Part shown: positions 1 through 64,000 of the stretch, piece by piece
How positions within the stretch are numbered: the first letter of the stretch is position 1
How the letters are laid out: each line of letters starts with the position of its first letter
Assembly (NCBI GenBank): GCA_023484515.1
Contig: JAMDAY010000030.1
Coordinates: 1,320 to 65,319, forward strand
From: Patescibacteria group bacterium
GTDB lineage: Bacteria > Patescibacteriota > Doudnabacteria > UBA920
Reading direction: 5' to 3'
Length of the DNA: 64,000 bases
Translations under genes and position numbers: made by a program
Notes under the pieces: model-generated
Seen by the model: only the letters and a program-made list of their open reading frames with translations
Told to the model about the DNA's origin: nothing
Databases searched by the model: none

Positions 1-1021
1 TAAGATTGAAACCAGCTGACAAGTTTCGTCCATCGGAATTTACACCGCCCAACCTTTTGGTTTTTGTGTCATCATAAATATAGGCATCGATGCTAACCTT
101 TGCCGTTTCTACAAAATTCCATCTTAAAGGTTCGTAGTGCGAATAGTCTGACAGCGCAGGCTTGATGTCCGTAACCAGAAGAGTCTTTTTGAGAGTAGCG
201 GGAAAATCATCCCCGAAAACTTTTCTCCACTCCTCGACGGACTTTTCCAGATCATCGTCTTCTTCAAACTCACATGCCTTTGTTGCCCGACTAAGGGCAG
301 TGCTTAGGTGGCTTTTTAGATCAGTGTCGGTTGTGGTGAGGTGGAAGTGGCTGAAAAATTCTTTTGCTAAAGTTGAAAGTTCTGTTTCCGCAAAATCGCC
401 GCTCGTAAAAAACTCCACCACCTTATTTTCTATCTGGTAAGATTTTAATTTTGCCGTACAATTTTCCGACCACTTTTTTATCATGCGGATGAGCATCCGG
501 GTCCGGCCGGTTTCCGAATCAGAATCCGCAATTCGTTGCATTTCGGCCCGGGGGTCCCACTGCTCCCAAGAGCCGCCATTTTCGGAATTGGGAATCGTGA
601 AAGTGCCGCTGTCATTTTCCCACGCAGGCAGCAGCTCGACATCGTGCTTGGTATCGGCAAATTCCAAAACTACCACTTTGCCGAAGGCCTTGATCGGCGT
701 GTCCGGATATTTCTCTTCCAAAATGCATTTAACATCCTGAAGCAGTTGGGATTGCTTGTTGGACTGGTTGTCGTTGTACTGGTCGAACTTTTCCGGCGGC
801 ATTATAAAAATAACGTCGATGTCTCGTGCGGGGCGGATATGGGTATGTTTGCCATACGACCCGATCAGCAGCTTTGTGCTGCCGTTGTATTCAAGGTCGG
901 GGTAATAAAAATCGTGAAGTTTTTTGCAAACTCCCGTGTACTTTGTTACTGCGTCCTCCCTTTGGGCGAGAGTCAGCTTTATATTTTCGTAAAATTTCTC
1001 AAATTGTTCTTGAATACTCAT
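1..1021 (-). CDS. cGAS/DncV-like nucleotidyltransferase (CD-NTase, SMODS domain); partial, 3' end runs off window start
   Basis: The minus-strand ORF is absent from the supplied track because it runs off the window edge. Translated by hand it begins MSIQEQFEKFYENIKL at 1021-1019. It contains the GS-loop plus first acidic pair (IGSYGKHTHIRPARDIDVIFIMP) and, about 75 aa later, a third acidic residue in an hDhhPA-type motif (KHDVELLPAW), followed by GGSWEQWDP. This spacing is the CD-NTase/SMODS catalytic arrangement. The plus-strand track ORFs at 483-1045 overlap it and are spurious. Confidence 0.6.
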   Translation of the reverse strand, partial: MSIQEQFEKFYENIKLTLAQREDAVTKYTGVCKKLHDFYYPDLEYNGSTKLLIGSYGKHTHIRPARDIDVIFIMPPEKFDQYNDNQSNKQSQLLQDVKCILEEKYPDTPIKAFGKVVVLEFADTKHDVELLPAWENDSGTFTIPNSENGGSWEQWDPRAEMQRIADSDSETGRTRMLIRMIKKWSENCTAKLKSYQIENKVVEFFTSGDFAETELSTLAKEFFSHFHLTTTDTDLKSHLSTALSRATKACEFEEDDDLEKSVEEWRKVFGDDFPATLKKTLLVTDIKPALSDYSHYEPLRWNFVETAKVSIDAYIYDDTKTKRLGGVNSDGRNLSAGFNL

Positions 1022-1098
1022 AGCTACGAGTTAAAACTGACTTAATTTTAACACAGGGCTTTACAAGAGGCAAAATTTGTGCTAAAATAAGAGTAGAT

Positions 1099-4000
1099 GT
1101 GCATCGGATAGGCAAGGACAATAGCCAAAACAAGGCAAATTGCCTACAAAAGTCTACTCGAAGCTTTATAACCTGTTTCTCCAAAATTAGGGAAATCGGT
1201 TTACGAAACCAAAATAAAATCAAAAATATGTCCCCACAAAAGCGGCAATTATTGCTGGCTTCGGAGCATTTAATCCCCCTGTCCGAAGCGGCTAAGCTTA
1301 CTCCATATAGCGCGGAGTATTTAGGGTATTTGGTCAGGAAAGGTAAAATCGAAGCTATAAAAATGTCCCGCGACTGGATGACTACCAAGGAAATTGTTCT
1401 TGAATATACCGGAGAACAAGAAGGGCGGCAAAGAAGGCTGTTTGAACGGTTTCAGCAGGTCAGCGCGGTTAGCCAAGCCGGCTTTATTGCGTTTAAAACT
1501 TTATTAGGAACGATATGTTTGGCAATTATTGCCACGGAAAGTGTCTTGATTGGCGGCGCGGTACATTTGCAACCGAGAAATCTTTTGTCTGAAACAGCGC
1601 ACCAAATTTATTTTAAAACATCATCTATTACAAATAAGTCGCTAGCCGTGGCTGGCAGTTATGCCGGTTATTTTAACGCCGAGCTGGACCGGACGATTTT
1701 AGCTCTTGGATTAAATATAAACAGTGACTTGGAAAGCGCGGATTATTTGGCGTGCAGCTTGGGATATCAAACTAAGCAGTTAGCCAAAAATTTAATTACC
1801 GACGTCAAAGCGCCGTACATTGCTGCTGGCGATGTTATTCGTTCGGCCCTTGGCGAACAAGCAACGCAAGCTGCCTGGGCTTTTGGCAATGCCAAAAGCG
1901 GATGGAACCAAATGGCTTTATTTTATAATAATCAGTTAAGTGTAGTGGCGCACAATGCAGCACACATGGCAAAACCAGCTGTCTCAAACAGCTGGAATAA
2001 TGTGGTAGAAAATGTGGGGCTGTTGGATAAACTTGCCGGAAATAATTTTAGTACAGACTCTTATGTTTCCAAGGATAGTCATTTGATTTCAGGATCACAG
2101 GTCGTAGCCCAAAATGACACAAAGGGTAAAGTCCTCGGTAAAACTATTTCTGTTAAACCAGCTGTTCCGACTGCCAGCAAAATCGCCACTGTCAAACCGA
2201 AAGCAACAGCCATTAACCAAAGACCAAAAACTCAACCCGTTAAATCCGCAGTAATAACTTATTCAGCCGCTGACCCTAGTTACATAAACCAGCTTATTGA
2301 CTCCCGCTTAAACCAGTATCTGGCGGCAGGTAAGTTCAAAGGCGCAAAGGGCGACAAAGGCGATGCGGGAGGAATGGTTACCGGCAGCAACGGCCAGCAG
2401 ACCGTGGCGGTTGGCGGCTATCCTTTAGTCACTTATTATCCTTCCAACCCCGCCCAAAACTTTAGCGGTGCGTCGCTTGCCGGATTTACGGACTTGTCTT
2501 CCAATAATTTTTCCACTGGCAAGGCAACCGTTAGTAATACTCTAACCGTAAGTGGTGCGGCCTCTTTTCTTAATACCGCTTCCTTTGCCACTACTACCAT
2601 TTCTTCCTTGGCAGTTTCCGGTACAGCCACATTGCCAAATATTGCCACTACCACTATCTCCAGCCTTACGGTCTCCGGGCCCGTAACTCTTTCCGGTTCT
2701 GCTACTATTGTAGGTTTGACCGTAACCGGCTTAAATCCGGGGCTTGCTTTGGGCAGCGTGGCGTTCCAGGGAGATGCCGGTCTTGCGGAAGACAACAGTA
2801 ATTTTTATTGGGATAAAACCAATCACAGGCTGGGTGTAGGTACTAGTTCTCCGGTTACTGCTTTGCAGGTTGCAGGTATCGCGACGTTGTCAGGCCTGCA
2901 AGTTTTTGGCAACTCAACTACGACCGGCAACCAAGTTATTGGCGGTAATAATTCAGTTTCAGGCAACCAAAATATTTCCGGGCTTTCCAGTTTAGCCACC
3001 ACAACCGTTACTCGCCTTACTGCCACAGGTTCCACGACCATCCAAACTTTAACCGCTGGCGTGGTCCGTTCCACTTCGGGCGGAGATTTATTTGTCGGTC
3101 AAATTAATAACGCCGATTTAGTCAATTCGTCCCTGACAGTCACGGCTGGGACGGGATTAACCAGTGGTGGCAGCGTGTCTTTAGGCGGCTCCACTTCTTT
3201 GGGCGTGGCTTATGGAGCGGCACTGGGCACAGCGGTACAAGGTAACACTCAATTAACCGTAACAGCCGGTACTAATTTGACCGGCGGTGGCACTATTACT
3301 TTGGGTTTGGGCGGCACTTTGGCTTTAGCCGTTTCATCAACCCCAACCTTTACCACTATAAATGGGCTGACATTAACAGCAGGCACCGGAACACTGGCTT
3401 TAAATAATAATACTTTGACTGTTACCGGTAATTCCACGATCAATCAAAATTTAACCACAACTTCCACGCCAGCCTTTACCGGCCTAGCTGTTAATGGGAT
3501 ATTAACTGTAACGGGCGCGTCCAATTTAGCAACCGCGACCATTACTTCCCTGGCCGTTTCCGGCCCTGCCGTGTTAAGCGGTTCAACCACCATTGCCAGC
3601 TTAACTGTTTCCGGAATATCAACTTTGCAAAATTTAAATTTTGCAATCGCCACGGGCACCAGTTTGACTGTACTTTCTACCAGCACGTTAAATTCAGTTT
3701 TTGCGGTTAGCCTCACCGTTACAGGTACCAGTACTTTGGCAACTACCTCTGTTACAAATCTATCCGTAACAGGTCCGGCAGTCTTTAATTCCTTAACCGC
3801 CAGTGGTACCGTGTTCAGCAGCGCGAATTTAATCGGCACCACCACCTCTTACGGGCTTTTAACCATTCAGGGCAGCGGCACTTCTTCTCCGTTCACCGTG
3901 CTTTCCGCGCCTGACGCTTCTTCATCAGTCAGCACAATTTTGGCCGTCTCCAGCGTCGGCAATATTAGTATGGGTTTGGCGGCCACAACCAGCACCAGTT

Positions 4001-5379
4001 CATTGGTTTCCCGTTTGAATATAACCGGCGTGGGTACAACTACGGCTTCTTCTTCCTTGAATATCCAGAATTCTGCCGGACTGGCGCTTTTATTTGCCCG
4101 TAATGACGGACAAATAGGCATTGGCACCACCTCGCCTAATGCCACGCTCGCCATTCAGGGTACCGCCGGTTCCACGGCCCAGCTTTTTGATGTGGCCTCT
4201 TCCACCGGCATTTCCTATTTCCATATTACTTCCTCCGGCCAAGTCGGCATTGGCACCTCCACGCCCGCCGCGCTTCTGTATCTTTATTCCACCTCCACCA
4301 GCACGCCGTTATTTGCCATTGCCACTGCCACTAACGCCAGTATTTTTAATATCTTAGCCAACGGCTATACGGGAGTCGGGAAAATTCCGTTGCGTCCTTT
4401 GGATGTTAATGGTATTGCCCGGGCCGATAGTTTTGAACAAAACTGCCCAGCCGGATATATTTGGGTTCCAGGCTCGGCCAAATACGGCACGCTTCCCGGT
4501 TTTTGCGCTATGAAATATGTCGCTTCTTCCGATGGTACTACTAACTGCAATGGCGCCGCTTGTCCGGTGTCAACAGCCGCTAATTTGCCGTGGGTTTCCA
4601 TTAATTGGAACCAGTCCCAAACCGCCTGCCAGTCTTTGGGTCTGAATTATCACCTTATTTCCGACCAGGAATGGATGACTATAGCCGACAACGCGGGCCA
4701 TACGCCGATTAACGATTTAGACAGCGCCGCGGGTTTGCAAATGGCCAATGGCCACAGCGACAACGCTCCGGCCAATGCTTTGGCTTCTTCGGCAGGCAGC
4801 GATCCGGTAGTTTCCGGCTGCAATTTGAACAAACCTATGTATGACGCCAGTAATGCTTATGTTGCAGGTTCTTGCGAGATCCGCGGGGCAGGCAGCGGCG
4901 GTTATACGGATGCGGATAAAGGTTATTATGGCACCGGCCAGCAATACGCCACCACCGGATATTCTTCCGGCGGCTCTAACAGTTCCCAAATGCGCACCAA
5001 AGTTTTGAGTAACGGCACCGTGATTTGGGATATAGGCGGTAATGTTTGGCAGTGGACCGACGCTTATATTTACAGCGCCACTTCCACCGAGCCTACGGAA
5101 ATGCCAACTCCGGCTGACCAAAACTGGCACAATTATTCGTCTATTACTAATTATAAAGGCCTGAATTATATTCGTCCCTGGTTGCAAACTTTAACCAGTT
5201 CTAACGGTATAGGTCAAATCTATACCAGTAATACCAATGCTGATGACGGTAGCGGTTACCACGCCTTCGAACGCGGCGCCGGTTGGGGCATTGGGTCGGC
5301 TGCCGGGGCCTTTGCCCTGATTCTGAACTATGGTCCGTCCTTTACGTTCGGCGACATTGGTTTTCGGTGCTCCCGTTGA
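1099..5379 (+). CDS. DGR target protein: 1426-aa surface protein with N-terminal HTH-like segment, one TM helix, long Thr/Ser/Gly/Leu-rich beta-helix-like repeat region, a short collagen-like GxK run, and a C-terminal C-type-lectin/FGE-sulfatase-like domain carrying the variable region
   Basis: Long ORF. The N-terminus (SEAAKLTPYSAEYLGYLVRKGKIEAIKMSRDWMTTKEI) resembles an excisionase/MerR-type HTH. A TM helix follows (LGTICLAIIATESVLIGGAV). The central region has hundreds of residues of LTVTGxSTL-type repeats and one GAKGDKGDAGG run. The C-terminus has the CLec/FGE hallmarks WNQSQTACQSLG, HLISDQEWMTIA, GGNVWQWTDAYI, ERGAGWGIGSAAGAF and IGFRCSR. The last 120 nt are the VR. An alternative start exists at ATG 1225 (MSPQKRQ). 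Confidence 0.85.
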   Translation: MHRIGKDNSQNKANCLQKSTRSFITCFSKIREIGLRNQNKIKNMSPQKRQLLLASEHLIPLSEAAKLTPYSAEYLGYLVRKGKIEAIKMSRDWMTTKEIVLEYTGEQEGRQRRLFERFQQVSAVSQAGFIAFKTLLGTICLAIIATESVLIGGAVHLQPRNLLSETAHQIYFKTSSITNKSLAVAGSYAGYFNAELDRTILALGLNINSDLESADYLACSLGYQTKQLAKNLITDVKAPYIAAGDVIRSALGEQATQAAWAFGNAKSGWNQMALFYNNQLSVVAHNAAHMAKPAVSNSWNNVVENVGLLDKLAGNNFSTDSYVSKDSHLISGSQVVAQNDTKGKVLGKTISVKPAVPTASKIATVKPKATAINQRPKTQPVKSAVITYSAADPSYINQLIDSRLNQYLAAGKFKGAKGDKGDAGGMVTGSNGQQTVAVGGYPLVTYYPSNPAQNFSGASLAGFTDLSSNNFSTGKATVSNTLTVSGAASFLNTASFATTTISSLAVSGTATLPNIATTTISSLTVSGPVTLSGSATIVGLTVTGLNPGLALGSVAFQGDAGLAEDNSNFYWDKTNHRLGVGTSSPVTALQVAGIATLSGLQVFGNSTTTGNQVIGGNNSVSGNQNISGLSSLATTTVTRLTATGSTTIQTLTAGVVRSTSGGDLFVGQINNADLVNSSLTVTAGTGLTSGGSVSLGGSTSLGVAYGAALGTAVQGNTQLTVTAGTNLTGGGTITLGLGGTLALAVSSTPTFTTINGLTLTAGTGTLALNNNTLTVTGNSTINQNLTTTSTPAFTGLAVNGILTVTGASNLATATITSLAVSGPAVLSGSTTIASLTVSGISTLQNLNFAIATGTSLTVLSTSTLNSVFAVSLTVTGTSTLATTSVTNLSVTGPAVFNSLTASGTVFSSANLIGTTTSYGLLTIQGSGTSSPFTVLSAPDASSSVSTILAVSSVGNISMGLAATTSTSSLVSRLNITGVGTTTASSSLNIQNSAGLALLFARNDGQIGIGTTSPNATLAIQGTAGSTAQLFDVASSTGISYFHITSSGQVGIGTSTPAALLYLYSTSTSTPLFAIATATNASIFNILANGYTGVGKIPLRPLDVNGIARADSFEQNCPAGYIWVPGSAKYGTLPGFCAMKYVASSDGTTNCNGAACPVSTAANLPWVSINWNQSQTACQSLGLNYHLISDQEWMTIADNAGHTPINDLDSAAGLQMANGHSDNAPANALASSAGSDPVVSGCNLNKPMYDASNAYVAGSCEIRGAGSGGYTDADKGYYGTGQQYATTGYSSGGSNSSQMRTKVLSNGTVIWDIGGNVWQWTDAYIYSATSTEPTEMPTPADQNWHNYSSITNYKGLNYIRPWLQTLTSSNGIGQIYTSNTNADDGSGYHAFERGAGWGIGSAAGAFALILNYGPSFTFGDIGFRCSR

Positions 5380-5407
5380 GGCTGGTTGAGGCGGGTTCGC
5401 GAGGGGT
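5260..5407 (+). repeat. DGR variable region (VR) at the 3' end of the target gene, with the IMH region extending past the stop codon
   Basis: This 148-bp segment aligns base-for-base with TR 6575-6722. All of about 17 mismatches fall at positions where the TR has A (A->G, C or T). The 3' part (attggttttcggtgctcccgttgaggctggttgaggcgggttcgcgaggggt) is identical in both. The stop codon TGA lies at 5377-5379, inside the invariant IMH. Confidence 0.9.
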
Positions 5408-5497
5408 TTCCTGGAAATTTAGCAATAACTTAGTTTAAAGCCCAAAATTTTGGAACCGTAAGAACGGTGAATCTAAAATCAAAAATCTAATAATCTA

Positions 5498-5538
5498 AAA
5501 AACCCGCCCCTTCGGGGCGGGTTTTCAAAATTTTTTTA
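5498..5538 (+). terminator. Rho-independent terminator downstream of DGR target gene
   Basis: The sequence acccgcccc-ttcg-gggcgggt forms a GC-rich hairpin followed by ttttcaaaattttttt. Confidence 0.8.
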
Positions 5539-5596
5539 TGGTTCTACGTCAAAATATAATACCTATTCCAGTTTTGCCATTTTTCATAGCAGAAAA

Positions 5597-5896
5597 TTAA
5601 GGAGTTTGCGGAAATGGTTCCAAAGAAAGGATGTCTTTGGCTTCTTTAGTGGAAATGATTTTGTTTTTTTCCAAAACTGATACCAAGGCCAAAAGCTTGC
5701 GGTCTTCTTTTTTTATCAAAACGGTGAGGTCGCCTTTCAAATCCAAAAGCTTTTCGTCCAGATAATCTTTGGTGACCATATTCTGCTCAATTTTTGTGAC
5801 CCGGCTCTCAAGTCCGTCAAACCTTTTTTCCACTTTATTGGAAAACACTTGGACTGCTTCCAGCACGTCGCTGATGGTTGGTTCGTTTTTTGGCAT
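5597..5896 (-). CDS. hypothetical small coiled-coil protein
   Basis: ORF 5597-5953; the likely start is MPKNEPTISDV at 5896. The product is predicted charged and helical (LESRVTKIEQNMVTKDYLDEKLLDLKGDLTVLIKKEDRKLLALVSVLEKNK). It sits between the DGR VR and Avd on the opposite strand. Confidence 0.45.
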   Translation of the reverse strand: MPKNEPTISDVLEAVQVFSNKVEKRFDGLESRVTKIEQNMVTKDYLDEKLLDLKGDLTVLIKKEDRKLLALVSVLEKNKIISTKEAKDILSLEPFPQTP

Positions 5897-6121
5897 ATGT
5901 TTATATGTTAGTATCCGTAATTGCAGTATAGGCCGCCTGGTTTTGGTTGTCAATCATAATCCGCAATTATCAAGACGGCAAACGCGCTAAAATCTTTCAA
6001 GTTTTCCACTTTTTATTATTTGGATAATGTTGTAAAATAAAAATAAGCGCTAAAGCGATTAAAAACCCGAGAAACAAAAAGCAAGAAAATTTGCGCTACA
6101 TAATTGAAGGAGGATTTTTTT

Positions 6122-6493
6122 ATGTTGTCTGATTTGTTAGTCTTTCAAAAAGTTTACGAGTTCGTGCTGTGGGTTAAGCCAACTGTCCAGCGGTTTGAAA
6201 GGGTACATAAATATAGTTTAGGTCAGCAATTGGAGAATGAAACTTTGCAGCTGCTCAAAGACGTGGCTAGGGCCAACTTAAAGCGCGATAAAGCCGCAAG
6301 TATAGAAGACTGCCTGGTGTGTTATGAATTGGTTAAAGTGCTGGTTCGATTAAGCAAAGATTTTAAATTATTGAGCATAAAACAATACGAATTTGCCGCA
6401 GTCAGGCTTGACGAAATAGGCAGGCTTTTAAACGGGTGGAAAAATAAATTCGGCAATATAAACAAGCCGCTTTCGCTCCAAAAGAATACTTAA
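6122..6493 (+). CDS. avd: DGR accessory variability determinant (Avd)-like four-helix-bundle protein
   Basis: A 123-aa ORF preceded by a GGAGG box 8 nt upstream of ATG 6122. It lies between the VR and TR, the usual Avd position. Its sequence (FQKVYEFVLWVKPTVQRFERVHKYSLGQQLENETLQLLKDVARAN) follows the same pattern as the four-helix-bundle/IVS-protein family member at 57764-58186 (FPKEEMFGLAIQIIRAAVSITSNIAEG). Confidence 0.65.
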   Translation: MLSDLLVFQKVYEFVLWVKPTVQRFERVHKYSLGQQLENETLQLLKDVARANLKRDKAASIEDCLVCYELVKVLVRLSKDFKLLSIKQYEFAAVRLDEIGRLLNGWKNKFGNINKPLSLQKNT

Positions 6494-6574
6494 ACAAATT
6501 ATAAGCCGAAAGTCCGTAATTACGTTTATGGATTTTTCGTTTATGGTTTTACGGATTTTAGGGACAAAGCGAAT

Positions 6575-6722
6575 AACGCCTTCAAACGCGGCGCCAATTG
6601 GAACAATGGGTCGAATGCCGGGGCCTTTGCCCTGAATCTGAACAATGGTCCGTCCAATACGAACAGCAACATTGGTTTTCGGTGCTCCCGTTGAGGCTGG
6701 TTGAGGCGGGTTCGCGAGGGGT
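6575..6722 (+). repeat. DGR template repeat (TR)
   Basis: This non-coding 148-bp copy of the VR is adenine/AAC-rich (aattggaacaatggg, ccaatacgaacagcaac). It differs from the VR only at A positions and shares the GC-rich IMH-like 3' end. It lies between Avd and the RT. Confidence 0.9.
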
Positions 6723-6979
6723 GGGTAACACCCTGGCCAAGAAATTGGCCTTGCTGGAATTTTTATCTCCTACGGGAATAAAAAGAGAGCACTATAAACC
6801 CCAGCTTTGCTCCTTCTTGAGTAAGCCTTTTTGGGCTGAAAGGGAAAATATGGGCCGTTACCCCAAAAGCGTAAGGATTATCTTTCGGGTTTGGGTAAAG
6901 TAAAATAGGTCCTTTCGTGGGATGGGTATTTTCTACGTCGTCTTTATGGGCCGGGAAGATACCCATCTTGCTATATTAT

Positions 6980-7996
6980 ATGTTCAACAAAGTTTGCAGT
7001 TTCGAAAATCTCTATCAGGCATACATAAGAGCCCGCAGATGCAAACGGCAGCGCGATTACGTTTTGGAATTTGACGCCCACGCCGAAGAGAACCTGCTGG
7101 CCTTAAAAAATGAATTAAAGGAAGGCAATTATTGCCACGGCGGATATAAGGAAATGGTTGTCTGTGATTCCAAAAAACGGCTTATTAAAGTCGCGCCTTT
7201 TAGGGACCGGATTGTCCACCACGCCTTGTGCGCGGCTATTGAGCCAATTTTTGACAAAGGCTTTATTTTTGATACGTATGCCTGCAGGAACGGCAAGGGT
7301 ACGCACAGCGCCGTAAAAAAGCTGCAGCAATTTTTGAGGCAGCCGGAAGCGCGGTATTGTTTGAAATGCGACATATCCAAATATTTTGCCAGCATTGACC
7401 ATGAAATATTATATCTTCTCATTTGTGAAAAAATAACTGACGAAAACACTTTAAAACTTATCAGGAAAATTATAGATTCCAGCTATGACCGCCTTGTTTA
7501 CGAGGATTTATTTACCGTCCGCAAGACCGGTATTCCGATTGGCAACCTGACTTCCCAATTGTTCGCCAATATTTATTTAAGCGAGTTAGATAATTTCGTC
7601 AAGCATAAACTTAGGGAAAAATTCTATTTGCGGTATATGGATGATTTTTTGGTGCTGGGAAATGAAAAATTACGGTTGGGGCGGATAAAATCCATAATTA
7701 GGCAATTCTTGAGCAGCCGGATGCGCCTTGTTTTGCATCCGAAAAAAGCTGAAATTTTTCCGGTGCGTGGCGGGGTGGATTTTTTGGGTTATAAAGTTTT
7801 TATTAATTACAGACTGCTGCGCAAGAGCACCGTGCGGAGGTTTTTGGCAAAATACCGGCGCGGCAGAAAGCTGGTGAGTTCGGGTAAGATGGAAGAAAAA
7901 ACTTTACGCGATTCGGTACGGTCCTGGCTGGCTTACGCCAAATTCGGCAACTCTTGGAAACTGCGCCAAGAGTTGCAGATTAAGTGGCTGAAATGA
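6980..7996 (+). CDS. DGR reverse transcriptase
   Basis: The RT motifs are present: KCDISKYFASIDH, the DGR-specific IGNLTSQLFANIYL (IGxxxSQ rather than group-II QGxxxSP) and YMDDFLVLG. The N-terminus (FENLYQAYIRARRCKRQ) is typical of DGR RTs. The ORF opens at 6917, but the likely start is M 6980. Confidence 0.9.
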   Translation: MFNKVCSFENLYQAYIRARRCKRQRDYVLEFDAHAEENLLALKNELKEGNYCHGGYKEMVVCDSKKRLIKVAPFRDRIVHHALCAAIEPIFDKGFIFDTYACRNGKGTHSAVKKLQQFLRQPEARYCLKCDISKYFASIDHEILYLLICEKITDENTLKLIRKIIDSSYDRLVYEDLFTVRKTGIPIGNLTSQLFANIYLSELDNFVKHKLREKFYLRYMDDFLVLGNEKLRLGRIKSIIRQFLSSRMRLVLHPKKAEIFPVRGGVDFLGYKVFINYRLLRKSTVRRFLAKYRRGRKLVSSGKMEEKTLRDSVRSWLAYAKFGNSWKLRQELQIKWLK

Positions 7997-8042
7997 ACTA
8001 AAATATAAGCTTGTAAATTTTGAAAAACGCTCCTGAAGGAGC

Positions 8043-8070
8043 GCTTTTTCGTTATCTCTGGCAAAAATTC
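8043..8070 (+). terminator. Rho-independent terminator after DGR RT
   Basis: The sequence acgctcc-tgaa-ggagcgc forms a hairpin followed by tttttcg. Confidence 0.75.
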
Positions 8071-8235
8071 CTTTTGCTTACCTTAGGGCTTCCCATTGTA
8101 ACTCTGGGTTTTTGGCCGTCAAGGGTAAAACCTTTTTATCTGCCGTCAGCCATAAATCGGTTTTAATCCCTGTGACTGCCAAAACATTCCAGAGTTCTTT
8201 TGCTTGCCATAACAAGTTAAGCAAAAAGGAGTTTT

Positions 8236-8718
8236 ATGGAATACCAAATCAACATAAATTACCAGTTCACGGCCGAGAGCGAGGCTGAGGCCAACGACAA
8301 GGCCAAACAATACCTCAGCGATAACCTCACGGTTAAACCTTTGCCGGAGTCCATACTCAGCCCGCTGGAGGTAGCCGCAAAGTGCCAGGATTTCCGAAAG
8401 AAAAAGAAAGAACACTTCTGCGTCTTTTTCCTGGATACCCAAAACCACATTCTTGGCCGAGAAACGGTCAGCATTGGCACGCTGAATGCCAGCCTGGTCC
8501 ATCCCCGAGAATGTTTCCGGACGGCGATCGTAAAAACCGCGGCTTCGGTCATTTTCGTCCACAACCATCCCAGCGACAGCCTGGAGCCGTCTCCCGAAGA
8601 CCTCCAAGTTACCAGACGACTAAAAGACGCCGGAAAACTTCTGGGTATTGAGGTGTTAGACAACGTGATTGTCACGGCCGAAGCTTTTGTCAGCATGAAA
8701 GAGCGAAACCTCCTTTAG
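8236..8718 (+). CDS. radC: RadC-like JAB/MPN domain protein
   Basis: The sequence VIFVHNHPSDSLEPSPEDLQVTRRLKDAGKLLGIEVLDNVIV matches the RadC C-terminal JAMM-like domain. An AAAAAGGAG box lies 6 nt upstream of the ATG. Confidence 0.8.
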   Translation: MEYQININYQFTAESEAEANDKAKQYLSDNLTVKPLPESILSPLEVAAKCQDFRKKKKEHFCVFFLDTQNHILGRETVSIGTLNASLVHPRECFRTAIVKTAASVIFVHNHPSDSLEPSPEDLQVTRRLKDAGKLLGIEVLDNVIVTAEAFVSMKERNLL

Positions 8719-8807
8719 AAAGCTACTAAAGGAGGAAAATATATGGTAATGCGCTTTACCCCAGCCCACCCGTGCGTGCGCATTTATCTATAAACTCCCA
8801 ATAAGTA

Positions 8808-9353
8808 TTACTGCAAGAGTATTTCCGCAGTATTGACTTGGCTGTTGCAGTTGACGAGTAGGTGGATCGGTAGGTTTTTTTGGTTCAGCGCAACCAAGAC
8901 GTAATTGTAAGCGGCCACCGAATACGAATGTCCGGCAACAGTAATTGTTTGTGCTGCGTTGGAACGGTTATCCAGCATGATTGTGACAAGGTTAGCAATA
9001 GCCATTTGGCTCGGAATAGCCTGACAGCTTGAGTTGAATTGTATGCGGGAACTTGCGTACTTAACTACCGTGTCGCCATAACTGAGGGGCTTGGGCGGGG
9101 CAGGTTTTGGTTTGCGGAATGGAATAAACTTGCTAGCCGGAGTAGATGTATTAATCGTATCCGCAGTAGAGGTTGCGGCTTGGGTGGGCGCAGGGATCTG
9201 GTCTTGTACGGGAACGATTGCTGTGATTTTCACTATTGGGGTTTTTTGGGTAGCCAGACGCTTAGGCCTTTGCCTTTCGTAGGTTATTGAACTAATAATA
9301 ATCATAATGACAGCCACAGTCGCCCAAATTATTGCCTTCGTGTTTTTTGTCAT
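8808..9353 (-). CDS. hypothetical membrane-anchored protein (last gene of T4SS-like operon)
   Basis: An N-terminal TM helix (AIIWATVAVIMIIISSITY) is followed by a Pro/Thr-rich linker and a C-terminal domain. The gene is co-directional and contiguous with the upstream T4SS-like genes. Confidence 0.5.
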   Translation of the reverse strand: MTKNTKAIIWATVAVIMIIISSITYERQRPKRLATQKTPIVKITAIVPVQDQIPAPTQAATSTADTINTSTPASKFIPFRKPKPAPPKPLSYGDTVVKYASSRIQFNSSCQAIPSQMAIANLVTIMLDNRSNAAQTITVAGHSYSVAAYNYVLVALNQKNLPIHLLVNCNSQVNTAEILLQ

Positions 9354-9369
9354 AAGTTCAATAAAATAT

Positions 9370-10128
9370 TTACTTTTGCCAATCGCTTAAGCTGGTTTGG
9401 GTAAAAGCATAAGCCGGGTCTATGGGCTGGCTGCTTCGCCACAAGGCAAAGTGCAAGTGTTTGCCCGTAGCCCAGCCGGTGCTGCCTTGCAGGCCAATGA
9501 CTTGTCCTGCTGTGACTTTGTCGCCAACTGCCAGCGGCGGCTCGGTTGCCAAGTGGCAATATTGGCTTGAGAGTGAGTCCGCATGGACAATGATAACTTC
9601 ATAGCCGCAGCCATATTGCACGTCAGCGGCTTCTTTTACTTGGTACCAACAAATGCCGTAGTCGTTATCGTCACAAAATTTCCAGCGTCTTGTTGTGTTT
9701 TCTAAAATATTGCTGTTTACCGCTGCTACTGTTCCGTCGGCAAAAGCCCGGACTTCAGTTTGCCTGGGCTCGTAGTCAGCCATGTCCCAAGCAACATGCA
9801 ACCGCCCGACTTTTGCCGAGGAATCTAGAATTACGCCTTGCGTTAATGACCCCAAGGTCGGGAAAGCATACGGGTGCTTAAAGTCATACCAGGTCTCGCC
9901 GTAAATGGTTTTGTAACTAAAGCTTTGAAATTCGGCAAACTGCGCTAAATTGGGGTTTACCGTGCCGTCTGCAACTTTGCCGTTGCCCTGCAAGACCGCA
10001 ATAATAGTTGCCAAAACCAGATACAAGATAAAGGCGGCGCTCAAAGTTAATAGTGCCAGCCACAGCAAAAATCGCTTAATTCTATTCCTGTTGGCATAAA
10101 GGGTGTAGGCGGCCTGAGCTGGGTTCAT
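9370..10128 (-). CDS. M23/LytM family metallopeptidase (cell-wall hydrolase) with N-terminal TM anchor
   Basis: The C-terminus (GDKVTAGQVIGLQGSTGWATGKHLHFALW) matches the M23 peptidase signature. An N-terminal TM helix is present. Confidence 0.8.
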   Translation of the reverse strand: MNPAQAAYTLYANRNRIKRFLLWLALLTLSAAFILYLVLATIIAVLQGNGKVADGTVNPNLAQFAEFQSFSYKTIYGETWYDFKHPYAFPTLGSLTQGVILDSSAKVGRLHVAWDMADYEPRQTEVRAFADGTVAAVNSNILENTTRRWKFCDDNDYGICWYQVKEAADVQYGCGYEVIIVHADSLSSQYCHLATEPPLAVGDKVTAGQVIGLQGSTGWATGKHLHFALWRSSQPIDPAYAFTQTSLSDWQK

Positions 10129-10142
10129 AAGGCAATAGATAA

Positions 10143-12542
10143 TTAGCGCGGCGGCTTAGTGGTACAAATTAGGTCTTCCTCCTGGCTGCTTTTTATGGAG
10201 AGAGGTATCTTGGAATCATTGATAATGAGCAGGCCTTTGCCAATTTCCAAGCGTTCCAAATAAGCGCGCTCGGGTTTGTTAATATGAACTTTTTCGTTGA
10301 GCTTATCAAAAGAGTCACTGACTTTGTGCTTCATGATCAAGGTCAGGGAAGACTGGTCAAATAAGTCTGAGGTGCGCGCAAACCCGCTGTTGTAATAATG
10401 GTTAATGGATTGGACAATGGTCGTGACCCCCGAGTTGTATTTCCTGCCCCGCAACGCCAAGGAAGCCAGCTTTTCCACAATCAGGCTGGATTGGAACAGT
10501 TGGCTGGCTTCGTCCACAATCAAGCTTTTAAACCGGGCTTTGTTTTTGGGATGGTTAATGTAACTCCAATAACTTTCTAAAATCACGGCCACCACAAAGT
10601 CTCGCTTGTCCACGTACTTTAAGGCAAAAACAATTAAGTCATCGCTGGCAAAATCAATATTTTGCTGCTTGTTAAACAGGTAGTACTGTGGATGCCGCGG
10701 TTCGGTGTAAGACCTTAGGACCGTAAGCAAGTTTTCGATTGTTCGGTTTTTTACCAGCCGGTCAATCTCCCTGATAAAGTCCTTGAGTACCGGTTGGTGG
10801 TTATTTTGGAGGCACTGCTCATACACAGCACCGATAGCTTTTTCCAACTGCGTCATGTCAGTTACGCTGATTTTTTCGTTCTGGTAGAGTTTCTGGAAAA
10901 GCTGCCTGACAAACTCGATTTTTTGCGCCTTGTACTCCGGGCCTGGAATGTGGAAAGGGTTAATGTAATAAATGGATCGATCGGAAAGCTCTATGTATTT
11001 GCCTTTGAGATAACTGGTGACCATTTCAAATTCGTTCTCCACGTCCAGGACAAATGACTGGTAGCCGATCATGCGGCTGCGGATGAGGTCTAGCTTGATA
11101 AAATAGGATTTGCCCGCGCCGGTGGAAGCGATAATTGAGCGGTTGTAGCTTTCCAGCTCTTTAATGTCTATGGTAACCAAGGAGCGGTTGATTTCGTCTA
11201 CGCCGTAAAGGATGCCAGTATTAGAAGAAATTTGTGGGGTAATGAAGGGAAAAGTAAAAGCCGCGACTGAGGTGTCAATGTCCCTGTGGTTTTTGGTGTC
11301 AGTATTGCTTGCGCCCGCAATGAACGTGCCTTTAAGGCCTTCCAGCTGCTCGTAGTGGTAAATCCTGGACTGCATCATTTTGCGGCTTAAGACCCGCTCC
11401 ATGTTCATGTGCACCATGTTTAAGGCCTGTAAGGTACTGGAACGGAACGTAACCTCGATTTTTAAGTCAATGGGCTTGATCTCTGACTTTAAGTATTGCC
11501 TTTCAATCCGTTCCGTGCTTTCCAGCACCAAGTTGTCAGCGATGTTTTTTGGCTTGTGCGCTTGGGTCTCGTCAAAAATTTTGGATTCAATGCGGTGGCG
11601 CTTTTCGGTAATTTTCATCACGGTCTCTTTGGGGTCTTTGCTGGTAAAGGTAAACATAAGGTCTGAGGCGTAAGGGAACATGATGATTTCCTTAAACCAG
11701 TCAATATAGGCATAAGAACCGAGTTCACTAATGAATTCCGATCGCAGGAGGTTTTTGCCGTTAATACTTAACAAATCAATGTTTTCTTCTTCAATAAAAT
11801 CCGGGCTGATTTTGTTAATGATGGAAAACGGCAGGCCTTGCTCTAAAGCCTTTTTGCGAAAGTCCTCAATGTGCCCGTAAAACTGCCGGTTATGGAGGAA
11901 TTTCTCTTCATCCAGGTAAGCCATTATCACCCGGACAAGCTCTTCGGTTTCCATAATTTTGACTTTTAAATTTATAGCCTGGAGCTGCGACTTAAAAGTG
12001 GTGAGGATGGCAATCATGCTTTGCCTGGCTTCTTGGAATATTTCCTGTTCGGTAATCCGCCGCCTTTTTTTGCCATCCTTTTCTTCCCGGCTGACAATGT
12101 CTTTGGACAACGTGTATTTCAGCTCGCTGAATTCCAACAACAGGAAGAATTTTTTGGTGATAATCTCGTAGTCTTTGCTGATGTCCCGGATAAAGTCGGC
12201 GTATTTTTCAAACAGGTCATAGGTGCCCAGGCCGCGGATGCTGTAGGCGTGCTCCAGTTGGCCGATATAGTCATCGGCGTTGGTCTTGCGGGTTTGCACT
12301 AAGACCCGCAGCGGGTACTTTACGTCAATTTCCCTGAGGACCTGCTCAAAGCCTGTAATGGCTCGCTTCTTTTCCGCTTCATCCATGAGGCCAAAGTTGG
12401 CCGGAAAAACTTCCAGGCACATGCGGTATGAGCCGTTCTTCATAATTAGGCAGCCGCCCTTGATGTCCTTGAACTGCCAAAAATTAGCCAGGGTCTGGAA
12501 TTTAGGCTTGGTTTTGAAAAAGAGCTTATTGATAAATGACAT
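10143..12542 (-). CDS. virB4: VirB4/TrbE/CagE-family type IV secretion ATPase
   Basis: A 799-aa protein with Walker A (STGAGKSYFIKLDL) and Walker B-like (SLIVDEASQLF) motifs. Its N-terminal domain resembles the 58204-58917 ORF, and the protein is paralogous to the 59034-60878 ATPase. Confidence 0.8.
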   Translation of the reverse strand: MSFINKLFFKTKPKFQTLANFWQFKDIKGGCLIMKNGSYRMCLEVFPANFGLMDEAEKKRAITGFEQVLREIDVKYPLRVLVQTRKTNADDYIGQLEHAYSIRGLGTYDLFEKYADFIRDISKDYEIITKKFFLLLEFSELKYTLSKDIVSREEKDGKKRRRITEQEIFQEARQSMIAILTTFKSQLQAINLKVKIMETEELVRVIMAYLDEEKFLHNRQFYGHIEDFRKKALEQGLPFSIINKISPDFIEEENIDLLSINGKNLLRSEFISELGSYAYIDWFKEIIMFPYASDLMFTFTSKDPKETVMKITEKRHRIESKIFDETQAHKPKNIADNLVLESTERIERQYLKSEIKPIDLKIEVTFRSSTLQALNMVHMNMERVLSRKMMQSRIYHYEQLEGLKGTFIAGASNTDTKNHRDIDTSVAAFTFPFITPQISSNTGILYGVDEINRSLVTIDIKELESYNRSIIASTGAGKSYFIKLDLIRSRMIGYQSFVLDVENEFEMVTSYLKGKYIELSDRSIYYINPFHIPGPEYKAQKIEFVRQLFQKLYQNEKISVTDMTQLEKAIGAVYEQCLQNNHQPVLKDFIREIDRLVKNRTIENLLTVLRSYTEPRHPQYYLFNKQQNIDFASDDLIVFALKYVDKRDFVVAVILESYWSYINHPKNKARFKSLIVDEASQLFQSSLIVEKLASLALRGRKYNSGVTTIVQSINHYYNSGFARTSDLFDQSSLTLIMKHKVSDSFDKLNEKVHINKPERAYLERLEIGKGLLIINDSKIPLSIKSSQEEDLICTTKPPR

Positions 12543-12984
12543 GGGAGAGGTAGTTGCCTATGAAAGCCAAAAGGAGGAGGCCTAAGGCCAAGGCAATAAA
12601 AATAATAATAAAAGTTTTCATATGGTTTTCTTCCTGGTAAACGAGTTGTTTGGCTTTAAAGCTGGCCGTGCCGCTTGCGGCATGGTGGTGGTAGATTAAG
12701 GCTTTAGGCTGGTTTTTGTAGTAGAAGAAAATAAAGAGCAGGTGACGATAAAAATTTCTGCCATGAATTTCGGCAATGCCGCAAAGCGATAAAGTGGCTA
12801 AAGCAAACATGCCCAGGCCGGTTGGCAGTTGTTTGTCCACTAGGCTAAATACTCCAAGGCCGACAAACAGCGTGGCAATAAATACCAGCACAATTTGTCT
12901 AAGGCCCAATCCCCAAAACAAGGTAACTTTGTAGCCTTCGATGGATTCAGGGATGTCGATTTTAAATGATTTATCTTCGGGCAT
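12526..12984 (-). CDS. small membrane protein, VirB3/PrgI-like candidate
   Basis: A 152-aa protein with two hydrophobic helices. It sits immediately upstream of VirB4 and overlaps it, the typical VirB3 position. Confidence 0.45.
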   Translation of the reverse strand: MPEDKSFKIDIPESIEGYKVTLFWGLGLRQIVLVFIATLFVGLGVFSLVDKQLPTGLGMFALATLSLCGIAEIHGRNFYRHLLFIFFYYKNQPKALIYHHHAASGTASFKAKQLVYQEENHMKTFIIIFIALALGLLLLAFIGNYLSHVIYQ

Positions 12985-13001
12985 AGGGGTTTTGGTTTAG
13001 G

Positions 13002-14312
13002 TTAGCTTTTTAATCTCTTTAACCGGTAATAGAGTCCGGCTCCGGACTGCGCGCCTTTCCTGATGACCGAACGGAAGCCTGCCACTTCAGAGGCATTGGC
13101 AATCTGCTGCAGCAAGTTGTTGCTATCCGCGACAATGGCCATACCAACAAGCATCAAGATTAAATTACCCAAAGAGAAGCCGCCGGAGCTTAAAAACACA
13201 AAAACTATGAGCAGGATCAGCAGGTCAAACATCAGTCCAAAGCTGGTCACAAAAAACTTGTGCCAGAAAATCATAGCCATATTCTTGGTCTCGTTAAAAA
13301 ACAACATGGGCGTGAAAATGGGAGACAAAAGGATCATGATCAGCAGCAGGAAATACCGTTTGGCGTTCCTAAACACCACAAAGCCAAACAGGACAACATA
13401 AACCAGCACAAAGATTGTCAGGCCAATTAAGGCCAGGCCAAAGCTGCCGGAAGAATTCCAGAGGCCGTCGGCAATCAAGGCTTTTAAGGCAATGGTTAAA
13501 CCATTGGCTAGCTGGGTATTAAATAAAAAGGTGGCAAAGGCTTGGGCGGTTAGGATTAAGGCTTCGGCCAAGTACCTGGCCAAAAACACCCCGGCAAACC
13601 CCAGCAATATCTTACCCACGTCTCCCACAAAATCGCTGGAGAAGTCCTGGTCCAAGGAAAAAATTATGGCTTTGAAATAGTGGGTCACCACCAGCAAGTA
13701 GACCCAGGCCAAACCGATAATCTCACTGAGCTTAAGCAGGCTGTTAAAATTGGCAATCTGCTGCAGTTTGCCTGGGGACAGGTTCGGGTCGCTATTAAAC
13801 AGTTCAGCTGGCAGGCTGAATAAAAAATTAAAATTAAATTTTTCCACGACTTTTCCCACCACGGTTCCCAGTCCCCGGACTACTTTTTCAATGATAATGC
13901 CTAAGACGTCATTGATAGTCTTTTTGACGCAGTCAATGGTGTCAACCACAATTAAAATACACTTGGGGTCGGTGATGTTGCTTTGGATGTCACTAATTTC
14001 ACTGCCGAGCAGATTGGTGTTATTAATGTCATTCGTGGAGGGCAGTTTGCCCGTAATGTCCTCTTTAACTCCGGCGTAGAAATTGCTCATGTAGGCTTCG
14101 TGAAAGGCAAAGACAAAGGCTCCGGAAAGGAACAACATAATAAAGCCCACAATTACGGTTTGGACGACCAGGTTGGAGCGAACGACGTCATCGTGCTTGC
14201 CAGTGTTTCTTAAGGCTCCGGCAATGGCAATGACAAAAACACCAACCACCATGCTGATGGCGATTATGGCTGGGACATAATGCGCTAAAACAGCTTTAAT
14301 CAGGTTGTCCAT
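13002..14312 (-). CDS. polytopic membrane protein, VirB6/TrbL-like candidate
   Basis: A 436-aa protein with about 8 predicted TM helices. It lies in a T4SS-like operon between the VirB8-like and VirB3-like genes. Confidence 0.5.
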   Translation of the reverse strand: MDNLIKAVLAHYVPAIIAISMVVGVFVIAIAGALRNTGKHDDVVRSNLVVQTVIVGFIMLFLSGAFVFAFHEAYMSNFYAGVKEDITGKLPSTNDINNTNLLGSEISDIQSNITDPKCILIVVDTIDCVKKTINDVLGIIIEKVVRGLGTVVGKVVEKFNFNFLFSLPAELFNSDPNLSPGKLQQIANFNSLLKLSEIIGLAWVYLLVVTHYFKAIIFSLDQDFSSDFVGDVGKILLGFAGVFLARYLAEALILTAQAFATFLFNTQLANGLTIALKALIADGLWNSSGSFGLALIGLTIFVLVYVVLFGFVVFRNAKRYFLLLIMILLSPIFTPMLFFNETKNMAMIFWHKFFVTSFGLMFDLLILLIVFVFLSSGGFSLGNLILMLVGMAIVADSNNLLQQIANASEVAGFRSVIRKGAQSGAGLYYRLKRLKS

Positions 14313-15240
14313 AATTTATTTGGGAGAGGTTGTTAATTTGTTTACAGCCTTCGTAGCCATATTTAAAATATATTTTTGGAGATTTGGCAAAACCTACGCT
14401 GATCCGGCTAAGCGTGAGCTGGCTGTCCACGCCGTTTTTTTCCAGGATTTCGTTGTCAGCCAAAAATATCCGGTTAGATTGCGAGTCCCGGAGCACCAGA
14501 AAAGAAAACAAGCCTGCGGGCTGGGTCTGGGCATTTCGGGATTTGAGTAAGTCCTTGTCTTCCAGGTTCGGGTCGCGGACGTCCAATATTTTATCCCCGA
14601 TTTGCGCTTTCCAATCCGGGCTCGTTTTTATGAATTCAGCCAGTTTAGCCATGGAAGAATAACGCCAGTCATAAAGCTCAATGCCGGTGGCTTTTTCAGT
14701 CTTGTCATCAAGGTCGCAGACCAAGCCGCCAAGTTTTACCAGAGTTGGCTGGTCGCTTAAGAAGCCCTTATCCTTGGCGTACTGGTAGCGGGCACGGGCG
14801 TGATTTTCCAAATAATTGAAGCTTTCCGGCACGACTGTAGACAAGTCACCGCCGGTTAAAGGCGTCAGGCCGCTGTTAATGAACAGAAGATCTTCGAACT
14901 TCCTGCGGACCAACTCCTGGTTCTTTCCTTCCAGCCACTGCTGCAGTTCGCCCGTAAAAGATTCTACAGTTTGGGTCTGGATTTTTTCCTTGTACGCCTG
15001 GCTTTGCCAATAGGTCTCGTCGGCAATTACCGTTTCCCGGGTCGGAGAAGGTTTTGGGTTGCTTACTTTGGGTTGGGGGGAAATGCGCCAGATTTGCAGG
15101 TAGATTGCCACTGCAAACAACAGGCTAATGTACAAAACCGCCCGCAGGTTAAAGTTGGGAACAAAAGTTTTTACCAAACCATCCAGCCTGTAAAGCCAGC
15201 TATTTCTTTTGGGTTGTTTGGTTTCTTGCTCATCGCTCAT
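14296..15240 (-). CDS. bitopic membrane protein, VirB8-like position (hypothetical)
   Basis: A single N-terminal TM helix (LRAVLYISLLFAVAIYLQIW) is followed by a roughly 250-aa periplasmic/extracellular domain. The assignment rests on operon position only. Confidence 0.4.
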   Translation of the reverse strand: MSDEQETKQPKRNSWLYRLDGLVKTFVPNFNLRAVLYISLLFAVAIYLQIWRISPQPKVSNPKPSPTRETVIADETYWQSQAYKEKIQTQTVESFTGELQQWLEGKNQELVRRKFEDLLFINSGLTPLTGGDLSTVVPESFNYLENHARARYQYAKDKGFLSDQPTLVKLGGLVCDLDDKTEKATGIELYDWRYSSMAKLAEFIKTSPDWKAQIGDKILDVRDPNLEDKDLLKSRNAQTQPAGLFSFLVLRDSQSNRIFLADNEILEKNGVDSQLTLSRISVGFAKSPKIYFKYGYEGCKQINNLSQINYGQPD

Positions 15241-15270
15241 AGGCTAATGTGGTTAATAATTATCTTGGCT

Positions 15271-15642
15271 TTAAGCATTAGACTTTATGCCAACCAGGCC
15301 TAAGACATACAGGATGAGGCCAATGATAAAGATGGCAGCAAAAGTTATGCCCACGCCCACGACCGTGGATCTCAGTCCGGCCTTGGCTTCTTGGGACTTG
15401 ATGGGATCAGAGCCTGAAGACTGCAGCTTAATGCCGTACCAGGCAACCATGATGACCGCGTAGAGGACGGCAATGCCGAAGATGACCCCGATACCGATAT
15501 TGGCAAAATCCCGAACCGGTTTCATTTTATCTGACTCCCAGACTGACATGTCTGGTTTGGGCAGTTCCTGGGCAAGCGCGATTGAGGCGGTTAAAAATAG
15601 GGCGGAGACACTGGCCCCAAGTGAAGCAATAAATTTTTTCAT
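15271..15642 (-). CDS. T4SS pilin-like protein (VirB2/TrbC-like): signal peptide plus two hydrophobic segments
   Basis: A 123-aa protein with a signal peptide (MKKFIASLGASVSALFLTASIALAQE) and two TM segments (IGIGVIFGIAVLYAVIMVAWY and VVGVGITFAAIFIIGLILYVLGLVGI). It lies in the T4SS-like operon. Confidence 0.55.
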   Translation of the reverse strand: MKKFIASLGASVSALFLTASIALAQELPKPDMSVWESDKMKPVRDFANIGIGVIFGIAVLYAVIMVAWYGIKLQSSGSDPIKSQEAKAGLRSTVVGVGITFAAIFIIGLILYVLGLVGIKSNA

Positions 15643-15727
15643 TGTTGTTACGTTAGTGTATTAATAATTGAGATACCCTAAAGATATATTCGCTCTCAGC
15701 TATCATTGGAATAGATGTAATTGTTCA

Positions 15728-16615
15728 TCATAAAAAATTAAATAACTTAATTCTTTGGGTAATTTCAGCTTTGAGCAGCCCGTCTTTACTTAACCTAACT
15801 GTGCTTTCTGTTGCATAAATTGGTTCTAAAAATTGCTTGGCTCCGGCAATTAAGTCCAAGTGGGTAGTGACAATGTTGAGTTTTAGAAGGCCAGGGCGGT
15901 TCATAAAAATATTGAGCCAAAAGGAGCGCTCCATCCCTTGGGTTTGGAACACTAACCGCAGAGTGTATTGTTCAGAGTTTTGCAAAGCAAGAAAGTCCCA
16001 GTACCTTTGGACCTTATTAAGCAAGGATTCGTTGGATTTTCGGGTGCGCTCAAATTCCGTGTAAACTTTGTACTCCGCCTGGCTGGTCTTGTAAACTACG
16101 GTGTAATCGGGGGTTAAGGCTTCCACACGTTTGTCGCTTATATAGTCTTGTGTTTGCGAACTGTCTTCGCCTTTAAAGCTAAAACTTAAATTTGCAGACT
16201 TGTTCAAGCTTTCCAAACTGGCCAGCTCCACGATTTGGGCTTCATGCTTGAACAATCCCCAGGACAGCAAAGTCTTGGCTGTCGGGTAATTTTTCAGGCG
16301 CTGCCACTCATACTGGCCACACTCAGTCAAGACTTTTAGTCCTTGTTTGGAAAGCATATAAAACAGCGAGAAGCCGCCGCCGGAAAAAACCTTAAAGCTT
16401 TCCAAAAGTTTAGCCTGCCACATTCGGCGGAGTTTGGTATACATGTACCGGCTCCGCTCTTTTTGGCTGAGGAACCTGGTAATATGGCAGCTGGAGGCCA
16501 GCCTAAACTCCAAGACTAAAGCCAAAATCTCCAACGCGGACTGGTTTATTTCCACGTTATACGGGCTTACGTTAGCCCTGGGGGTGAGTTTTACGTCAAG
16601 GGTGTTTAAATACAT
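15728..16615 (-). CDS. hypothetical protein (possible winged-helix / relaxation-accessory protein)
   Basis: A 295-aa soluble protein lying between the coupling-ATPase and pilin genes. No decisive motif was seen. Confidence 0.45.
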   Translation of the reverse strand: MYLNTLDVKLTPRANVSPYNVEINQSALEILALVLEFRLASSCHITRFLSQKERSRYMYTKLRRMWQAKLLESFKVFSGGGFSLFYMLSKQGLKVLTECGQYEWQRLKNYPTAKTLLSWGLFKHEAQIVELASLESLNKSANLSFSFKGEDSSQTQDYISDKRVEALTPDYTVVYKTSQAEYKVYTEFERTRKSNESLLNKVQRYWDFLALQNSEQYTLRLVFQTQGMERSFWLNIFMNRPGLLKLNIVTTHLDLIAGAKQFLEPIYATESTVRLSKDGLLKAEITQRIKLFNFL

Positions 16616-16632
16616 ATTTTAGTTTTGCTAAA

Positions 16633-19320
16633 TTAAAAATTTACTGCAGCCGGTGCCCGTTCTTTGTCTGGCTCAAAGGTAGTGTGCCTGCCCATGAGCT
16701 CCCGGAAAATTTGCTCCCTTTTAGCCGAGTAATAAATGCCGTTGATATTGTCCCGTTTTTGTTTTATGACTTCCAAAGGCGTGCCATAGCTTTCCATGGT
16801 TTCTTTAATGAAATATTCTTCCGTGTCCCTTAAAATGTCTTTGGGATGGGGAGTTTTTTGGATATTGATGGACATGGCGTCTTGCGGCACGCCTTGGACT
16901 AAAGTTTTGAGGTAAGCCGTGCCGGTCGGCAGGTTAATAATGTCTTCCACGGTAATCCTGCCGCCTAATATCTTTTCGGCGATTTCACTGTCTCCGACTG
17001 ACTGGGTGCGCATGAAGATTTTGGTGGCAATGTTGGACTCAATGGATTTTTGGATGCGCTCGTCCAGTTGGCCCATGAATTGGTTGGAAATGACCAAAGC
17101 GGTGTTAAACGCCCGAACTTCGGAAAACAGGGTTTCAAAGATGTCGCTGGCCACCCTTTGGAACTCGTCAATAACGAACACACACGGTTTGCGGTCTTCG
17201 CTATTCAGCCTGGCTTGGCCGAAAATTGCTTCGGCAATATGGGCGGAGAGGTATACCGAGTAGTACTTTTTCAGCTGCTCGCTGGATGAGCCAAAGTTGG
17301 CAATAAAGATCTTGCCTTGCTTGATCATGTCTTCAAACGTAATCTTGGTTTCCAGACGGTCGGCAATGTTCATGAATTCCTGGTAATCCAAAAATTTGCC
17401 GATCTTGTTGTTGGTCGTGGCCAAGTACCTGGCAAGGTCGTTATTGGAACGCTTTAAGATTGAATCCGTCCAAAAGCTTTGCAACCTTAAGGGCAGGTAC
17501 TTTAAGAGGTTCTTTATTTGGTTGGGTTCGTGCAATAGCTGGTCCAGACCCGAGAGGGACTGGGCAGGCAGCACGTAAGCCGTGGTAAACAGCTGCCTTA
17601 AGATGTTTTCCAGTTCCGGGCCCCAGGAGTTAGCTGAATCAATCTGCACGAACCGCTTCATAATGGAGATTAAAAAGCCTAAACGCTCTTCGTCGCTTTT
17701 GTCCCCGGAAAACTGTGAAAAGAAGGGAAAGCTTAAAGGCTTGTCTTGCTGTTTGGAGGGATTAAAGTAAACTACATCCGCTTTCCGTTCTTCGGGGATC
17801 ATGGTTAAAAGGTCTGTGGCAAAGTCGTTTTTGGGGTCAATAACCAGGCAGGCGGCTTTGTCCTTGCCTGTTTTTTGCAGGACGTGGCTTAGGATGGTTT
17901 TTAAAGTTTCGGATTTGCCGCTGCCAGTGCCGCCAAGAATATAGACATGCTTTTTCATGTCGTCCCAGGTCGGGATGCCAATTTTGGTGTCTTCCTGCAT
18001 GCGGAAGTTAGACTTGCCCAGCTCCACGTAGAAGCTGTCGTCGTATTCGCGCATTTGCTGGCTGGCGGGTTTCTTTTTGAACTTAACAGTCTTAACCGAA
18101 GACACGGTTTGGTCATTGGTATCAGGCAGGTGCCAGAGGGAAAATAGCTCAATGTCAGAAATCACTTGCCCGAAATTCTGGTAGCCTGAAAAAGGCCATA
18201 ACCATAATTTTCGGGTTCTTAAAACCGGCTTGGTGTCTATAATTTGCCGCAGTTGCCCCGAGGTTGCCAAATCCTCCACCTGCCTGGTAAACAGTCTTTT
18301 ATGCTTGAGCATGTTCATGTTCTTTTGGTTGACCTCTGTCAGCACCCCCTGGATGTTGGCCAGTTTTATTTCCGCGTCTTCCGGGGTTTCGGAAACCGCC
18401 CAGTAAGAAATAATGGTTTGAAACAGGGAGGCTTTCATTTTTTCTTCCATGGCAATCTTCAGCGAACTGGCCAAGTCCGAAACAGGCTCCTTTTTGTAGG
18501 AAGGGGTTTGTTTGGCCGCTTGGGCCACTTCTTGCTGCGCCCGTTCCTGGTCTTCAATCAAGTAGTGGATGATTTGGTTGAAGTAATGGGAAGAAGGGGA
18601 GATGAGGATGTTGTAGGCCATAAACCGGCCCTTGGCCAGCGCTTCCATGGTGGAGATAACGGAATCCACGGGGTCGGAGGACACGTCCTTGAAGGTTTTT
18701 ACCCGGTGGTAAAACTTGCCCTCAATGGTGGTTTGGCCGTAACTCAAATAACTTTTTTGATACTTGGCCACCTCTGCCAAAACCGCGTCTTTGTCTAGCA
18801 TGGTGATTTCGGCATTGGGATAGGCATTAAAAATAGCCTTTTCCATCCGTTGGAAAAAGGCTATGGGGATTTGGAGGCGAAAGGATATGTAAGGGTATTG
18901 GGCCCAGACCTGCATCGTGAAAAATACTTGTTTGGCCAGGGCAACTTTCCAATGGCGGTAGAGCTTCTGGAAGAAGTAAAAATACCTGGAAAATTGGTGC
19001 GGCCCTTCAATCGGATCTTGGTAGACCGAATGGAAGGCCTTGAGGATTTTTTGCTGGATCTGGAAGGCTGTGGTTTGGGAGTCTTTGGGAATGGTAATTT
19101 CAAAATACAGCGTTTTGGGGAATTCTTTGTCTAAATCCTTGTTTTTTATTTTAATTTTTTCAAAAGCGTGGAAAATATCAAGGCGGTAAAGGGAGAAAAG
19201 CTGGTAGAGGGAAAATAGAAAAATGGTGCCACAAAGGGTCAATATTCCAGTCGTCCATTCCCAAGTGGGGATTTTCCTGACTGTCTCTAACCACAGCTGG
19301 TAGCCAATGTTATTAGGCAT
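16633..19320 (-). CDS. virD4: type IV coupling protein-like ATPase (VirD4/TraG/TraD family)
   Basis: An 895-aa protein with an N-terminal TM region, Walker A (YILGGTGSGKSETL) and Walker B (PCVFVIDEFQRVASD) motifs. It is the first gene of the minus-strand T4SS-like operon. Confidence 0.65.
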   Translation of the reverse strand: MPNNIGYQLWLETVRKIPTWEWTTGILTLCGTIFLFSLYQLFSLYRLDIFHAFEKIKIKNKDLDKEFPKTLYFEITIPKDSQTTAFQIQQKILKAFHSVYQDPIEGPHQFSRYFYFFQKLYRHWKVALAKQVFFTMQVWAQYPYISFRLQIPIAFFQRMEKAIFNAYPNAEITMLDKDAVLAEVAKYQKSYLSYGQTTIEGKFYHRVKTFKDVSSDPVDSVISTMEALAKGRFMAYNILISPSSHYFNQIIHYLIEDQERAQQEVAQAAKQTPSYKKEPVSDLASSLKIAMEEKMKASLFQTIISYWAVSETPEDAEIKLANIQGVLTEVNQKNMNMLKHKRLFTRQVEDLATSGQLRQIIDTKPVLRTRKLWLWPFSGYQNFGQVISDIELFSLWHLPDTNDQTVSSVKTVKFKKKPASQQMREYDDSFYVELGKSNFRMQEDTKIGIPTWDDMKKHVYILGGTGSGKSETLKTILSHVLQKTGKDKAACLVIDPKNDFATDLLTMIPEERKADVVYFNPSKQQDKPLSFPFFSQFSGDKSDEERLGFLISIMKRFVQIDSANSWGPELENILRQLFTTAYVLPAQSLSGLDQLLHEPNQIKNLLKYLPLRLQSFWTDSILKRSNNDLARYLATTNNKIGKFLDYQEFMNIADRLETKITFEDMIKQGKIFIANFGSSSEQLKKYYSVYLSAHIAEAIFGQARLNSEDRKPCVFVIDEFQRVASDIFETLFSEVRAFNTALVISNQFMGQLDERIQKSIESNIATKIFMRTQSVGDSEIAEKILGGRITVEDIINLPTGTAYLKTLVQGVPQDAMSINIQKTPHPKDILRDTEEYFIKETMESYGTPLEVIKQKRDNINGIYYSAKREQIFRELMGRHTTFEPDKERAPAAVNF

Positions 19321-19823
19321 AGTAAGCAGAAGTTAAATATTCATGCGTACAGTTACTAGCCCTCCCCGGCGTATTTCTGTCCCGCCGCTTCGCGGCGGGC
19401 AACTCTTCCCCCCATCTTTCCTCTCCAGTCTTTGGGTTTGTTTTTAGGTTTTGGTTTTAGTTAGATATTGGAATTTAGGTATTTGGAATTAAGACAAGAT
19501 AATAGGTTAAGGTAAGAATAGATAGTATTGATGTTTAGTAGAGTTAGTATAGATACTAGTCGTTCAGTTGATTCTCTGGTGAGATAGTAGCCACTGGTAA
19601 GGGATTATTAGAACATCAATAGACACAGGTGATTTAGAAGATTTGCTAGTACAATGGGGTTGCACTATTGGTTGTACTAGCCAGCCGCTGGTTCCATAGC
19701 TCCAGCTTAATAGAAAAATCCCTGATTAGCAAGGGGTAGTTTGCCAGCTTGTCAAGAAGACAAGGCTAGCAGGCCAAGGTCAGGGGTTTTGCATAAAGTA
19801 GGTTTTAGCAGCGTTCAGGATTT

Positions 19824-19950
19824 TCCACCAAGGGAAACTTTCAGGATTTTTAGAATTTTTTTTGGTCGCTTCGCTCCCATTGCAAACGGGGGGAAATGCA
19901 GTTTGAGCCAATATTTCTGCGTGCAAATCCCACGGCGGAAGAAAACGCAA
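19824..19950. repeat. left copy of a perfect 127-bp inverted repeat flanking the recombinase/Ubl cassette
   Basis: By base-by-base comparison, 19824-19950 equals the reverse complement of 24074-24200 over 127/127 positions. Confidence 0.95.
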
Positions 19951-20051
19951 GCGCTTGCCCCACCCTCCCGTGCGCGCGCTAACGCAGCTCCCTATATATT
20001 ATTAAGAGATTAAACAAAAATTTAAAATAATAGCCATAAATGATAGCTATT

Positions 20052-20387
20052 TTAATTTACCCAAACGATCTTATTATCTCTAATCCAAAAGTGACTACCA
20101 CAAGTTCCATATCCTCTCCATAAGGACGGCATTAGCGTTACTCCTTTATTGCTTCTTGTTAGTCTCCAAACTGGATAAATGCTTTTCATCAAATTTACTT
20201 CAATTTTATCGCCACAGCCACACGGACAGGAAAATACTAACCACTTTAAGTGACCCTCATTGACTACTATATAAAAATAGGAACCAAGTCTATCTGGTAG
20301 TTCGTTCAACGATTTAATTTCCCTTGCCTGACCTAACTCACTCTTGCGTTGCCACTTTTTTACTAACTCTTTAAGCCAATTAAACAT
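20052..20387 (-). CDS. small Cys-rich protein (CPCGCG ... CGSHF; possible Zn ribbon), last gene of Ubl-E2-E1 operon
   Basis: A 111-aa protein that overlaps the JAB-E1 gene by 8 bp, indicating translational coupling. Four clustered cysteines are present. Confidence 0.5.
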   Translation of the reverse strand: MFNWLKELVKKWQRKSELGQAREIKSLNELPDRLGSYFYIVVNEGHLKWLVFSCPCGCGDKIEVNLMKSIYPVWRLTRSNKGVTLMPSLWRGYGTCGSHFWIRDNKIVWVN

Positions 20388-21762
20388 TTTGGCTCCAAAC
20401 GGTATCCAGGAAAGGGGTAGTGTCGCCCCTGCCCCAGTTATTTTTATTAGCGCAAAAACAATCGGCCTGTGGCTTTTGCGTGGTTGTTATAACTTTAGCT
20501 CTATCAAAAAAGTAAAGATATTCATTAGTCTCCCTTGCTCCCATAAAGCCGGTAAGTCTTTGTATCATTTCCGACACGGCCGCCGCGGCTACTGAAGAAG
20601 TGAAAGTAATTACAGCCGGTGCAGGCTCAGCTAATTCCGGCGCGTAACCCTCTTGTCTCCTAACAGCTGCTTCTGTCGGGTTTGTCGCTTGAAGTGATTC
20701 CGCTAACATACTTTGCGAGTTAAGTCTCTCACGACAAAGTAAACAAGCGTTTGAGGGGAAAAGGGTTGTTACTCTTCCTAAAATAGACTTTATGTTACCA
20801 TCTTGGGAATCAATTAATACCGCCATATCAATTACCGGAATGTAATAGTAGATAGAGAGTGTATTTAGCAAAGAACGTCCCCACTCATCATCTGTGCAAG
20901 CAAAAACCAAATCACAATTTCTTAATTCTTTAATTGCGACTTGGTTAGTAATGTTAGTTTCGCAAGTAATTACCTTGGTTCCAAGACCCTTGCTATGAGC
21001 TGACCGTTCCGCAATTTTAGTCTTATGGTGCCCTTCGTCCGATAAGAGAGAACCATAAACTCTATTTACGTTTGATTTTTCAAAAGCTTGCCCGTCAAAT
21101 AGTCTTAAGTCGCCAACACCCAACCTCATTAACTGCTCTGCAACTGCGGAACCCGTCCCACCAAGACCCACGATGCCAATCCTTAATTTTTGTAATAACT
21201 TTTGAATATCCTTGCCAAAAGCCCTGATTTGTCGGTCAAAAGAAATCTCGTCTAGGAGTTGCCCCTCGTTGTTATAAAAGAATTTAAACCTATTTCCAAT
21301 AACTCTAATAACTTCCATTGGGTAGCTTTGTCCATCTGCGAGCCAAACTCTACCAATTGGTTTTGTTGGAGAGGAAAAAACTAGGCTGCCGTGTAAATTA
21401 GAACGAGTAATTCTATTATAAGTAGTGCGGAATAATTTCTGCTCTTCCTTGTCATCTTGAGTAGAAAAATTAGGGGTAGTTTCTGGGTGCGAATGGACAA
21501 AAACAAAACTACGCTTTGTATTGTTAGCCTTTTTCAAAGCCCGCATAAACGAAGTTGACGGGATTGACAGACTGGTCGCCGAAGCACTTTCCAGTTCATT
21601 CGGCATTACTGGAATAACCTCTTGCACCAGTAACCTTGAATCCTCACTACCACTAGAAGGTCTGCATAAAAGATAAGCAGCCCGCTCCGTGGATGCATCT
21701 TTAAAGAGATGCTCAATGAGCTGACTGTATTCTGGTTCTAAAAAGGTTAAAGAATAACGCAT
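20380..21762 (-). CDS. JAB/JAMM deubiquitinase-like domain fused to ThiF/MoeB-type E1-like adenylyltransferase
   Basis: The N-terminus (FVFVHSHPETTPNFSTQD) matches the JAMM signature HxHx7Sx2D exactly. The middle (RIGIVGLGGTGSAVAEQLMRLGVGDLRLFDGQAFEKSNVNRV) is a ThiF Rossmann/GxGxxG fold. The C-terminus has CLLCR and CFCAN CxxC pairs, as in the E1 zinc motif. Confidence 0.8.
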   Translation of the reverse strand: MRYSLTFLEPEYSQLIEHLFKDASTERAAYLLCRPSSGSEDSRLLVQEVIPVMPNELESASATSLSIPSTSFMRALKKANNTKRSFVFVHSHPETTPNFSTQDDKEEQKLFRTTYNRITRSNLHGSLVFSSPTKPIGRVWLADGQSYPMEVIRVIGNRFKFFYNNEGQLLDEISFDRQIRAFGKDIQKLLQKLRIGIVGLGGTGSAVAEQLMRLGVGDLRLFDGQAFEKSNVNRVYGSLLSDEGHHKTKIAERSAHSKGLGTKVITCETNITNQVAIKELRNCDLVFACTDDEWGRSLLNTLSIYYYIPVIDMAVLIDSQDGNIKSILGRVTTLFPSNACLLCRERLNSQSMLAESLQATNPTEAAVRRQEGYAPELAEPAPAVITFTSSVAAAAVSEMIQRLTGFMGARETNEYLYFFDRAKVITTTQKPQADCFCANKNNWGRGDTTPFLDTVWSQNV

Positions 21763-21765
21763 TGT

Positions 21766-22167
21766 TTACTTGCTCAAATCATTTTTAATAGAGCTGATAT
21801 AAGTTCTCAAATTATCTTTTCCAGCTCTCCATTGAGATTGGGAAAGATGACGAGACCAGCGTTGCCAAGGTATCTCGTCGTAAGTTTCGTGAACATCTGC
21901 TTTGTCGGGAAGATTACCGTTTGCCAGTTTTACATCAGGATAGGTATAAAACATATCTGGGTTAGCATTGGGGTAGCCAGCTGGAACTCTGATTAGTAAC
22001 TTAACGCTCGCTAGGTTGTATTTTTGTGGCGGTAATAAAAATTCCTCAATGGTAAGATGAACCATACCGTTCACGGATATGGTTTTATATTTATACTGCT
22101 TTTCATCCAAAAATTCTATATCAAATTCCGGAAGGAGTGGTTGATTTGTCCCGTCATTTTCAGGCAT
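21766..22167 (-). CDS. E2/UBC-fold-like protein (UEV-like: YPN motif present but no cysteine in whole ORF)
   Basis: A 133-aa protein lying between the Ubl and E1 genes, as in bacterial Ubl-E2-E1-JAB operons. It carries VPAGYPNANPD, an HPN-like motif, but the ORF encodes no Cys. Confidence 0.5.
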   Translation of the reverse strand: MPENDGTNQPLLPEFDIEFLDEKQYKYKTISVNGMVHLTIEEFLLPPQKYNLASVKLLIRVPAGYPNANPDMFYTYPDVKLANGNLPDKADVHETYDEIPWQRWSRHLSQSQWRAGKDNLRTYISSIKNDLSK

Positions 22168-22417
22168 TGATGGAGCCTGGGTTTAAAGTTTTGGGACCGC
22201 TGTGAAATTGGGTACCATTTTTAAAAGTATACTCTTTGCTGTCGTTCGGAATGGGTTCGTCATCACCAGGACCAGGGATTTCCATTAATAGATTATAATC
22301 CGCTCCAATACCTGCCAGAGTATAAAGAGCTACGCCTGTAATCGGATTCTTAATTTTATATTCCTTCTTATCGATATGGATTACAACCTCATCATGTTGA
22401 TTGTCACCATGGGCCAT
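22160..22417 (-). CDS. small ubiquitin-like (beta-grasp / multiubiquitin-family-like) protein
   Basis: An 85-aa first gene of the operon, overlapping the E2-like gene. Its sequence (VVIHIDKKEYKIKNPITGVALYTLAGIGADYNLLMEIPGPGDDEPIPND) fits a beta-grasp fold. It has no C-terminal GG; it ends NPGSINA. Confidence 0.5.
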   Translation of the reverse strand: MAHGDNQHDEVVIHIDKKEYKIKNPITGVALYTLAGIGADYNLLMEIPGPGDDEPIPNDSKEYTFKNGTQFHSGPKTLNPGSINA

Positions 22418-22663
22418 ACATTCCTTTCCGTTCCCGAATATTAAAGTTTTTTCGGAAACATTGCCTTTATTTTAACACAAAATTGCCTTAATTACCAGAA
22501 GAATATATCTACCCCAGTCATTTTACTCCAAGGTTATTTTTATGACATCCAAAATATGATATAATACCTATGCGACAAACTAACCAACGAGTTTTTTAAT
22601 GGCCGTCTTTGGAAATAAATCCAACTTGTTGGGTTTGTCGCACCAAGGGCGGTCATTATTAAT

Positions 22664-24391
22664 TTGACTAGTATGGCTATTAAATATTTTTTATATGCGC
22701 GTAAATCCACGGAAGACGACGATCATCAAATAATGAGTATTGAAGCTCAGTTATTTGAATTGCGCGAATATGCCCGCAGGGAAAAACTAGAGATTATAGA
22801 AGAGTTAACTGAATCTAAAAGCGCTAAGAAGCCAGGCAGAATAAAATTTGGCGAATTGATGGATAAAATAGAAGAAAGTAACGGTGTTGGAATTCTCGCT
22901 TGGCACCCCGACAGGCTTGCCCGTAATTCCGTTGATGGCGGAAAAATAATTTATTTTGTAGATACCAAAAAGATTGTTTCCTTGCGCTTTCCCACTTTTT
23001 GGTTTGAACCAACACCGCAAGGTTTGTTTATGCTGCAAGTGGCGTTTGGTCAAAGCAAATACTATACAGATAATCTTGCCGAAAACATTAATCGGGGTTT
23101 TCGTCAAAAAATCAGGCGCGGCGAATGGCCGACAAAAGCCCCGTTCGGATACGTTAATAATTTTAAAACTCGTACTATCGAGCCTCATCCCTTTCAATCT
23201 AAAATAGTGGTCAGGGCTTTTGAGGAATTTGCCACGGGAAAATATACCTATGAAAGCCTGGCGGATTTTATGGCAGAGTTGGGAGTGGAAACCAAGAATC
23301 AAACGCCGCTTGGCAAAGCTTCTATTTGGAGAATGTTGACCAATCGGGCTTATTTAGGACTTACTAAGCATAAGGGCGAATATTTTGAGGGCAGCTTTCC
23401 GGCGATTCTTCTCCCCGCAACTTTTGATGCTGTCCAGGCGGTTCTAAAGCGAAAAGCTAGGCCGCGCAAAAGCAAGCAGGCTTTGGACTTTCCGCTGACT
23501 GGTCTTTTGACGTGTGGAGAATGCGGCTGTGCCATTACGGGTTGCAATGTAACTGGCAGGCACGGTCATAACTTTCGTTATTATCGTTGTACCAGAAAGA
23601 AAAATAAATGCTTGCAAGGCAGTTTGCAAGAGCGGCAGCTTGCGATTCAGCTCAAGAGCGAGCTTCAAAAAGTTGCCATTTGTGATAACTGGACAGACAA
23701 AATGCTCCAGCAGATTTCGGTTTGGGAGAAAGAAGAAACCAGTTCATCAAAAAGCCCTGTCCAAGACATAAAAAATAGTTTGGATAAAATTCAGGACAAG
23801 CTTAACCGGTTGGTTAGCGCTTACATTGACCAAGAAATTCCCAAAGAAATTTACTTGGTCAAAAAGGAAGAACTGCTCAAACAAAAGCTTGTCCTAAGCC
23901 AAGCTCTAAAGAATCTTGGACAGGAAGGTGGAGTGTGGATTAAACCCCTCCGGCAGTGGATTTTAGACGTAAAAGAAGCCACTTTCGTGGCTTCTTCGAG
24001 TGATCTATCTGAAGTTAAACAGACCGTTCAAAAGTTAGGATTAAACCCCCAACTTTTGGATAAGAATGTAAAATTGCGTTTTCTTCCGCCGTGGGATTTG
24101 CACGCAGAAATATTGGCTCAAACTGCATTTCCCCCCGTTTGCAATGGGAGCGAAGCGACCAAAAAAAATTCTAAAAATCCTGAAAGTTTCCCTTGGTGGA
24201 GATGGCGGGAGTTAAACCCGCGTCCAGAACGAATCAATTTTCCCATTGTTCACAAGATTAGCCAGTTCATAAGCCTTAATGACAAGAGCTGGCAAGATAT
24301 CATTAAGGTTGATTTACTAAAGCTTGAGCTGGTCAGCGCAAATCAAACCGACCGGCCGCAGCCTCTAATGAAGCCGCTAATTTATCTTTGA
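22664..24391 (+). CDS. large serine recombinase (resolvase/invertase N-domain + recombinase domain + Zn ribbon); ORF reads through the right inverted repeat
   Basis: The N-terminus (YARKSTEDDDHQIMSIEAQ) contains the catalytic Ser region of serine recombinases. The zinc ribbon is CGECGCAITGCNVTGRHGHNFRYYRC. The conserved domains end near aa 470, exactly where IR-R (24074) begins. The remaining 105 codons lie in or beyond the repeat. Confidence 0.8.
   Translation: MTSMAIKYFLYARKSTEDDDHQIMSIEAQLFELREYARREKLEIIEELTESKSAKKPGRIKFGELMDKIEESNGVGILAWHPDRLARNSVDGGKIIYFVDTKKIVSLRFPTFWFEPTPQGLFMLQVAFGQSKYYTDNLAENINRGFRQKIRRGEWPTKAPFGYVNNFKTRTIEPHPFQSKIVVRAFEEFATGKYTYESLADFMAELGVETKNQTPLGKASIWRMLTNRAYLGLTKHKGEYFEGSFPAILLPATFDAVQAVLKRKARPRKSKQALDFPLTGLLTCGECGCAITGCNVTGRHGHNFRYYRCTRKKNKCLQGSLQERQLAIQLKSELQKVAICDNWTDKMLQQISVWEKEETSSSKSPVQDIKNSLDKIQDKLNRLVSAYIDQEIPKEIYLVKKEELLKQKLVLSQALKNLGQEGGVWIKPLRQWILDVKEATFVASSSDLSEVKQTVQKLGLNPQLLDKNVKLRFLPPWDLHAEILAQTAFPPVCNGSEATKKNSKNPESFPWWRWRELNPRPERINFPIVHKISQFISLNDKSWQDIIKVDLLKLELVSANQTDRPQPLMKPLIYL
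24074..24200. repeat. right copy of the perfect 127-bp inverted repeat
   Basis: Reverse complement identical to 19824-19950. Confidence 0.95.
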
Positions 24392-25417
24392 GGCAAAAGA
24401 TAAGGCGGCGCCCTGGCTTAGAATTAAGCGAAGGCAGGCTGGAAAGCAAAGGCGTTAGCCAATGCAGTCTTTACCTTAGAAAATGCGTTAGCATTTATGA
24501 TGCCCAAAAGGATTTCCGAGGCTATTAGGCTTGCTCGTCTTGCATATGGCAAAATGTCAAAGTCCTGTCAAAATCCGTCATCCCCATCCGGATACCTATT
24601 TTAACATATTTTAAAATCACATTCAACCCCTTTTTTATTGTTAGGAAAGTATATATTTAAATATGAATTTAAATATATACTTTTTGGTTATTTAGCTGGG
24701 TTTAATTATTTTCTGTTGACATCGGGGCAGGGATGAGATATAAAATTTATATCAAACATTAAAGGAGAATGCATGAAAATCGTATGGAGGGTTGCTTCCA
24801 TAGTTTGTAAACGGATGCGGCCGTCGGGGGAGGAAAAGAAACGGCGGTGCGGGCGTATTATGCGGAATGCTGCATTGCAGCTGGCTGCGATCAGGCAAGA
24901 ACGCGAGGGCGGTTCCATGTCACTTGGGACGCTTAGGGTCCTGGAAATTATCTGGTGACAGTCCCAGACGGCAGCGTCTGGTGGAGTTATTGGGAGGTTA
25001 TATGAAGACAAGGCAGGACAGGGTTGCAATTTTGAAGCGGAAAGACGATGGGTGGCCGTTGCAAGATGTGGGTTTCCTGGTAAAACGCTTGGAAGTGCTG
25101 GTGTTGTTGGATCCTGAATTTCCCACAGCCCTGGTGCTTTTTGGCAAGTTCAACAAGGGAGCAGTCGCGACAGCGTTGAGAACCCTCAGGGTTGTCTGCG
25201 AATGCGAGGTTGCCAGCAGCCAGAATTTTCAGGAATGCGGCACGCCTTGCTTGCTTCCTGGGAGGACCAGGCAACGGTGATCAAACAAAAACGGCGGGCG
25301 CGAAGGCTTTGCGATCGCCGTTTCAATTTGTCCGGTTTTATGCCGTAGGGGATGGAAAGCCTGTATTATTAAACTTATTATGCCGTCATAAATTAAAAGC
25401 CCAGGAGGACAATATAG

Positions 25418-25639
25418 ATGTTGTTGCGCGTCAGCTTAGTTAAGGACAAAAACGGGACATATTATTTGTGGATGAGTTTTCCCAAGTATAAAAATGCTCC
25501 GGCGCAGGAAACCGCAATTATATCCCACACTGCTCATATGGACCCCGAAAACAGCCAGGAGATCTTAGAAGGGCTGGTAAAAAAGGTCAAGGAGGAAGCG
25601 GCCAGACAAGGCATAACGCAAATTGTCGGTTTGGAATAA
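25418..25639 (+). CDS. hypothetical small protein
   Basis: A 73-aa ORF followed directly by a strong terminator hairpin. Confidence 0.35.
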   Translation: MLLRVSLVKDKNGTYYLWMSFPKYKNAPAQETAIISHTAHMDPENSQEILEGLVKKVKEEAARQGITQIVGLE

Positions 25640-25650
25640 CAAAGCCAAGC

Positions 25651-25687
25651 CAGGGACGGATGCGACAAAGCCCGTCCCTTTTTTTAA
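25651..25687. terminator. bidirectional Rho-independent terminator between convergent genes
   Basis: The sequence agggacgg-atgcgacaaagc-ccgtccct forms a hairpin followed by ttttttt. Confidence 0.8.
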
Positions 25688-25708
25688 AGACAAAAGCTGT
25701 TTGTTTTT

Positions 25709-26320
25709 TTATTTTAGTAGGGATTGCAAATTCGCAATTATCCCGTCAGTAATTTCCCATTCGTAAATGTCAGTGTTGGCAATGTCTTTTTCCGTTTTCA
25801 GGCCGCGGTAAATGCGGGGGATTTCCGGGAAATGGAACAGGATGAGGCGGATAACGCCATTGTGGGTAATAATGCCAATGTTTTTGTCCGGAAAGTTGGC
25901 GATTAAATCCAAAATAGCGCTGACCGAACGCTGCCTGACGTCTTCCACCGATTCCCCGCCGAACGGCCGGTAGTCATATTCCTGGAGGCGCTCCAGTTCG
26001 CGGTGGTTGGGCAGCGTTTTGTCCCAATAATCCAGCGGATGGCCGGTTAAGCTGCCAAAGTCCCGTTCGCGCAGCCGGAAATCATGCACGACTTGGACGG
26101 GTTTTTCCAGTTTTTGGTTAATTAAAGCCACGCTCTCCTCGGCGCGGTGCAAGTGGGAAGTTACCAGCAAATCCAGTTTAAGCTGCTTAATTACGGGAAT
26201 GATTTTTTCCATTTGCAGCACGCCCTGCGTGTCCAAATAGTCGTCTATTTGTATGCCCTGGCGGATTTTTTTTACGTTGCTCGGCGTTTCCCCGTGGCGG
26301 ATAAAGTATATGGTAGGCAT
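25709..26320 (-). CDS. histidine phosphatase family protein (phosphoglycerate mutase-like)
   Basis: The sequence MPTIYFIRHGETPSN matches the RHG catalytic motif. A conserved His lies downstream (TSHLHRAEES). Confidence 0.8.
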   Translation of the reverse strand: MPTIYFIRHGETPSNVKKIRQGIQIDDYLDTQGVLQMEKIIPVIKQLKLDLLVTSHLHRAEESVALINQKLEKPVQVVHDFRLRERDFGSLTGHPLDYWDKTLPNHRELERLQEYDYRPFGGESVEDVRQRSVSAILDLIANFPDKNIGIITHNGVIRLILFHFPEIPRIYRGLKTEKDIANTDIYEWEITDGIIANLQSLLK

Positions 26321-26350
26321 CTTTAGTTAATATTTGGGATTGATTTATGT

Positions 26351-26731
26351 CTACCTCGCGGTCGCACTCTTGCGCCTTCGCGGTTTTGCAGATTTTTTCC
26401 CCGGCTTATCCAGTTCTTTGGAAATCCTGTTCCAATGGCCTTTAAGTTCCGCAGCCATGGCAGCCAGCTCGTCTGCGGGAATGTGCTTGTATTTTTGGTA
26501 TTTGCCGACCACCTGGTCCACTACTCCCGCATACGTATCCTGGCTGACTTCTTTTAGATTTTCCAGGCGTTCCATTACCTCGCCTTGGGCTTTTACCGCC
26601 CAGCTTTTAAGCTGCCTGCGATGCTTGGGCGCTTTTTTGCTGCCGTAAAAATAGTAAGCTCCGGCTGCCGCGGCCAGCAAAGCGGCCAGCCCCAAACCCG
26701 CGCCCATTTTTTTATTATTTTCTTTAGCCAT
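26351..26731 (-). CDS. small membrane-anchored protein (YtxH-like)
   Basis: An N-terminal TM helix (GAGLGLAALLAAAAGAYYFY) is followed by a charged helical tail. Confidence 0.4.
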   Translation of the reverse strand: MAKENNKKMGAGLGLAALLAAAAGAYYFYGSKKAPKHRRQLKSWAVKAQGEVMERLENLKEVSQDTYAGVVDQVVGKYQKYKHIPADELAAMAAELKGHWNRISKELDKPGKKSAKPRRRKSATAR

Positions 26732-26833
26732 AGGTTCTCCTTTTTAAATTAATTGTATTTATTTACTCCCCGGCTTGCTTGCCCGCCTTTGGCGGAAAAG
26801 CTCGCCTAACGCCTGCAAATAAATACAATTAAT

Positions 26834-27097
26834 TTATTTCTTGCTTTTTTTATAGACGTTATGGAAAAAGCTGGAAAAATATTTCAGCTTGGCGCCTTTT
26901 TCCCTGACATTTTCTCGCAGTTCGGAAAGTTCGCCGCTAATTATATCCGTTTCAGTTTTGGCTTTGCGGGTAATATACTTTACATCGCGCAAAATCTTTA
27001 TTATATAAATGGATGCGGCTATGACGATAATTGTAACTACTGCCACCGCAATGGTGGTAATGAAGAAAAATACGTCCTGCTTGTAAAAAGGGTCCAT
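26834..27097 (-). CDS. small membrane protein (DUF948-like)
   Basis: An 87-aa protein with one TM helix and a charged C-terminus. Confidence 0.4.
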   Translation of the reverse strand: MDPFYKQDVFFFITTIAVAVVTIIVIAASIYIIKILRDVKYITRKAKTETDIISGELSELRENVREKGAKLKYFSSFFHNVYKKSKK

Positions 27098-27304
27098 TGG
27101 GTTTGAAGTTATTTGTGACTGTTGTAATTATACCACATTATAATAAATGACGGGGAAATATAAGGATATTTACAAATACCAAATATCAAATTTCAAATTT
27201 CCAATAAATGTCCAATGTCCAAATTTCAAACTACTGCAATCTTTTGACCGTTTGATATCCTAATTTTAAAATTTATTTGAAATTTGATATTTGTAATTTG
27301 AAAT

Positions 27305-27844
27305 TTAACTTCCGTACCTCCGGAACAATTCTTCCAGAATGTTTTGGTACTGCTGGCGCACATTGGGGTCTGTCCCGACTTCCAGGACTTCGTCGTTCAA
27401 ATTGGTGGCGGCCGATGTCCAGTTAAAGCTGCCCGAGGCGTAAGCCTTTTCCGTGACCAAAACTTTCATATGCATAATGGCCGAATGGTCCTGTTCGTAA
27501 ACCGGAATGCCGGCGTCCTTAAGCTCCTGAAAAATTTTAGTTTGCAATTCCGTGCTTTTATCTTGATTTCTATCCATAATCCCTTTTACTTCTAGCCCCC
27601 GGTATTTTGCCGCCAGCAGCGCGTCTTTTATGTCGTTCCTGGTAAACGTATAAACCGCGAAATATACAAATTTGTCAGCGTCCCTAATCCGGCTGATTAT
27701 TTCCTTGTTCAATTCGCGGTCCTGGTTGTAGTAAACGCTAATTTGTCGCTGCGGCTGGTAGCGGTAAGTGTAATAGAATTGGGCGGCAACGCCCGCCAAA
27801 ACAATTATCACAGCCAGGTAAATTAAATCTTTTTTGTTTTTCAT
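27305..27844 (-). CDS. phospholipase D-like (Nuc-family HKD) domain protein with N-terminal TM anchor
   Basis: The HKD-type motif is HMKVLVTEKAYASGSFNWT (HxK ... GSxN). Confidence 0.7.
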   Translation of the reverse strand: MKNKKDLIYLAVIIVLAGVAAQFYYTYRYQPQRQISVYYNQDRELNKEIISRIRDADKFVYFAVYTFTRNDIKDALLAAKYRGLEVKGIMDRNQDKSTELQTKIFQELKDAGIPVYEQDHSAIMHMKVLVTEKAYASGSFNWTSAATNLNDEVLEVGTDPNVRQQYQNILEELFRRYGS

Positions 27845-27852
27845 TTTGAAGG

Positions 27853-28284
27853 TTATAGGAATTTTTTAATTTCTTTGTTTGTTTCCCGCTTTTTTATATA
27901 TTCCCGCTTGTCGATTTTTTTACGCGCCTTGCCCAGGCCGATTTTAATTTTAACCAAACCGCGGTTGGCGGTAAAAATTTCCAAAGGCACAATGACCAGG
28001 CCTTTTTCCTTGCCCAATAACTGGTTTATTTCTTGCCGGTTTAAAAGCAGCTGCCGCGTAGCCGTGGGGTTGTATTTTTCGTTTGGCGCGTACTTGTAAG
28101 GTCCGATGTGGCAGTTAATTAAACTGACCTGGGCGGGGGATACGGTTACATAACTGCCGGTTAAGGACACGTTGCCGTTTTTGACGGATTTAACTTCCGG
28201 TCCGCTTAAGACCATGCCGGCCTGGAAGGTATTTTTTATGTCGTAATCAAAATTCGCGCGCTGGTTTTTTGCCAATATTTTCAT
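27853..28284 (-). CDS. smpB: SsrA-binding protein SmpB
   Basis: The N-terminus (KNQRANFDYDI) and the lysine-rich C-terminal tail (GLGKARKKIDKREYIKKRE) match the SmpB family along the protein length. Confidence 0.85.
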   Translation of the reverse strand: MKILAKNQRANFDYDIKNTFQAGMVLSGPEVKSVKNGNVSLTGSYVTVSPAQVSLINCHIGPYKYAPNEKYNPTATRQLLLNRQEINQLLGKEKGLVIVPLEIFTANRGLVKIKIGLGKARKKIDKREYIKKRETNKEIKKFL

Positions 28285-28466
28285 GGCTTAATTTTACCAT
28301 TTTTTTGCCGTTTGGCATACTTGTTTTATTGCTGCTCGGCCGAGCAGCAATAAAAAATTAGTTAGAACAATAAGTTAAAGGAAGATAGAGTTGAAAATAG
28401 CTATGGTTTGGCTTAAGGCGATGTTTCACTTTTTTATATGTTTTATGCTATAATAACGGTATCTTT

Positions 28467-30218
28467 ATGAATAGTGAAACAACCAAAATTTATCTGACTG
28501 ACTTATTGCTTCAGGCTTTTAACAATCTTGGATTTAATACAGAGGGTCTGAGTTTAAAAATTACGGTGCCGGAACAGGAGTTCGGGGATTATGCCGCTAA
28601 CGCGGCCCTGGTTTTGGCCAAAAAGCTCAAACTTGATCCGCAGGAGGTTGCCGGGCAGGTTGTTGCGGAGTTCGTTAAGCTGGACGAGGCAAAAGTTTTC
28701 CAGGAGGCGTACCAAGCCAAGGGGTTCGTAAATTTCCGGTTGTCACCAAAATCTTTGGTGGAAAACGTGTACCGGATCTTGAACGAAAAAGACAATTTCG
28801 GAAAATCCAAGTTAGGCGAAAACAAGACCGTGGTAGTGGAATATTTCCAGAACAATGTGGCCAAGCCGCCCCACGTAGGACATTTAAGGTCAGCCGTGGT
28901 CGGCGATTCTTTGCTTAGGATTTTCCGCTTTTTGGGTTTCCACGCCATGTCAGACACCCATATTGGCGACTGGGGCACGCAGTTTGGGATTCTAATTTTG
29001 GGATATAAAACGTTTGGAAATAAAACAACAGTGGAAAAAGATCCAATTTTTGAGCTGAATAAAATTTATGTGGAAATGAGCAGCCGGATAGAACAGAATC
29101 CGGAATTGCGCGAACAAGCCAAACAGGAGTTTGCCAAATTGGAAAAGGGCGACGCGGAAAACCGCAAATTATGGCAGTGGTTTGTTATGGAATCGGTGGT
29201 GGACTTTGAACATTACCGCAGGCTATTGGAATTACTGTCTTTTGACCATAACCTGGGAGAAAGCTTTTACGAGGACAAGATGCCGGCAGTAATGGAAGCG
29301 CTAAGGGCCAAGCGTTTAGCGCTAAGAGGAGAAACCGGAGAGGAATATGTAGATCTTGAACAATATGGGTTAGGCAGATGCATTCTAGTTAAATCAGACG
29401 GCGCCACAACCTATCACCTTCGCGATTTTGCCACTTACATTTTCCGCAAAGGGCAATTTGATTTTTACAAAAATATTTACGTGGTGGACAACCGCCAGGC
29501 GCACCACTTTAAGCAGCTTTTTAAAGTGCTGGAATTAATGGGCTATCCGGCGGAACGCGACAGTGTGCACGTTGACTTGGGTTTTATGAGCCTGCCCGAA
29601 GGGCCAATTTCCACGCGCAAAGGAAATATTATTAGCCTGCAAAACCTGGTTGACGAGGCGGAGAAACGCGCAATAAAAATTATAGAAGAAAAAAATCCCG
29701 GCTTGGCCAATAAATCGGCCGTAGCCAAAATGGTGGCCTTGGCGGCCATTAAGTATTTTGATTTGTCTCATAACCGCAAAACTGAATTTACGTTTACCTG
29801 GGAAAATGCCTTGTCATTTGAAGGCAACACCGGCCCGTATCTTCAATATTCCCATGCCAGAATCCATGGAATATTGAAGAAATTCCAAATTACAAATTCC
29901 AAATTACAAATAAATTTGCAGACAAATCTTAAATCTGAAATCTTAAATCTTAAATCCGAAGAGCTCTCCGTCCTCCGCAAGCTTTACCAATTCCCCTTGG
30001 TGTTGGAACAGGCGGCGCAGGATTACTTGCCGAACTTGTTGTGCAATTATTTGTTTGAATTGTCCCAAAATTTTAACGCGTTTTACCAGGAAGTTCCCGT
30101 GCTCCAGGAAAAAGATTCTCAATTAAAATTATTCCGCCTTAATTTAATCACCGCCACCGCGCAAGTAATCAAGAACGGGTTGTATTTATTGGGGATTGAG
30201 GCGCCGGAGGAGATGTAG
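28467..30218 (+). CDS. argS: arginyl-tRNA synthetase, with a low-complexity in-frame insertion near the anticodon-binding region
   Basis: The protein has a class I HIGH-like motif (PPHVGHLRSA), a size of 583 aa and N-terminal Add-1-like features. A simple-sequence insertion lies at 29874-29950. Confidence 0.8.
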   Translation: MNSETTKIYLTDLLLQAFNNLGFNTEGLSLKITVPEQEFGDYAANAALVLAKKLKLDPQEVAGQVVAEFVKLDEAKVFQEAYQAKGFVNFRLSPKSLVENVYRILNEKDNFGKSKLGENKTVVVEYFQNNVAKPPHVGHLRSAVVGDSLLRIFRFLGFHAMSDTHIGDWGTQFGILILGYKTFGNKTTVEKDPIFELNKIYVEMSSRIEQNPELREQAKQEFAKLEKGDAENRKLWQWFVMESVVDFEHYRRLLELLSFDHNLGESFYEDKMPAVMEALRAKRLALRGETGEEYVDLEQYGLGRCILVKSDGATTYHLRDFATYIFRKGQFDFYKNIYVVDNRQAHHFKQLFKVLELMGYPAERDSVHVDLGFMSLPEGPISTRKGNIISLQNLVDEAEKRAIKIIEEKNPGLANKSAVAKMVALAAIKYFDLSHNRKTEFTFTWENALSFEGNTGPYLQYSHARIHGILKKFQITNSKLQINLQTNLKSEILNLKSEELSVLRKLYQFPLVLEQAAQDYLPNLLCNYLFELSQNFNAFYQEVPVLQEKDSQLKLFRLNLITATAQVIKNGLYLLGIEAPEEM

Positions 30219-30259
30219 AACCGCTGATTACACGCAGATAGCTACGCTGATAAAAATGT

Positions 30260-30664
30260 ATGGATTACCAATTTCATCACATTGCAATATCGGTCAGCGA
30301 TTTGGAAAAGTCATCTCATTGGTATAAAGAGATGTTCGGCTTTGAGGAACTAGGAATTTTTGAGAGAAAAGATCTCGATGTTAGATTTAAGCATTTAAAG
30401 TTAGGGAGTTTGATTCTAGAAATTTTCCAATCTAATAATTTCCAAAGCCTGCCGGAGTATCGAAAAGAATTAAAAGATGATTTGGCCGTTGTTGGCGTAA
30501 AGCATTTCGGCATAGGCGTGAAAGACGCGCAGAATGCTTATTTGGATTTAAAGGGGAAAGGTGTGGAATTCACGACCGAATTGCTGACAGGCGCCAGTGG
30601 CATGAATTACGCGTTTTTAAAAGATCCCGATGGTATATTAATTGAATTATCGGAATTAAGGTAA
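30260..30664 (+). CDS. VOC family protein (glyoxalase/bleomycin-resistance fold)
   Basis: The sequences HHIAISVSDLEKSSHWYKEMFGFEE and GILIELSE fit the VOC paired beta-alpha-beta-beta-beta fold pattern. Confidence 0.7.
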   Translation: MDYQFHHIAISVSDLEKSSHWYKEMFGFEELGIFERKDLDVRFKHLKLGSLILEIFQSNNFQSLPEYRKELKDDLAVVGVKHFGIGVKDAQNAYLDLKGKGVEFTTELLTGASGMNYAFLKDPDGILIELSELR

Positions 30665-30904
30665 TATGCAATTTTATCCGAAAGTGGGAAAAATTCCAAT
30701 GGATGCTTGACCGCATGTCATCAAAACAGGCGAAGGAACTGGCCACGCCAATGTATAATGAAGCAATTAAAAAATTAGGATACTAATATGCCGGAAAATA
30801 ATGTAGAGCGGAAAGAATTAAATTTTCAAAGACCTGATTTTAGACAAATTTTTAACCAGCGTCTGACAAAGCCCGAAGAAGATCGGGATTACTCCGTATA
30901 GCCT

Positions 30905-31342
30905 TTGCTTAAAGGTTTGGACAAGATGGGGATAAAAGATGTCAAGAAAGTAGCTTATGCTTCGATATTCGAAAAAAATGACGAAAGTCCGTTAAATATT
31001 TGGATTCAAATGGAACAAGATGCTGACTGGAATTATCCTCATATGGATACGGAGGATAAACTGGATGATCTTATAAAAGAACATAAACAGGAATTTCCCG
31101 AAGGGATTTATAAAAGAATGCGGGCAATGGTTTTACAAGATGCCCAAGGTTCAAATTATTTGTTGGTTAGCGAAGGAACTGGGGAATTAATCAACTTACA
31201 AAAAACTTACTCGGCAACAGATGATTTTAACAAGAAGAGATTTCAGAGATTTTTAAAGCTATTGGAGGAATATAAGATTGATAAAGTGATAGCTAAGGGT
31301 GCAGCTAATGAAGAGGAAAAACAAATGGTTTATGGCAAGTAA
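30905..31342 (+). CDS. hypothetical protein (alternative start 30926)
   Basis: A 138-145-aa acidic ORF with no recognisable motif. Confidence 0.4.
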   Translation: MLKGLDKMGIKDVKKVAYASIFEKNDESPLNIWIQMEQDADWNYPHMDTEDKLDDLIKEHKQEFPEGIYKRMRAMVLQDAQGSNYLLVSEGTGELINLQKTYSATDDFNKKRFQRFLKLLEEYKIDKVIAKGAANEEEKQMVYGK

Positions 31343-31616
31343 GAATATTCTTTTAATCAGTGATGATGTATTAGAAGAATTGACTGAATACAGGCACTTG
31401 CTGGGTTTTGCAGAAAAATATAGAATGAATAATACTCAATTTTTAAGGTTTATGTCCCTTGCACAGAGTTCATCTGAGGCGACTAAACAACAATTAAGGC
31501 AACCAAAGCCGAAATCGGGCAGGAGAAGTTTATATAGCAAATTAAATTTTATTTTTGATTTAGATCAATTAGCTCGGGATATAGTTTCCGGGCAGATTCC
31601 CGAAGGGAAGATATAA
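31332..31616 (+). CDS. hypothetical small protein
   Basis: The ORF begins MASKNILLISDDVLEEL and overlaps the stop of the upstream ORF. Confidence 0.35.
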   Translation: MASKNILLISDDVLEELTEYRHLLGFAEKYRMNNTQFLRFMSLAQSSSEATKQQLRQPKPKSGRRSLYSKLNFIFDLDQLARDIVSGQIPEGKI

Positions 31617-31619
31617 AAT

Positions 31620-34715
<3,096 letters not shown>

Positions 34716-34980
34716 TCTTTACGGAATACGGATAATTACGGATATACGGTTTTAGAGATGCTTGATCCTTTCCGGCAGTATTGGGTGATGACGCACATCT
34801 GGGACAATCTTCCTTAAGTCTGGTTAATGATGGTTATTATCCGGTAATCTAAAGACCACTTATCCCAGATGTGCGTCATCACTGCCTCTAAAGTCAGGTT
34901 GATAATGATCAATGCCTGGCAATCTCAAGTCTGCTTATCCCTCTTCACACTTTATCCGTATAATCCGTATTCCGTAAAGC
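34716..34980. mobile_element. gene-less MITE-like element filling the ileS-recO intergenic space
   Basis: The terminal inverted repeats are ctttacggaatacggat at 34717-34749 and, reverse-complemented, at 34949-34972. An internal perfect 19-bp inverted repeat tgatgacgcacatctggga lies at 34789-34807, with its complement at 34863-34881. The TIR sequence matches that flanking the GxxExxY gene at 55086/55512. Confidence 0.7.
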
Positions 34981-34981
34981 T

Positions 34982-35734
34982 ATGCCGCGGGAAATTATTT
35001 ACAACGCCATAATCCTCAAGAAGCAGCCGTTTGGGGAAGCGGACGAAATGGTGACTGCTTTTACCAGGGAAGCGGGGAAGATCCGCGCCGTGGCTAAGTC
35101 TTCCAAATACAGCAAAAGCAAGCTGCAGTATCTCCTGCAGCCGCTTTTTTATGACAAGCTCAACGTGGTATCGGCCATGCGCATTCCCCGCATTATCGGC
35201 GGGGAAGTGCGGAAACCTTTCGCTAAAATCCGCGAAAGCCTGGAAGCTTCCAAAAAGGCGTTTTATGCCTTGGAGGCAACGCTTAAATTTACGGCTGACG
35301 AGCATAAAAACGAAACCTTGTTTTCCCTGTTGGACGATTATTTTGATTTTTTAAACAAAACCTGCCAAGACAACCAAATGCTTGGTTTGGGTTTGGCCAA
35401 GTTTAAAATAAATTTTTTGCAAAGCGCGGGGTTGTCCGTGCACTCTCAAACAACCCAAGAAAAGCAATATGTGGGTTTTAGCATCAGGCGCGGCGGTTTT
35501 GTGTCCAATGGTAATTCGGCCGACGCCCGCCCCGTGCCGCTTGAAACATTTAACCTATTTTTGCGCCTGCAATCCCTAAGCTTTTCCCGGCTGCGGGAAG
35601 AGGCCGGAAGCATGCTGGAAATTCGCCGGCGGGGCTTGCCCGTTTTGCAAGCCCTGCTGACGGAATTTTTAACTTTTCATTTGGAACGGGACATTAAGTC
35701 GGAAAAATTCCTAAACGGCGAAGGTGTGGTATAA
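34982..35734 (+). CDS. recO: DNA repair protein RecO
   Basis: The N-terminus (IIYNAIILKKQPFGEADEMVTAFTREAGKIRAVAKSSKYSKSK) matches the RecO OB-fold N-terminus. The protein is 250 aa long. Confidence 0.75.
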   Translation: MPREIIYNAIILKKQPFGEADEMVTAFTREAGKIRAVAKSSKYSKSKLQYLLQPLFYDKLNVVSAMRIPRIIGGEVRKPFAKIRESLEASKKAFYALEATLKFTADEHKNETLFSLLDDYFDFLNKTCQDNQMLGLGLAKFKINFLQSAGLSVHSQTTQEKQYVGFSIRRGGFVSNGNSADARPVPLETFNLFLRLQSLSFSRLREEAGSMLEIRRRGLPVLQALLTEFLTFHLERDIKSEKFLNGEGVV

Positions 35735-35951
35735 TAACGGTAACTGATATAGAGGCTGTCTAAAAACTCCATTTGGGCTGCAATTGCAAAATTTCGGCCA
35801 TTTGGGCCAAAAAATTTCTCCGCTTAGCCTACGGCTAAACATCAAAATTTATTTGGCAATCTTAAAGTAAAATAATCCTCGAAGGCGCCCTTTATTTGCA
35901 TCCTGTCGCTCCCTTGCGAGTGGCATTGGCAAAAATTAAATAAAAATATTT

Positions 35952-37817
35952 ATGGATCCAATGCAAAATGAGTCAGGTAACGGACCGGACAACAAAGTTC
36001 CCGATTTTACTCCAAAACCCGTGGAACAGCCGTTTTTGAGCAGCAGGGAAAAGGATAAATTAACCGGTTCAAATGCTGCCAAGCCCCCGGGAGGGTTTAA
36101 AAATTTTTACCGCGCCAACCGGCTATATTTTTGGGCAATTGCGGCCGGTTTGGTAATTATTGGCGCTTTGGCTTTTTTAATTTTCCGCAAGCCCGCCCCA
36201 ACAACGGTAAAAGAAGCCAATGTCAACGTAACGGTAGATACGCCGGACACGGTCCCCAGCGGCGGGGAAATTTTGTATAAGATTAAAATAGACAACCAGG
36301 ACCCGTCCAAGCTGATCAGCATGTCCCTGGAGCTGGCATATCCCGAAGGCGTAACTTATCTGAACAGCACCCCGCCGGCCGGCAACTTGTCGGGCAGCCT
36401 GTTCACTGTGCCGGATTTGGTTTCGGGGCAGAACGCGACAGTATTCGTTAAGGCCAGGGCCACCGGCAATGTCAATGACGCCAAAAAGCTGACGGTAACT
36501 TTGCATTATAAGTTCAGCAATTTTAACTCCGAGTTCACCAAAACCGCGGACAGAACCGTGCGATTAGTGGCTTCCAACATCCTGTTGGAACTGTCCGGGC
36601 CGGTTACCACCAACAATGCCCAATTGGTCATGTATACCGTAAAATACGGCAATAGCGCCGACGCGGACATAAAAAACGCGCGGATCCAAATGGATTATCC
36701 CGACGGGTTTAACTTTGCCCAGGCCGACCCGCGGCCCGACATGGGAAATAACATTTGGAACGTAGGCAATTTGCCTAAGGGTGCGCAAGGCAGCATTCAA
36801 ATTCAGGGAACGTTCCGCTCCGCCTCTCCCGGAGAAAGCCGGATCGCCACGGCCGAACTGCAGGTATTGGGAACTGACGGACAGTATTACAAACAAAATG
36901 AATCTAACTTTACTACTGCCATTGCCAGTTTGCCGCTGCTGGTAACCCAGGAGGTAAGGCAGGCAGGGAATAATCCGGATAGTGCGGTTAACCCGGGCGA
37001 AACGTTAATTTATGACATCAAATACCAAAATAACGCGGCTACGGCGGCAACCGGGGTGAATGTTACCGTGACCCTTGCCTCCAAGGCCTTGGATTTGGCC
37101 ACTTTGCGCGCGGAAGGAGGGCAAATTAACAACAACACCATAACCTGGAACGAGTCTTCGGTTTCCAATTTGGGCAGCCTCTTGCCCAATGAGTCCGGCA
37201 ATTTAAGTTTTTCGGTGCGGGTAAAAAATCCCGCTACCAGGGATTCTTCCAAAAATTTGGACGTGGCCAGCAGCGTCAAAATTAAAGCCAACGAATACGA
37301 GTCATTTTTCCCGGGGAATGAATTGAATTTGAAAATTTCCAGCCCGGCTTCGCTTTCTTCCGCCTTAAGTTTTTTAAGCGGCAGTTTGCCGCCTACGGTC
37401 GGCCAGGCCACGGTTTATAAGGTTATTTTGTCCCTGTCCAATTCCACTAATGATTTTACCAACGGCACATTGACCGCTTATATCCCGCTGGGCGCCGGCG
37501 GTTTTGTGGAAAACAGCGTCAGCGGGGCCGAAGCCGGAAACGCAAGTTACGACGCGTCTACCGGCAAGCTGACCTGGAATTTCGGCAGCTTGCCCGCGCA
37601 TACCGGCCAGTTTACCAAAGCCAAGGCGCTGGAATTTAACGTTCGCATTATCCCGGCCGCGGCCCAGGCTAACACCAGCCCCGTCCTGGTAAAAAATATC
37701 AGCGCTACGGCCAAGGATTCCTTTACCGGCCAGGACATAAGCATTTCCGCAGACGACTTGACCACCTCGGACATATCCGGCAGCTATGGCTGGGACAGCG
37801 GCCAGGTGCGGGAGTAG
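35952..37817 (+). CDS. cell-surface protein with DUF11/CARDB-like repeat domains and an N-terminal TM anchor
   Basis: A TM helix (FWAIAAGLVIIGALAFLIF) is followed by repeated domains of about 100 aa each (ILYKIKIDNQD..., LVMYTVKYGNS..., TLIYDIKYQNN..., TVYKVILSLSN...). Confidence 0.6.
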   Translation: MDPMQNESGNGPDNKVPDFTPKPVEQPFLSSREKDKLTGSNAAKPPGGFKNFYRANRLYFWAIAAGLVIIGALAFLIFRKPAPTTVKEANVNVTVDTPDTVPSGGEILYKIKIDNQDPSKLISMSLELAYPEGVTYLNSTPPAGNLSGSLFTVPDLVSGQNATVFVKARATGNVNDAKKLTVTLHYKFSNFNSEFTKTADRTVRLVASNILLELSGPVTTNNAQLVMYTVKYGNSADADIKNARIQMDYPDGFNFAQADPRPDMGNNIWNVGNLPKGAQGSIQIQGTFRSASPGESRIATAELQVLGTDGQYYKQNESNFTTAIASLPLLVTQEVRQAGNNPDSAVNPGETLIYDIKYQNNAATAATGVNVTVTLASKALDLATLRAEGGQINNNTITWNESSVSNLGSLLPNESGNLSFSVRVKNPATRDSSKNLDVASSVKIKANEYESFFPGNELNLKISSPASLSSALSFLSGSLPPTVGQATVYKVILSLSNSTNDFTNGTLTAYIPLGAGGFVENSVSGAEAGNASYDASTGKLTWNFGSLPAHTGQFTKAKALEFNVRIIPAAAQANTSPVLVKNISATAKDSFTGQDISISADDLTTSDISGSYGWDSGQVRE

Positions 37818-37870
37818 GGGGATTGACAAGAATGAACATGATTGACATGATTGACAAGAATGACAAAAAT

Positions 37871-37931
37871 AAAAATCCGGCAAATTTTGTCTGCATAAGG
37901 TGCTCTTTGGGACAAAATTTGCCGGATTTTT
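37871..37931. terminator. bidirectional terminator hairpin (18-bp perfect stem)
   Basis: The 18-bp stem aatccggcaaattttgtc pairs with gacaaaatttgccggatt around a 22-nt loop, with flanking T/A runs. It lies between convergent genes. Confidence 0.75.
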
Positions 37932-39420
37932 AGGGATATATATAGCCCCTAATTACCGAGCTGTGAATGGGAATGTAGCGGTAGTCCACTTTGCCGAAGG
38001 CGTTGTAATTCATTTCGGAAACATAAATGCTGTCGTCAGTCACTTTTTCCACTATGGCCACGTGGCCGTACCTGGTGTTTTCATTGGTCACCACAATGGC
38101 CCCGGCAGCCGGCTTGCTGTTGGTTACCGCGCCGTAAGCCCTGGCGTTGGCCAGCCAGTTTTTGGCGTTACCGCCCCAGGGGACGTGGATCTTGCTGGCG
38201 ACATACCAGGTGCAATAGCCCCACGGGAAAATGTGCCCGGTGCCGTTGTCTACCTGCGTAGGCTGTGCAGGCGCAACGCTGCCGGACTTGGGCGCGGTTT
38301 TCGGCTTTGGCGGCGCCGGCGGCGTTGCTATAACCCCTCCGGGGATTACAATAATCTGTCCGGCGTCTATGTCTTCGGCGTTAGCCAGCCCGTTATAGGA
38401 AATAATGGTTTTTAACAATTGGTCAGCCGCGGCGTCGCGGACATTTTTGTCCTTGTTATATTTTTCCGGATTAAACTTTGCCGCCAAGTCAGGCAGAGTG
38501 GTGTTGGAATCGGCCTTGGCAATTGTGCCGTCCACGGGCGGGATAAGCAAATACCAACCCGGCTGGATAGTGTCGCCGGCCAGGTTATTGGCCCACTTTA
38601 TGGTTTGGATGGAAATTTTGTTGGCCGCGGCTATGGACTTCAGGCTGTCGCCGGCTTGGGTCTGATACACTTTAATTTGCTTGTCCAAAAGCGCCTGGAT
38701 GCTGTCGGGATTGGGCTTAACAATGGCGCCGTCGCTAATTAGGGCGCTGCCGTCAGCGGCAGGATCCGCGGCGGCCGCCTGGGTGCTAAGCCCTGCGAAT
38801 TGGTCAGCCTGGGCCTGGGTGAAAAAGCTGTTGGCTTCCACCGTAGTAATAATGCTGTTGCTCTTGGCGTAATATTTTTCGTTTAAAGCGACATGGTTGC
38901 TTAAAAATTTGGAAGCCGGGCTGTTGTCGCTCAATATCTTGTTCGTATTGCCCTTGGCAAAGAAAAATAAGTTTAAAAAAGCAACGGCGCCGGCCAAAAT
39001 TAAAACCAGAAGTTCGCTGCTGAACTTCAGGCCAAAGTCCAGCCAATCCATCTTTTTAAGATGGATGGCGGGAAAAGCGTTAAGATGCACTTTTTTTAAC
39101 TGCGGAGTGCGCCGTTTTATCTGAAATAGTAGTTTTTTGGAGTAGTATTGGGTTTTAAAGGCAATCCTAATTACAACATTTTTGCACCAGGAATGCCAAG
39201 CTCGAATTTGGCTAATGTTAACCCCTTTATCTTTAAAAAGGATAAAATTGCGGGAATTACCGTTTAACCGTAAGAACCTTATTAAAGATGCGAGTATCCG
39301 AAGTCCCCAAAATAAAGCGGGAAAATAGGTATATGGGCCAATGTTTCGGACACCTTTAGTGTTAAAACTGCAATAATTCTCCAATAAGCTTACCAAAATT
39401 GTGACGATAAAAGCAAGCAA
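37930..39420 (-). CDS. peptidoglycan hydrolase: N-terminal TM anchor, LysM repeats and a C-terminal CHAP domain
   Basis: The CHAP domain is WGYCTWYVASK ... GAIVVTNENTRYGHVAIVEK. LysM-like segments include VYQTQAGDSLKSIAAANKISIQTIKWAN. Confidence 0.75.
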   Translation of the reverse strand: MLAFIVTILVSLLENYCSFNTKGVRNIGPYTYFPALFWGLRILASLIRFLRLNGNSRNFILFKDKGVNISQIRAWHSWCKNVVIRIAFKTQYYSKKLLFQIKRRTPQLKKVHLNAFPAIHLKKMDWLDFGLKFSSELLVLILAGAVAFLNLFFFAKGNTNKILSDNSPASKFLSNHVALNEKYYAKSNSIITTVEANSFFTQAQADQFAGLSTQAAAADPAADGSALISDGAIVKPNPDSIQALLDKQIKVYQTQAGDSLKSIAAANKISIQTIKWANNLAGDTIQPGWYLLIPPVDGTIAKADSNTTLPDLAAKFNPEKYNKDKNVRDAAADQLLKTIISYNGLANAEDIDAGQIIVIPGGVIATPPAPPKPKTAPKSGSVAPAQPTQVDNGTGHIFPWGYCTWYVASKIHVPWGGNAKNWLANARAYGAVTNSKPAAGAIVVTNENTRYGHVAIVEKVTDDSIYVSEMNYNAFGKVDYRYIPIHSSVIRGYIYP

Positions 39421-39602
39421 TTAATCCACAAGCAGGCCAATGAGGGCTAAATGATAAGGAAAGATATTAAAAATCGCTTAATTAAAAGATAATAATTTAA
39501 AATTTTCGGTTTAGTAACTTTTTTTTAAGATCTTCCGTAAAATAAATATTAAGGTTAGCGCAGGCTTATTTTACGGAAGATCTTATGTTATAATTTTTCA
39601 GT

Positions 39603-41819
39603 ATGGACCTATCGCTTCTCAATGAAAAGCAAAAACAAGCAGTAACCGCGCCCCTGGGGCCGGTTTTAGTCTTGGCGGGCGCGGGCAGCGGTAAAACCAG
39701 GGCCCTGGCTTTTAGGATTGCCTATTTGTGCGAGAAAAAACTGGTAAAGCCCGAGCATATTTTGGCCATAACCTTTACCAACAAAGCGGCCAAGGAAATG
39801 GGAGAAAGAGTTAAAAAAATATTAACCCCCCAACTTCCAACCTCCAACCTCCAACTTCCAACCTCCAATCTCCAACCTCCAACTTCCAACCCCCAACTCC
39901 CAATAATGGGGACTTTCCATTCCGTTTGCGCGCGCATTTTAAGGAAGGAGATTTCCCGCCTGGGCTATACCGGCAGCTTTACCATTTACGACACCGACGA
40001 CCAGCTTAAGGTGATCCGCGAAATTATCCAGGACCTGCATATAGACAAGCGCTTCGGGCCTTCGCTGTTTAAGGCGTATATTTCCGGCGCTAAAAATATC
40101 TTGCAGGCGCCGGCGGAAATGTCGCTGGGCCTGGAAGCGGATTTGGAAAATTTGGTGCGCGAAGTCTATGTGCGCTACCAAAATTTTTTGTTCCGGCAAA
40201 ATTCCGCGGATTTTGACGACCTGCTGATGCTGACGGTCAAAATTTTCCAGAATTTTCCGGACGCGCTGGAAAAATACCAAAAATTATTCCAATACATTCT
40301 GGTGGACGAATACCAGGACACCAACCACGCGCAATACGTCCTGCTCCATTTACTGGCGCAAAAGCGCCATAACTTGTTCGTGGTGGGAGACGACGCCCAA
40401 AGCATTTATGGGTTCCGCGGCAGCAATATCCGCAACATTTTGAATTTTGAAGAAGACTTTCCGGAAAGCAAAGTCATTAAATTGGAACAGAACTACCGGT
40501 CCACGCGCAACATTCTGGCCGCGGCGCAAAAAGTAATAGAAATAAACCCCGAGCAAAAGCAGAAGACTTTATGGACGGAAAACGGGGAAGGCGCCAAGGT
40601 GGAGGTGCGCGAAGTGGCAGACGAGCTGGCCGAGGCGCAGTTCGTGGCCAAAAAGATTATAGACCTGTCAACCGGCCGCGCGGACGAAGATTTAGATTAC
40701 GAGCCGGAACAAGACGGCTTGTCCGGGTTTTCCATTTTGGACCATTTTTTGCGGAAGGCGAAAAAAAACCAGCGCGGCAATTTTCCTTTTTTGCCGCAGC
40801 TGCCCAAGGACCACGCAAGCTTAAACGGCTTTGCCGTGCTGCTGCGCACCCATGCCCAAACCCGCGTATTGGAAGAAGTGTTCATTGAAAGCGGCATCCC
40901 ATACCAGATTGTCGGGGGCGTCAAATTCTACGAGCGCAAGGAAATTAAGGACGTGCTGGCGTATTTGCGGCTGGCCGCCAATTACCGCGACCTGGTCAGC
41001 TTAAAGCGGGTCATTAACGAGCCATCGCGGGGGATTGGGGAAAAATCTTTCCAGGTTATCCGCAAAATCATACTGGATGAAAGCCTGTCTGTAGGAGCAG
41101 GAACTGCCAGACCGCCAGGCGGGAAGACAATATCTTCCCCTACATTAATTGATTTCCGGATCAAACTTTCAAACGCCAGCTTTGGCCCCAAAATTGGCAG
41201 GGCCATAGACGCTTTTTTTGAAATGCTGGAAGTTTTTGCGTCGCTGGATCATTCTGCGGATTTAGGAGGCTTGCTTCGCTTGGTAATCAAAAGGACCAAT
41301 TACGAAGAGTGGCTTAAGGACGGCACGGAAAACGGCGAGGCGCGCTGGGAAAACGTGGAAGAACTGTTCAATGTGGTGGAAAAATACAAAAACTTGCCAT
41401 GGCAGGAAAGCTTGCAGAGGTTTTTGGAAGAAGTGGCGCTAATTACGGAAATTGACGAGTTGAACGAAACGCGCGACTGCGTCACGCTGATGACTTTGCA
41501 CAGCGCCAAGGGTTTGGAGTTTGACACCGTGTTTTTGGCCGGGCTGGAAGAAGGCATTTTGCCCCATTCGCGCAGCCTGCTGGACCCTGCGGAATTGAGC
41601 GAAGAGATCCGCCTGGCTTACGTGGGGCTGACGCGCGCCAAGCAGAGGCTGTATTTAACGTATGCCCGCGCGCGCCGCGCGTTCGGCAGCGTGCAATACA
41701 ACCAGCCGTCCCGCATTTTGCGCGCGCTGCCCAAGGACAAAATTATCCATAAGGGTTCTGCCGCGGAAGAAACATATTATGAAAGGGAAGATGGTGGTGA
41801 GGATGAATTGGACTTTTAA
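39603..41819 (+). CDS. uvrD: UvrD/PcrA-family ATP-dependent DNA helicase with an in-frame tandem heptad insertion
   Basis: Walker A is [19 protein letters not shown], and helicase motifs include FTNKAAKEM and VDEYQDTN. The 21-nt tandem repeat at 39826-39900 encodes (LPTSNLQ)x3. Confidence 0.85.
39826..39900 (+). repeat. 21-bp tandem repeat (about 3.5 copies) inside the helicase ORF
   Basis: The repeat ccaacttccaacctccaacct recurs and encodes [21 protein letters not shown] in frame. Confidence 0.85.
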
Positions 41820-41820
41820 A

Positions 41821-41935
41821 AATTGGAAATGTAAATATCAAAAATCAAAATGAAAATGTAAAATACAAAATTACTTATGCACTTCCATTTTAAATTTTAA
41901 ATTGCCATTTTCCATTTTGATTTTTCAATTTTTAA
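41821..41935. repeat. AT-rich intergenic hairpin repeat (family copy 1) downstream of the helicase gene
   Basis: An internal inverted repeat aaaatcaaaatgaaaatg pairs with cattttccattttgatttt. The element shares tgaaaatgtaaaat, taaattgccat and cattttgattttt with the copy at 58918-59030. Confidence 0.7.
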
Positions 41936-41941
41936 TTATAT

Positions 41942-42871
41942 ATGGATATTAATCGACTGAAAAATGTACTGGCGCGTAATGGCTTAAGACCTAATTTTAC
42001 CTACGGGCAGAATTTTTTGGTTGACGAAAATGCGCTGGACGACATTGTAAAGGCGGCTGGTATAAAAAAGAGCGACGCGGTTCTGGAAATCGGACCGGGC
42101 ATTGGCAACCTGACGGAAAAACTGTTGCAGCGCGCCGGGTTCGTGCTGAGTATAGAAAAGGACCCGAAGTTCTATCCGCTGCTGCGCGCCCTGAAGAAAA
42201 ATCACCGCGAAAATTTTCGGTTTGAAATTGCGGATGCGCTGGAAGTTGATTTTTTAGAAATATTAAATAATCAATCCGGATATATTGATTACCGCAATCC
42301 CGATCTGCAGATAGCCACGGATCCGAGCGTCCGCAAGCATCCCCAGATCCGGATGCCATCCGCATATCAGGGTCGGGATTATAAAGTCGTCGCCAACATC
42401 CCATACTACATTACCGGAAAAATTTTACAGACGCTGCTGAACGCCAAAATTAAACCGCAGAGCATTACCATACTTACGCAGAAAGAAGTCGCGGAAAATA
42501 TTATTGCCAAAGCAGGGGACTTGTCCGTGCTGGCAATCTCCGTGCAGTTGTACGGCCGGCCGAAAATAATCCGCACGGTTCCGGCAGACAGCTTTTACCC
42601 CGCGCCAAAAGTTGACAGCGCCATTTTGCAAATTGACCTTTACAAAAAACCGAAGTATGACCTGGGTGATGAAAAAAAATTTTTTCGCGTTCTCAAGTCG
42701 TGCTTTGCGGGTAAGCGCAAGCAGATACATAACACTCTGCAAAACAACCTGCGCCTGCCTAAGGAACAGGTGGAAAAAATTTTAAGCGAAACAAAAATCA
42801 GCCCCGCGTCCCGTCCGCAAGAGCTGGCCATTGAGCAATGGATAGAGCTGGCAAAAAAAATAAAAGATTAA
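41942..42871 (+). CDS. rsmA: 16S rRNA dimethyladenosine transferase RsmA/KsgA (with an internal insertion)
   Basis: The SAM motif is GQNFLVDENALDDIVKAAGIKKSDAVLEIGPGIGNLTEKL, and NIPYYIT is also present. At 309 aa the protein is longer than typical. Confidence 0.8.
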   Translation: MDINRLKNVLARNGLRPNFTYGQNFLVDENALDDIVKAAGIKKSDAVLEIGPGIGNLTEKLLQRAGFVLSIEKDPKFYPLLRALKKNHRENFRFEIADALEVDFLEILNNQSGYIDYRNPDLQIATDPSVRKHPQIRMPSAYQGRDYKVVANIPYYITGKILQTLLNAKIKPQSITILTQKEVAENIIAKAGDLSVLAISVQLYGRPKIIRTVPADSFYPAPKVDSAILQIDLYKKPKYDLGDEKKFFRVLKSCFAGKRKQIHNTLQNNLRLPKEQVEKILSETKISPASRPQELAIEQWIELAKKIKD

Positions 42872-42972
42872 AAATCAAAATGCAAAACTACAATGCAAAA
42901 TTTAAAGTTAAGCTGCATAAGTAATTTTGTATTTTTCAATGTCATTTTTATTTTTGATATTTAAATTTTTAA
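42872..42972. repeat. AT-rich intergenic hairpin repeat (family copy 2) between convergent genes
   Basis: The element has aaaatcaaaatgcaaaa and its inverted complement atttttgatattt. It fills the whole gap between rsmA and the minus-strand DUF192 gene. Confidence 0.6.
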
Positions 42973-43473
42973 TTATTTAAAATCAACTTCGTCTGCCGCC
43001 TTAATCCCGTTCCTGTCCGCCCATCCCGCGTTGACTTCCAGGACGGAATCTATAGGCGAAGGGGGAGAATAAAAAGGCAGTTGGCTGTCCGGCGTCCCCG
43101 GTTCCGGTTTGGGGACGTTTTTTGTAATTCCGACAATTTTGTTATTTTTTATCCAAATTAAATCCAAATTGAAATTCATATCTTTCATCCAAAAGTACGG
43201 CATATTATTTTCTTGCTGCCCAAAGTCAAACAGCATGCCTTTATTATTTGCCAGGCTTGTTCTGCCGGACAATCCTTGCTGCATGTCTTGGGGGGTATTA
43301 ACTACCTGTACTTCCAAAATTTTATTTCCTATTTGCAGTTCGTGGTTATATCGCGCGTCCATGCCATCCGTGACGTCCTGGGCAGGGGATTGCTTATTGC
43401 ATGCGGCAGACAATAATAAAAACATCAGTACCAAAGCAACTTTATTTACCTTTTTGCGCAAATTTTGTTCCAT
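42973..43473 (-). CDS. DUF192-family lipoprotein
   Basis: A lipobox (LLSAAC) is present. The core sequence (VQVVNTPQDMQQGLSGRTSLANNKGMLFDF ... MPYFWMKDMNFNLDLIWI) follows the DUF192 pattern. Confidence 0.6.
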   Translation of the reverse strand: MEQNLRKKVNKVALVLMFLLLSAACNKQSPAQDVTDGMDARYNHELQIGNKILEVQVVNTPQDMQQGLSGRTSLANNKGMLFDFGQQENNMPYFWMKDMNFNLDLIWIKNNKIVGITKNVPKPEPGTPDSQLPFYSPPSPIDSVLEVNAGWADRNGIKAADEVDFK

Positions 43474-43694
43474 AATGTTATTTTACCCAATGCGCCAAAA
43501 TTGCGCAAAAAAGTATTGCAAAAAAATTCCAAATATGCTATAATAGATATAGAAATACGGAAAATATTACAGAAACCAAAAGAAAAACACAAATTAAAAG
43601 GAGTTTCTTTATTTTTACGCCAATTCATTTGGCTAGGTTTTGTTTTTCCGAAAATCAGGCAAAATTATAAAAGAGGTCGCTTAACAGGCCCATT

Positions 43695-44684
43695 ATGGAC
43701 AATAAAAAAACAAAAAAACACAACGTTTGGTTGATAAAAAAAGCGGGGCTGCTGGCGTCAGCAATTTTGGCAGTTTCATTTCCGCTTATGGTTTCAGGCG
43801 TTGTGTATGTTCCCCAATTGCTCAAGGCCAAGGACAACCCTACCGTATATTACGTGGCAGATAACGGTTTTAAAATTGCCATTCCTTCGGCAAAAATATT
43901 TTTGTCTTATAAATTCAAATGGGGAAACATAAAAACTGTTTCCCAAACAGAATTAAATTCGCATCCGGACGCCCTCTATATTAAACTGGCGGGATCCAGT
44001 CAGGTTTACCGGCTGGAAGGCATGGCTAAGCGCCTGGTAACAGCAGAAGCGGCCCAGTCTTTAAAACTTGATTCGCGATCCGCTGTCGCCTTAAATAAAA
44101 CGCACTTTAATTTTTACCAAAATGGTCCGGATGTAACGGCGCATGAAATAGGTTTTGTCCTGCAAGGCATGGCCGGAAATTTAGAGAGCGGATCAGAAGG
44201 AGCAGAGTGTTATCCCGACCCCGGCTCCGGCGGGGAAGACGGCTGCATAATTTACCAGGCTATGGAAAAAAATGACGTGACCATTTGCGAAGGAATTGCC
44301 AGCCAGAACTGGAAAGGAATTTGCTACAGCGCGTTTGTCCCCGAAGCGGGTGATCCTTTAATCAATTGCCGCAAGCTGACGGACGCCGCGGCAAAGTCCG
44401 ACTGCGCGGAAAAAATCGCGGTCAGGAAAAAAGACCAACAGCTTTGCAGCCTTGCCAGTTCCTTTGGCCGGAGGCTGATTTGCCTTTCCAATGTTGCCAT
44501 TGCCAGCAAGAATCCGAACGCTTGCAATATATTGTTCAACCAGGATTCGCAAGTAAAGGACACCTGCAATTTTTCCTACGCCCTCGTAAACAAAGATTCC
44601 TCTTTTTGCGGCAAAATTTCCGACCAAAATTTTAAAACCAATTGCCTGAATAATTTTTTGCCTAACCAGCAAATTTCGCAATAA
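43695..44684 (+). CDS. hypothetical secreted Cys-rich protein
   Basis: A signal/TM helix is present at the N-terminus. The C-terminal half carries about 14 Cys residues. Confidence 0.5.
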   Translation: MDNKKTKKHNVWLIKKAGLLASAILAVSFPLMVSGVVYVPQLLKAKDNPTVYYVADNGFKIAIPSAKIFLSYKFKWGNIKTVSQTELNSHPDALYIKLAGSSQVYRLEGMAKRLVTAEAAQSLKLDSRSAVALNKTHFNFYQNGPDVTAHEIGFVLQGMAGNLESGSEGAECYPDPGSGGEDGCIIYQAMEKNDVTICEGIASQNWKGICYSAFVPEAGDPLINCRKLTDAAAKSDCAEKIAVRKKDQQLCSLASSFGRRLICLSNVAIASKNPNACNILFNQDSQVKDTCNFSYALVNKDSSFCGKISDQNFKTNCLNNFLPNQQISQ

Positions 44685-44686
44685 AA

Positions 44687-45022
44687 ATGACCAAGAAATT
44701 TACACAAATACTTTTTTACTCAATTTTTGCTTCTGCTGTTTTTTTACCATTTTCAGTTAGCGCCCAATTCACAGGCAAGCCGGTAGGCGGCAGGTTTTTA
44801 CCAGGAGTGTTTGATATTTTTACGCCAAATGTCCTTTGCAGAAGTTTGACCGTAACAGTAGTGGGACCGAATCCGGGAACTTTTACCTGGATGCCTATAA
44901 GCATATACGATTATTTTTACATGACCCCTTTTCATGTGGGCAATAGCATGCTTGGACTTTCCGGGCCCATGGTAGCGTCCTGCGCTCCTCTATATATGCT
45001 CGGATCCAGCATTGCGCCGTAA
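44687..45022 (+). CDS. hypothetical small secreted protein
   Basis: A signal peptide (ILFYSIFASAVFLPFSVSAQ) is present. The ORF starts 3 nt after the upstream stop. Confidence 0.45.
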   Translation: MTKKFTQILFYSIFASAVFLPFSVSAQFTGKPVGGRFLPGVFDIFTPNVLCRSLTVTVVGPNPGTFTWMPISIYDYFYMTPFHVGNSMLGLSGPMVASCAPLYMLGSSIAP

Positions 45023-45062
45023 GATAGAAATTAGGTTTTAGAAATTAGTATTTGGAAAATAT

Positions 45063-45848
45063 ATGCATCCCGAACAATCAATCATGGAAACAAATATTGC
45101 GGATTTACGCCCTGCGCCAAAAGAAAATTTTAACTTCGGCCATGTCAAAATTATTTTTATGGCCGCGCTGCTGCTTTTGGGCCTGGCCTGGTTTAAAAAC
45201 CCGCAATTGTTTTCCGCATTGGGGCGCAAGCAGGAAGTCAAGAAAATTTCGGCTAATGTGCCGCGTTATTACGCTTACGTGCCGCCCGCCGAAGACATGC
45301 AACCCATGGTTGCCGGCGCCAGCACCGTGCAGCAAGGCCCCATGATTATTAACGAAGACGGCAGCGTAACCCCGGCTTTGGACGCGGGAACGGTCCTGGG
45401 AGCAAGTACGGAAAATATCCAACTGCCTTTGGACCAGATTGCGGTCAGTGAAATTCCGGACAGCGGCGGGGCTATCCAAAAATATTTCTCAGACGCGCAG
45501 CTCATAGAAAGCAATTACATTAATAATGCGGACTTTGAAGCGGCTTTAAATTCCGGGAACCAGCAGCAAATAAACGCCCAGGCGCAAAAATTAACGGGCG
45601 TTAAAAACAACCTGCAGAAATTGGAAGTTCCCCGTTCATTGGTAAAGCTGCAAAAATTGAAAATTGCCCAATACCAGGCAGCCATAGCCATTTTGGGAAA
45701 TTTTACCAAAGCGGACGAAAATCCCGAACTGGTAGGCCAATATTTGGATCAGTTTTTAAAGTCGCAGCAGGACCTGGACGCGGAAACAGCGGCCATAAAC
45801 CAAAAGTATAATTTGAACAACCCCTTAACGGATAATGTCCAACAATAA
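45063..45848 (+). CDS. hypothetical membrane-anchored protein
   Basis: A TM helix (IIFMAALLLLGLAWF) is followed by a coiled-coil-like C-terminus. Confidence 0.45.
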   Translation: MHPEQSIMETNIADLRPAPKENFNFGHVKIIFMAALLLLGLAWFKNPQLFSALGRKQEVKKISANVPRYYAYVPPAEDMQPMVAGASTVQQGPMIINEDGSVTPALDAGTVLGASTENIQLPLDQIAVSEIPDSGGAIQKYFSDAQLIESNYINNADFEAALNSGNQQQINAQAQKLTGVKNNLQKLEVPRSLVKLQKLKIAQYQAAIAILGNFTKADENPELVGQYLDQFLKSQQDLDAETAAINQKYNLNNPLTDNVQQ

Positions 45849-47718
45849 ACAAGGAAAAATTATAATTTCGCTGTTAATTGGCGCACAGCTAGCGCTGCTG
45901 CCTGGTTTGGCTTTGGCGCAAATTCCTTCCGCAAATCCTGTCCCGACTTCGGACAGCGCCAATGGCAGCGGAGGTATTGTGGGAACCGGGGCCAATGCTA
46001 CAGCCGCGGCGGCTTTGGAAGCGCAGGATAAAATCAACCAGGGCCTGGCCAACGGGGAGGCGACATATTTTAAAGGCGACAGCACCGTGCAAATGGGTTT
46101 TGGCGGCCTGGCGTTAATTAGCGGCGGCGCATCGGTGCTGGCGCAGCTTAAGGCGAAAATTACGGCCATTGACGGGTTCATCTTAAGCAGGCAGCAAGTC
46201 CGCAACTCTTTAATGGCCATAGTGACTCCGAACACTTATACTGCCACGCGCAAGCAAATGCTGCTGGAGGAGGTAGACGGGGCCATTAGAAGCTTAAAGG
46301 ACCGCGAGGAGCCTATTAAGCAGCAATTGCAAATGGTGGAACAGGGTTTTTGGAAAACTTTGGTTTACAACATTTTAATTAAAACTACCAAGAGCGTATC
46401 TGACCGGCTGGTTGCCAATCTGACCAATAAATTTAAGATTACGAATTTTTCCAGTTACGCGGATGCCGTTGCCACGCAGGTTTACGACAACCAGTTTATC
46501 CAGAATAATTATAAAGGCAACAACATGGACCAGATGATTGTGCGGTCCATGCTTGTCAATCCTTTGGCCCAGAGCGAGGTTTCGCCCGCCGTTTACCAGC
46601 GGGCGGACGCGGCTCTGGGTTTTGACCCGCACGGCGTGGACGTGTCCGATCCGAATTTTTACAATAAAATGACCCAGGTCGGCTCCGGGCAGGCTAATCC
46701 TTTTTTGCAGCAGGTGGTTTTGGCTGACCAGGCCAATAATATCCATAGCCAGGCTTTGGCTAACGCCCAGGCCGAAGTTGCCCAGAGCAGCGGTTTAAAA
46801 ACTCCCCGCACCTGCACGGGCGTGCTTTCCCAGCAACAGGCAATAGACCAGTCTTATAAAGCGGCCAATAACAAACTGGCAGACAGGCAAAAGCTGCTGG
46901 CAGATTTGCAGGCGGCGCAAATGGCTAATATGGAAGTTAACCCGGACGACATAAAGCAGGCGCAGGCGGACGTGGATTCGGCCGCCAAGGAACTGCAGGC
47001 CTTACCCAAGCAAGTTACCGGCGGCGCAGTGGATATTTGCAAGGACATTGTATCGCCGCCGAGCTTGATAAACAAAGGGATAGACGAAGCCTTTAAATCT
47101 TTGGGGCAGAATTTGGGTAACTATAACGAAAATAACATGCCGTTCTTTTTTAGCTTTATTACTGACGTGGCCAACCAGATTAGCAATAACTTAATTTTTG
47201 GCGGCGGCATAAATTCTTCCCAGTTGCTTAGCGAAAATACCGGCAGCCTGGCCAATGCAACGGCCTTAGGACTGGGTTTTGCGAGCACAAATTCCGGCAG
47301 TTCGGTTGAGAGCGGAATAATATTTAACGATCCCGTAAAGAGCAGTAATTTTCCCGACGCTTATACCTTAAGCTGGGAAGTGATAACGGACAAGTTCCCG
47401 ACCGCCAGTTATGTGACAATTAGAGGCACGGGAATTTCCGACGTCAAACAGGATTCCAGCGGAAATAAAGTCGCCAATAAGTTGCCGTTGTCTGGGAGTG
47501 TTGAGGTGAGGACATCGTCTAATTCTTCTTATACGCTTAAAGTTTACGAAGAGACTAAAGACAGCAGCGGTAAGGTTACGGGCACGAAGCAGTTAGGGTC
47601 GCCTTCCGTAGTGGAGCTGGACGTAGGCAGCGTGAAAGGAGCGTTTATAGATAATTCCAAAGCAGAGCCTGTCCATCCGCGCGGGTTGAAACCCGTGGTT
47701 TCCCCAAGAGGGCAATAA
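45835..47718 (+). CDS. hypothetical secreted protein (627 aa)
   Basis: A signal peptide (IIISLLIGAQLALLPGLALAQ) is present. The ORF overlaps the upstream gene by 14 nt. Confidence 0.5.
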   Translation: MSNNKQGKIIISLLIGAQLALLPGLALAQIPSANPVPTSDSANGSGGIVGTGANATAAAALEAQDKINQGLANGEATYFKGDSTVQMGFGGLALISGGASVLAQLKAKITAIDGFILSRQQVRNSLMAIVTPNTYTATRKQMLLEEVDGAIRSLKDREEPIKQQLQMVEQGFWKTLVYNILIKTTKSVSDRLVANLTNKFKITNFSSYADAVATQVYDNQFIQNNYKGNNMDQMIVRSMLVNPLAQSEVSPAVYQRADAALGFDPHGVDVSDPNFYNKMTQVGSGQANPFLQQVVLADQANNIHSQALANAQAEVAQSSGLKTPRTCTGVLSQQQAIDQSYKAANNKLADRQKLLADLQAAQMANMEVNPDDIKQAQADVDSAAKELQALPKQVTGGAVDICKDIVSPPSLINKGIDEAFKSLGQNLGNYNENNMPFFFSFITDVANQISNNLIFGGGINSSQLLSENTGSLANATALGLGFASTNSGSSVESGIIFNDPVKSSNFPDAYTLSWEVITDKFPTASYVTIRGTGISDVKQDSSGNKVANKLPLSGSVEVRTSSNSSYTLKVYEETKDSSGKVTGTKQLGSPSVVELDVGSVKGAFIDNSKAEPVHPRGLKPVVSPRGQ

Positions 47719-47736
47719 TAAAATAATCTTTAAAAA

Positions 47737-47766
47737 TAGGCCGGCGTTTTGCCGGCCTATTTTTGT
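47737..47766 (+). terminator. Rho-independent terminator
   Basis: The sequence aggccggc-gtttt-gccggcct forms a hairpin followed by atttttg. Confidence 0.8.
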
Positions 47767-47874
47767 TGCGTTAACAATTCGTTTTTTACGATCGCAAAAA
47801 TAAATCTTAAGAACATGTAATTAGTGAAAAAATTATACAATTGTATAATTTTTTCACTCGTAGATTAATTATAT

Positions 47875-48185
47875 GGGGCAAGCAAGGCTTCGTTAGGTCT
47901 CCCATAGGATGCCAGCTTGCCGGACAGGCAGATACCCCCATGGTTTTACACTTTCCGCGTCATTGCGAGGCATGCCGCTTGCGAGCGACGTGCCGAGTAA
48001 AAACATCTGCCTTCTGAACGCCTCAACCGCGGTTGAGGTGTTCCCATTGGGGCAGGCTTAGGGTTTAATTACAAATTATCCTTTGTAGGGGCTGCCCTTT
48101 GGGCGCCTGAACTTGCGGGCAGCTAAAGCTTGCCCCTACATTCTTTATGGCACTTGCCTGCTTTAGGGGGCAAGACTTCCAAGTA
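47875..48185 (+). ncRNA. structured non-coding RNA candidate; possible tmRNA (ssrA)
   Basis: This roughly 310-nt stretch has no ORF and a GC content well above its surroundings. It has dense nested stems: ggggcaag/cttgcccc, tgtagggg/cccctaca, ctgccc/gggcag, and the perfect 18-nt palindrome cctcaaccgcggttgagg. Its 5' end (GGGGCAAGCAAGGCUUCGUUAGG) fits the tmRNA 5' consensus GGGG-N7-GG(A/C)UUCG. smpB is present in the window. A canonical T-arm/acceptor 3' end was not found, so the assignment is tentative. Confidence 0.35.
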
Positions 48186-48317
48186 TTCCGGCGTAACATT
48201 AAAATATGCGGAATAAGCAGCTTAATGAATTGGGCAATAGCTGTGTATTACGGCAAATAAAAAACAAAAATAACCCAAAAGTCGTAAATTTGTCAAAATT
48301 TTGTGTTTTAGTTTTAT

Positions 48318-48656
48318 TTGTGTTATAATTTTGGCATGAGTGAACAGGAAACCAGGGAAAAAATTAAGGAAATTGCCCAGAAAATCGCCGTGGAATTTAA
48401 GCCGGAAAAAATTATCCTTTTTGGTTCCTACGCCTGGGGAAAGCCCGATCCGGACAGCGACGTTGATTTGTTCGTGATTAAGGAAGTTGAAAATACTCGT
48501 GGCTGGGCGGGAAAAATTAGAATGGCTTTATGGGATTATCCAATAGCCATGGATATTTTAGTTTACAATAAGGAAAGATTAGGCAGGAGCTTAAAAAAAC
48601 AAAATTTTTTTATTAAAGATATTATTAGCCAAGGGCAAGTTTTATATGAACGATAG
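48318..48656 (+). CDS. minimal nucleotidyltransferase (MNT) antitoxin-like protein
   Basis: The sequence ILFGSYAWGKPDPDSDVDLFVI matches the GS...DxD motif. Confidence 0.75.
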   Translation: MCYNFGMSEQETREKIKEIAQKIAVEFKPEKIILFGSYAWGKPDPDSDVDLFVIKEVENTRGWAGKIRMALWDYPIAMDILVYNKERLGRSLKKQNFFIKDIISQGQVLYER

Positions 48657-49035
48657 CCTTTTATACCAAGATTGGTTAAAGCATGCCGATAACGACGAGA
48701 TTTCCTTACGGGCCGTTCTGAAAGAAGGGACGCCAAATACAGCTTGCTTTCTGGCGCATTTGATTTCAGAAAAGTATTTAAAGGCGCTTTTATTATTTTA
48801 TCGTGCGGAATATCCTAAAGTGCATGATCTGGTTAAGCTAGCCAAGCTCCTTGAATCAAAATTTCCTGATATCAAAGAGCTAGGAACTGATTTGGAATTT
48901 TTAACAGAATTTCATATTGAAGCGCGTTATCCTGCGGATATACCCAATTATACCCCAAGTGACGCAAAAAGAGCTTATGAGTCCGTATTACGAATAAAGG
49001 AATTCGTAAAAGGGAAGATTCAAGCCAACAGCTGA
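48646..49035 (+). CDS. HEPN domain toxin-like protein (HEPN/MNT type VII TA pair)
   Basis: The ORF overlaps the MNT stop. The HEPN Rx4-6H-like motif is EARYPAD ... and the protein is 129 aa long. Confidence 0.65.
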   Translation: MNDSLLYQDWLKHADNDEISLRAVLKEGTPNTACFLAHLISEKYLKALLLFYRAEYPKVHDLVKLAKLLESKFPDIKELGTDLEFLTEFHIEARYPADIPNYTPSDAKRAYESVLRIKEFVKGKIQANS

Positions 49036-49088
49036 AACATAATTGTTTTAAACAAACCCCACCCCTCAGTAACATTAAGCAAAAACCA

Positions 49089-52000
49089 TTGCTACAGAAA
49101 CTAAAACTAAAAGCTAATCTTAACATATTTAAAAAACTGGCAAGCCTCCTTCTGCTTGCAGTTTTTGCGGTGCCTTTGTTAAAGCCGCTTGTTGCCAAAG
49201 CTGCCAGTGGGGATACGCTATATGGCAAATGGTATGACGCTTCCGAAATTAAGCTGGAATCGCATGTAGACGTCTGGGAAGACGGCCAATGGCACAACGA
49301 TTATAATTTTTTAAGGGTCGGAAACGAGCCCGGCAAAAGTTCTTTTAAGGTGCGCATAAGGTTAATATTAAGGTCTCCTGAAACCTTAACCTTTGCCGGA
49401 AACCAATGGATTGGCAGCCCCGTACGGGACGGCGTAAAGGCTCCCGATAAGAATGGAGCGTTTGGCGGGCAAAATATTTATGGCTTGGTCGGAGAAGGAT
49501 CGGCTTGGGGGCTTAAAGAAAATGTGGTTTGCGAAGACAGGAACGTAGCGGCAATATGGCGGGTATGGCATACGGAAAATATAGCGTTTTGTTATGACAA
49601 AAAAGAAGGGGAACCAAATTCCCGATCTGACAAACGGGAAGACGCCAGCGTAACCTATAAAGCCGGAGACGAAATTTATCATAATGAAATTAGTTTCCAG
49701 CAAAAAGATTTTGAAAAATTAGGAATAGTATCGCCAACCAGCGGAGATTACCGCCTTTTTGATTTCCAGGTATGGCCGGAATTGGTAGTAAATACGGGCG
49801 ACCATAGCTTGTCCGATTATGTCATTGCGGGGGCAGAGGGCGTAATTGCGGGAAAGGCAATAAACCAGTCTGCTGGTATAGCCGAATCTGTGGCAAAAGG
49901 CGTCAATGGCGCAGCAGCCAAAGCCTTAGATTTGGTAAAACAAATTAAAAATAAGCTACTTACTCCCTCCCAAGCTACGGAAGAACTGGCTAAAACTATG
50001 CCGCAATTGTCTGCCCAGGAAGCCAAGGCGGTAGCGGAAGCAATGATAAATAATTTTTCAAAGCTCAGCCCTACGGGAACCATTACGAGGGATATGTTGG
50101 ATACGGTTTCTTCCTCCATTGTTAGGGAATTGGCCGCTAAAGGGATGAGCCAGGAAGCTTCACTGGCAGTGGCAAACGAAGCCCTCCGCCAAATGGCGGC
50201 GCTGGCGGGGAAAGATGCTCCGAAAATAGTAGGCGCTACAGGTGAAGCGCTGGAACGTGCGGCCGTGCAGGCAGCTAAAACCGAAGCGGAAAAAGAAGCA
50301 GCAAAAGTTGCAGCCAGGACAGTGGCCAAGACAGTTGCCGGACAAGTGGTAAAAGGGGCTTTAAAATTTGTTTCCGTGGCAGGTTGGGCTTGGACCGTTG
50401 CGGACATAATTGTTTATGCGACAAGCTTTGAAAACGGCCCAATTACTTATTATAGCGGAAACACGCATGACGTTTATATCCAAGTGTTTAAGACCGAAGC
50501 TGCCGCCTTGGCGCAAAAAGGAGAGGCGCCTCCCGATGGAGTAATAATAAACAACGGAGGAAAAATTGGATCTGGACAAAACCCTACTCCCAGCGGAAGT
50601 CCCTTGCTTGGTGCAGTGAACGAGCTGATAGGGATTGTTATAGGTTTTCTCAATGAGCTAATCTACGTAATTTTCTATTGGCTTATTGCGCCGCTGCTGG
50701 AGGCTATGCTTTCCATACATGTTTATACGGATGTGTTTGTGGCGGTTATTTATCCGGGATGGATTGTTATAAGGAATGTCTGCAATATTGTATTTATTGT
50801 GGCGCTAATTGCCATTGCCATGGGCACGCTTTTCCGCGTGGAAAGTTACCAGTTTAGGCATCTTTTGGTGCAATTGATAATTGCCGCTTTACTAATAAAT
50901 TTCAGTTTGGTCATTGCCCAGGCGGTATTGGGCTTGGCCGACACGGTGCAGGCGCAATTTTTGCCGGACAATTTAACAGTTGTCCGGTCTTTGGGTAGGG
51001 ATATGATGCTAAGTTACCGGGATAATAGTAGCGGTAGTATCACTGGCGTTACCAGTGTCAGTATGTCTAGTTTGGCAATGAATGGAACTTTTGCAACAAC
51101 TGTTAAGCCATTATTTTATTTAGCCCTGGCTTTGGGAAGTTTTGCCGTGTTTGCGGCCATTACCGCGTATTTGGTCATCCGCGTGGTAGCGCTTTGGATT
51201 TTACTGATGGTGTCTCCAATAGCTTATGCCGCCGGAGTATTGCCGACCACCAGTCATTACCGCAGCGAATGGTGGGGGCAGTTTATTAAGTATGCGTTTT
51301 TTACGCCAATAATGGCGTTTTTCCTGAACATTGCCGCACTAATAAACGACCAGCAGGCAAATAATCCCGTGCTTAAAACCGTGTCCAGCGCGGATTTTGG
51401 CGGTTCTACCGTTGCCCCATTTGTCTTTAAAGTGGGCAGCAATATTCTATTGCTAATTTTTCTAGTCGTTGCCCTCAAAGTCGCCGAACAGTTCGGCATA
51501 GCAGGGGCTTCCACCATTAACAAATGGGCCAAAGAAGGCATCTATGCGCCGTTTAAAGGCGCAGGCTTCCTGGCTCAACGCGGCAAGGGTTGGGCAACCA
51601 GGAAATGGAACGAAAAAACAGTGCATTGGTTTTTGGAAGGAGAAGGCGAGAAAAAACCAAGGAGTGCTTTAAGCAAAGCCGCTTTTGCCATGCTAAACCC
51701 GGTTTCGTTCTTTAAAGGCTGGGGCAAGCGGGCAGAAGAATTGCAGCACGAAGCGCAAGAAATTGCCCATGCCGGAGGCCGTGAAGTTGCGGAACAAATG
51801 TTGACTATGGGTAAGTTAAAAATCCCTTATCGGCAATTCGTAGAACGCAGCGCGGAAAATAATTACTTGAAAGATTATGAGAATATGCGCAAGGAGAGTT
51901 TGATGACTGCAGCTGTTGCGGCGACAAATATGCATGGGGCAGAAGGTGAAATGCGCAAGAGAGCTATAGTTAAGGCTGCCGCTAAGAATGGTTATTTAGA

Positions 52001-53354
52001 TGACTTACTCGCAATGAAAGAATTTGCCGAAAAGTACGCCGATGCGGATGGCACTTATTATAGCGCTGAAGTGTTAAATAGGTTTTTATTTGGCTATCTC
52101 GGCCAAAGTGAACAATCTATGCGTTTTATGGCTGAAGATATGGAGCAGTTGGGTAAGGACACAGGACATTATGAATATTTGGGCCACGCCGTTTACGATC
52201 CCGATACCAACACATTTAAGAGAGGGATGGAGGTGTTAGGTATGACAAAGGGTGTAGGAGGCCGTAATATTGAGGAGCTTAAAAATACCCACCAGGCTGC
52301 TTTTGCCATTGGAGAGCTAAAGAAAGTGGGTGGTCGGCAGAGGGCTGGTATCGCCCCCCATAATTTAATAACCTTGCGGGCAGAAGTTGATGAAAATGGT
52401 TTTAAAACCAAAGATAAAACTTTGTATGATATTACAAGGAAAGGTAGGGCAGACGGGGAGTTAGATGAATATCAATTAGGTGCTATTGGTATATTTGATC
52501 CTGCAACCTTGCGTGACGCACATTTTGCGCAATCTCGCCTAAAGGAATGGATTTATTCTTTGGAGGTGGATCAGACGACTGGAGAAGTGGTTGTTAAAGA
52601 TGATGCTGACGCTGCAAGGATCTCGTCAATCTGGAAGGTTAATCCGTCTTTTATGAAGCAAATGTATTCGCAAATCACTGGAGTAGATGTTAAAGATGTT
52701 ACGGGGATAAGGTTAAGAAAGGAAGACGGAAGCGGAAAAAAGACAGAAATGAAGATAGGTAATCCATCGACAATGCCAATGCCTGTAGGTAACGAAGTGA
52801 CAAATGATGTCATAAAAGATAAGAGAATCGGTTTAAAAGATGAACAAAAAAAACGCATAGATGCTTACCTGCCTTCTATAGTTAGTTTGCTATATACGTG
52901 TAAAATAGATGAAACTAAGGCGCGACAGGAGCTTAAAGCAAAATGCGGTATAGAAGAAGATAAATTAGAGCAGCAAATTATAGATAGAATTCACGAAAGT
53001 ATTGCGATGCAGTTAGAACAACGATATGATCCGCGCGCAGTAATTGATGCCGTTGATAGCAGGATTGTTAAGGAAAAGCACCACGGCCATGCAAGCGAAG
53101 GATTACCCCAAGGCTTAAAGTTTAATTTTAATACCAGGATCTTGCATCGGTTAAAGGAGGCGTATGGAAAAAGAAAGAGTTTGCAAAAAAAAGATGTTAG
53201 GGAAGCTATTCAAAAAGCATATGGTGACTTGGTTGAATATTATGAAGGTAAACCTGAAGAAGGCAAGGTGGCGGAAATTGAGCCCGGAGACTTAGATAGG
53301 GTTGCAGAGCACGCAGTCCCGATATCCAGAGGAGATTTGGAGACATTAGATTGA
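49089..53354 (+). CDS. giant VirB6/TrbL-like membrane protein (1421 aa) with large N- and C-terminal extramembrane domains
   Basis: A signal peptide is present. The central polytopic block spans about aa 500-850 (IYVIFYWLIAPLLEAMLS, VCNIVFIVALIAIAMGTLF, LLVQLIIAALLINFSLVIAQAVLGLAD, LVIRVVALWILLMVSPIAYAAGVL, FFTPIMAFFLNIAAL) and resembles the TrbL/VirB6 core. Confidence 0.5.
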   Translation: MLQKLKLKANLNIFKKLASLLLLAVFAVPLLKPLVAKAASGDTLYGKWYDASEIKLESHVDVWEDGQWHNDYNFLRVGNEPGKSSFKVRIRLILRSPETLTFAGNQWIGSPVRDGVKAPDKNGAFGGQNIYGLVGEGSAWGLKENVVCEDRNVAAIWRVWHTENIAFCYDKKEGEPNSRSDKREDASVTYKAGDEIYHNEISFQQKDFEKLGIVSPTSGDYRLFDFQVWPELVVNTGDHSLSDYVIAGAEGVIAGKAINQSAGIAESVAKGVNGAAAKALDLVKQIKNKLLTPSQATEELAKTMPQLSAQEAKAVAEAMINNFSKLSPTGTITRDMLDTVSSSIVRELAAKGMSQEASLAVANEALRQMAALAGKDAPKIVGATGEALERAAVQAAKTEAEKEAAKVAARTVAKTVAGQVVKGALKFVSVAGWAWTVADIIVYATSFENGPITYYSGNTHDVYIQVFKTEAAALAQKGEAPPDGVIINNGGKIGSGQNPTPSGSPLLGAVNELIGIVIGFLNELIYVIFYWLIAPLLEAMLSIHVYTDVFVAVIYPGWIVIRNVCNIVFIVALIAIAMGTLFRVESYQFRHLLVQLIIAALLINFSLVIAQAVLGLADTVQAQFLPDNLTVVRSLGRDMMLSYRDNSSGSITGVTSVSMSSLAMNGTFATTVKPLFYLALALGSFAVFAAITAYLVIRVVALWILLMVSPIAYAAGVLPTTSHYRSEWWGQFIKYAFFTPIMAFFLNIAALINDQQANNPVLKTVSSADFGGSTVAPFVFKVGSNILLLIFLVVALKVAEQFGIAGASTINKWAKEGIYAPFKGAGFLAQRGKGWATRKWNEKTVHWFLEGEGEKKPRSALSKAAFAMLNPVSFFKGWGKRAEELQHEAQEIAHAGGREVAEQMLTMGKLKIPYRQFVERSAENNYLKDYENMRKESLMTAAVAATNMHGAEGEMRKRAIVKAAAKNGYLDDLLAMKEFAEKYADADGTYYSAEVLNRFLFGYLGQSEQSMRFMAEDMEQLGKDTGHYEYLGHAVYDPDTNTFKRGMEVLGMTKGVGGRNIEELKNTHQAAFAIGELKKVGGRQRAGIAPHNLITLRAEVDENGFKTKDKTLYDITRKGRADGELDEYQLGAIGIFDPATLRDAHFAQSRLKEWIYSLEVDQTTGEVVVKDDADAARISSIWKVNPSFMKQMYSQITGVDVKDVTGIRLRKEDGSGKKTEMKIGNPSTMPMPVGNEVTNDVIKDKRIGLKDEQKKRIDAYLPSIVSLLYTCKIDETKARQELKAKCGIEEDKLEQQIIDRIHESIAMQLEQRYDPRAVIDAVDSRIVKEKHHGHASEGLPQGLKFNFNTRILHRLKEAYGKRKSLQKKDVREAIQKAYGDLVEYYEGKPEEGKVAEIEPGDLDRVAEHAVPISRGDLETLD

Positions 53355-53372
53355 CTATTTCTAATTTAAAAC

Positions 53373-55085
53373 ATGCTAAATTTAGCTTTCATTAAAACCT
53401 TAAACCTGGAATCGCTGAGATACTTGGACGAAGAAACTTTGGTTTCTCCGGCATGTTTGGCTAAGCTGGAGGAAATGTCGGAAGATATGGCTTTTGAGTA
53501 TGAGGCGGGGCTGGCTGCGGAGTTTTATGAAAAGCTAAGTCAACTTATTACACAATATCAGGATGGTCTTAAGCAAAATCCCGACGCGCATAACCGCTTA
53601 ATTGCCGTGCTTTGGAAGGTCTCTTGGAAAGCTTTGCCTGCCTTGGGCTTGAAAATTCGGCGGAACATTTTGAGCAATAATCTGGTATATGCCTTAAACC
53701 GGGGCGTGGACGTAAAGAATATCCTCAGGAGGGTTTTGGATCCTTACGAGGTAGCGTTTATCCCGGAAGAAAACCAGAGGCGGGAGTTTATCTATTCCCT
53801 GGAATCTAACGAGGAAAAGTTGGGTAAGTCCCTGCTTATGCTTAAGACCGGGGAAAAAGTCCAGCCGACCATAAAAAATTGGCTGGCAAATTACAATATG
53901 CATTCGCCTTTAACGGCAGAACGCGGAGCTTTTCACGAGATCAATTATCTGGACTCAGATTTAAATACCAAAACGCTTTCTCCCCAAGACCGCGAAATTT
54001 TAAGGCAGGTGTTAAATATTTATGACTGGCTGCTGTTCCCGCCATTAACTTCCAGGCACGTAACCGTTAATGAAGAAAGGCAGGTATCCGGTACGCCTTA
54101 CATGAACCAGCAGACCGCGACTTTGTCCAAGGAGACGGGCGAAGCCAAGCAGCCTGAGGCTCCGGTGCCGCCGGGGGTAAGGCCAGCGAAGATGAGGATT
54201 TCGGATTTGATGGCGGAAGAAAAGGTAGGTGACGAGAAAGCGAAAATGGAAAAAGGGCAGGCGGCTGGGGGGAAGGAAGATTTAACGGAAATGCCTTTGC
54301 AGATGCGGCCGCCGGTGGCGCCGGTTAAAGAGGCATTGCCAAGCGTAAACACAACCTCTCTGTCGCCTTCGGCGACATCTCCCCTTAAAAGGGGAGAAGG
54401 GGTGGAGGAAAGGCCTGCGGGGACGACTCTTTTTAGCCAAAAAAAAGAGGACATAAAACCGGCGGAAGACAATAGGATAAATGGGACAAATGAGACAGAT
54501 AGGACTAATAAGACGAATGCGGCAGATATCGCAAACAGGACTGGTGCGGCAAAACCGGTGGAAGTGGTGGAAGAAATTGGGACTTTGAACGAATACCATC
54601 AAATAGCCGGACAAGATGCGGCTCCGGGACTTTCGTTTGGCGGACAGGCGCAGGCGCCTTTTAAGGACAAAGGCATGCATTCGGAAAACCAAAAACCCCG
54701 CCTAAGCGAGGTTGGTTTGGCAAGCTCTGGCGTAGCGCTTGAGCCTGACTTGTCATCTAAAGATAGTATAGCAATTCCTGGGAATTTGTCAAGTCCTGTT
54801 TCTAAGCCTAATGACGGATCAGGTGGTACATCCTTAGGTGGTGGACCGGAGGGGGTTCGAACCCCCAGAGCCATGAATGACAAGTCAGGCTCCGCACCAC
54901 GCCCGGCCCACCTGGATAAATTATATCACAAAGCAGGTGCAATAGCTGCCAATAAAGGCGTTCCCCCCATGGCCGTAAATATGGAAACCATTAAGGCGCA
55001 AATGGAAGAAAAAAAGCGGAAAACGCAGGCGCAAATAGACAGTAAGCTGCAGGAGTTGGAGAAGCGGGTGAATAAGACCCTCTAA
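53373..55085 (+). CDS. hypothetical protein with a structured N-terminal half and a low-complexity Pro/Ala/Gly/Ser-rich C-terminal half
   Basis: A 570-aa ORF. The C-terminal half contains a GC-rich palindromic 16-mer at 54852-54867. Confidence 0.45.
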   Translation: MLNLAFIKTLNLESLRYLDEETLVSPACLAKLEEMSEDMAFEYEAGLAAEFYEKLSQLITQYQDGLKQNPDAHNRLIAVLWKVSWKALPALGLKIRRNILSNNLVYALNRGVDVKNILRRVLDPYEVAFIPEENQRREFIYSLESNEEKLGKSLLMLKTGEKVQPTIKNWLANYNMHSPLTAERGAFHEINYLDSDLNTKTLSPQDREILRQVLNIYDWLLFPPLTSRHVTVNEERQVSGTPYMNQQTATLSKETGEAKQPEAPVPPGVRPAKMRISDLMAEEKVGDEKAKMEKGQAAGGKEDLTEMPLQMRPPVAPVKEALPSVNTTSLSPSATSPLKRGEGVEERPAGTTLFSQKKEDIKPAEDNRINGTNETDRTNKTNAADIANRTGAAKPVEVVEEIGTLNEYHQIAGQDAAPGLSFGGQAQAPFKDKGMHSENQKPRLSEVGLASSGVALEPDLSSKDSIAIPGNLSSPVSKPNDGSGGTSLGGGPEGVRTPRAMNDKSGSAPRPAHLDKLYHKAGAIAANKGVPPMAVNMETIKAQMEEKKRKTQAQIDSKLQELEKRVNKTL

Positions 55086-55552
55086 CTTTACGGAATACGG
55101 ATTTTTACGGATATACGGAATTATGAATACAAAATATCAAACGAAAAAAGAAATAATATACGCAGATTTAAGCGGAAAAATTATTGGAATTTTATTCCAG
55201 GTGTATAATGAGCTTGGTTACGGCCATCTGGAAAAAGTATACCAGAAAGCAATTGCTATAGCATTGGCAAAAGCCGGGATGAAGTTCGTTGAACAACTTT
55301 ACGCTCCGGTAGTATTTGAAGGGAAGGTTGTCGGAAAAAATTACTTTGATTTTTTGATAGAAGGTGTTATTGTTTTGGAAATCAAAAAAGGGGATTATTT
55401 TGTAAAAGCAGATATAGATCAGGTTTATAGATATCTGGTGACTAAGAATCTAAAATTAGGCATATTGGCTTACTTTGCACCTCGAACTTTACATTTTAAA
55501 AGAGTAGTTAATTTACGGAATCCGTATATCCGTAAAAATTCGTAGTCCGTAA
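55086..55552. mobile_element. TIR-bounded element carrying the GxxExxY gene
   Basis: The left TIR is ctttacggaatacggatttttacggatatacgg (55086-55120). The right end, reverse-complemented, is ctttacggactacgaatttttacggatatacgga (about 55512-55550), matching at about 33 of 35 positions. It has the same TIR family as 34716-34980. Confidence 0.65.
55123..55545 (+). CDS. GxxExxY family protein (PD-(D/E)XK nuclease-fold family)
   Basis: The eponymous motif GHLEKVY is present in a 140-aa protein. Confidence 0.7.
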   Translation: MNTKYQTKKEIIYADLSGKIIGILFQVYNELGYGHLEKVYQKAIAIALAKAGMKFVEQLYAPVVFEGKVVGKNYFDFLIEGVIVLEIKKGDYFVKADIDQVYRYLVTKNLKLGILAYFAPRTLHFKRVVNLRNPYIRKNS

Positions 55553-55557
55553 AGATT

Positions 55558-57153
55558 ATGGGCATAATCCAAACAGGAAAATTAAAAATTTTAATTAAAT
55601 CTTCCGCCATCCTGAACAATGCCGAACGGCAGGAGTGGACTGGTTTGTTGGAATTGATGAACGACAAGCAGCTTTTGGAATTGGAAAAAATTTTGGAAGG
55701 GGCAGAAGAAGACAGGAAAAAAGCGGCCAACGCGGCCGTTCCCGCGGCCATTAAGCCGGCGGTTCCGGCTGTGCAGCCCAAACCCGCCTCCTCACCCAAA
55801 CCCCTCCAACCTCCCCAGGTTCGCAAGACAGCCACGGGAATACCGCAGCCGGGAACCGGCTTTAGCCATATTATGAATCTGCCGCAGTCGCCCATGGAAG
55901 GGGCAAAACAGGCTGCCGTTCCGCCCCAAAAAGCCCAGGCGCCCGAAACCAAACCGGAAAGTCCCGCCAAAAAGAATTTCCTGCAGCGTTTAAAGTTTGC
56001 CTTGTCGGAAAAAGAGCTGCCTGCCCCGCAAAAGGAAAAGAAACCGGAAGCGCGGCAGCAAAAACCAAAAGCTGTCGAGCCGCTATTGCCGAAGAAAGAA
56101 ACGCAGCCTGACGCCATGCCCAAGTCGGCGGCTTTGGCCGAGAAGCCTACTTTGACCGCAAAAAAACCGGCACCGGCAGTGCCTTTGCCGCCCAAACCAA
56201 AACCGGTCGTTTACAAACAGGTTATTGGCACTAAAAATGTTTATTACCAGCATCCGGCTGCGCCATTAGGATCGCCGGCTCCGGCTTCGGTTCCGGCACC
56301 GGCGCCAGCGGCCCAGCCGGATCCAATTGCCGCGACAAAATTACCGGAAGCGGCAAAGCCCGTTGAGCCCGGTATAAAATGGCCGTCGCCGGATTTGGCA
56401 ATAAACATGCAAGAGCCAAAACCCCAAACCGTTGCCGCAGGAAAATTGGAATCGCCGCTGCAGCCGGCCAAACCCGCTACTCCTGACGTTGTTCCCGCGG
56501 ATCGCGAAAGCAAGCCGGCCTCGCCTGTCCTCCCTGCTTCGCCGCAGTCAATAATCTCTCAAATAAAAGCTAAGCCTGCCCCGCTGTTTGCGGCCGAGCC
56601 GGACACTATCAAGAAAGAAAAACCGCTGCCAATTGGGCCAAGCTTTCCCCCGCAGCTAAAACTTTCCGAAAATCTAAAAACCGAAACAAACGAGAAATCC
56701 CCGCAGCAGCCCAAGTTTTTTCCGGGAGTGGATTTGCCGCAAATGCCGGCGAACGTTAAGGCTCCGGTCTTTTCCCGTCTAAAATTCAAGCCGGCCAGAA
56801 CCCAGGAAGCGGCAATTGCTCAGGAACCGGGCGCAAAAGAATGGGCGGGCAAAGAGGCCGAGGTAAAAACCTTGCAGGACATTGCGTATCTTACGGTTCC
56901 GCAATTTAAGTCGTTTAGCACTTCTTCCCTGGCGCAAAAACTTAAAGCCCTTATTTCCAAGCAAGGCTACCATGCGGTTATTTTCAGCCTGGAAAAAAGC
57001 CCGTTGTTTAAGGTCTATGTGGATACCGGCCTGAAAATTCTGGAAGAAAGGCTGGATTTTAACTCCTTGGAGTCCGACCTGAAAAAGACTTATTTGAGCA
57101 AGCAAGAATTTGAGGCGTTTGCGGATTTGCTGCAACAGATTCAGGCGGGATAA
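55558..57153 (+). CDS. hypothetical Pro/Ala/Lys-rich low-complexity protein with a structured C-terminal region
   Basis: A 531-aa ORF with PKPAxx-type repeats and a conserved-looking C-terminal 120 aa. Confidence 0.45.
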   Translation: MGIIQTGKLKILIKSSAILNNAERQEWTGLLELMNDKQLLELEKILEGAEEDRKKAANAAVPAAIKPAVPAVQPKPASSPKPLQPPQVRKTATGIPQPGTGFSHIMNLPQSPMEGAKQAAVPPQKAQAPETKPESPAKKNFLQRLKFALSEKELPAPQKEKKPEARQQKPKAVEPLLPKKETQPDAMPKSAALAEKPTLTAKKPAPAVPLPPKPKPVVYKQVIGTKNVYYQHPAAPLGSPAPASVPAPAPAAQPDPIAATKLPEAAKPVEPGIKWPSPDLAINMQEPKPQTVAAGKLESPLQPAKPATPDVVPADRESKPASPVLPASPQSIISQIKAKPAPLFAAEPDTIKKEKPLPIGPSFPPQLKLSENLKTETNEKSPQQPKFFPGVDLPQMPANVKAPVFSRLKFKPARTQEAAIAQEPGAKEWAGKEAEVKTLQDIAYLTVPQFKSFSTSSLAQKLKALISKQGYHAVIFSLEKSPLFKVYVDTGLKILEERLDFNSLESDLKKTYLSKQEFEAFADLLQQIQAG

Positions 57154-57303
57154 GTACATGAATTATGAAGTATGAATTAGGAATTAGGGCATTGGATCTA
57201 TCCATAATTCATAATTCCTGATTCGTAATTCTATTATTTTATAGAGAAATACTTGTCAATTCGGAAAGTAAAAATAATGTGTTATACTTAACATAAGTTA
57301 CAA

Positions 57304-57762
57304 ATGCAATTTCCTGTGCCACAATTTACGGACGTGGAGGACAAAATAATCGGCCCGCTGACCATTAAGCAGTTTGGGATTCTGTTTGCGGGCGGAATAT
57401 TCGTGTTTTTGGGGTATTCGGCGACCAAAAGCGTTGCGGTGGGCGTGGTTTTCCTTATCCTGTTCGGAGTGCCGGCCTTAGGGATTGCCTTTGCCAAAAT
57501 AAACGGCAGGCCATTGTATACTTCTTTTATGTTCCTGATAAAATTTATAACCAGCCCCAAGGTTTTGGTTTTCCACAAGGGCTATGACAGCGCCATGGGG
57601 CTGCGGCAGCCGGCAAAAGGCAAGGTTGCGGAAGTAAAAGCCGAAGAGCCGGCAAAATTGGCAGGTCCTCCCCAGGATCCCAAATCCCGCTTGGCGGAAA
57701 TTAACAGCTTGCTGGAAAAAAAGGTTTCGGAGGAACGGGAGTTGCTTAAGAGGATACACTAG
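57304..57762 (+). CDS. PrgI/VirB3-like small membrane protein
   Basis: A 152-aa protein with two TM helices (FGILFAGGIFVFLGYSA and VGVVFLILFGVPALGIAFA) in a T4SS-like context. Confidence 0.5.
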   Translation: MQFPVPQFTDVEDKIIGPLTIKQFGILFAGGIFVFLGYSATKSVAVGVVFLILFGVPALGIAFAKINGRPLYTSFMFLIKFITSPKVLVFHKGYDSAMGLRQPAKGKVAEVKAEEPAKLAGPPQDPKSRLAEINSLLEKKVSEERELLKRIH

Positions 57763-57763
57763 A

Positions 57764-58186
57764 ATGTTGAATCAGGAATTAGGAATTATGGAAACTGCAA
57801 ATAAGGCCAAAAGCAAAATACAATCTTTTACCGATTTAGATGCCTGGAAAGAAGGACATAAATTGGTCTTGGTAATTTATGAAATGACAAAGGAGTTTCC
57901 AAAAGAAGAAATGTTTGGTTTGGCAATCCAGATAATAAGAGCGGCGGTTTCCATTACTTCCAATATTGCGGAAGGCTTTAGCAGGCAATCATATAAAGAC
58001 AAATTGCATTTTTATTCTATGGCTTTAGGCTCTTTGACAGAAGTTCAAAACCAACTGTTAATATCCAGGGACATAAAATATTTGTCCAGTCATAATTTCC
58101 TAGAGATTGCTAATCAAACCGTAAAGGTAAGCAAGATAATCAACGGCTTAATCAAGAGTTCCAAAACCATAATTCATAATTCCTGA
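57764..58186 (+). CDS. four-helix-bundle protein (23S rRNA IVS-protein / Avd family)
   Basis: The sequence DLDAWKEGHKLVLVIYEMTKEFPKEEMFGLAIQIIRAAVSITSNIAEGFSRQS is a close match to the family signature. Confidence 0.8.
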   Translation: MLNQELGIMETANKAKSKIQSFTDLDAWKEGHKLVLVIYEMTKEFPKEEMFGLAIQIIRAAVSITSNIAEGFSRQSYKDKLHFYSMALGSLTEVQNQLLISRDIKYLSSHNFLEIANQTVKVSKIINGLIKSSKTIIHNS

Positions 58187-58203
58187 TTCCTAATTCCTCT
58201 GCA

Positions 58204-58917
58204 ATGAAAAGTGAAATGCAAAACAAAAAAAAGGCGCAGGTTAAGTCCACCCAGAGCTTTCTGCGCATTAACGAGATAAAAAACGACACCGTGGTCTTGG
58301 ACGACGGGACTTTGCGCGCCATTATTGCCGTTTCCAGCACCAATTTTGACCTAAAAAACCAGGACGAGCAGAACGCCATTATTTTCAGCTTCCAGGGGTT
58401 TTTGAACGCCCTGGAATTTTCCGTGCAAATTTTAATGCAAAGCCGGAAAATGGAGATTGGCAATTATTTGGACAAGTTAAAGCGCCTGGCCGAAAAGCAC
58501 ACCAATGAACTGCTGCGCGTGCAGACCGTGGAATATATTGAATTCATTAACCGCCTCATAGAGAACGCAAGCATCATGAATAAGAATTTTTACATTATTG
58601 TGCCGCTGGGCGAATCCATTACGCCCAAAGCCGCGGGTTTTTTCAGTAAAATGTTCGGCAACGGCAAGGCCAGGGAAGTGGCGGAAAAAATGGAAAATTT
58701 TGAGAAGGCCAAGGAAAAACTGGACAACCGCGTAACTTCCATTATGACCAATTTGGGCGGCATGGGGCTGAGGGGGCTAAGGTTGAAAACCGAGGAAATT
58801 ATCCAGTTATATTACAATTCCTACAATTTTGAGGCCGGCCCCATTATAAACGCCGCGCAGCTGGCCGGAGTGCAAATGGAGCTGGAGGCAAAAGGAGAAA
58901 AAGCCGAGGAAGTGTAA
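58204..58917 (+). CDS. VirB4 N-terminal domain protein (split VirB4, part 1)
   Basis: The sequence FLRINEIKNDTVVLDDGTLRAIIAVSSTNFDLKNQDEQNAIIFSFQGFLNALEFSVQILMQSRK parallels the N-terminal roughly 100 aa of VirB4 at 10143-12542. Confidence 0.55.
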   Translation: MKSEMQNKKKAQVKSTQSFLRINEIKNDTVVLDDGTLRAIIAVSSTNFDLKNQDEQNAIIFSFQGFLNALEFSVQILMQSRKMEIGNYLDKLKRLAEKHTNELLRVQTVEYIEFINRLIENASIMNKNFYIIVPLGESITPKAAGFFSKMFGNGKAREVAEKMENFEKAKEKLDNRVTSIMTNLGGMGLRGLRLKTEEIIQLYYNSYNFEAGPIINAAQLAGVQMELEAKGEKAEEV

Positions 58918-59030
58918 AATGCTAATATCAAAATGGAAAATGAAAATGTAAAATGTTAAATTGCCATAATAACAGTATAAATTCTTTTGGGTGTCATTTT
59001 ATATTTTGATTTTTTTACTTTAAATTTTTA
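58918..59030. repeat. AT-rich hairpin repeat (family copy 3) separating the two VirB4 parts
   Basis: The inverted repeat atatcaaaatggaaaatgaaaatg pairs with cattttatattttgattttt. The element is paralogous to 41821-41935. Confidence 0.7.
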
Positions 59031-59033
59031 TTT

Positions 59034-60878
59034 ATGTCATTATTTGGTTTTAAATCCGAGGAAGAACTGGAAGCCAAGAAGGCGGAGGTTAAGGAGCTGG
59101 AGAGCGAAAAAAACCTCAACCAAAAGCTGGGCGATTTGGAAAAGACTTACCGCGAGGGCATGACCACGCTTAAGGACCTGCTGGCCCCGGCCGCCTTGAA
59201 ATTCCAAAGTTCTTATTTTGAATTGAACGGCAAGGTGGCGCGCAGCTTTTTTGTGCTGGCTTACCCGCGGTTTCTGTCCACCAACTGGCTGTCGTTCATT
59301 ATCCATGCCGAAGGCGCCATTGACGTGTCCATGTTCATTTATCCCATAGATTCGGAAACCATCCTGAAAAAATTAAAATCCAAAGTCGGGGAAATCGGCT
59401 CGCAAATGGCCATTAACCAGGAAAAAGGCCAGGTGCGCGACCCCATGCTGGAAACGGCCTACAAGGACGTGGAAGGCTTGCGCGATGCGCTGATGCAGGG
59501 CACGGAAAAATATTTCAGGTTCGCCTTGTATTTCACCATTTATGCTGACGACATCAAAGAACTGGACAAGAATTCCGCAACTTTGGAGAGCGCTTTGGGC
59601 TCCAAGCTCGTGGTGACCAAGCGGGCCATGTTGCAGACTCAGGCCGGATTTAATTCCACCTTGCCCATGGGCCTGGACGAGCTGGACGTGGCCAATAATA
59701 TGAACACCAGCCCGCTTTCCACCTGTTTTCCGTTCGTGTCGTCTGATCTGACCAGCAACGACGGCATTTTATACGGCATTAACCGCCATAATAACAGCCT
59801 GATTTTATTTGACCGCTTCGCCATGGAAAACGCCAATGCCGTTATTTTTGCCAAGTCCGGCGCCGGGAAATCTTACGCCGTAAAATTGGAAGTGCTGCGG
59901 TCGCTGATGATCGGCACGGAAGTGATAATTATTGATCCGGAAAACGAATACAAGCACCTGGCCGACGCCGTGGGCGGCACTTATTTAAGCGTGTCCTTAA
60001 ATTCCAATTCCCGCATTAACCCGTTTGACTTGCCCGTGGCCATAGAAGGGGAAAATAACGCGGACGTGCTGCGCAGCGCCGTGGTAAATTTGCTGGGACT
60101 ATTCAGCCTCATGCTGGGCAAGCTTAACCCCACGGAAGAAGCCCTGATGGACAAGGCCTTATGGCAGACTTACGCCAAGAAAGACATTACCGAAAATTCA
60201 GATTTCCGCACCGTGGAGTATCCCACCATGAACGACTTGGTGGAAATTTTGCAGGGCATGGTAGGGGCGGAAAGTTTGGCGCAGCGCCTGACCAAATTTA
60301 CGGAAGGCACGTTCGCCGGCCTGTTCAACCAGCCGACCAACGTGGTGTTAAACAACCAATTGGTCGTATTTTCCATCCGTGACCTGGAAGACGAATTGCG
60401 CCCCATTGCCATGTACATTGTGCTAAACCATATTTGGAACGTGGTGCGCAGCGAATTGAAAAAGCGCATCCTGGCGGTGGACGAAGCCTGGATAATGATG
60501 CAGCACGAAGACAGCGCCCGGTTTTTGTTCGGCATTGCCAAGCGCGGCCGCAAATATTATCTGGGACTGTCCACCATTACCCAGGACGTGGCCGACTTCA
60601 TGGCCAGCCCTTACGGCAAGCCTATTGTGACCAACTCGTCCATCCAGTTATTGCTTAAACAGAGTCCGGCGGCCATTAATATTATCGCGGAGACTTTTAA
60701 TTTGACCGAAGGGGAAAAATACCTGCTGCTGGAAAGCGAAGTGGGAGAAGGCATATTCTTCGCAGGCCTTAAGCACGCGGCCATTAAGATTTATGCCTCT
60801 TACGTGGAAGACCAAATTATAACAACCGATCCCAAGCAATTGCTGGAAATTCAGGAGAGCCAGGAAAAAATAAGCTAA
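59034..60878 (+). CDS. virB4: VirB4-family ATPase domain protein (split VirB4, part 2)
   Basis: Walker A is AKSGAGKSYAVKLEVL and Walker B is ILAVDEAWIMM. The protein is colinear with aa 200-799 of the first VirB4. Confidence 0.8.
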   Translation: MSLFGFKSEEELEAKKAEVKELESEKNLNQKLGDLEKTYREGMTTLKDLLAPAALKFQSSYFELNGKVARSFFVLAYPRFLSTNWLSFIIHAEGAIDVSMFIYPIDSETILKKLKSKVGEIGSQMAINQEKGQVRDPMLETAYKDVEGLRDALMQGTEKYFRFALYFTIYADDIKELDKNSATLESALGSKLVVTKRAMLQTQAGFNSTLPMGLDELDVANNMNTSPLSTCFPFVSSDLTSNDGILYGINRHNNSLILFDRFAMENANAVIFAKSGAGKSYAVKLEVLRSLMIGTEVIIIDPENEYKHLADAVGGTYLSVSLNSNSRINPFDLPVAIEGENNADVLRSAVVNLLGLFSLMLGKLNPTEEALMDKALWQTYAKKDITENSDFRTVEYPTMNDLVEILQGMVGAESLAQRLTKFTEGTFAGLFNQPTNVVLNNQLVVFSIRDLEDELRPIAMYIVLNHIWNVVRSELKKRILAVDEAWIMMQHEDSARFLFGIAKRGRKYYLGLSTITQDVADFMASPYGKPIVTNSSIQLLLKQSPAAINIIAETFNLTEGEKYLLLESEVGEGIFFAGLKHAAIKIYASYVEDQIITTDPKQLLEIQESQEKIS

Positions 60879-61092
60879 AGTTACGCGCATATTTTATTCA
60901 AGGTTCACATTAAGAAAAATAAATTTATTCCGGCGCCATTTTGAACAAAGTGAAGGATCTTAACCTTAGCAAAGAAAAGGAGATTCCTCGCTGTGCTTAG
61001 AACGGCGCCGTTGTGTTAAGATTTACGGAAGGCGCAAAGGCTAATAATTTTCTCGGCCGAGAAAATCGTTAGCCATTAATCAATTCAGTTTT

Positions 61093-63882
61093 ATGGCAGA
61101 CGACAATACTACAACTTTAAATCCGGCTGAAAGGGAAGCGGCTCAATCCCCGCAAGAGAACCGGGACAATGGCAGCGGGGGTGACGGCAGTAATTTGCCC
61201 AAGGTTAGGATTCCGGCCAAAGACTGGCATGGGGTCAGGTTTGACCGGCTTGAGGCTGCGGAAAGCCAGAGGGATTCCAAGGGAAATTACATTGTTAAGC
61301 CGTTAGTTTCCATTATTACCATTAGAGGGCAAGGTTTGGCCGGTTACGACCTGGTCAGTTTGAATTTTCAGGGGAAAGATTACATAGTAAGTGATCCCGC
61401 CCCTCCGCGGATAAGGGATAATGCCATAACTTTTACCGTTCCTGATTACCAAAGGACCGGCTTAAGTTCGGGCTGGCTTAAAATTAAGCTGGAAAGCGCT
61501 TTCCGGCCGGAAATTTCGTGCGAATTATTACCCGCGGTATTTTATCAAAGCAAACAAGAACAAGTAGCGGCAAAAGAGGGTGAACAGGAAGAAGAAAGGA
61601 AGAAACGGGGAGCGGAAGGTTCTTCGGATGAGCAAGGCGGAGCGGCTGCACAGGCAAAAAAAAAGCAGGCCGCCGCTCAAGCGGCGGCAGCGGCTCCGGA
61701 AGAAACGCCATCCAAGCTAGGCAAAAAACAACAGGCCGAAAATTTGGACTACGACGAAACAGACGAAAGCGCCGAAGAATCCGCATCCCAAGAAACCGCC
61801 GCCGAAGAGACTGGCGGCGAAGCGGAAATATCCGCAGAATCGCTTTCCGCCCGGGTGACGGCCGAGGGGTCGTCTGCTAACGGAGGCGGCGAAGCGGAAA
61901 TCTCCGTAACGGCTTCCCAAGCCGAAGCGCCTTTAAACATTAACGCATCAGCCCGGCCAGTTGCGCCAGGCGCTGCGCAGGCTGCTCAAGCGGCGGAAAT
62001 TAAGGCGGAAGCGGATTTAACCGGCCAGGCGCAGGCGAAAGCCGAAGTTACGGCGCAGGCGGAAACACCGGGAGTTTCCGTTAAAGCGGAAGAGTCTGTT
62101 AAAACCCAGGTCGAGGCCAAGGCGCCGGGGGTGTCGGTTCAAGGCCAGGCGCAGGCGAAAGCAGAGGAAGAGGAAAAAATTCAAGGAACAGTAGCCCCGC
62201 CTGCCGCAACCGTATCAGCGCAAGCCACGCGGGAAACCGGAGGCGCTACGCCGGCCAGCGCTAAAATTTCCGGAGGTAAAGCCGGATCCGCAGAAGCGGC
62301 GGTGCAGGCAGGCGGGGAAGCTGATATGGAAACTCCCGCTGCGTCAGTAGCGCCGCAGGTCCAGGCCAAGGCCGCCGCAGAAACGGAAATTGAAAAAGGA
62401 CCGAGCGCACCCTTTGCGTCAGCGGCAGGGCAAACCGGGGCAGGATCTGCGGCAAAACCGGCAGGGGAAGCGTCTGCGTTAGAACAAACCGCAAAAGCTG
62501 AAGGCGCTGAGCGAACTGCGCCTCAGGAAGTTACCCCTAAGCAAGAACAGGAAAATCCGGCGAAACCGGAAGAGGAAGCTGACCAACCTGAAAAGATAAA
62601 AACCCCGGCAACAAGCGCACAGGCAGGTAAATCTGCGCCAACAATTCCGCCAAAAGGCGGAGTAACGGACGTACAAGGCCCGGAAACGAGCCTGGAAGCC
62701 GGCGGCAAGGCGGGGATTCCGCCGCAATACGCCCAAATGCTGGGCAAGTTAAAGGAGAACGACGCGCTTCGCGGCCAGCCCGGGGCAATAAAAGGGAAAG
62801 ATCAAATTATTGCCGCTCCCAAGCCGGAAGGCAGCCTGGCGGCAAAGCAGCAGGCAGAAGCAAAACCGGGAATAGACGGGGAAAAATTGAAAAAAGGCAA
62901 AGAATTGGGGATGCGGCAAGGCCAAATGGACGGAATTGGCCGCCCTGCGGCAGAAAGAAAAGACCAGGCTGAAGAACCGGTTCCGGAAGAACCGGGATCT
63001 GCTATCCCCCCGAAACCAAACATGGGAGCGGAAAAACCGGAAGAAGAAAATTCGGAAACGGAACAGCCGCAGGAAGAGGAAGGGCAGGAAGAGGGACCTG
63101 AAGAAATGCCGCCAGTTGTGCCGCCGCGGCCCGGCTTAAAGCAGGAAGCGGCAGGCGCCGTTAAATCTGCTGCCGCAGGCTTGGCAAAGCGATACATTAA
63201 AAAGGTCGCTCTGTCCGCCTTGCTTTGGGTGGGGGCGACCATTGGCGCGGTATTAATTTTCCTGCTGCCGCTTATAGGGTCCATGCTCGTTATTTGCAAA
63301 ACCGCTTCCATTAACGGCAAAGCCATCTTGCCCGGAGTTTGCGAATCATTCCAAAACATCTCCAATCTGACCGGCAGCATGTTTACTTCCACGCCTCCTC
63401 CAATATCACTGCCAGGAGGCCCTTGCTCGCCAGCATTATCCGGTCCGGCCAGCGTAGCCAGCTTGCAGACTACTTGCTTTGGACAATACGCTCCCTATGC
63501 TTCCATAATCGCCAATGCGGAAAGCGGCGGTGACTTTGCCAGGGGAAGCGCCTCGGACAAGTGCAATGCCGACGGAAAGGTGTTTTCCTGGGGTTTGTTT
63601 CAGATTAATTTAATGATGCACCCTATAAAAGATCCCGGCACTGGCAATACCCTAAATTGCCCTGCGGCTTTCAGGGTAGATCCTAAAAACTATGTTAAAA
63701 GAGACGCTAATGGTAAAATATATTATGATTGCCAGGTAAAGAACCAGACGCTTTATGACCAGTGCGTAAAGGCGGCCATTAATCCAACCGCCAATATCCA
63801 GGCTGCCTGCCAAATTTCCAGCAACGGAAAAAATTGGAATGCCTGGAGCACAAATGCCAAGTGCAGCAAGGTTACTCCTTAA
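61093..63882 (+). CDS. large protein with an acidic/Ala/Pro-rich disordered middle, a TM helix and a C-terminal lytic transglycosylase (SLT, VirB1-like) domain
   Basis: The C-terminus (ANAESGGDFARGS ... KVFSWGLFQINLMMH) carries the catalytic Glu-Ser and GLxQI motifs of SLT domains. A TM helix (ALLWVGATIGAVLIFLLPLIGSMLVI) precedes it. Confidence 0.65.
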   Translation: MADDNTTTLNPAEREAAQSPQENRDNGSGGDGSNLPKVRIPAKDWHGVRFDRLEAAESQRDSKGNYIVKPLVSIITIRGQGLAGYDLVSLNFQGKDYIVSDPAPPRIRDNAITFTVPDYQRTGLSSGWLKIKLESAFRPEISCELLPAVFYQSKQEQVAAKEGEQEEERKKRGAEGSSDEQGGAAAQAKKKQAAAQAAAAAPEETPSKLGKKQQAENLDYDETDESAEESASQETAAEETGGEAEISAESLSARVTAEGSSANGGGEAEISVTASQAEAPLNINASARPVAPGAAQAAQAAEIKAEADLTGQAQAKAEVTAQAETPGVSVKAEESVKTQVEAKAPGVSVQGQAQAKAEEEEKIQGTVAPPAATVSAQATRETGGATPASAKISGGKAGSAEAAVQAGGEADMETPAASVAPQVQAKAAAETEIEKGPSAPFASAAGQTGAGSAAKPAGEASALEQTAKAEGAERTAPQEVTPKQEQENPAKPEEEADQPEKIKTPATSAQAGKSAPTIPPKGGVTDVQGPETSLEAGGKAGIPPQYAQMLGKLKENDALRGQPGAIKGKDQIIAAPKPEGSLAAKQQAEAKPGIDGEKLKKGKELGMRQGQMDGIGRPAAERKDQAEEPVPEEPGSAIPPKPNMGAEKPEEENSETEQPQEEEGQEEGPEEMPPVVPPRPGLKQEAAGAVKSAAAGLAKRYIKKVALSALLWVGATIGAVLIFLLPLIGSMLVICKTASINGKAILPGVCESFQNISNLTGSMFTSTPPPISLPGGPCSPALSGPASVASLQTTCFGQYAPYASIIANAESGGDFARGSASDKCNADGKVFSWGLFQINLMMHPIKDPGTGNTLNCPAAFRVDPKNYVKRDANGKIYYDCQVKNQTLYDQCVKAAINPTANIQAACQISSNGKNWNAWSTNAKCSKVTP

Positions 63883-63890
63883 ACGAATTT

Positions 63891-64000
63891 ATGCCTATAA
63901 AAAATAACAAAATTTATAAATGGACAGGGATATTGGCAATAGTTTTGCTGTTTGTTTTTAGCGTCATTTATGCCCTTAAAAATCCCTCTTCTAATACTAA
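63891..64000 (+). CDS. partial ORF (N-terminus of a membrane protein), runs off the window end
   Basis: The ORF begins MPIKNNKIYKWTGILAIVLLFVFSVIYALK. Only 36 codons are visible. Confidence 0.3.
   Translation, partial: MPIKNNKIYKWTGILAIVLLFVFSVIYALKNPSSNT

Follow-up and report, generated by a model that had tools for sequence, protein, structure and literature searches.

A CD-NTase–AGS-C fusion with an adjoining SLATT_4 gene: very probably a two-gene Type I CBASS operon in a Patescibacteria genome

Fusions of a CD-NTase with a C-terminal AGS-C domain are encoded by approximately 40% of Type I CBASS operons, according to a screen from the Kranzusch laboratory (bioRxiv 10.1101/2023.05.21.541620). 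In the same study the fusions are a feature of Type I CBASS that is not found in other types, they are published for clades B, F, G and H and none for clade D, and the AGS-C domain correlates with the phage families that are restricted; a system of the same architecture defends against phage in Escherichia coli (bioRxiv 10.1101/2023.05.21.541620). Anti-phage activity has also been confirmed for a Type I CBASS on a lactococcal plasmid, which consists of a SLATT protein (PF18186) and a 408-aa NTase/AGS-C protein (PMC11381338). The defence repertoires of CPR bacteria have previously been catalogued with standard tools (PMC12259885). Since the pairing of a CD-NTase–AGS-C fusion with a 2TM effector has already been described and tested elsewhere, and CPR repertoires have been catalogued, the system presented here belongs to a known kind and is a further, ordinary example of it.

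The locus is situated at the left edge of the window, the whole stretch of 64,000 nucleotides that was analysed, which comes from a Patescibacteria (CPR) genome. The sequence at this edge very probably belongs to a two-gene anti-phage operon of the Type I CBASS class, of whose first gene the 5′ three-quarters lie within the window. The first gene encodes a 416-aa CD-NTase with an intact GS / D67xD69 / E129 site and a fused C-terminal Ig-like AGS-C domain, and the second, located outside the window, encodes a 182-aa SLATT_4 effector. The parts of the first gene that fall within the window, and the region upstream of it, are the following.

1..1021, minus strand: CBASS cyclase, a CD-NTase–AGS-C fusion, codons 1-340 of 416 (100% identity to protein P0001; Pfam, PADLOC, Foldseek)
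524..1021, minus strand: SMODS (nucleotidyltransferase core) domain, residues 1-166 (Pfam PF18144)
857..862, minus strand: G54-S55, the GS activation loop (invariant in alignment A1; opposite the GS of PaCdnD)
815..823, minus strand: D67-I68-D69, the metal-binding acidic pair (invariant in A1; opposite PaCdnD D62/D64)
635..637, minus strand: E129, the third catalytic carboxylate, in the hEhhPA motif VELLPAW (invariant 16/16; opposite the Asp of PaCdnD VSVDAVPAF)
1..136, minus strand: first 45 residues (296-340) of the AGS-C domain, with residues 341-416 off-window (Pfam PF18134 on P0001)
1022..1098, no strand: intergenic region separating the cyclase start from the divergent DGR-target ORF (ORF map)

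A minus-strand reading frame from the ATG at 1021, with a GS loop and an acidic pair, had been proposed in the original prediction, and translation bears this out: the frame stays open for 340 codons down to window position 1, and the peptide GSYGKHTHIRPARDIDVIF occupies residues 54-72. This ATG is the first start downstream of the preceding in-frame stop, as read from Logan contig L001 (cyclase gene at 4278-5528), and the gene runs approximately 230 nt past the left edge of the window. The intergenic region at 1022..1098 presumably holds the operon promoter. Sigma-70-like hexamers occur 24 nt upstream of the cyclase ATG, in a number no greater than in shuffled sequence, and the promoter and terminator scan around the operon as a whole gave matches no commoner than in shuffled sequence; no regulatory claim is therefore made for the operon.

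The remainder of the cyclase and its downstream neighbour were recovered from other records. P0001, a 416-aa protein from a Patescibacteria MAG that is annotated as a ‘hypothetical protein’ and contains SMODS and PF18134, is 100% identical to the window fragment. Three Logan contigs (L001-L003) encode exactly this protein and reach 1,016 nt beyond the left edge of the window; L002 and L003 share 100% DNA identity with the window over 5,269 and 2,474 nt, and L001 has four differences, all in the DGR variable region. On L001 the cyclase stop falls at 5528 and the ATG at 5533, 4 nt past this stop and in the same orientation, opens a 182-aa ORF that ends at 6081. The encoded protein is a full-length SLATT_4 (PF18186; E=1.5e-57, 194.3 bits against a cut-off of 27, model positions 4-165 of 165) and also matches the PADLOC CBASS ‘2TM effector’ model PDLC00696 (E=9.3e-69). 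A Kyte-Doolittle scan of it shows a strong hydrophobic segment at approximately 61-85 and a weaker, Thr/Ser-rich one at approximately 40-58, and a helical cytoplasmic tail is predicted after the two segments.

The original prediction had placed a CBASS effector and any Cap genes just off-window to the left, where leftward extension was expected to reveal them. The effector is indeed there, in the form of the SLATT_4 gene; on L001-L003, up to 233 nt past the SLATT stop, no Cap2/Cap3, E2-only, HORMA/TRIP13 or other ancillary genes adjoin the operon, and a convergent gene starts 124 nt past that stop. The ancillary genes of Type IV CBASS are QueC/TGT/OGG-like. With an effector 4 nt downstream and no ancillary genes adjoining, the arrangement is that of a minimal two-gene Type I CBASS.

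The assignment of the cyclase to the CD-NTase/SMODS family is supported by all of the sequence and fold evidence. Pfam SMODS (PF18144) matches with E=1.9e-30 and 106.7 bits against a cut-off of 26.5, over model positions 1-162 of 164, and 35 PADLOC CBASS models labelled ‘oligonucleotide-cyclase’ match the window fragment, the best with E=1.5e-68. The NCBIfam model CBASS_cyclase_b is matched under threshold (E=9.9e-30, 104 bits against an equivalog cut-off of 200). Searching the PDB by sequence returned only CD-NTases, plus one marginal match to human OAS1, which is a related signalling NTase; the best match is Pseudomonas aeruginosa CdnD (PaCdnD), with E=1.3e-9 from the single sequence and 5e-16 from the family profile. 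The best solved relatives belong to clade D (PaCdnD) and then clade B (BfCdnB), at identities of 13-18%. The cGAS/DncV-like (SMODS) active-site layout that had been read from the letters is thus found in a protein whose HMM and structural comparisons lead to CD-NTases throughout, and no MNT or KNTase protein appears as best match.

That the protein is instead a non-signalling polymerase-beta-type NTase, for example an MNT antitoxin or a resistance enzyme of the KNTase type, is so improbable as to be nearly negligible. The generic GS...DxD...D/E layout is common to pol-beta NTases, so that motifs alone cannot discriminate, and weak, sub-threshold Pfam matches to MTPAP-like and archaeal CCA-adding enzyme models lend this idea something further; however, no match to MNT or KNTase families was obtained at E<=1 in Pfam, NCBIfam or the PDB, whereas SMODS scores 80 bits over its cut-off and the significant PDB matches by sequence and fold are all to CD-NTases, OAS1, the marginal exception, being a signalling NTase itself. 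An AGS-C domain and an adjoining SLATT effector are furthermore hallmarks of SMODS systems, and no HEPN toxin partner adjoins the cyclase.

Returning to the CD-NTase, the catalytic residues were assigned with an alignment of 16 family members (A1), in all of which G54, S55, D67, D69 and E129 are invariant. D67 and D69 align with D62 and D64 of PaCdnD, the residues altered in the D62N/D64N structure 6p8j. The third acidic residue had been predicted approximately 75 aa further on, in the peptide KHDVELLPAW and within an hDhhPA-type motif. The peptide is present, as residues 125-134, and the spacing from the GS loop is as predicted, but the aspartate in question, D127, occupies a position that varies between D, N, Q and K in A1. 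In the HMMER alignment it is E129, 60 residues past the DxD pair and approximately 75 past the GS loop, that is paired with the catalytic Asp in the PaCdnD peptide VSVDAVPAF. This alignment, together with the invariance of E129 against the variable D127, identifies the triad as GS / DxD / E with an hEhhPA motif. Such a triad fits the NTase-fold motif, which comprises a G[G/S] loop, a [D/E]x[D/E] pair and a third [D/E], either acidic residue being allowed at the third position (PMC7288161).

An AlphaFold2 model of the full-length cyclase was built from A1 and is of moderate quality, with a mean pLDDT of 71.5 and values <50 over residues 51-70, the active-site loop. Despite the low confidence of this loop, the Foldseek matches in the PDB are unambiguous: 31 of the 32 at E<=1e-3 are bacterial CD-NTases (CdnD, CdnB, CdnC, DncV and CdnE), the top ones having a probability of 1.00 and TM(target) up to 0.69; the model thus has a CD-NTase fold, with an NTase core and a helical C-terminal lobe. 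The remaining match is 9ard_A, the solved Ig-like AGS-C domain of EcPycC. In agreement, Pfam AGS_C (PF18134) matches residues 296-416 of full-length P0001 with E=3.7e-26 and 92.0 bits against a cut-off of 26.7, and the AGS-C region is all-beta in the AlphaFold2 model.

A protein-database search yielded 449 relatives of the cyclase at E<=1e-10, the best 120 of which are 55-100% identical to it and almost all contain SMODS and AGS_C. The closest relatives come mainly from CPR lineages (WWE3, Nomurabacteria, Magasanikbacteria, Levyibacteriota, Uhrbacteria, Saccharibacteria, Kaiserbacteria and Roizmanbacteria), with a few in bins labelled Desulfonauticus, Syntrophobacterales and Methanoregula; farther members, at 29-35% identity, are found in Bacteroidota and Proteobacteria. 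Species-representative genomes were scanned as well and contained 73 loci of relatives, across which the pairing of the cyclase with a 2TM effector recurs. A SLATT_4 homolog is present at 28 of the 73, nearly always directly downstream and few nt from the cyclase stop, and at those loci without SLATT_4 that were sampled, the downstream gene is mostly another PADLOC CBASS 2TM effector. In L004, the closest relative among the genomes, the cyclase–AGS-C gene precedes another SMODS cyclase and a single 2TM effector.

Relatives are also carried by 1,094 plasmid records, mostly enterobacterial and mostly conjugative, the best of which cover 98% of the query at approximately 30% identity. In the E. 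coli IncX plasmid pMAS2027 the relative bears the annotation ‘nucleotidyltransferase’ and the next gene that of ‘SLATT domain-containing protein’; pairwise comparison of the latter protein with the present SLATT_4 detects no similarity, and a literature search on the accession of the E. coli plasmid homolog found no paper. Among phage genomes no full-length relative was found, the best reaching 66% coverage at 22% identity, so there is no evidence of a phage-borne system.

This distribution bears on the biological role. The SMODS-AGS-C/SLATT pair could be imagined to serve housekeeping or inter-cellular signalling in an episymbiotic host, for instance in relation to membrane state, and not abortive infection: a defence role in CPR rests on analogy with systems of other hosts, and conservation of the family over many CPR lineages is unusually high (55-78% identity). 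Such a role is nevertheless improbable. The spread across phyla and domains (CPR, Desulfonauticus, Syntrophobacterales and Methanoregula bins) is patchy and relatives at approximately 30% identity lie on >1,000 enterobacterial plasmid records, a pattern typical of mobile defence genes; in addition, the present gene sits among accessory and mobile genes (DGR, T4SS and recombinase), and other hosts are defended against phage by systems with this architecture.

Within the cyclase family, the C-terminal module varies. At three loci (L015, L017 and L020) a 302-303-aa cyclase without AGS-C is followed by a 207-211-aa E2 gene and then by SLATT_4; the E2 genes of L017 and L020 match PADLOC E2 with E ~1e-34 to 6e-35, and the three loci represent the E2-only Type II arrangement. 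Across A1 the cyclase core is 58-78% identical, and the AGS-C domains form two classes, one with 62-69% and the other with 27-32% identity to the query, which are independent of core identity. As the classes do not track the core, the C-terminal module appears to be exchanged or to diverge on its own. It is conceivable, and offered tentatively, that there is one CPR-centred cyclase family in which a conserved core and SLATT_4 are combined with interchangeable modules, namely two AGS-C classes (approximately 30% identical) or a separate E2. If this were true module swapping, the Ig-like AGS-C domain and E2 would be alternative, functionally equivalent gates on the same cyclase, the family would offer a natural swap series for probing the role of AGS-C in Type I CBASS, and abortive-infection signalling would be spreading through ultra-small episymbionts.

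The genes on the other side of the cyclase start, within the window, are as follows.

1099-5379, plus strand: DGR target gene (ORF map), divergent from the cyclase
5261-5407: DGR variable region, the single match of the template repeat
6104-6493: bAvd of the DGR
6917-7996: DGR RT
8808-19320: conjugation/T4SS genes
20052-22417: module of Multi_ubiq-like (weak match), Prok-E2_E, JAB-ThiF and DUF6527 genes
22664-24391: large serine recombinase
24194-24585: tmRNA gene (ssrA)

As the original prediction held, the cyclase is divergent from the DGR target, and the window carries both a ubiquitin-type module and a DGR (genes at 1099-7996) in addition to the cyclase. A functional tie between the DGR and the CBASS was considered and rejected in favour of coincidental adjacency: with up to 6 kb of flank searched on each side, none of the 73 loci of relatives carries a homolog of the RT, Avd or target C-terminus. 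The template repeat matches the variable region at 5261-5407 only and has no match in the cyclase, including its AGS-C domain. With no DGR near any relative and no template match in the cyclase, the adjacency is specific to the present genome.

The ubiquitin-type module and the serine recombinase lie together in a cassette of their own, flanked on both sides by 100-nt inverted repeats. A search for an island boundary, in the form of a direct repeat of the 3′ end of the tmRNA, found none and revealed the 100-nt inverted repeat instead, and GC content does not set the accessory stretch apart from the rest of the window. The CBASS sits in accessory, probably mobile DNA adjoining ssrA.

The presence of the module raises the question of whether the cyclase belongs to a CBASS resembling Type II and is controlled in trans by the Ubl / Prok-E2_E / JAB-ThiF(E1) / DUF6527 genes at 20052-22417. 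The same accessory region of approximately 24 kb does contain a JAB-E1 fusion, the ThiF weakly matches the PADLOC Cap2 ‘E1-E2’ (best E=8.6e-14), and the close relatives that lack AGS-C (L015, L017 and L020) have an adjoining CBASS E2 gene. Regulation of this kind is nonetheless highly improbable, as the module lies 19 kb away, beyond the conjugation cluster and in its own inverted-repeat cassette with a serine recombinase, and has its own ubiquitin-like protein and an E2 (Prok-E2_E) that matches no PADLOC CBASS E2 model. The cyclase, for its part, ends in an Ig-like domain with no free conjugatable tail, and AGS-C fusions are reported for Type I CBASS and not for other types. The JAB-E1 module is accordingly very unlikely to act as Cap2/Cap3 for the present cyclase, and there is no sign of the two working jointly.

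For the two-gene Type I system, the trigger, the product and the membrane-disruption step can be proposed from characterised Type I CBASS. By this analogy, the cyclase would be idle until a phage cue appears. In Type I CBASS such cues are tied to proteins of virion assembly, and the AGS-C domain is taken to adjust the range of phages that are detected. Here the cue would act on the cyclase, possibly via the AGS-C domain, and the activated enzyme would turn NTPs into a cyclic di- or tri-nucleotide. Binding of this nucleotide may then cause the SLATT_4 effector to oligomerise in the membrane, and the oligomerised effector would collapse the membrane and so abort the infection.

The main value of these results is one of annotation, in that a protein listed by NCBI as ‘hypothetical’ becomes a Type I CBASS CD-NTase–AGS-C fusion with a SLATT_4 partner, and a call based on motifs read from sequence alone proved sound. 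A defence architecture so far investigated in Proteobacteria and Firmicutes gains a CPR example. The family pattern, in which cyclase and effector are conserved and AGS-C classes or E2 are swapped, could help in the design of experiments on phage sensing by AGS-C, and nothing here challenges the present understanding of CBASS.

Among solved structures, the Type III CBASS cyclase PaCdnD (PDB 6p82 / 6p8j / 6p8u) is the best match by both sequence and fold (Foldseek E=2e-11, TM(target) 0.69), and the GS, DxD and third-carboxylate positions align. In contrast to the present cyclase, PaCdnD is HORMA/TRIP13-regulated and has no AGS-C; neither regulatory partner occurs at the present locus, and the identity is only 18%. 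The AGS-C domain of the Pycsar protein EcPycC (PDB 9ard) shares its Ig-like beta-sandwich with the present one (Foldseek E=2.8e-5, TM(target) 0.62, rmsd 3.7 A), but is fused there to a pyrimidine mononucleotide cyclase and here to a CD-NTase, and the two domains are 19% identical.

The E2-only (‘Type II short’) CBASS at L015, L017 and L020 share a cyclase core that is 59-70% identical to the present one (68% for P0114, the L017 cyclase). The SLATT_4 of L017 is highly similar to the present protein (E=1e-75), whereas those of L015 and L020 are more distant (E ~1e-28). In these systems the E2 gene lies between cyclase and effector and AGS-C is absent, whereas the present system has a fused AGS-C and no E2. 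Relatives on enterobacterial plasmids are distant, at approximately 30% identity to the present cyclase.

Closest in layout are EcCdnF04-SLATT6 of E. coli (Richmond-Buccola et al., bioRxiv 10.1101/2023.05.21.541620), likewise a two-gene system of a SMODS cyclase–AGS-C and an adjoining small 2TM SLATT, and the Lactococcus plasmid pUCCL631 (PMC11381338), which likewise encodes an NTase/AGS-C protein (408 aa there) and a SLATT protein of PF18186 (190 aa there). The present system differs from both in its CPR/Patescibacteria host and in having Glu as the third catalytic residue, where Asp is more usual. All three have a cyclase of approximately 410-440 aa and no Cap2/Cap3 or HORMA/TRIP13.

The diversity-generating retroelement (DGR) that adjoins the cyclase, a CD-NTase fused to AGS-C, has its two repeats at the following positions in the window.

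5261-5407, variable region (VR)
6576-6722, template repeat (TR)

L001, an independently assembled public contig that reaches past the left edge of the window, differs from it at only four bases (5270, 5271, 5282 and 5291), all of which fall in the VR (positions 1-38 of L001), and both L001 and a second such contig, L002, end within this region. Confinement of the differences to the VR, together with the termination of both contigs there, suggests a population heterogeneous at the VR, in other words that the DGR is active.

Further along, a perfect inverted repeat lies close to a recombinase and a tmRNA gene.

19824-19923 and 24101-24200, the two 100-nt copies of the inverted repeat
22664-24391, strand opposite to the tmRNA gene, large serine recombinase ORF
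24194-24585, minus strand, tmRNA gene (ssrA)

The repeat copies bracket a 4.2 kb segment that carries the DUF6527, JAB-ThiF (E1), Prok-E2_E, Multi_ubiq-like and large serine recombinase genes, and the right copy reaches 7 nt into the tmRNA gene at its 3' end. The segment may represent a cassette, invertible or mobile, that has inserted at ssrA, or it may be an assembly artefact. The recombinase ORF overlaps the tmRNA gene by about 200 nt on the opposite strand, and insertion at ssrA may have given the recombinase its C-terminal tail by read-through.

The remaining genes of the segment form a self-contained operon for ubiquitin-like conjugation (20052-22417, minus strand), which encodes the following proteins.

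Multi_ubiq-like protein, 85 aa (weak match, E=0.0056)
Prok-E2_E protein, 133 aa (E=7.5e-33)
Prok-JAB and ThiF fusion, 460 aa
DUF6527 protein, 111 aa (E=1.3e-22)

Among the PADLOC defence-system models, matches in this operon were restricted to the ThiF domain, which weakly matched CBASS 'E1-E2' models.

The window, which comes from a Patescibacteria genome, also holds a conjugation/type IV secretion (T4SS) cluster (8808-19320, minus strand), with these members.

M23 peptidase
VirB4/TraG-P-loop ATPase, 799 aa
PrgI
T4SS pilin
Replic_Relax relaxase-like protein
coupling protein (TrwB/TraG-D_C), 895 aa

More than 1,000 plasmid records, the majority of them conjugative plasmids, encode a relative of the cyclase. 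On the E. coli IncX plasmid pMAS2027 (NC_013503.1: 14233-18518), a 442-aa 'nucleotidyltransferase' is 30% identical to the query cyclase across 98% of its length; the gene order there is IS1, this gene and a 'SLATT domain-containing protein', followed by two HEPN-domain proteins.

AGS-C-bearing relatives carry one of two AGS-C classes, which share only about 30% identity and sit on equally similar cyclase cores. In three close relatives (L015, 3109-5193; L017, 6001-8081; L020, 3340-5423), whose cyclase cores are 59-70% identical, AGS-C is missing from the cyclase; downstream come a separate E2 gene and, after it, SLATT_4. The closest genome relative (L004, 6007-8697), on an 899-kb MAG chromosome (OY970175.1), has the cyclase-AGS-C gene followed directly by a second SMODS cyclase (306 aa) and then by a single 2TM effector, a tandem-cyclase CBASS layout.

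Follow-up and report, generated by a model that had tools for sequence, protein, structure and literature searches.

A Patescibacteria locus with the parts of a canonical diversity-generating retroelement

A repeat at the 3′ end of a giant protein gene recurs, with substitutions, in a non-coding stretch beside a reverse transcriptase (RT) gene in an uncultured Patescibacteria metagenome-assembled genome (MAG). Is this pair part of a complete diversity-generating retroelement (DGR), and if so, what does the element diversify? Within the window, the whole 64-kb stretch of DNA that was analysed, all four defining DGR parts lie on one strand (Table 1), and we consider it very probable that they make up a canonical DGR, ordered target - avd - TR - RT, on a Patescibacteria (CPR) chromosome.

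Table 1. Features of the DGR locus; positions are counted from the first letter of the window.
Feature	Position	Strand	Basis or remark
Promoter-like site upstream of target	1060..1088	+	TTTACA-17-TAAAAT with TG; consensus scan 10/12, consensus match only
DGR target (variable protein) gene, 1383 aa	1228..5379	+	exact match to GenBank MCL5667149.1
C-type-lectin / formylglycine-generating-enzyme-type ligand-binding domain with VR	4399..5376	+	structure prediction
VR, mutagenised part	5260..5353	+	17 substitutions at TR adenines, 13 codons affected
VR, 3′ segment identical to TR (IMH-like)	5354..5407	+	spans stop codon; 71% G+C stretch at end
G+C-rich hairpin followed by T-run, ~92 nt past VR	5499..5525	+	bidirectional terminator-like
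avd (accessory variability determinant), 123 aa, pI 9.5	6122..6493	+	ATG 6122; profile matches
TR, non-coding, in avd-RT intergenic region	6575..6722	+	31 adenines; 11 AAY codons in VR frame
Structured spacer RNA (predicted)	6753..6912	+	per-sequence folds, helices recurring in 10 relatives
DGR reverse transcriptase, 338 aa	6980..7996	+	IGNLTSQ 7538-7558; YMDD 7634-7645
Terminator-like hairpin closing avd-TR-RT unit	8028..8043	+	

The repeat pair and its adenine mismatches

Differences between the two repeat copies are confined to adenines of the TR. The first-pass annotation had claimed a 148-bp TR/VR alignment with about 17 mismatches, all at TR adenines, and realignment and tabulation bear this out: VR 5260-5407 and TR 6575-6722 form a gap-free alignment of 148 nt at an offset of 1315, and 17/17 mismatches fall on TR adenines (TR to VR: 8 A>G, 7 A>T, 2 A>C) with zero non-adenine differences. 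The VR comes from a MAG and may be a consensus of the population, not the allele of a single cell. The three sequence pairs quoted in that annotation read exactly as written there. The complete lack of non-adenine differences over 148 nt speaks for a recent copy of the TR. A repeat search independently recovers the pair (5261-5407 and 6576-6722; 147 nt, 89% identity); no other long repeat lies in the first 12 kb, and the remaining direct repeats are short and at chance level. Within this 147-nt core, 16/16 mismatches lie on its 30 adenines (chance probability 1.5e-13). Logan contigs assembled independently for two sequencing runs contain the TR at 100% identity. Identical avd/TR sequence is present in SRR10267473 and SRR22746125, and a diverged relative in SRR22387967.

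The alternative that the gene's 3′ end was simply duplicated, that the copies drifted apart through point mutation or gene conversion, and that an unrelated RT lies beside them by coincidence is effectively refuted, with a negligible probability of being right. Duplication does produce short direct repeats, but here 17/17 differences fall on the adenines of one copy (probability ~1e-13), that copy sits exactly between Avd and a DGR-type RT, and 22 related loci show this arrangement too.

The repeat divides into a mutable zone, in which 17/26 TR adenines are changed, and an identical tail, in which 0/5 are. This tail measures 54 nt (6669-6722 in the TR), and the flanks beyond it are wholly divergent, in line with the roughly 55 bp of identity followed by divergence noted before. 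An IMH/IMH* pair had also been assigned to this end; the identical 3′ segment stands, but IMH and IMH* are indistinguishable within it, because both copies are identical to the end of their homology. Such identical IMH/IMH* pairs are known in some DGRs (PMC5758913).

The VR comprises the last 40 codons of the target plus 28 nt, with the reading frame closing at TGA 5377-5379, and all 17 substitutions lie at codon position 1 or 2. Fifteen codons are re-randomisable (the 11 AAY codons plus AAA, ACG, AGC and ATT), corresponding to ~1e16 possible protein variants; the AAA codon in the TR could mutate to a stop codon. No second VR was found on either strand of the window with the adenine-masked TR, searched whole and in 60-nt pieces, and a giant ORF at 49089-53354, considered as a paralogous target, was rejected as lacking similarity.

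Avd, reverse transcriptase and spacer RNA

The proteins encoded on either side of the TR resemble known DGR components. An Avd-like protein beside the TR had been proposed on first reading, and profile searches agree: the product of the avd gene, which lies between VR and TR, scores 82.9 bits against NF033474 DivGenRetAVD (equivalog cut-off 80) and 75 bits against PF22296 bAvd (6e-21, cut-off 40), and matches phrog_3206 "Avd protein of DGR" at 4e-21. The GenBank entry, MCL5667151.1, is already named DGR protein Avd, and a pI of 9.5 is typical for Avd (PMC5758913). A sequence search with Avd against the PDB gave no meaningful match.

The RT likely starts at ATG 6980 rather than at the longest-ORF start, 6917, and the resulting 338 aa are identical to a GenBank protein; like that of avd, its reading frame is intact. 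Both the IGNLTSQ motif, on which a DGR-type RT had been proposed, and YMDD are present, and the profile check favours a DGR over a group II intron or retron RT. The best PDB match is 8ub7_A (215.8 bits, E 9e-63), a 328-aa RT that we take to be the Bordetella phage bRT, whereas group II intron RTs reach at most 84.9 bits, and the aligned residues K29, R74, I76, I181, G182 and Q187 are those named in the bRT cryo-EM paper. Sub-threshold matches to TIGR04416 (group II intron; 158.5 bits, cut-off 300), the retron model NF038233 (49 bits, cut-off 235), Drt3a (70 bits) and several PADLOC RT models would suit an RT of another class (group II intron, retron or defence-associated), but all lie far under the curated cut-offs. 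With no group II intron or retron RNA found by Rfam in the window, 8ub7_A ahead as best solved homologue by a 130-bit margin and a dedicated Avd present, we judge such a class, and a different function for the repeat, highly improbable; on these comparisons the RT appears to belong to the DGR clade.

The nearest relatives of the RT, at 52-60% identity, all come from Patescibacteria, Saccharibacteria or Paceibacterota MAGs and are accompanied by adenine-biased TR/VR pairs. Among 32 RT-related loci, almost all from Patescibacteria MAGs, 22 carry a same-strand adenine-biased TR/VR pair and 24 have an Avd homologue, a count that includes other assemblies of the present element. Architecture B1 occurs in the present element and its closest relatives, and B3 in more distant ones (~41% identity). 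A viral origin was rejected, as the best IMG/VR relatives are 43-45% identical and thus more distant than the cellular Patescibacteria ones. Serine integrases occur at 4/32 of the related loci. We also considered an association between DGRs and type IV secretion across these loci and rejected it: 2/32 (L008 and L036) have such genes within 6 kb, for a rough chance estimate of ~1.

The spacer between TR and RT is predicted to form a structured RNA. Inside helix P1 (6753-6790) lies a 10-bp stem with a bulge and a UACG tetraloop (6760-6784); P2 (6814-6846) and the nested helices P3/P4 (6852-6912) follow. Because MAFFT aligned the spacer hairpins unreliably, we compared per-sequence folds rather than a covariance model, and in these an equivalent hairpin with another stem sequence appears in 10/10 relatives and further helices covary, the pairing strands differing in sequence yet staying complementary. 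The spacer shares ~95% DNA identity with that of the L002 element, while the two RTs are only 78% identical. An Avd-binding stem-loop downstream of the TR has been described (bioRxiv 10.1101/2023.10.23.563531), and the predicted tetraloop hairpin matches it.

The target protein and its variable domain

The putative target is a giant, apparently membrane-anchored protein. The first-pass annotation had assigned the VR to the 3′ end of a 1426-aa gene; the placement holds, but the protein is probably shorter, as the longest ORF opens at 1099 and the likely start is ATG 1228, giving 1383 aa. Its N-terminus is HTH-like, a single membrane-spanning segment lies at aa 83-114 (the only hydrophobic stretch), and a long, repetitive stalk rich in Thr, Ser and Gly leads to a C-terminal CLec/FGE-type domain. 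For the stalk and N-terminus there are 3299 homologues, the majority giant proteins; of the 150 best homologues of the stalk, just 4 share the combination of a lectin domain on a giant anchored stalk. Proteins that carry a homologous CLec domain are usually 250-570 aa long and often have a pilin N-terminus.

The variable residues are predicted to sit on a CLec/FGE fold. Pfam and NCBIfam searches with the full-length target gave no match and the sole profile match on the C-terminus was a sub-threshold one to FGE-sulfatase; the fold was therefore assigned by structure prediction. Searching the PDB by sequence with the C-terminal domain likewise produced no meaningful match. The predicted structure is nearest to the DGR variable protein TaqVP and supports the earlier proposal of a C-type-lectin/FGE-like domain containing the VR, whose motifs GNVWQWT and IGFRCSR are present in the C-terminus. 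Among 54 homologues, the 11 AAY codons correspond to the most variable columns (3.25 vs 1.32 bits, P = 2e-6), and in the scaffold R, G, W, G, P and GFR are nearly invariant.

Downstream of the gene, no G+C-rich hairpin directly follows the VR; the nearest strong one, some 92 nt off, is terminator-like and is probably the target-gene terminator. G+C-rich inverted repeats downstream of the VR occur in only 34% of DGRs (PMC5758913). The 715-nt gap between target and avd is insertion-like and contains an antisense ORF, unlike that of most relatives.

Activity, genomic setting and known systems

By analogy with the Bordetella phage system we infer present-day activity, the steps of cDNA synthesis and homing, surface display and a ligand. 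The avd-TR-RT unit would be transcribed, and the structured RNA downstream of the TR would recruit an RT-Avd complex that reverse-transcribes the TR, misincorporating opposite template adenines. With the identical, unmutated 3′ segment as its guide, the mutated cDNA would take the place of the VR at the target's 3′ end, and 15 codons would thereby be re-randomised on the ligand-binding face of the lectin-fold domain at the fibre tip. The likely purpose is to alter what the cell, probably an episymbiont, binds.

It is quite unlikely that the DGR is instead decayed or currently silent, with the VR a frozen allele left after mutagenic retrohoming ceased. The 148 nt hold not one non-adenine mismatch, the avd and RT frames are intact with the catalytic YMDD and the SQ motif kept, and the spacer RNA is better conserved between strains than the RT protein. 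What speaks for silence is that JGI metagenomes, scanned for population variants with the adenine-masked TR skeleton, gave 0 matches, that no hairpin adjoins the VR, and that the insertion-like gap with its antisense ORF sets the locus apart from most relatives. In Logan, the exact proteins led only to contigs broken at the segment that TR and VR share.

Conjugation-like genes neighbour the cassette, including VirB4-like, VirD4-like, PrgI, T4SS-pilin-like and relaxase-like genes, and a serine integrase lies near it beside a tmRNA gene; no boundaries of a mobile element were found around the cassette. Further along, the assembly contains a 127-nt inverted repeat (19824-19950 / 24074-24200), which may be genuine or an assembly artefact. 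One possibility, which we regard as doubtful, is that the DGR is cargo of an integrative conjugative element (ICE) inserted by a large serine recombinase next to the tmRNA gene, that the fibre is a cell-contact adhesin of the element or of the episymbiont, and that hypermutation of its tip retunes the partner cells of the T4SS. In plasmid R64 a shufflon controls recipient specificity, and were the ICE reading true, the locus would be a DGR-driven analogue of that shufflon in a Patescibacteria host.

DGRs are already known to abound in Patescibacteria (PMC8144416, PMC5758913). The present one is an ordinary case, a good worked example rather than a discovery, because every textbook feature can be read from the sequence. 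Modestly beyond routine in this apparently intact DGR are the lectin domain on a 1383-aa fibre and the conjugation-like neighbours. If the fibre mediates contact with a host or partner, it would offer a handle on attachment variation in ultra-small episymbionts.

The gene order parallels that of the BPP-1 DGR of Bordetella phage (mtd - avd - TR - brt), with several differences. The BPP-1 element resides in a phage and diversifies the 381-aa tip of a tail fibre, whereas the present one is chromosomal in a Patescibacteria genome and its target is a predicted membrane-anchored fibre of 1383 aa. Unlike in BPP-1, the IMH nowhere differs from the IMH* in the shared sequence, no inverted repeat immediately follows the VR, and an extra antisense ORF separates target and avd. 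TaqVP of Thermus aquaticus (PDB 5vf4) shares ~19% sequence identity with the present domain and, at 381 aa, is without the long stalk and N-terminal anchor of the present target.

The DGRs of Legionella pneumophila (ldtA) and of Bacteroides (type V pilus) are carried on conjugative elements and diversify a surface-displayed CLec protein (PMC5758913; bioRxiv 10.1101/2024.11.15.621889). Like these ICE-borne DGRs, the present cassette adjoins conjugation-like genes; unlike them, it has a Patescibacteria bacterium as host, and in place of a lipoprotein or pilus its target is predicted to be anchored by an N-terminal transmembrane segment. With other Patescibacteria/CPR DGRs (DGR clade 2 in Roux et al. 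2021, PMC8144416; PMC5758913) the element shares its host lineage, cellular encoding and FGE/CLec-type target. Of the CPR DGRs reported by Wu et al. 2018, 90% have architecture B3, in which an inverted avd lies between TR and RT (PMC5758913), whereas the present element is B1, and its CLec domain caps a giant stalk, unlike the usual homologous proteins.

Repeat pair, accessory protein and reverse transcriptase

The variable repeat (VR) at the 3′ end of the target gene and the non-coding template repeat (TR) align without gaps over 148 nt at an offset of 1,315 nt, and at all 17 positions where they differ the TR base is adenine (17/17), fully confirming the adenine specificity claimed by the first-pass annotation. 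Changes from TR to VR comprise eight A>G, seven A>T and two A>C, all at codon positions 1 or 2 of a frame that ends with TGA at 5377–5379. A repeat search recovered the pair as the sole long direct repeat of the first 12 kb (5261–5407/6576–6722, 147 nt, 89%); for this core, with 30 adenines among 147 bases, 16/16 mismatches on adenines gives P = 1.5e-13. The shared tail noted in the first-pass annotation proved to be 54 nt of complete identity, beyond which the flanks are unrelated, and 17/26 TR adenines are changed in the mutable zone versus 0/5 in this tail. The 3′ segments of the two repeats (IMH and IMH*) are identical across the homology, as is known for some diversity-generating retroelements (DGRs; Wu et al., PMC5758913).

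The remaining components are likewise of DGR type, as had been proposed. The avd product, already labeled a DGR protein in GenBank, scores 82.9 bits against the NCBIfam equivalog for DGR protein Avd (cut-off 80). The reverse transcriptase (RT) most plausibly starts at ATG 6980, and its 338-aa product is identical to a GenBank protein on a 67-kb "Patescibacteria group bacterium" contig. Among solved structures the strongest match is to 8ub7_A, a reverse transcriptase of 328 aa (216 bits), versus at most 85 bits for group II intron RTs. This structure is probably the Bordetella phage bRT, because the alignment numbering reproduces residues named in the bRT–Avd cryo-EM preprint (K29, F66, R74, I76, I181, G182, Q187); all are conserved here except F66, which is Met. 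Group II, retron and defence RT models score far under their cut-offs, and no intron or retron RNA was found in the window with Rfam, whose sole match is the tmRNA.

Several predicted helices lie in the spacer between TR and RT (table). They are retained in ten relatives, where the pairing sequences are different but complementary. A related strain (contigs L005 and L002, SRR22387967) has an RT protein 78% identical and spacer DNA ~95% identical to ours, and in its TR the AAY pattern is kept despite differences outside the adenines. The tetraloop-capped stem matches the Avd-binding stem-loop reported just downstream of the TR in 207/278 Avd-containing DGRs (bioRxiv 10.1101/2023.10.23.563531). 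L002, whose spacer is otherwise conserved, lacks the hairpin just 5′ of the RT, which may act in translational control or have no role.

We infer that the DGR is active because the TR and VR show no non-adenine difference, the genes are intact and the RNA is constrained. A scan of JGI metagenomes with the adenine-masked TR gave no match. Two Logan contigs from SRR10267473 (L001 and L003, window 6693–19435 and 5378–6722) are independent assemblies of identical sequence; they break exactly within the 54-nt segment common to VR and TR, as expected of a short-k assembler, and such breaks may explain the frequent truncation of DGR targets in such data.

Coordinates of features in the window
Feature	Position	Strand	Details
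Target gene	1228–5379		GenBank MCL5667149.1, hypothetical protein, 1383 aa
VR	5260–5407		3′ end of target gene
Hairpin	5499–5525		strong; ~92 nt from VR
Antisense ORF	5597–5953	−	up to 118 aa; between target gene and avd
avd	6122–6493		123 aa, pI 9.5; NCBIfam Avd equivalog, Pfam bAvd, PHROG "Avd protein of DGR"
TR	6575–6722		non-coding
Tetraloop-capped stem	6760–6784		predicted; bulged 10-bp stem, UACG loop; enclosed by an outer helix
Second helix	6814–6846		compensatory changes at 4/8 predicted pairs
Two nested helices	within 6852–6912		predicted; recurring among ten relatives
Hairpin	6917–6971		long, very stable; just 5′ of RT start codon
RT	6980–7996
Conjugation-like type IV secretion cluster	8236–19320		directly downstream of DGR; RadC, M23 peptidase, VirB4/TraC-like ATPase, PrgI, T4SS-pilin-like protein, Replic_Relax, VirD4/TrwB-like coupling protein; three uncharacterized ORFs (181, 436, 314 aa)
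Inverted repeat, left arm	19824–19950		127 nt
Ubiquitin-like operon	20052–22417	−	after type IV secretion cluster; DUF6527 (111 aa), E1 (ThiF)–JAB deubiquitinase fusion (460 aa), Prok-E2_E (133 aa), Multiubiquitin-like protein (85 aa, weak match)
Large serine recombinase	22664–24073	+	Resolvase + Recombinase + Zn-ribbon; phrog_95 integrase, 7e-78
Inverted repeat, right arm	24074–24200		127 nt
tmRNA gene	24194–24585	−	Rfam; tag peptide ANAFSKVKTALANAFAFQPAFA
ORFs of 329, 261, 627 and 1421 aa	43695–47718 and 49089–53354		no Pfam match

Target protein and its variable domain

Sequence profiles matched the target's C-terminus only to FGE-sulfatase, below threshold. Searching with the C-terminal 326 residues found 151 homologues, which come, where the source is named, from Patescibacteria lineages and one Nanohaloarchaeon; PF03781 is present in many, as are prepilin N-termini. 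The TR, when read in frame with the VR, contains 11 AAY codons together with AAA, ACG, AGC and ATT, a set giving ~1e16 possible protein variants, with AAA also able to yield a stop. The AAY codons fall on the most variable columns of the homologue alignment (mean 3.25 bits versus 1.32 for adenine-free codons, P = 2e-6), with near-invariant residues in between (R, G, W, G, P, GFR); variable sites set in a fixed scaffold are what a lectin fold diversified by a DGR should show.

The N-terminus of the protein is HTH-like, followed by its one hydrophobic segment (aa 83–114) and a stalk of ~950 residues of Thr/Ser/Gly-rich repeats, suggesting a surface fibre that is anchored in the membrane and binds through a variable tip. 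For the region upstream of the C-terminal domain, 1.84 billion representatives yielded 3299 homologues, most of them giant (800–7600 aa) and with the same N-terminus as the target; a related lectin domain terminates just 4 of the top 150.

Immediately 3′ of the VR the sequence lacks a G+C-rich inverted repeat, a feature present in only 34% of DGRs (PMC5758913); the nearby hairpin at 5499–5525 looks terminator-like. As a bidirectional terminator it would be common to the target gene and the antisense ORF. This ORF has no family match and shows little conservation in the related strain (49% over 41 aa); the region's best promoter-like match (11/12) lies at its 5′ end. A comparable gap is missing from most relatives.

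Genomic neighbourhood

Housekeeping genes from 25.7 kb on (SmpB, ArgRS, IleRS, RecO, UvrD, KsgA) and the tmRNA gene place the window on the chromosome. The serine recombinase directly adjoins the tmRNA gene, a type of locus classically used for integration. Together with the type IV secretion genes and the ubiquitin-like operon, it looks like part of an integrated conjugative element; no boundaries of the putative element were found. The ubiquitin-like operon is a bacterial ubiquitination-like cassette of a kind linked to conflict systems. Farther downstream, the 1421-aa protein was considered as a relative of the DGR target and rejected, the two being unrelated.

The 127-nt inverted repeat is perfect, and its arms enclose 4123 nt containing the ubiquitin-like operon and the recombinase. 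The final 7 nt of the tmRNA gene fall within the right arm, and the recombinase frame extends across this arm and ~200 nt into that gene; with the segment inverted, the frame would end 44 nt past the arm. The repeat may mark an invertible or mobile segment or be an assembly artefact, 127 being also the upper limit of the k-mer sizes in common use with SPAdes.

Relatives and known retroelements

Scanning a single genome from each species recovered related RTs at 32 loci (33–60% identity), nearly all in Patescibacteria, Saccharibacteria or Paceibacterota MAGs. Self-comparison of each locus revealed same-strand repeat pairs at 22/32, with at least 75%, often 100%, of mismatches at adenines of the RT-adjacent copy. 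An Avd homologue occurs in 24 loci, a count that takes in other assemblies of the window's own element. In L002, the closest relative (1492–2919), a 274-aa ORF and a divergent second Avd-like gene (130 aa, PF22296) come after the RT, suggesting that there is an additional accessory gene or another DGR next to this one.

Type IV secretion genes adjoin the DGR in just 2/32 relatives. One of the loci, L036 (468–9647), from a distant Patescibacteria relative, has its DGR (VR 5003–5108, TR 5492–5597, RT 6001–6977) between VirB4 and coupling-protein homologues. This echoes the window's arrangement, and two cases in 32 are not clearly above chance; conjugative elements of Legionella and Bacteroides are already known to carry DGRs (PMC5758913; bioRxiv 10.1101/2024.11.15.621889).

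The order target–avd–TR–RT is common to this element and its closest relatives, and in more distant ones (~41% identity) an inverted avd sits between TR and RT. These are architectures B1 and B3, respectively, in the scheme of Wu et al. (PMC5758913), who assign 90% of their CPR set to B3. The best IMG/VR relatives reach only 43–45% identity, consistent with the description by Roux et al. (PMC8144416) of a DGR clade that is confined to Patescibacteria and has cellular, not viral, carriers. The first-pass annotation of a complete DGR was thus correct in both observation and interpretation: the element is a textbook DGR of a known, well-populated class, less routine only in the giant fibre bearing its variable domain and in its conjugation-like neighbourhood.

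Follow-up and report, generated by a model that had tools for sequence, protein, structure and literature searches.

Does a compact type IV secretion system (T4SS) operon in a Patescibacteria (CPR) genome serve conjugation, or has it been turned to DNA uptake or contact with other cells? The operon lies in a 64,000-nt stretch of contig JAMDAY010000030.1 (hereafter the window), and an earlier note had read it as a minimal monoderm, conjugation-like apparatus of ten genes that lacked a relaxase and might serve uptake or episymbiont contact rather than conjugation. Our analysis pointed to the cluster as most likely a complete DNA-conjugation machine on an island beside a tmRNA gene, and it probably serves an integrative conjugative element (ICE) of this ultra-small bacterium as its DNA-transfer module.

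We found nine co-directional ORFs, which is also the number that the earlier note names one by one (Table 1). They are separated by gaps of 17, 85, 30, 17, 14, and 16 nt and by two 17-nt overlaps, one of which joins the PrgI/VirB3-like gene to the start of virB4. All nine proteins had homologs in identical order in other genomes, so we treat the ORFs as real genes and not chance frames. Full-length members of 25 related CPR loci (L numbers below) kept this gene order, with VirB4 proteins 78–92% identical to that of the window. The nine genes were intact and are under strong purifying selection (pN 0.05–0.29 vs pS 0.62–0.88 against L019 and L022). As described previously, RadC, convergent with the operon, flanks it on one side and an inverted-repeat cassette on the other; RadC also adjoins the operon in L003, L019, L022, L011, and L036/L037. 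A hydropathy scan agreed with most of the topologies assigned before and placed one N-terminal transmembrane (TM) segment in each of the 314-, 252-, and 181-aa proteins, but counted ~7 rather than eight in the 436-aa protein and three rather than two in the 152-aa protein.

Table 1 Features of the operon, its surroundings, and the second T4SS locus, in window coordinates.
Feature	Coordinates	Strand	Size	Basis
Diversity-generating retroelement (DGR), adjoining operon	1099..7996	+		Pfam and repeat pair
DGR variable region	5261-5407		147 nt	
DGR bAvd	6104-6493			Pfam bAvd 6.2e-21
DGR template repeat	6576-6722		147 nt	
DGR reverse transcriptase	6917-7996			Pfam RVT_1 2.1e-24
RadC-like JAB protein	8236..8718	+		Pfam RadC 1.6e-41
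T4SS/conjugation operon	8808-19320	-	nine ORFs	
Membrane-anchored protein, last operon gene	8808..9353	-	181 aa	only in closest relatives
Membrane-anchored M23 peptidoglycan peptidase	9370..10128	-	252 aa	Pfam Peptidase_M23 1.1e-18; N-terminal TM
VirB4 ATPase, fused TraC-like N-terminal domain	10143..12542	-	799 aa	NCBIfam, Pfam, PDB
PrgI/VirB3-like small membrane protein	12526..12984	-	152 aa	Pfam PrgI 1.6e-6, 29 bits (cut-off 27)
Polytopic membrane protein	13002..14312	-	436 aa	TM scan; VirB6-like by position/topology only
Bitopic family-specific protein at usual VirB8-like scaffold position	14296..15240	-	314 aa	position
VirB2-like pilin candidate	15271..15642	-	123 aa	signal peptide ending ALAQ, two hydrophobic helices
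Candidate MOBC-type relaxase	15728..16615	-	295 aa	Replic_Relax PF13814
Type IV coupling protein, VirD4/TrwB-type ATPase	16633..19320	-	895 aa	Pfam and AF2 fold
GC-rich hairpin CCCGCCGC-gaa-GCGGCGGG	19381..19399	-		60 nt upstream of coupling-protein start
Inverted repeat, left arm	19824..19950	.	127 nt	begins TCCACCA; 100% complementary
Bub-type ubiquitin-like conjugation operon (cargo)	20052..22417	-		between repeat arms, with recombinase
Large serine recombinase, presumed integrase	22664..24391	+		Resolvase 3.3e-21, Recombinase 1.3e-12, Zn_ribbon_recom 4e-8
Inverted repeat, right arm	24074..24200	.		outer 7 nt = CCA end of tmRNA gene
tmRNA gene, 3' end = island junction	24194..24585	-		ARAGORN; Rfam RF00023 119.9 bits
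VirB4 of second T4SS locus	59034-60878		614 aa	

The 895-aa protein contained both ATPase motifs reported earlier (GGTGSGKS and FVIDEFQ); its N-terminal region, at ~400 aa, is unusually long, and it has a single N-terminal TM helix. Two domains specific to type IV coupling proteins (T4CPs) passed their Pfam cut-offs, TrwB_AAD_bind (1.5e-11, 44.3 bits, cut-off 20.5) and TraG-D_C (24.4 bits, cut-off 22), some relatives also matched T4SS-DNA_transf (PF02534), and NCBIfam CD1115 ranked third (1.6e-7). The AF2 model (pLDDT 80.8) superposed best on TrwB (TM 0.64–0.69, normalized to TrwB). A very improbable alternative is that this protein is a second VirB4/HerA/FtsK-like translocase and its 295-aa neighbor a transcription regulator, so that dsDNA or protein would be moved without a relaxase. 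DUF87/HerA was indeed the strongest Pfam match (3.6e-14), FtsK_SpoIIIE was borderline (24.2 bits, cut-off 24), and the best Foldseek E-values went to full-length TrwK/VirB4, with HerA also scoring well. However, the T4CP-specific domains, the TrwB superposition, and a separate bona fide VirB4 in the operon argue against a translocase, and no FtsK chain was among the top 50 structural matches.

The regulator half of that alternative draws on the history of the Replic_Relax family, first labeled a predicted transcriptional regulator (PMC3424549), and is countered by the invariant nuclease core of the 295-aa protein. What had been called a soluble protein, in an operon said to have no relaxase, passed the Pfam cut-off for Replic_Relax (2.9e-9, 37.7 bits, cut-off 25.3; model positions 1–180 of 191), the domain by which CONJscan recognizes MOBC relaxases (PMC5357655). 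We therefore consider it a candidate MOBC-type relaxase, and the statement that none was present was wrong. A winged-HTH-like N-terminal region (weak PadR match, residues 18–105) precedes the PD-(D/E)XK domain, and H124, E125 (≥90%), D170, E187, E189, and K193 were invariant or near-invariant in 16 homologs, preserving a D...ExE...K core. Its PDY...TEFERTRK motif has a counterpart, ADF...SFEIELTMK, in the pTEF1 replication-relaxation protein (pTEF1 being a MOBC-typed plasmid); in a profile comparison of the two only the wHTH region aligned (E 0.31), and tblastn against 72,556 plasmids gave no match. MOBC relaxases are poorly understood and a covalent DNA intermediate is not known for them; a wHTH-like N-terminus has been described for the prototype, TraX of pAD1 (PMC12857230).

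The T4SS, minimal monoderm character of the operon was borne out by profiles and structure (VirB4, coupling protein, PrgI/VirB3, VirB2-like pilin, and M23). Pfam and NCBIfam searches matched VirB4, coupling-protein, PrgI, and M23 families and, as the earlier note had stated, found no VirB9, VirB10, or VirB11. VirB4 matched NCBIfam conju_CD1110 (5.1e-61; 206.9 against an equivalog cut-off of 325), TraC-F-type (6.8e-38), and Mbov_0397 (3.4e-37), all below equivalog cut-offs, as well as Pfam P-loop_TraG (PF19044, 4.7e-16) and the VirB4 structure 4ag5 in the PDB (3.9e-8). Its nearest relatives outside its own family were 24–27% identical, and its best plasmid relatives, from Firmicutes conjugative plasmids, 20–24%. 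PrgI passed its cut-off, but the pilin candidate scored below those of NCBIfam Mbov_0395 pilin-like (1.4e-7, 31.1 bits, cut-off 40) and Pfam T4SS_pilin (4.8e-5, 23.8 bits, cut-off 26.6); its homologs, 63–90% identical over 17 loci, matched TrbC or T4SS_pilin weakly. VirB2-like pilins have been reported in CPR T4SSs and are otherwise not found in Gram-positive T4SSs (PMC12857230).

The 436-aa protein, one of three membrane proteins of the operon that are specific to this family, is conserved at 65–75% identity in 16 loci and fits the proposed VirB6-like role in position and topology only: there was no Pfam match, and TrbL/VirB6 appeared in 1/17 members at E = 0.21. The 314-aa protein had no Pfam or NCBIfam match even at E < 5 over 18 members, and all of its database homologs (116/116) fell within its own family. 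Its AF2 model was confident (pLDDT 84.8, pTM 0.73) and had no PDB fold match at E ≤ 0.001, nor was a VirB8-like fold found. VirB6-like and VirB8-like roles for these two proteins are thus unproven. In related loci the M23 gene always came immediately after virB4, and the peptidase fills the functional slot of VirB1. The 181-aa protein matched no Pfam or NCBIfam family and had homologs (38–60% identity) in L003, L019, L022, and L027; L036 has a gene for 183 aa in the corresponding place.

The window also contained a canonical CPR-type T4SS locus with PrgI, a 614-aa VirB4, and an SLT protein, and the operon system is therefore an extra one. This bears on the view that the operon is a minimal T4SS repurposed for host-cell contact, effector delivery, or DNA uptake, which we regard as unlikely. 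Repurposing has been proposed for most CPR T4SSs, most of which have no relaxase (PMC12102498), and Saccharibacteria T4SSs are essential for epibiotic growth (PMC12102498; PMC12857230). The operon shares the VirB2-like pilin with reported CPR systems, Magasanikbacteria loci occupy a fixed chromosomal context with no recombinase near the operon, and L021 lacks the relaxase. The top NCBIfam match of the coupling protein was the archaeal DNA-import ATPase CedD, although the score was only 47 bits (cut-off 600). Against repurposing, the operon opens with the coupling-protein and relaxase genes, which are retained in nearly all loci and are under purifying selection, and the two VirB4s in the window are only 25% identical. 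The uptake or contact reading of the earlier note is unlikely given this gene pair, the separate canonical locus, variable cargo, and linkage to a serine integrase at the 3' end of a tmRNA or tRNA gene.

The recombinase frame crosses the right repeat arm and enters tmRNA antisense sequence; beyond the tmRNA gene lie the housekeeping genes SmpB, ArgRS, IleRS, and RecO. In L011/L030 and L018 a homolog of the recombinase (about 40% identity) immediately precedes the coupling-protein gene, as does a recombinase sharing all three domains in L031. Equivalent arms of 120–239 nt lie on either side of the recombinase in L030, L031, and L018. The outer arm end coincided with the 3' end of tRNA-Tyr in L030, and the relaxase-less copy L021 lay about 720 nt from tRNA-Lys. 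The loci were modular, as is typical of mobile elements: L031 had the recombinase, T4CP, and a gene at the relaxase position while the channel genes were absent, L036 had a RepSA-like Rep and a resolvase upstream, and one 927-kb contig held two diverged copies. Cargo varied among DGR, Bub, restriction/methylase, metal resistance, and toxin-antitoxin-like genes. In the window, the Bub cargo matched Prok-E2_E (7.5e-33), Prok-JAB, ThiF, DUF6527/BubE (1.3e-22), and, weakly, Multi_ubiq (0.0056). The neighboring DGR targets a 1426-aa TM-anchored repeat protein that carries the variable region; its template and variable repeats are 89% identical, with mismatches at template adenines (16/16), and RT or bAvd genes lay downstream of the operon in about eight related loci. 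The ICE interpretation rests on the integrase linkage and differing integration sites, together with the conjugation components, relaxase candidate, modularity and cargo, extra T4SS, and purifying selection on intact genes.

Alternatively, the element may once have been conjugative and now be domesticated or stranded, no longer excising or transferring, with its genes kept for a host benefit such as cell-cell adhesion or export of the DGR-diversified protein; we find this reading improbable. Operon GC equaled host GC here and virB4 GC tracked locus GC elsewhere, synonymous sites were saturated even against the closest relatives, and VirB4 clustered roughly by host label. Given the GC match and the saturation, recent transfer is not apparent among the genomes sampled. 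Searches for an excised circle, an empty site, and a second junction found none, the far end of the island was not delimited, and the recombinase frame entering the tmRNA antisense could be an integration fusion artifact. However, repeat arms 97–100% identical in four elements argue for ongoing recombination, different tRNA-type sites are occupied, one genome holds two copies, the DGR has an adenine-specific signature of activity, and an immobile element would have no reason to conserve a relaxase.

A hairpin equivalent to that upstream of the coupling-protein gene occurred 19–65 nt before the start codon in 16/20 elements, including the T4CP- and relaxase-only L031. Its stems fell into four sequence classes with pairing kept, and 0/200 shuffles reached the observed score in each case. 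Without a T-run it is not a terminator, and we consider it a candidate for an oriT or for a regulatory element. Next to the hairpin lies a short-repeat tract.

As an ICE, the element would be excised by its recombinase, and the relaxase candidate would bind and nick the origin of transfer, possibly the conserved hairpin/short-repeat tract. The coupling ATPase would pass DNA to a membrane channel of VirB4, PrgI, and the polytopic 436-aa and bitopic 314-aa proteins, with the cell wall opened by the M23 peptidase and the recipient contacted through the pilin, perhaps with the neighboring DGR-diversified fiber. In the recipient, the recombinase would then insert the element at a tRNA-like 3' end.

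Among known systems, Mycoplasma ICEs and Clostridioides CTn2-type elements, which likewise serve conjugation in hosts that are monoderm or lack a wall, supplied the top NCBIfam matches of VirB4 (CD1110, Mbov_0397) and of the pilin-like protein (Mbov_0395), and the weaker CD1115 match of the coupling protein. With scores well below equivalog cut-offs, the operon is only distantly related to these Mbov/CD families and does not belong to them. Mycoplasma ICEs rely on a DDE transposase and are not known to have a recognized relaxase. The pheromone plasmids pAD1/pTEF1 (Enterococcus, monoderm MPF-FATA) share a Replic_Relax/MOBC gene adjoining a TraG/VirD4-type gene, a VirB4 and cell-wall hydrolase with outer-membrane parts absent, and a relaxase-family protein with the D...ExE...K motif and wHTH-like N-terminus. 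In the pAD1 oriT a nic site is accompanied by short direct repeats at a distance (PMC12857230), a likeness to the hairpin and its adjoining tract. Unlike these plasmids, the CPR element uses a serine recombinase to integrate, has a VirB2-like pilin in place of the LPXTG aggregation substance and M23 in place of CHAP, and has its relaxase gene directly after the coupling-protein gene with no oriT gap; its VirB4 is distant from plasmid relatives and its relaxase has no BLAST match.

Streptococcal IME class 8 likewise combines compactly a serine integrase, a VirD4-type coupling protein, and a PF13814 relaxase (PMC5357655), and L031, with this kind of set only, resembles it. The window element differs in its CPR host and in a recombinase bracketed by perfect inverted repeats (120–239 nt) at the 3' end of a tRNA-type gene, and its own full channel operon would make it self-transmissible rather than mobilizable. 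The chromosomal T4SS of the Patescibacteria clade, which is essential to Southlakia epibionticum (Quinonero-Coronel et al. 2025, PMC12102498), shares the host phylum, a monoderm-type set of components (VirB3, VirB4, polytopic protein, peptidase), and a VirB2-like pilin. It is usually without a nearby coupling protein or relaxase and is thought to be repurposed; the 614-aa VirB4 locus is such a system, whereas the operon carries both genes and a VirB4 with a fused TraC-like N-domain. In a CPR survey, relaxases lay beside virB4 in only 15 cases and a T4CP near virB4 in 148/5,713 (PMC12102498), which would place the operon in the rare conjugation-competent minority of CPR virB4 loci.

The transfer operon comprised nine co-directional open reading frames encoding proteins of 895, 295, 123, 314, 436, 152, 799, 252, and 181 aa, with gaps of 17, 85, 30, 17, 14, and 16 nt and overlaps of 17 nt in two gene pairs, and was found identical on two independent short-read assemblies. 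The tight co-directional operon of the earlier note was thereby reproduced, except for its count of ten genes (it listed nine itself). The Walker motifs it quoted for the ATPase were present in the sequence, and the operon was flanked, as described there, by RadC on one side and a perfect inverted repeat on the other. A hydropathy scan upheld its topologies with small corrections, namely about seven transmembrane segments instead of eight in the 436-aa protein and three hydrophobic segments instead of two in the 152-aa protein.

Features of the window and of related loci; coordinates without a locus name refer to the window
Feature	Coordinates	Strand	Content
Diversity-generating retroelement (DGR)	1099-7996	+	template/variable repeats, target protein, RT/bAvd
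RadC	8236-8718	+	flank of transfer operon
Transfer operon	8808-19320	-	nine ORFs
Candidate oriT hairpin	19381-19399		
ACTGAACGAC box	19559-19568	+	conserved
Short inverted repeat	19645-19654 / 19672-19681		10 nt
Inverted-repeat arms	19824-19950 / 24074-24200		127 nt, perfect
Bub-type ubiquitin-like operon	20052-22417	-	right of transfer operon, inside inverted-repeat cassette with recombinase
Large serine recombinase	22664-24391	+	three Pfam domains
tmRNA gene	24194-24585	-	junction with island at CCA end
AT-rich AAATTTCAAAT-type repeats	27170-27306 and 29880-29917		inverted copies
Nucleotidyltransferase/HEPN pair	48318-49035	+	MNT-HEPN toxin-antitoxin type
Large unannotatable ORFs	49089-57153		several
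PDDEXK_3 gene	55123-55545		
Second T4SS locus	57304-63882	+	PrgI, 237-aa protein without annotation, 614-aa VirB4, 929-aa SLT-domain protein
Second-locus PrgI	57304-57762	+	
23S-rRNA-IVP/bAvd-like gene	57764-58186		
Second-locus VirB4	59034-60878	+	614 aa; PF19044 6.5e-25
Arms in L030	7584-7822 / 9319-9557		
Arms in L031	6720-6867 / 9422-9569		
Arms in L018	1-120 / 1872-1991		

No relaxase had been recognized previously. The 295-aa product, described only as a soluble protein, passed the Pfam cut-off for Replic_Relax (PF13814; 2.9e-9, 37.7 bits vs. a cut-off of 25.3, model positions 1-180 of 191), which represents the MOBC relaxase superfamily for CONJscan (PMC5357655) and has been placed in the PD-(D/E)XK nuclease superfamily (PMC3424549). 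MOBC relaxases include TraX of pAD1 and MobC of CloDF13. TraX, the prototype, has a winged HTH alongside a PD-(D/E)XK-type active site (PMC12857230). Across 16 homologues, H124, D170 (TPDY), E187, E189, and K193 (TEFERTxK) were invariant and E125 was present in 90% or more. The MOBC-typed plasmid pTEF1, which is pAD1-like, encodes a replication-relaxation protein with a matching ADF...SFEIELTMK at the same spacing. The N-terminus of the 295-aa protein had a weak PadR wHTH match, and profile comparison (hhalign) with the pTEF1 protein aligned the wHTH region alone (E 0.31). Searching 72,556 plasmids with the 295-aa protein by tblastn returned zero matches. Because direct pairwise comparison shows weak homology with the pTEF1 protein, the MOBC assignment rests on the shared Pfam model and motif. 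On these grounds we classify the protein as a MOBC-type relaxase candidate with a predicted catalytic function, encoded together with the transfer system.

TrwB_AAD_bind and TraG-D_C, both Pfam families of coupling proteins, matched the 895-aa protein above their cut-offs, as did DUF87, and other members of the protein's family also matched T4SS-DNA_transf. Its AF2 model (pLDDT 80.8) superposed on the soluble domain of TrwB with TM 0.64-0.69, and the domains and fold together identify it as a VirD4-type coupling protein. FtsK, the class of ATPase that the earlier note had named as contrary to its T4SS assignment, was absent from the top 50 Foldseek matches of the model. The best E-values were to full-length TrwK/VirB4, with HerA scoring too, which suggests that the long N-terminal region of the coupling protein resembles the VirB4 N-domain. 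Three features weaken the proposal of a relaxase-free translocase in which the 295-aa protein is a regulator: the domains specific to T4CPs, the resemblance of the fold to TrwB, and the invariant nuclease core of the 295-aa protein. We consider that proposal highly improbable. Sequence searches of the PDB yielded no useful match for either the relaxase profile or the coupling protein. Archaeal Ced-type DNA import (CedA/CedB/CedD) was rejected as an identity for the system: the sole match was to CedD, at 47 bits against a cut-off of 600 and in the P-loop region only.

Channel genes followed. The 799-aa protein was a VirB4 with matches to the NCBIfam CD1110 family (5.1e-61, under the equivalog cut-off), Pfam P-loop_TraG (PF19044, 4.7e-16), and PDB 4ag5 (3.9e-8), and its nearest plasmid relatives were from Firmicutes conjugative plasmids at 20-24% identity. 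The start of virB4 was overlapped by the gene for the 152-aa PrgI (VirB3-like; PF12666, 29 bits vs. a cut-off of 27), and the 252-aa protein was an M23 peptidase by Pfam. The 123-aa pilin candidate had a cleavable-looking signal peptide and two hydrophobic helices in the hydropathy scan, with sub-threshold matches to T4SS_pilin and a Mycoplasma-ICE pilin-like family. The 436-aa protein held the position expected of a VirB6/PrgH-like polytopic channel protein, and TrbL/VirB6 or any other Pfam family was absent from it apart from a single weak match (E=0.21) in 1 of 17 family members. Relaxed Pfam scans (E<5) of every family member found no consistent family for the 436-aa or 314-aa proteins. 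Foldseek comparison of the 314-aa AF2 model (pLDDT 84.8) with the PDB returned nothing at E<=0.001, and no VirB8, TcpC, TraM, or PrgL chain was among the 50 matches listed. This confident model thus gave no support for a VirB8-like (NTF2-fold) identity of the 314-aa protein; the VirB8 role could be filled by some other protein.

The window also contained a second T4SS locus. Among the neighbouring ORFs scanned, a recognizable coupling protein or relaxase was absent, the same pattern described for the chromosomal Patescibacteria-clade T4SS (PMC12102498). Since this separate locus is of the canonical CPR type and the two VirB4s in the window were 25% identical, we interpret the transfer operon as an additional system and not the organism's standard T4SS. 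The operon itself is probably not a member of that chromosomal clade, whose VirB4 is about 600-630 aa and which usually lacks an adjacent T4CP or relaxase: here both genes were adjacent, and the 799-aa VirB4 was 24-27% identical to ordinary CPR VirB4s, the next-best matches beyond its own family in a search of 5.8 billion proteins. The earlier note had suggested that the apparatus could serve contact or uptake instead of classical conjugation. Conservation of the relaxase and coupling protein and the presence of a separate canonical T4SS both weaken that reading, which we now regard as unlikely. Several large unannotatable ORFs lay upstream of the second T4SS genes, a nucleotidyltransferase/HEPN pair was found just upstream of the region, and the region itself included 23S-rRNA-IVP/bAvd-like and PDDEXK_3 genes.

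A GC-rich hairpin occurred 19-65 nt upstream of the coupling-protein start in 16/20 elements, and was also found in L031, a related element with just the coupling protein and a gene in the relaxase position. Four different stem sequences kept the pairing, and in the per-locus search 0/200 shuffles reached the observed score. No T-run followed the hairpin. Upstream of it was a G-poor tract of short repeats (e.g., AATTCCAAATACCTA / AATTCCAATATCTA and AACCAAAACC) where most assemblies broke, and beyond the tract were the conserved box and a short inverted repeat (table). In pAD1, TraX binds five direct repeats, and the nic site is at a distance of 70-120 bp from them (PMC12857230). The hairpin and short repeats recall this layout by an analogy drawn from sequence alone, and we consider the region a candidate oriT. 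Nearly all related short-read assemblies broke 40-270 nt upstream of the coupling-protein start (window 19400-19560), including those of loci L001, L003, L005, L008, L010, L013-L017, L019, L020, L022, and L024 at the G-poor tract; population heterogeneity or a sequencing/assembly problem may be responsible. Scans for sigma-70 promoters and terminators gave counts near shuffle expectation and were uninformative.

The serine recombinase was upstream of the coupling-protein gene in the window and directly upstream of it in the related CPR loci L030, L018, and L031. One junction of the island was visible, at the CCA end of the tmRNA gene in the window and of tRNA-Tyr in L030 (a 927-kb CPR contig). 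Housekeeping genes (SmpB, ArgRS, IleRS, RecO) followed beyond the tmRNA, and the outer 7 nt of the right arm were its TCCACCA end. L030 had perfect arms of 239 nt with the outer arm end at the tRNA-Tyr 3' end, beside TIM, GlyRS, and RRF. Over 24074-24391 the recombinase ORF continued past the arm into tmRNA antisense, and in L030 (over 7503-7588) into tRNA-Tyr antisense, with the CCACCA terminus of the RNA gene forming the outer end of the arm and TGGTGG encoding Trp-Trp in the recombinase tail. Several degenerate tRNA 3'-half-like copies (GGTTCGAAcc...CCACCAC) were present within the arms of L030 as well. Arms framed the recombinase in L018 (120 nt or more) and L031 (148 nt) as well, giving four diverged elements with the recombinase between inverted repeats of 120-239 nt that were 97-100% identical. 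The segment had the same orientation in all four assemblies, with the recombinase's own 3' coding end within one arm. Because that arm holds the 3' coding end, a flip would leave the ORF intact to the arm end and reverse its direction towards the transfer operon.

The tmRNA and tRNA-Tyr sites indicate that the recombinase-plus-transfer module occupies different tRNA-type sites. Flanks differed among genomes (tmRNA/SmpB in the window, tRNA-Tyr/TIM/GlyRS in L030, RNase Y/HU in the related locus L032) and one contig had two copies. Integrase linkage and differing locations among genomes, both traits of an integrative conjugative element (ICE), were observed. The far end of the island was not located: neither the tmRNA end nor the arm-flanking DNA had a direct repeat within 1-30000. 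A metagenome scan for an empty site with the tmRNA 3' motif yielded 31 loci, and in none of them did the DNA or the genes downstream match the window; in L047, the best relative, ArgRS-SmpB-PLD-tmRNA was kept and nothing beyond matched. The Bub-type operon in the cassette was complete and encoded a multiubiquitin-like protein of 85 aa, an E2 family E protein, a JAB+E1/ThiF fusion, and DUF6527/BubE, with a GC content of 0.41 vs. 0.46 in its surroundings. The AT-rich repeats, 38 nt and 89% complementary, were 2.6 kb apart around the PLD-SmpB-ArgRS block.

A genome scan recovered 25 loci from MAGs deposited under the labels Doudnabacteria, Magasanikbacteria, Yanofskybacteria, and others; the host groups given here follow those labels, and some TPA labels look unreliable. 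The VirB4 of these loci was 78-92% identical to that of the window, and the order T4CP - relaxase - (extra gene) - pilin - 314 - 436 - PrgI - VirB4 - M23 was kept wherever the contig was long enough. Parts varied in a modular way around this core. The recombinase with inverted arms accompanied the operon in the window, L030, and L018. L031 (PLYC01000013.1; same MAG as locus L003) encoded the serine recombinase, an HTH protein, a 284-aa protein, a coupling protein with 67% identity, and, in the position of the relaxase, a 293-aa protein. It lacked the channel genes and looks like a mobilizable relative. ParB, a tyrosine integrase, RadC copies, and a NERD protein were near it. Two Doudnabacteria contigs (L036 and L038) had a RepSA/G2P-like rolling-circle Rep and a 525-aa resolvase before the coupling-protein gene, co-directional with it and without long inverted arms. 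The relaxase-position gene of L036 was shortened to 231 aa and had no Pfam match; those of L037 and L038 were full-length (275 and 295 aa).

The family also included L032 and L035, with the operon at a fixed site and the recombinase absent, and L021 (64-138 and 857-3904), a copy without recombinase and relaxase about 720 nt from tRNA-Lys that may be a decayed element. VirB4 clustered roughly by host label and its GC tracked locus GC (0.35-0.51). All nine genes were under purifying selection: against the two closest relatives, pS was 0.62-0.88 (saturated) and pN 0.05-0.29, indicating that the family is old and strongly constrained. Synonymous-site and GC comparison revealed no recent transfer among the sampled genomes, and recent inter-class transfer was rejected as the source of the 78-92% VirB4 identity since synonymous sites were saturated and GC tracked the host. 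The window locus could also be read as a stranded, domesticated former conjugative element, which we think improbable relative to the transfer module of an ICE.

Cargo after the operon varied and included DGRs (about eight loci), restriction/methylase genes, heavy-metal pumps, and toxin-antitoxin-like genes. The DGR in the window was active-looking, with 16/16 template/variable mismatches at template adenines, and its target was a 1426-aa TM-anchored repeat protein with a lectin-like, C-terminal variable tip. About eight other genomes likewise had RT or bAvd genes downstream of their copy of the transfer operon. A link between the DGR and mating is speculation.

As an ICE, the island would be excised by the serine recombinase and nicked near the hairpin by the MOBC-type 295-aa protein. 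The coupling ATPase would then pass the DNA on to the channel, through a membrane complex of VirB4, PrgI, and the polytopic and bitopic proteins, after local wall cleavage by M23. The pilin, and possibly a DGR-diversified fibre, would contact the recipient, in which the island would re-integrate.

We tentatively propose, as a possibility short of a probability, that these loci represent an undescribed, old family of CPR-native self-transmissible elements uniting four unusual traits. The first would be a pilin-bearing monoderm channel driven by a MOBC relaxase together with a coupling protein whose long N-terminal region is VirB4-like, and the second a serine recombinase that targets the CCA termini of tRNA and tmRNA genes for integration. 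The third would be a recombinase segment between perfect inverted repeats of 120-239 nt that contain the recombinase's 3' coding end; this segment might act as a flip switch that links expression of the recombinase to that of the transfer genes. The fourth would be a frequent DGR-diversified surface fibre, which could serve as a variable mating adhesin. A 2025 survey of 3,035 CPR genomes reported 58 MOBC relaxases, and 15 relaxases close to virB4, without describing the elements, and concluded that CPR T4SSs are mostly repurposed with a small minority able to conjugate (PMC12102498). The window contig accession had no match in its supplement (PMC12102498). Our literature search found no paper joining CPR with ICE, relaxase, and serine recombinase.

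With an intact module that has a relaxase, a coupling protein, an integrase, and a defined tRNA-type target, CPR conjugation becomes a directly testable question, and the ordinary CPR T4SS in the same genome permits a side-by-side comparison. A large part of bacterial diversity belongs to the CPR, whose members are hard to grow and to manipulate genetically. The oriT candidate, the relaxase, and the serine integrase with its tRNA/tmRNA target could become genetic tools for them. If the system performs ordinary conjugation, the biology is not new, and the novelty lies in the host and the particular combination of parts. From its genes, the system would work like the monoderm (MPF-FATA-type) conjugation of pAD1-type plasmids with their MOBC relaxase, and it has the serine integrase - VirD4 - MOBC triad in common with streptococcal class-8 IMEs. 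The window element differs in its host phylum and in having a VirB2-like pilin, an M23 enzyme where a VirB1/CHAP enzyme would be, an unusually long coupling-protein N-terminus, unrecognizable VirB6/VirB8 slots, and a recombinase with long inverted arms at tRNA-type CCA ends.

What the first reader, a model, noticed from the sequence alone, without database searches (positions are those of the whole stretch)
19824..24200. Perfect 127-bp inverted repeats bracket a serine recombinase plus the Ubl operon (invertible or mobile cassette)
19824-19950 is the exact reverse complement of 24074-24200 (127 of 127, checked base by base). The repeats enclose only the large serine recombinase gene and the divergently transcribed Ubl-E2-E1 operon, about 4.1 kb in all. 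Serine recombinases acting on inverted sites invert the intervening DNA, so this may be a recombinase-driven invertible segment (a phase-variable defence locus) or a TIR-type mobile cassette. The perfect identity of such long repeats implies recent or ongoing homogenisation. The left repeat lies about 500 bp upstream of the T4SS coupling-protein operon, whose promoter region could be affected by inversion.
Basis: seen in the sequence. Interest (0 to 1): 0.8.

Follow-up and report, generated by a model that had tools for sequence, protein, structure and literature searches.

The report
Serine integrase module with duplicated attachment site
The perfect 127-bp inverted repeat is real: one arm is the end of a large serine integrase gene joined to the host tmRNA gene, the other is part of an inverted spare copy of the element's attachment site, and this layout recurs in more than a hundred related elements in tiny uncultured bacteria.

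Summary
In detail: 19824-19950 and 24074-24200 are 127/127 complementary. The right arm is the last 42 codons of the large serine recombinase (LSR) gene. Its outer 7 nt (TCCACCA) are also the 3' end of a tmRNA gene (24194-24585, minus strand). The left arm plus about 45 nt outside it is an inverted, intact attP-like copy carrying the LSR's conserved last 14 codons.

The layout is family-wide. Of 112 homologous loci with enough flank, 108 have such a repeat (59-193 nt, median 131). Its LSR-side arm abuts a tRNA or tmRNA 3' end.

Usually only the LSR lies inside. Here a type I Bub (Ubl-E2-JAB/E1-BubE) operon rides along as cargo. A T4SS conjugative module lies beyond the left arm.

Arms evolve in concert: 99% identity within a locus against 80% to the best foreign arm. 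Both orientations occur among LSRs more than 90% identical. So inversion or either-way integration happens, at least over evolutionary time.

A phase-variable defence switch is not supported, because the Bub promoter region lies inside the segment. An assembly artefact is excluded. I found no description of this layout.

The parts
24074..24200 (+). Right arm (P): the last 42 element-encoded codons of the LSR, ending at the crossover core
24194..24200 (.). Core TGGTGGA (TCCACCA on the minus strand). It is shared by the LSR 3' end and the tmRNA 3' end, and is the junction of element and host DNA.
24194..24585 (-). tmRNA gene (ssrA), the integration target. It is complete (Rfam model positions 1-374).
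22664..24391 (+). Large serine recombinase ORF (Resolvase + Recombinase + Zn ribbon). Beyond 24200 it reads 64 codons of antisense tmRNA.
22418..22663 (.). Divergent intergenic region between bubA and the LSR. It presumably holds the promoters and lies inside the repeat-bounded segment.
   Evidence: inference
22160..22417 (-). BubA-like ubiquitin-like protein (weak Multi_ubiq match, E=0.0056)
21766..22167 (-). BubB-like E2 (Prok-E2_E, 7.5e-33)
20380..21762 (-). BubCD-like JAB peptidase-E1 fusion (Prok-JAB + ThiF)
20052..20387 (-). BubE (DUF6527, 1.3e-22)
19824..19950 (-). Left arm: an inverted copy of the LSR 3' end (P), with core TCCACCA at 19824-19830
19780..19823 (-). P' half-site. In the LSR frame it continues the left arm as KILNAAKTYFMQNP-stop, the conserved native C-terminus of this LSR family. 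Together with the left arm it forms an intact inverted attP-like site.
19583..19720 (.). Non-coding block next to P' that is conserved in the related loci L005 and L006. Function unknown.
   Evidence: no Rfam match
8808..19320 (-). Conjugation module: T4 coupling protein, Replic_Relax relaxase, T4SS pilin, PrgI, VirB4/TraG-like ATPase and M23 peptidase. It is probably the large cargo segment of the same tmRNA-integrated element. The distal end is not in the window.

Best explanation
The repeat is the frame of the integration module of an integrative (probably conjugative) element inserted at the 3' end of the host tmRNA gene.

Shown:
- The element's attachment site attP lies inside the 3' end of its own LSR gene.
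- The right arm is the P half of attP, now joined through the core TCCACCA to the tmRNA 3' end. This is an attL/attR-type junction, so the LSR ORF loses its native last 14 codons and reads into antisense tmRNA.
- The left arm plus about 45 nt outside it is a second, intact attP-like copy (P-core-P') in inverted orientation. It carries the native tail KILNAAKTYFMQNP.
- The same design is found in about 96% of homologous LSR loci. They sit at many different tRNA genes and at tmRNA.

Inferred:
- The two arms let the LSR-containing segment invert. This could happen by homologous recombination or gene conversion between the arms, and possibly by the LSR itself.
- The element could also integrate through either attP copy.
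- Either route toggles the LSR between two forms. One is tRNA-fused, tail-less and convergent with the tmRNA. The other is full-length and, in this window, would read on towards the coupling-protein operon.
- The Bub operon is passenger cargo inserted in the LSR segment. Its expression is not expected to depend on orientation.
For: Anatomy. LSR domains.

Homologue C-termini fall into two classes after the conserved WW/C-G position. One is antisense tRNA or tmRNA. The other is x-I/L-I/L-x-F-A-R-T-x-F-E-stop, which matches the window's left flank.

Survey of 166 loci:
- 108 of 112 loci with room on both sides have the repeat.
- In 80 loci the left flank gives the native tail and the right flank is a tRNA or tmRNA.
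- Targets include Glu, Ser, Ala, Pro, Leu, Arg and tmRNA.

Junctions in relatives read host|core-P'...cargo...rc(P')-core-rc(P)-LSR-P-core|tRNA.

A CGAAC motif lies 19 nt beyond the arm end in P' and 13 nt beyond it in the tRNA antisense of the one junction measured, L029. This fits the known roughly 5-bp offset of the zinc-ribbon-domain motif between attP and attB half-sites (own knowledge: Rutherford et al. 2013).

L065 has the LSR-only segment between two different convergent tRNA-Leu genes, with both arms joined to tRNA 3' ends. The 'spare' arm is therefore a working att half-site.

Opposite-orientation loci exist: L089, L021, L143 and L090. Within 90% identity clusters the same LSR carries native tails and several different tRNA tails.

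Concerted evolution: own arms 99.3% against 80% for the best foreign arm, true for 106 of 115 loci, with mismatches spread evenly along the arm.

The close tmRNA-targeting relatives carry different or no cargo inside the repeat: L006 none, L005 one ORF, L008 an ABC-3C system.
Against: - No reads were available, so inversion within one population is not shown. Both orientations could arise only at integration.
- In assemblies the tRNA-fused orientation dominates. About 80 of the surveyed loci are clearly in that orientation, against about 7 in the other. Roughly 16 of the 120 protein-cluster representatives carry a native tail. This is not what free flipping would give.
- Conservation of the tail may partly reflect DNA-site constraint. 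The Arg codon is always CGA and the motif sits at a fixed distance.
- AlphaFold gave the tail as a helix at pLDDT below 50, so there is no structural support for a role.
- The distal end of the element (a direct P' copy) is not in the window. The link between the T4SS module and the LSR module is therefore inferred from adjacency and from L005.
- No recombination directionality factor was identified.
Confidence: 0.72

Rival explanations
1. Phase-variable defence cassette. The LSR flips the 4.1-kb segment to switch the Ubl/Bub operon, or the neighbouring T4SS operon, on and off.
For: The inverted repeats bracket a recombinase and a defence-like operon. Both orientations of the LSR segment exist across related loci.
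Against: The repeat is generic to the LSR family and usually encloses no cargo. The Bub-LSR divergent intergenic region lies inside the segment, so the promoter moves with the operon. Close relatives have other cargo or none at the same place. Bub operons have no shown anti-phage activity yet (10.1101/2024.11.21.623953).
Confidence: 0.1
2. Autonomous TIR-bounded LSR transposon. The repeat-bounded segment (LSR with or without cargo) is itself the mobile unit. It would have a perfectly palindromic attP (P|rc(P)) when circular, and it inserted between the tmRNA and a pre-existing element.
For: The LSR-only segment with identical ends occurs next to many different tRNAs and next to different P'/cargo modules within 90% clusters. 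In L065 it sits alone between two tRNA genes.
Against: In about 80 loci the far flank is not arbitrary target DNA. It is a conserved P' with the family's C-terminal tail in frame and a motif at fixed spacing. In 41 loci a second repeat pair (P'...rc(P')) defines a larger element whose outer ends carry the core. There is no target-site duplication in the window.
Confidence: 0.15
3. The upstream copy is a cis-regulatory operator or antisense element. The LSR would bind the spare attP just upstream of its own gene, as Tn3 resolvase binds res. Alternatively, the 5' copy would pair with the 3' end of the mRNA to keep integrase expression low. Inversion would be incidental.
For: In most loci the left arm ends only 2-190 nt before the LSR start codon.
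Against: In the window, L005 and L008 the arm is 1.7-3 kb from the LSR start, with other genes between. An operator would not need about 130 nt at 99% identity. L065 shows that the arm recombines.
Confidence: 0.1
4. Assembly artefact (collapsed or chimeric join at k=127).
For: 127 is the maximum k-mer length of SPAdes.
Against: k=31 Logan unitigs from two runs break exactly at the inner arm boundaries. The same architecture appears in more than 100 loci from MEGAHIT, SPAdes, IDBA-type and other assemblies, with arm lengths of 59-193 nt and some imperfect arms.
Confidence: 0.02

Closest known systems
Large serine integrase elements that target tmRNA, e.g. the Dehalococcoides ssrA genomic islands with DsiB (PMC3146451)
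   Same: A roughly 540-aa serine recombinase sits at the island edge next to ssrA. The islands carry variable cargo, and tandem accretion occurs (compare L053).
   Different: The Dehalococcoides islands insert in the T-loop and leave 20-bp direct repeats of ssrA, and no inverted repeats are reported. Here the crossover is at the terminal CCACCA and there is no direct ssrA repeat. The integrase gene is framed by long inverted repeats with a spare inverted attP.
Yeast 2-micron plasmid (Flp/FRT inside 599-bp inverted repeats) (own knowledge)
   Same: The recombinase gene lies in one of two unique segments. These are separated by long, near-identical inverted repeats that each contain the recombinase target. 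The repeats are far longer than the minimal site.
   Different: Flp is a tyrosine recombinase acting on identical sites, and the plasmid does not integrate. Here the enzyme is an attP x attB serine integrase and the element sits in a tRNA or tmRNA gene. A circular form with two repeats is inferred, not seen.
Hin/Gin/Pin-type invertible segments and shufflons (own knowledge; PinQ: PMC12529663)
   Same: A serine recombinase is associated with an inverted-repeat-bounded segment. Inversion would exchange the C-terminal end of a protein.
   Different: Those enzymes are small invertases acting on ~26-bp sites with an enhancer. Here the enzyme is a large serine recombinase, the arms are 127 bp, and the protein whose C-terminus would change is the recombinase itself.
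Integration-dependent immunity of cluster G/P mycobacteriophages (attP inside the repressor gene) (own knowledge; mentioned in PMC9262239)
   Same: attP lies within the 3' end of a gene, so integration changes that protein's C-terminus.
   Different: There the enzyme is a tyrosine integrase, the gene is the repressor, and there is no inverted spare copy.
Type I Bub (6E.1/DUF6527) ubiquitination-like operons (10.1101/2024.11.21.623953)
   Same: The operon has a Ubl, a family-E E2, a JAB-E1 fusion and BubE. [quoted passage not shown]
   Different: The Ubl and E2 are separate genes here. The host is a Patescibacteria-type genome. No function was tested.

Membership tests
Large serine recombinase (serine integrase) | N-terminal resolvase catalytic domain + recombinase domain + zinc-ribbon domain | tested here: met
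   PF00239 3.3e-21, PF07508 1.3e-12, PF13408 4e-08. The best solved relative is SPbeta integrase 9dxh.
Large serine recombinase integrative element | Element-host junction at a specific target, with only a short shared core | tested here: met
   The LSR 3' end is joined to the tmRNA 3' end through TCCACCA. The same junction type occurs at tRNA or tmRNA in ~100 relatives.
Large serine recombinase integrative element | Second junction (host|core-P') at the other end of the element | tested here: inconclusive
   It was not found within the window. It is present in relatives with a second repeat pair.
Large serine recombinase integrative element | Recombination directionality factor | not tested
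   No candidate was recognised. RDFs are too diverse for these tools.
Small serine invertase systems (Hin/Gin/Pin/Cin) | A ~190-aa recombinase with a C-terminal HTH, ~26-bp inverted sites and an enhancer | tested here: not met
   The enzyme is a 512+ aa LSR and the arms are 127 bp.
Invertible (phase-variable) segment in general | Both orientations present within one population | not testable with these tools
   No reads are available. Exact-sequence look-ups of both LSR forms found neither. Both orientations occur across loci and within 90% clusters.
TIR transposon / insertion sequence | Terminal inverted repeats plus a target-site duplication and arbitrary flanking DNA | tested here: not met
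   Inverted repeats are present but there is no duplication. The left flank is a conserved P'.
Dehalococcoides-type ssrA genomic island | [quoted passage not shown] | tested here: not met
   There is no second copy of the tmRNA 3' end in the window, and no second small recombinase.
Type I Bub operon | Ubl, family-E E2, JAB-E1 fusion, DUF6527/BubE | tested here: met
   Prok-E2_E 7.5e-33; ThiF 6.6e-32 + Prok-JAB 1.3e-09; DUF6527 1.3e-22. The Ubl match is only weak (Multi_ubiq 0.0056).

The most novel reading that the evidence does not exclude
The 'dual inverted attP' frame is a general, so far undescribed design of serine-integrase elements in Patescibacteria and some Bacteroidota. Integration through the attP inside the integrase gene removes the integrase's conserved tail. 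The spare inverted attP, kept identical by recombination, lets the module flip or re-integrate and so restore the full-length enzyme. This would give self-contained control of integrase activity or direction without a separate directionality factor. It would also allow cassette-exchange-like reshuffling of integrase and cargo modules at tRNA genes.
Probability: 0.3. Interest if true: 0.8.

Novelty: new variant of a known kind. Interest (0 to 1): 0.62.

Why it matters
Serine integrases are prized genome-engineering tools, and their direction is normally set by a separate factor. A large natural family has three unusual features. attP sits inside the integrase gene. An inverted spare attP is kept identical over about 130 bp or more. 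Targets are generic tRNA and tmRNA 3' ends. Together these suggest a different way of controlling or re-using an integrase.

The layout also explains why contigs of these tiny genomes so often break at these genes.

It further identifies a common vehicle for small cargo in Patescibacteria. That cargo includes restriction-modification, toxin-antitoxin, ABC-3C and Bub systems, and in this window a T4SS module.

The claim is directly testable with long reads and simple recombination assays.

Tried and rejected
- Assembly artefact at k=127: rejected.
- Exact-sequence look-up of the assembled and the hypothetical flipped LSR in the 15-billion protein collection: neither is present.
- Exact 24-nt arm search in JGI metagenome contigs: no hit.
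- Second (direct) P' copy in the window: none.
- Second copy of the tmRNA 3' end: none.
- Rfam on the whole window and on the left-flank region: only the tmRNA.
- Promoter/terminator scan: not above shuffles.
- AlphaFold2 of a full-length homologue (P0009): the tail is helical but pLDDT is below 50, so it is uninformative.
- IMG/VR relatives: five loci, three with 33-39% identity and two short N-terminal fragments at 61%.
- PLSDB and phage records: 28% identity or less.
- PADLOC: only generic E1 matches.
- Literature searches for the architecture found nothing.
- Codon-periodicity test of the tail: suggestive, but confounded by an invariant CGAAC DNA motif at fixed spacing.
- Dyad symmetry between P and P': not evident by eye.
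Full report
OBSERVATION. The repeat exists exactly as described. Arms 19824-19950 and 24074-24200 are 127 nt, 100% complementary and 4123 nt apart, and no other long perfect repeat occurs in the window. The interior holds five genes:
- a DUF6527/BubE gene, 20052-20387(-)
- a JAB-E1 fusion, 20380-21762(-)
- a family-E E2, 21766-22167(-)
- an 85-aa Ubl, 22160-22417(-)
- a divergently oriented large serine recombinase (LSR), 22664-24391(+)

- A tmRNA gene lies at 24194-24585 on the minus strand (ARAGORN; Rfam RF00023, 119.9 bits, full length). Its last 7 nt, TCCACCA, are the outer 7 nt of the right arm.
- The right arm is coding. It is LSR codons ~471-512, and the ORF then runs 64 more codons through antisense tmRNA.
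- Read on the minus strand, the left arm gives the same 42 residues and then continues outside the repeat as KILNAAKTYFMQNP-stop (ORF 19780-19950).

NOT AN ARTEFACT. Logan assemblies (k=31) of two sequencing runs contain contigs identical to the interior. SRR10252151 covers window 19921-24103, ending exactly 30 nt (k-1) into both arms. SRR10267473 covers 19921-22884, ending 30 nt into the left arm. The inner junctions are therefore true branch points in the reads. 127 is SPAdes' largest k, but related loci from many assemblers have arms of 59-193 nt, and only 2 of 115 are 127 nt. The orientation of the interior cannot be verified without reads.

FAMILY-WIDE PATTERN. The LSR has very many homologues, mostly from Patescibacteria. 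Their C-termini align up to a conserved WW (or C-G) position and then split into two classes:
- Antisense tRNA or tmRNA, e.g. RCRELNPGP or DPTGNRTP.
- A conserved tail x-I/L-I/L-x-F-A-R-T-x-F-E-stop. The window's left flank has this tail.

I collected 166 loci: 80 from GTDB genomes, 80 from metagenomes, and the rest from exact look-ups plus the window.
- Of 112 loci with enough sequence on both sides, 108 have an inverted repeat whose right arm is the LSR 3' end. Arms are a median of 131 nt; 51 of 115 are perfect and 93 of 115 are at least 95% identical.
- In 80 loci the right arm overlaps by a few nt the 3' end of a convergent tRNA or tmRNA gene, and the left arm's outer flank encodes the native tail in frame. 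Most other loci are cut by contig ends.
- Targets include tRNA-Glu, Ser, Ala, Pro, Leu and Arg, and tmRNA.

JUNCTIONS IN RELATIVES. In 41 loci a second inverted pair (150-435 nt) lies to the left. Its right arm abuts the left arm of the first pair. Junction sequences read host|core-P'...cargo...rc(P')-core-rc(P)-LSR-P-core|tRNA. These elements therefore have ordinary integrase junctions at both ends, plus an internal, intact, inverted attP.

HALF-SITE GEOMETRY. A CGAAC motif lies 19 nt beyond the arm end in P' and 13 nt beyond it in the tRNA antisense of the one junction measured, L029. This is the offset expected between attP-type and attB-type half-sites of serine integrases (own knowledge: Rutherford et al. 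2013).

THE SPARE ARM WORKS. In L065 the LSR-only segment sits between two different convergent tRNA-Leu genes (CAA and GAG), and both arms are joined to tRNA 3' ends at the same position. This is the product expected if the internal attP recombined with a second attB.

THE WINDOW IN THIS LIGHT.
- The right junction is P-core|tmRNA.
- The left arm plus 19780-19823 is the inverted intact attP. P' is conserved with L005, L006 and L008.
- Those three closest relatives (73-77% LSR identity by tblastn) also sit at tmRNA. L008's tmRNA was missed by ARAGORN but is there.
- Between the left arm and the LSR they carry nothing (L006), one 437-aa ORF (L005), or an ABC-3C conflict system (L008).
- The Ubl operon is therefore interchangeable cargo. 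By gene content it is a type I Bub (6E.1/DUF6527) operon. That family is reported to sit in mobile elements at tRNA genes, and no phage defence has been demonstrated for it.
- To the left of P' lies a Gram-positive-type conjugation module, all on the minus strand: coupling protein, Replic_Relax relaxase, pilin, PrgI, VirB4-like ATPase and M23 peptidase.
- L005 has coupling-protein remnants and a DGR in the same position.
- No direct P' copy occurs in the window. The far end of the element is therefore presumably beyond position 1. That the T4SS module is part of the same element is an inference.
- To the right of the tmRNA is ordinary chromosome: SmpB, ArgRS, IleRS, UvrD and KsgA. This side is syntenic with L006.

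DOES IT INVERT?
- Direct evidence within one population is lacking.
- Loci in the opposite state exist, with the tRNA abutting the arm upstream of the LSR or the LSR carrying its native tail: L089, L021, L143, L090 and others.
- About 16 of 120 LSR cluster representatives carry the native tail. Their nearest tRNA-fused relatives are 67-94% identical.
- Inside single 90% identity clusters the same LSR is found with native tails of two kinds and with several different tRNA tails.
- The two arms evolve in concert. Median identity is 99.3% within a locus against 80% to the most similar arm of any other locus, and own arms are closer in 106 of 115 loci. Mismatches are spread evenly along the arm.
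- Cutting and rejoining at the outer core would not homogenise the arms. Homologous recombination or gene conversion between the arms must therefore be frequent, and every crossover inverts the segment. Whether the LSR also inverts it is unknown.
- The tRNA-fused orientation dominates, at about 80 clear loci against about 7, so the two states are not equivalent.

CONSEQUENCES OF FLIPPING IN THE WINDOW (inference).
- The LSR would regain KILNAAKTYFMQNP and point into the coupling-protein operon.
- The Bub operon would point at the tmRNA.
- The Bub-LSR intergenic region travels with the segment, so an on/off switch of the defence-like operon is not expected.

IS THE TAIL A FUNCTIONAL PEPTIDE?
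- When sequences are anchored only on the DNA motif, neighbouring codons show a coding-type pattern. There are two NTN hydrophobic codons, and GCN and TTY have variable third positions.
- However, Arg is always CGA and the motif spacing is fixed, so DNA-site constraint contributes.
- AlphaFold2 gave a helix at pLDDT below 50. The question is undecided.

CARGO IN THE FAMILY. The 148 ORFs from repeat-bounded cargo segments include DNA methylases, restriction enzymes, Panacea/AbiEii toxin-antitoxin parts, LexA-like regulators, ABC-3C components and metabolic genes. These are small accessory and defence islets.

KNOWN COMPARISONS.
- tmRNA-targeting LSR islands are known in Dehalococcoides (PMC3146451). 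They have direct 20-bp repeats and no inverted repeats.
- No close relatives exist in annotated plasmids or phages: 28% identity or less.
- Six completed literature searches found no description of an integrase gene framed by long inverted repeats with a spare inverted attP. This is absence of evidence in the held library only.
- Functional analogies are the 2-micron plasmid, Hin-type switches, shufflon-type C-terminus exchange and integration-dependent immunity (own knowledge).

VERDICT. The cassette is the integrase segment of a tmRNA-integrated element, bounded by one used and one spare attachment site, and the Ubl/Bub operon is a passenger. The architecture is widespread and apparently undescribed. 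It is a new variant of serine-integrase elements whose mechanism (flip, dual-site integration or regulation) can be tested directly.

Noticed in passing
window 1099-7996: A complete diversity-generating retroelement. The reverse transcriptase is at 6917-7996. The template repeat is at 6576-6722. The variable repeat is at 5261-5407, in the 3' end of a 1426-aa ORF. All 16 mismatches fall at template adenines. A RadC gene lies at 8236-8718. The DGR sits next to the T4SS module, and L005 has the same association (RVT_1 + bAvd).
   Followed up: yes
window 8808-19320: A Gram-positive-type conjugation gene set (coupling protein, Replic_Relax, T4SS pilin, PrgI, VirB4/TraG-like ATPase, M23 peptidase) in a Patescibacteria-like genome. 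It is probably an integrative conjugative element at ssrA.
   Followed up: partly
window 19583-19720: A non-coding block conserved with L005 and L006, just outside the P' half-site. It has no Rfam match. It could be an extended att region, an oriT or a promoter.
   Followed up: partly
window 20001-23000: The Bub/LSR segment has a lower G+C content (0.375-0.41) than both flanks (0.43-0.48). This is consistent with recently acquired cargo.
   Followed up: no
L053:900-14400: Three cargo+LSR units, each with both repeat pairs, lie in tandem next to tRNA-Ser. They are separated by identical 178-nt spacers that begin with a ~20-nt copy of the tRNA 3' end. This looks like accretion, as in Dehalococcoides ssrA islands.
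   Followed up: partly
L065:9774-11598: An LSR-only segment lies between two different convergent tRNA-Leu genes, and both arms are joined to tRNA 3' ends. It looks like a natural cassette-exchange or deletion product that used the spare attP.
   Followed up: yes
L067 (Chitinophagaceae bacterium PMP191F) and L078 (Bacteroidetes MAG): The same repeat-framed LSR architecture occurs outside Patescibacteria, including in a genome labelled as an isolate. That isolate could serve for experiments.
   Followed up: no
many loci, e.g. L010, L011, L016, L021, L044, L102, L106-L108: Contigs very often begin or end at or inside the arms. These repeats are therefore a frequent cause of contig breaks in Patescibacteria assemblies.
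   Followed up: partly
window 41802-41937 / 42858-42993; also 34717, 55086, 55521: A 136-nt imperfect (79%) A/T-rich inverted repeat flanks the rRNA adenine dimethylase (KsgA) gene at 41942-42871. A CTTTACGGAATACGGAT-type motif is repeated at three intergenic sites. Meaning unknown.
   Followed up: no
window 19436-19580: An odd G/T-rich, low-complexity stretch lies upstream of the coupling-protein gene. The Logan contig carrying the T4SS genes (recorded in two samples) ends there, at 19435. It may be a strain-variable region.
   Followed up: no
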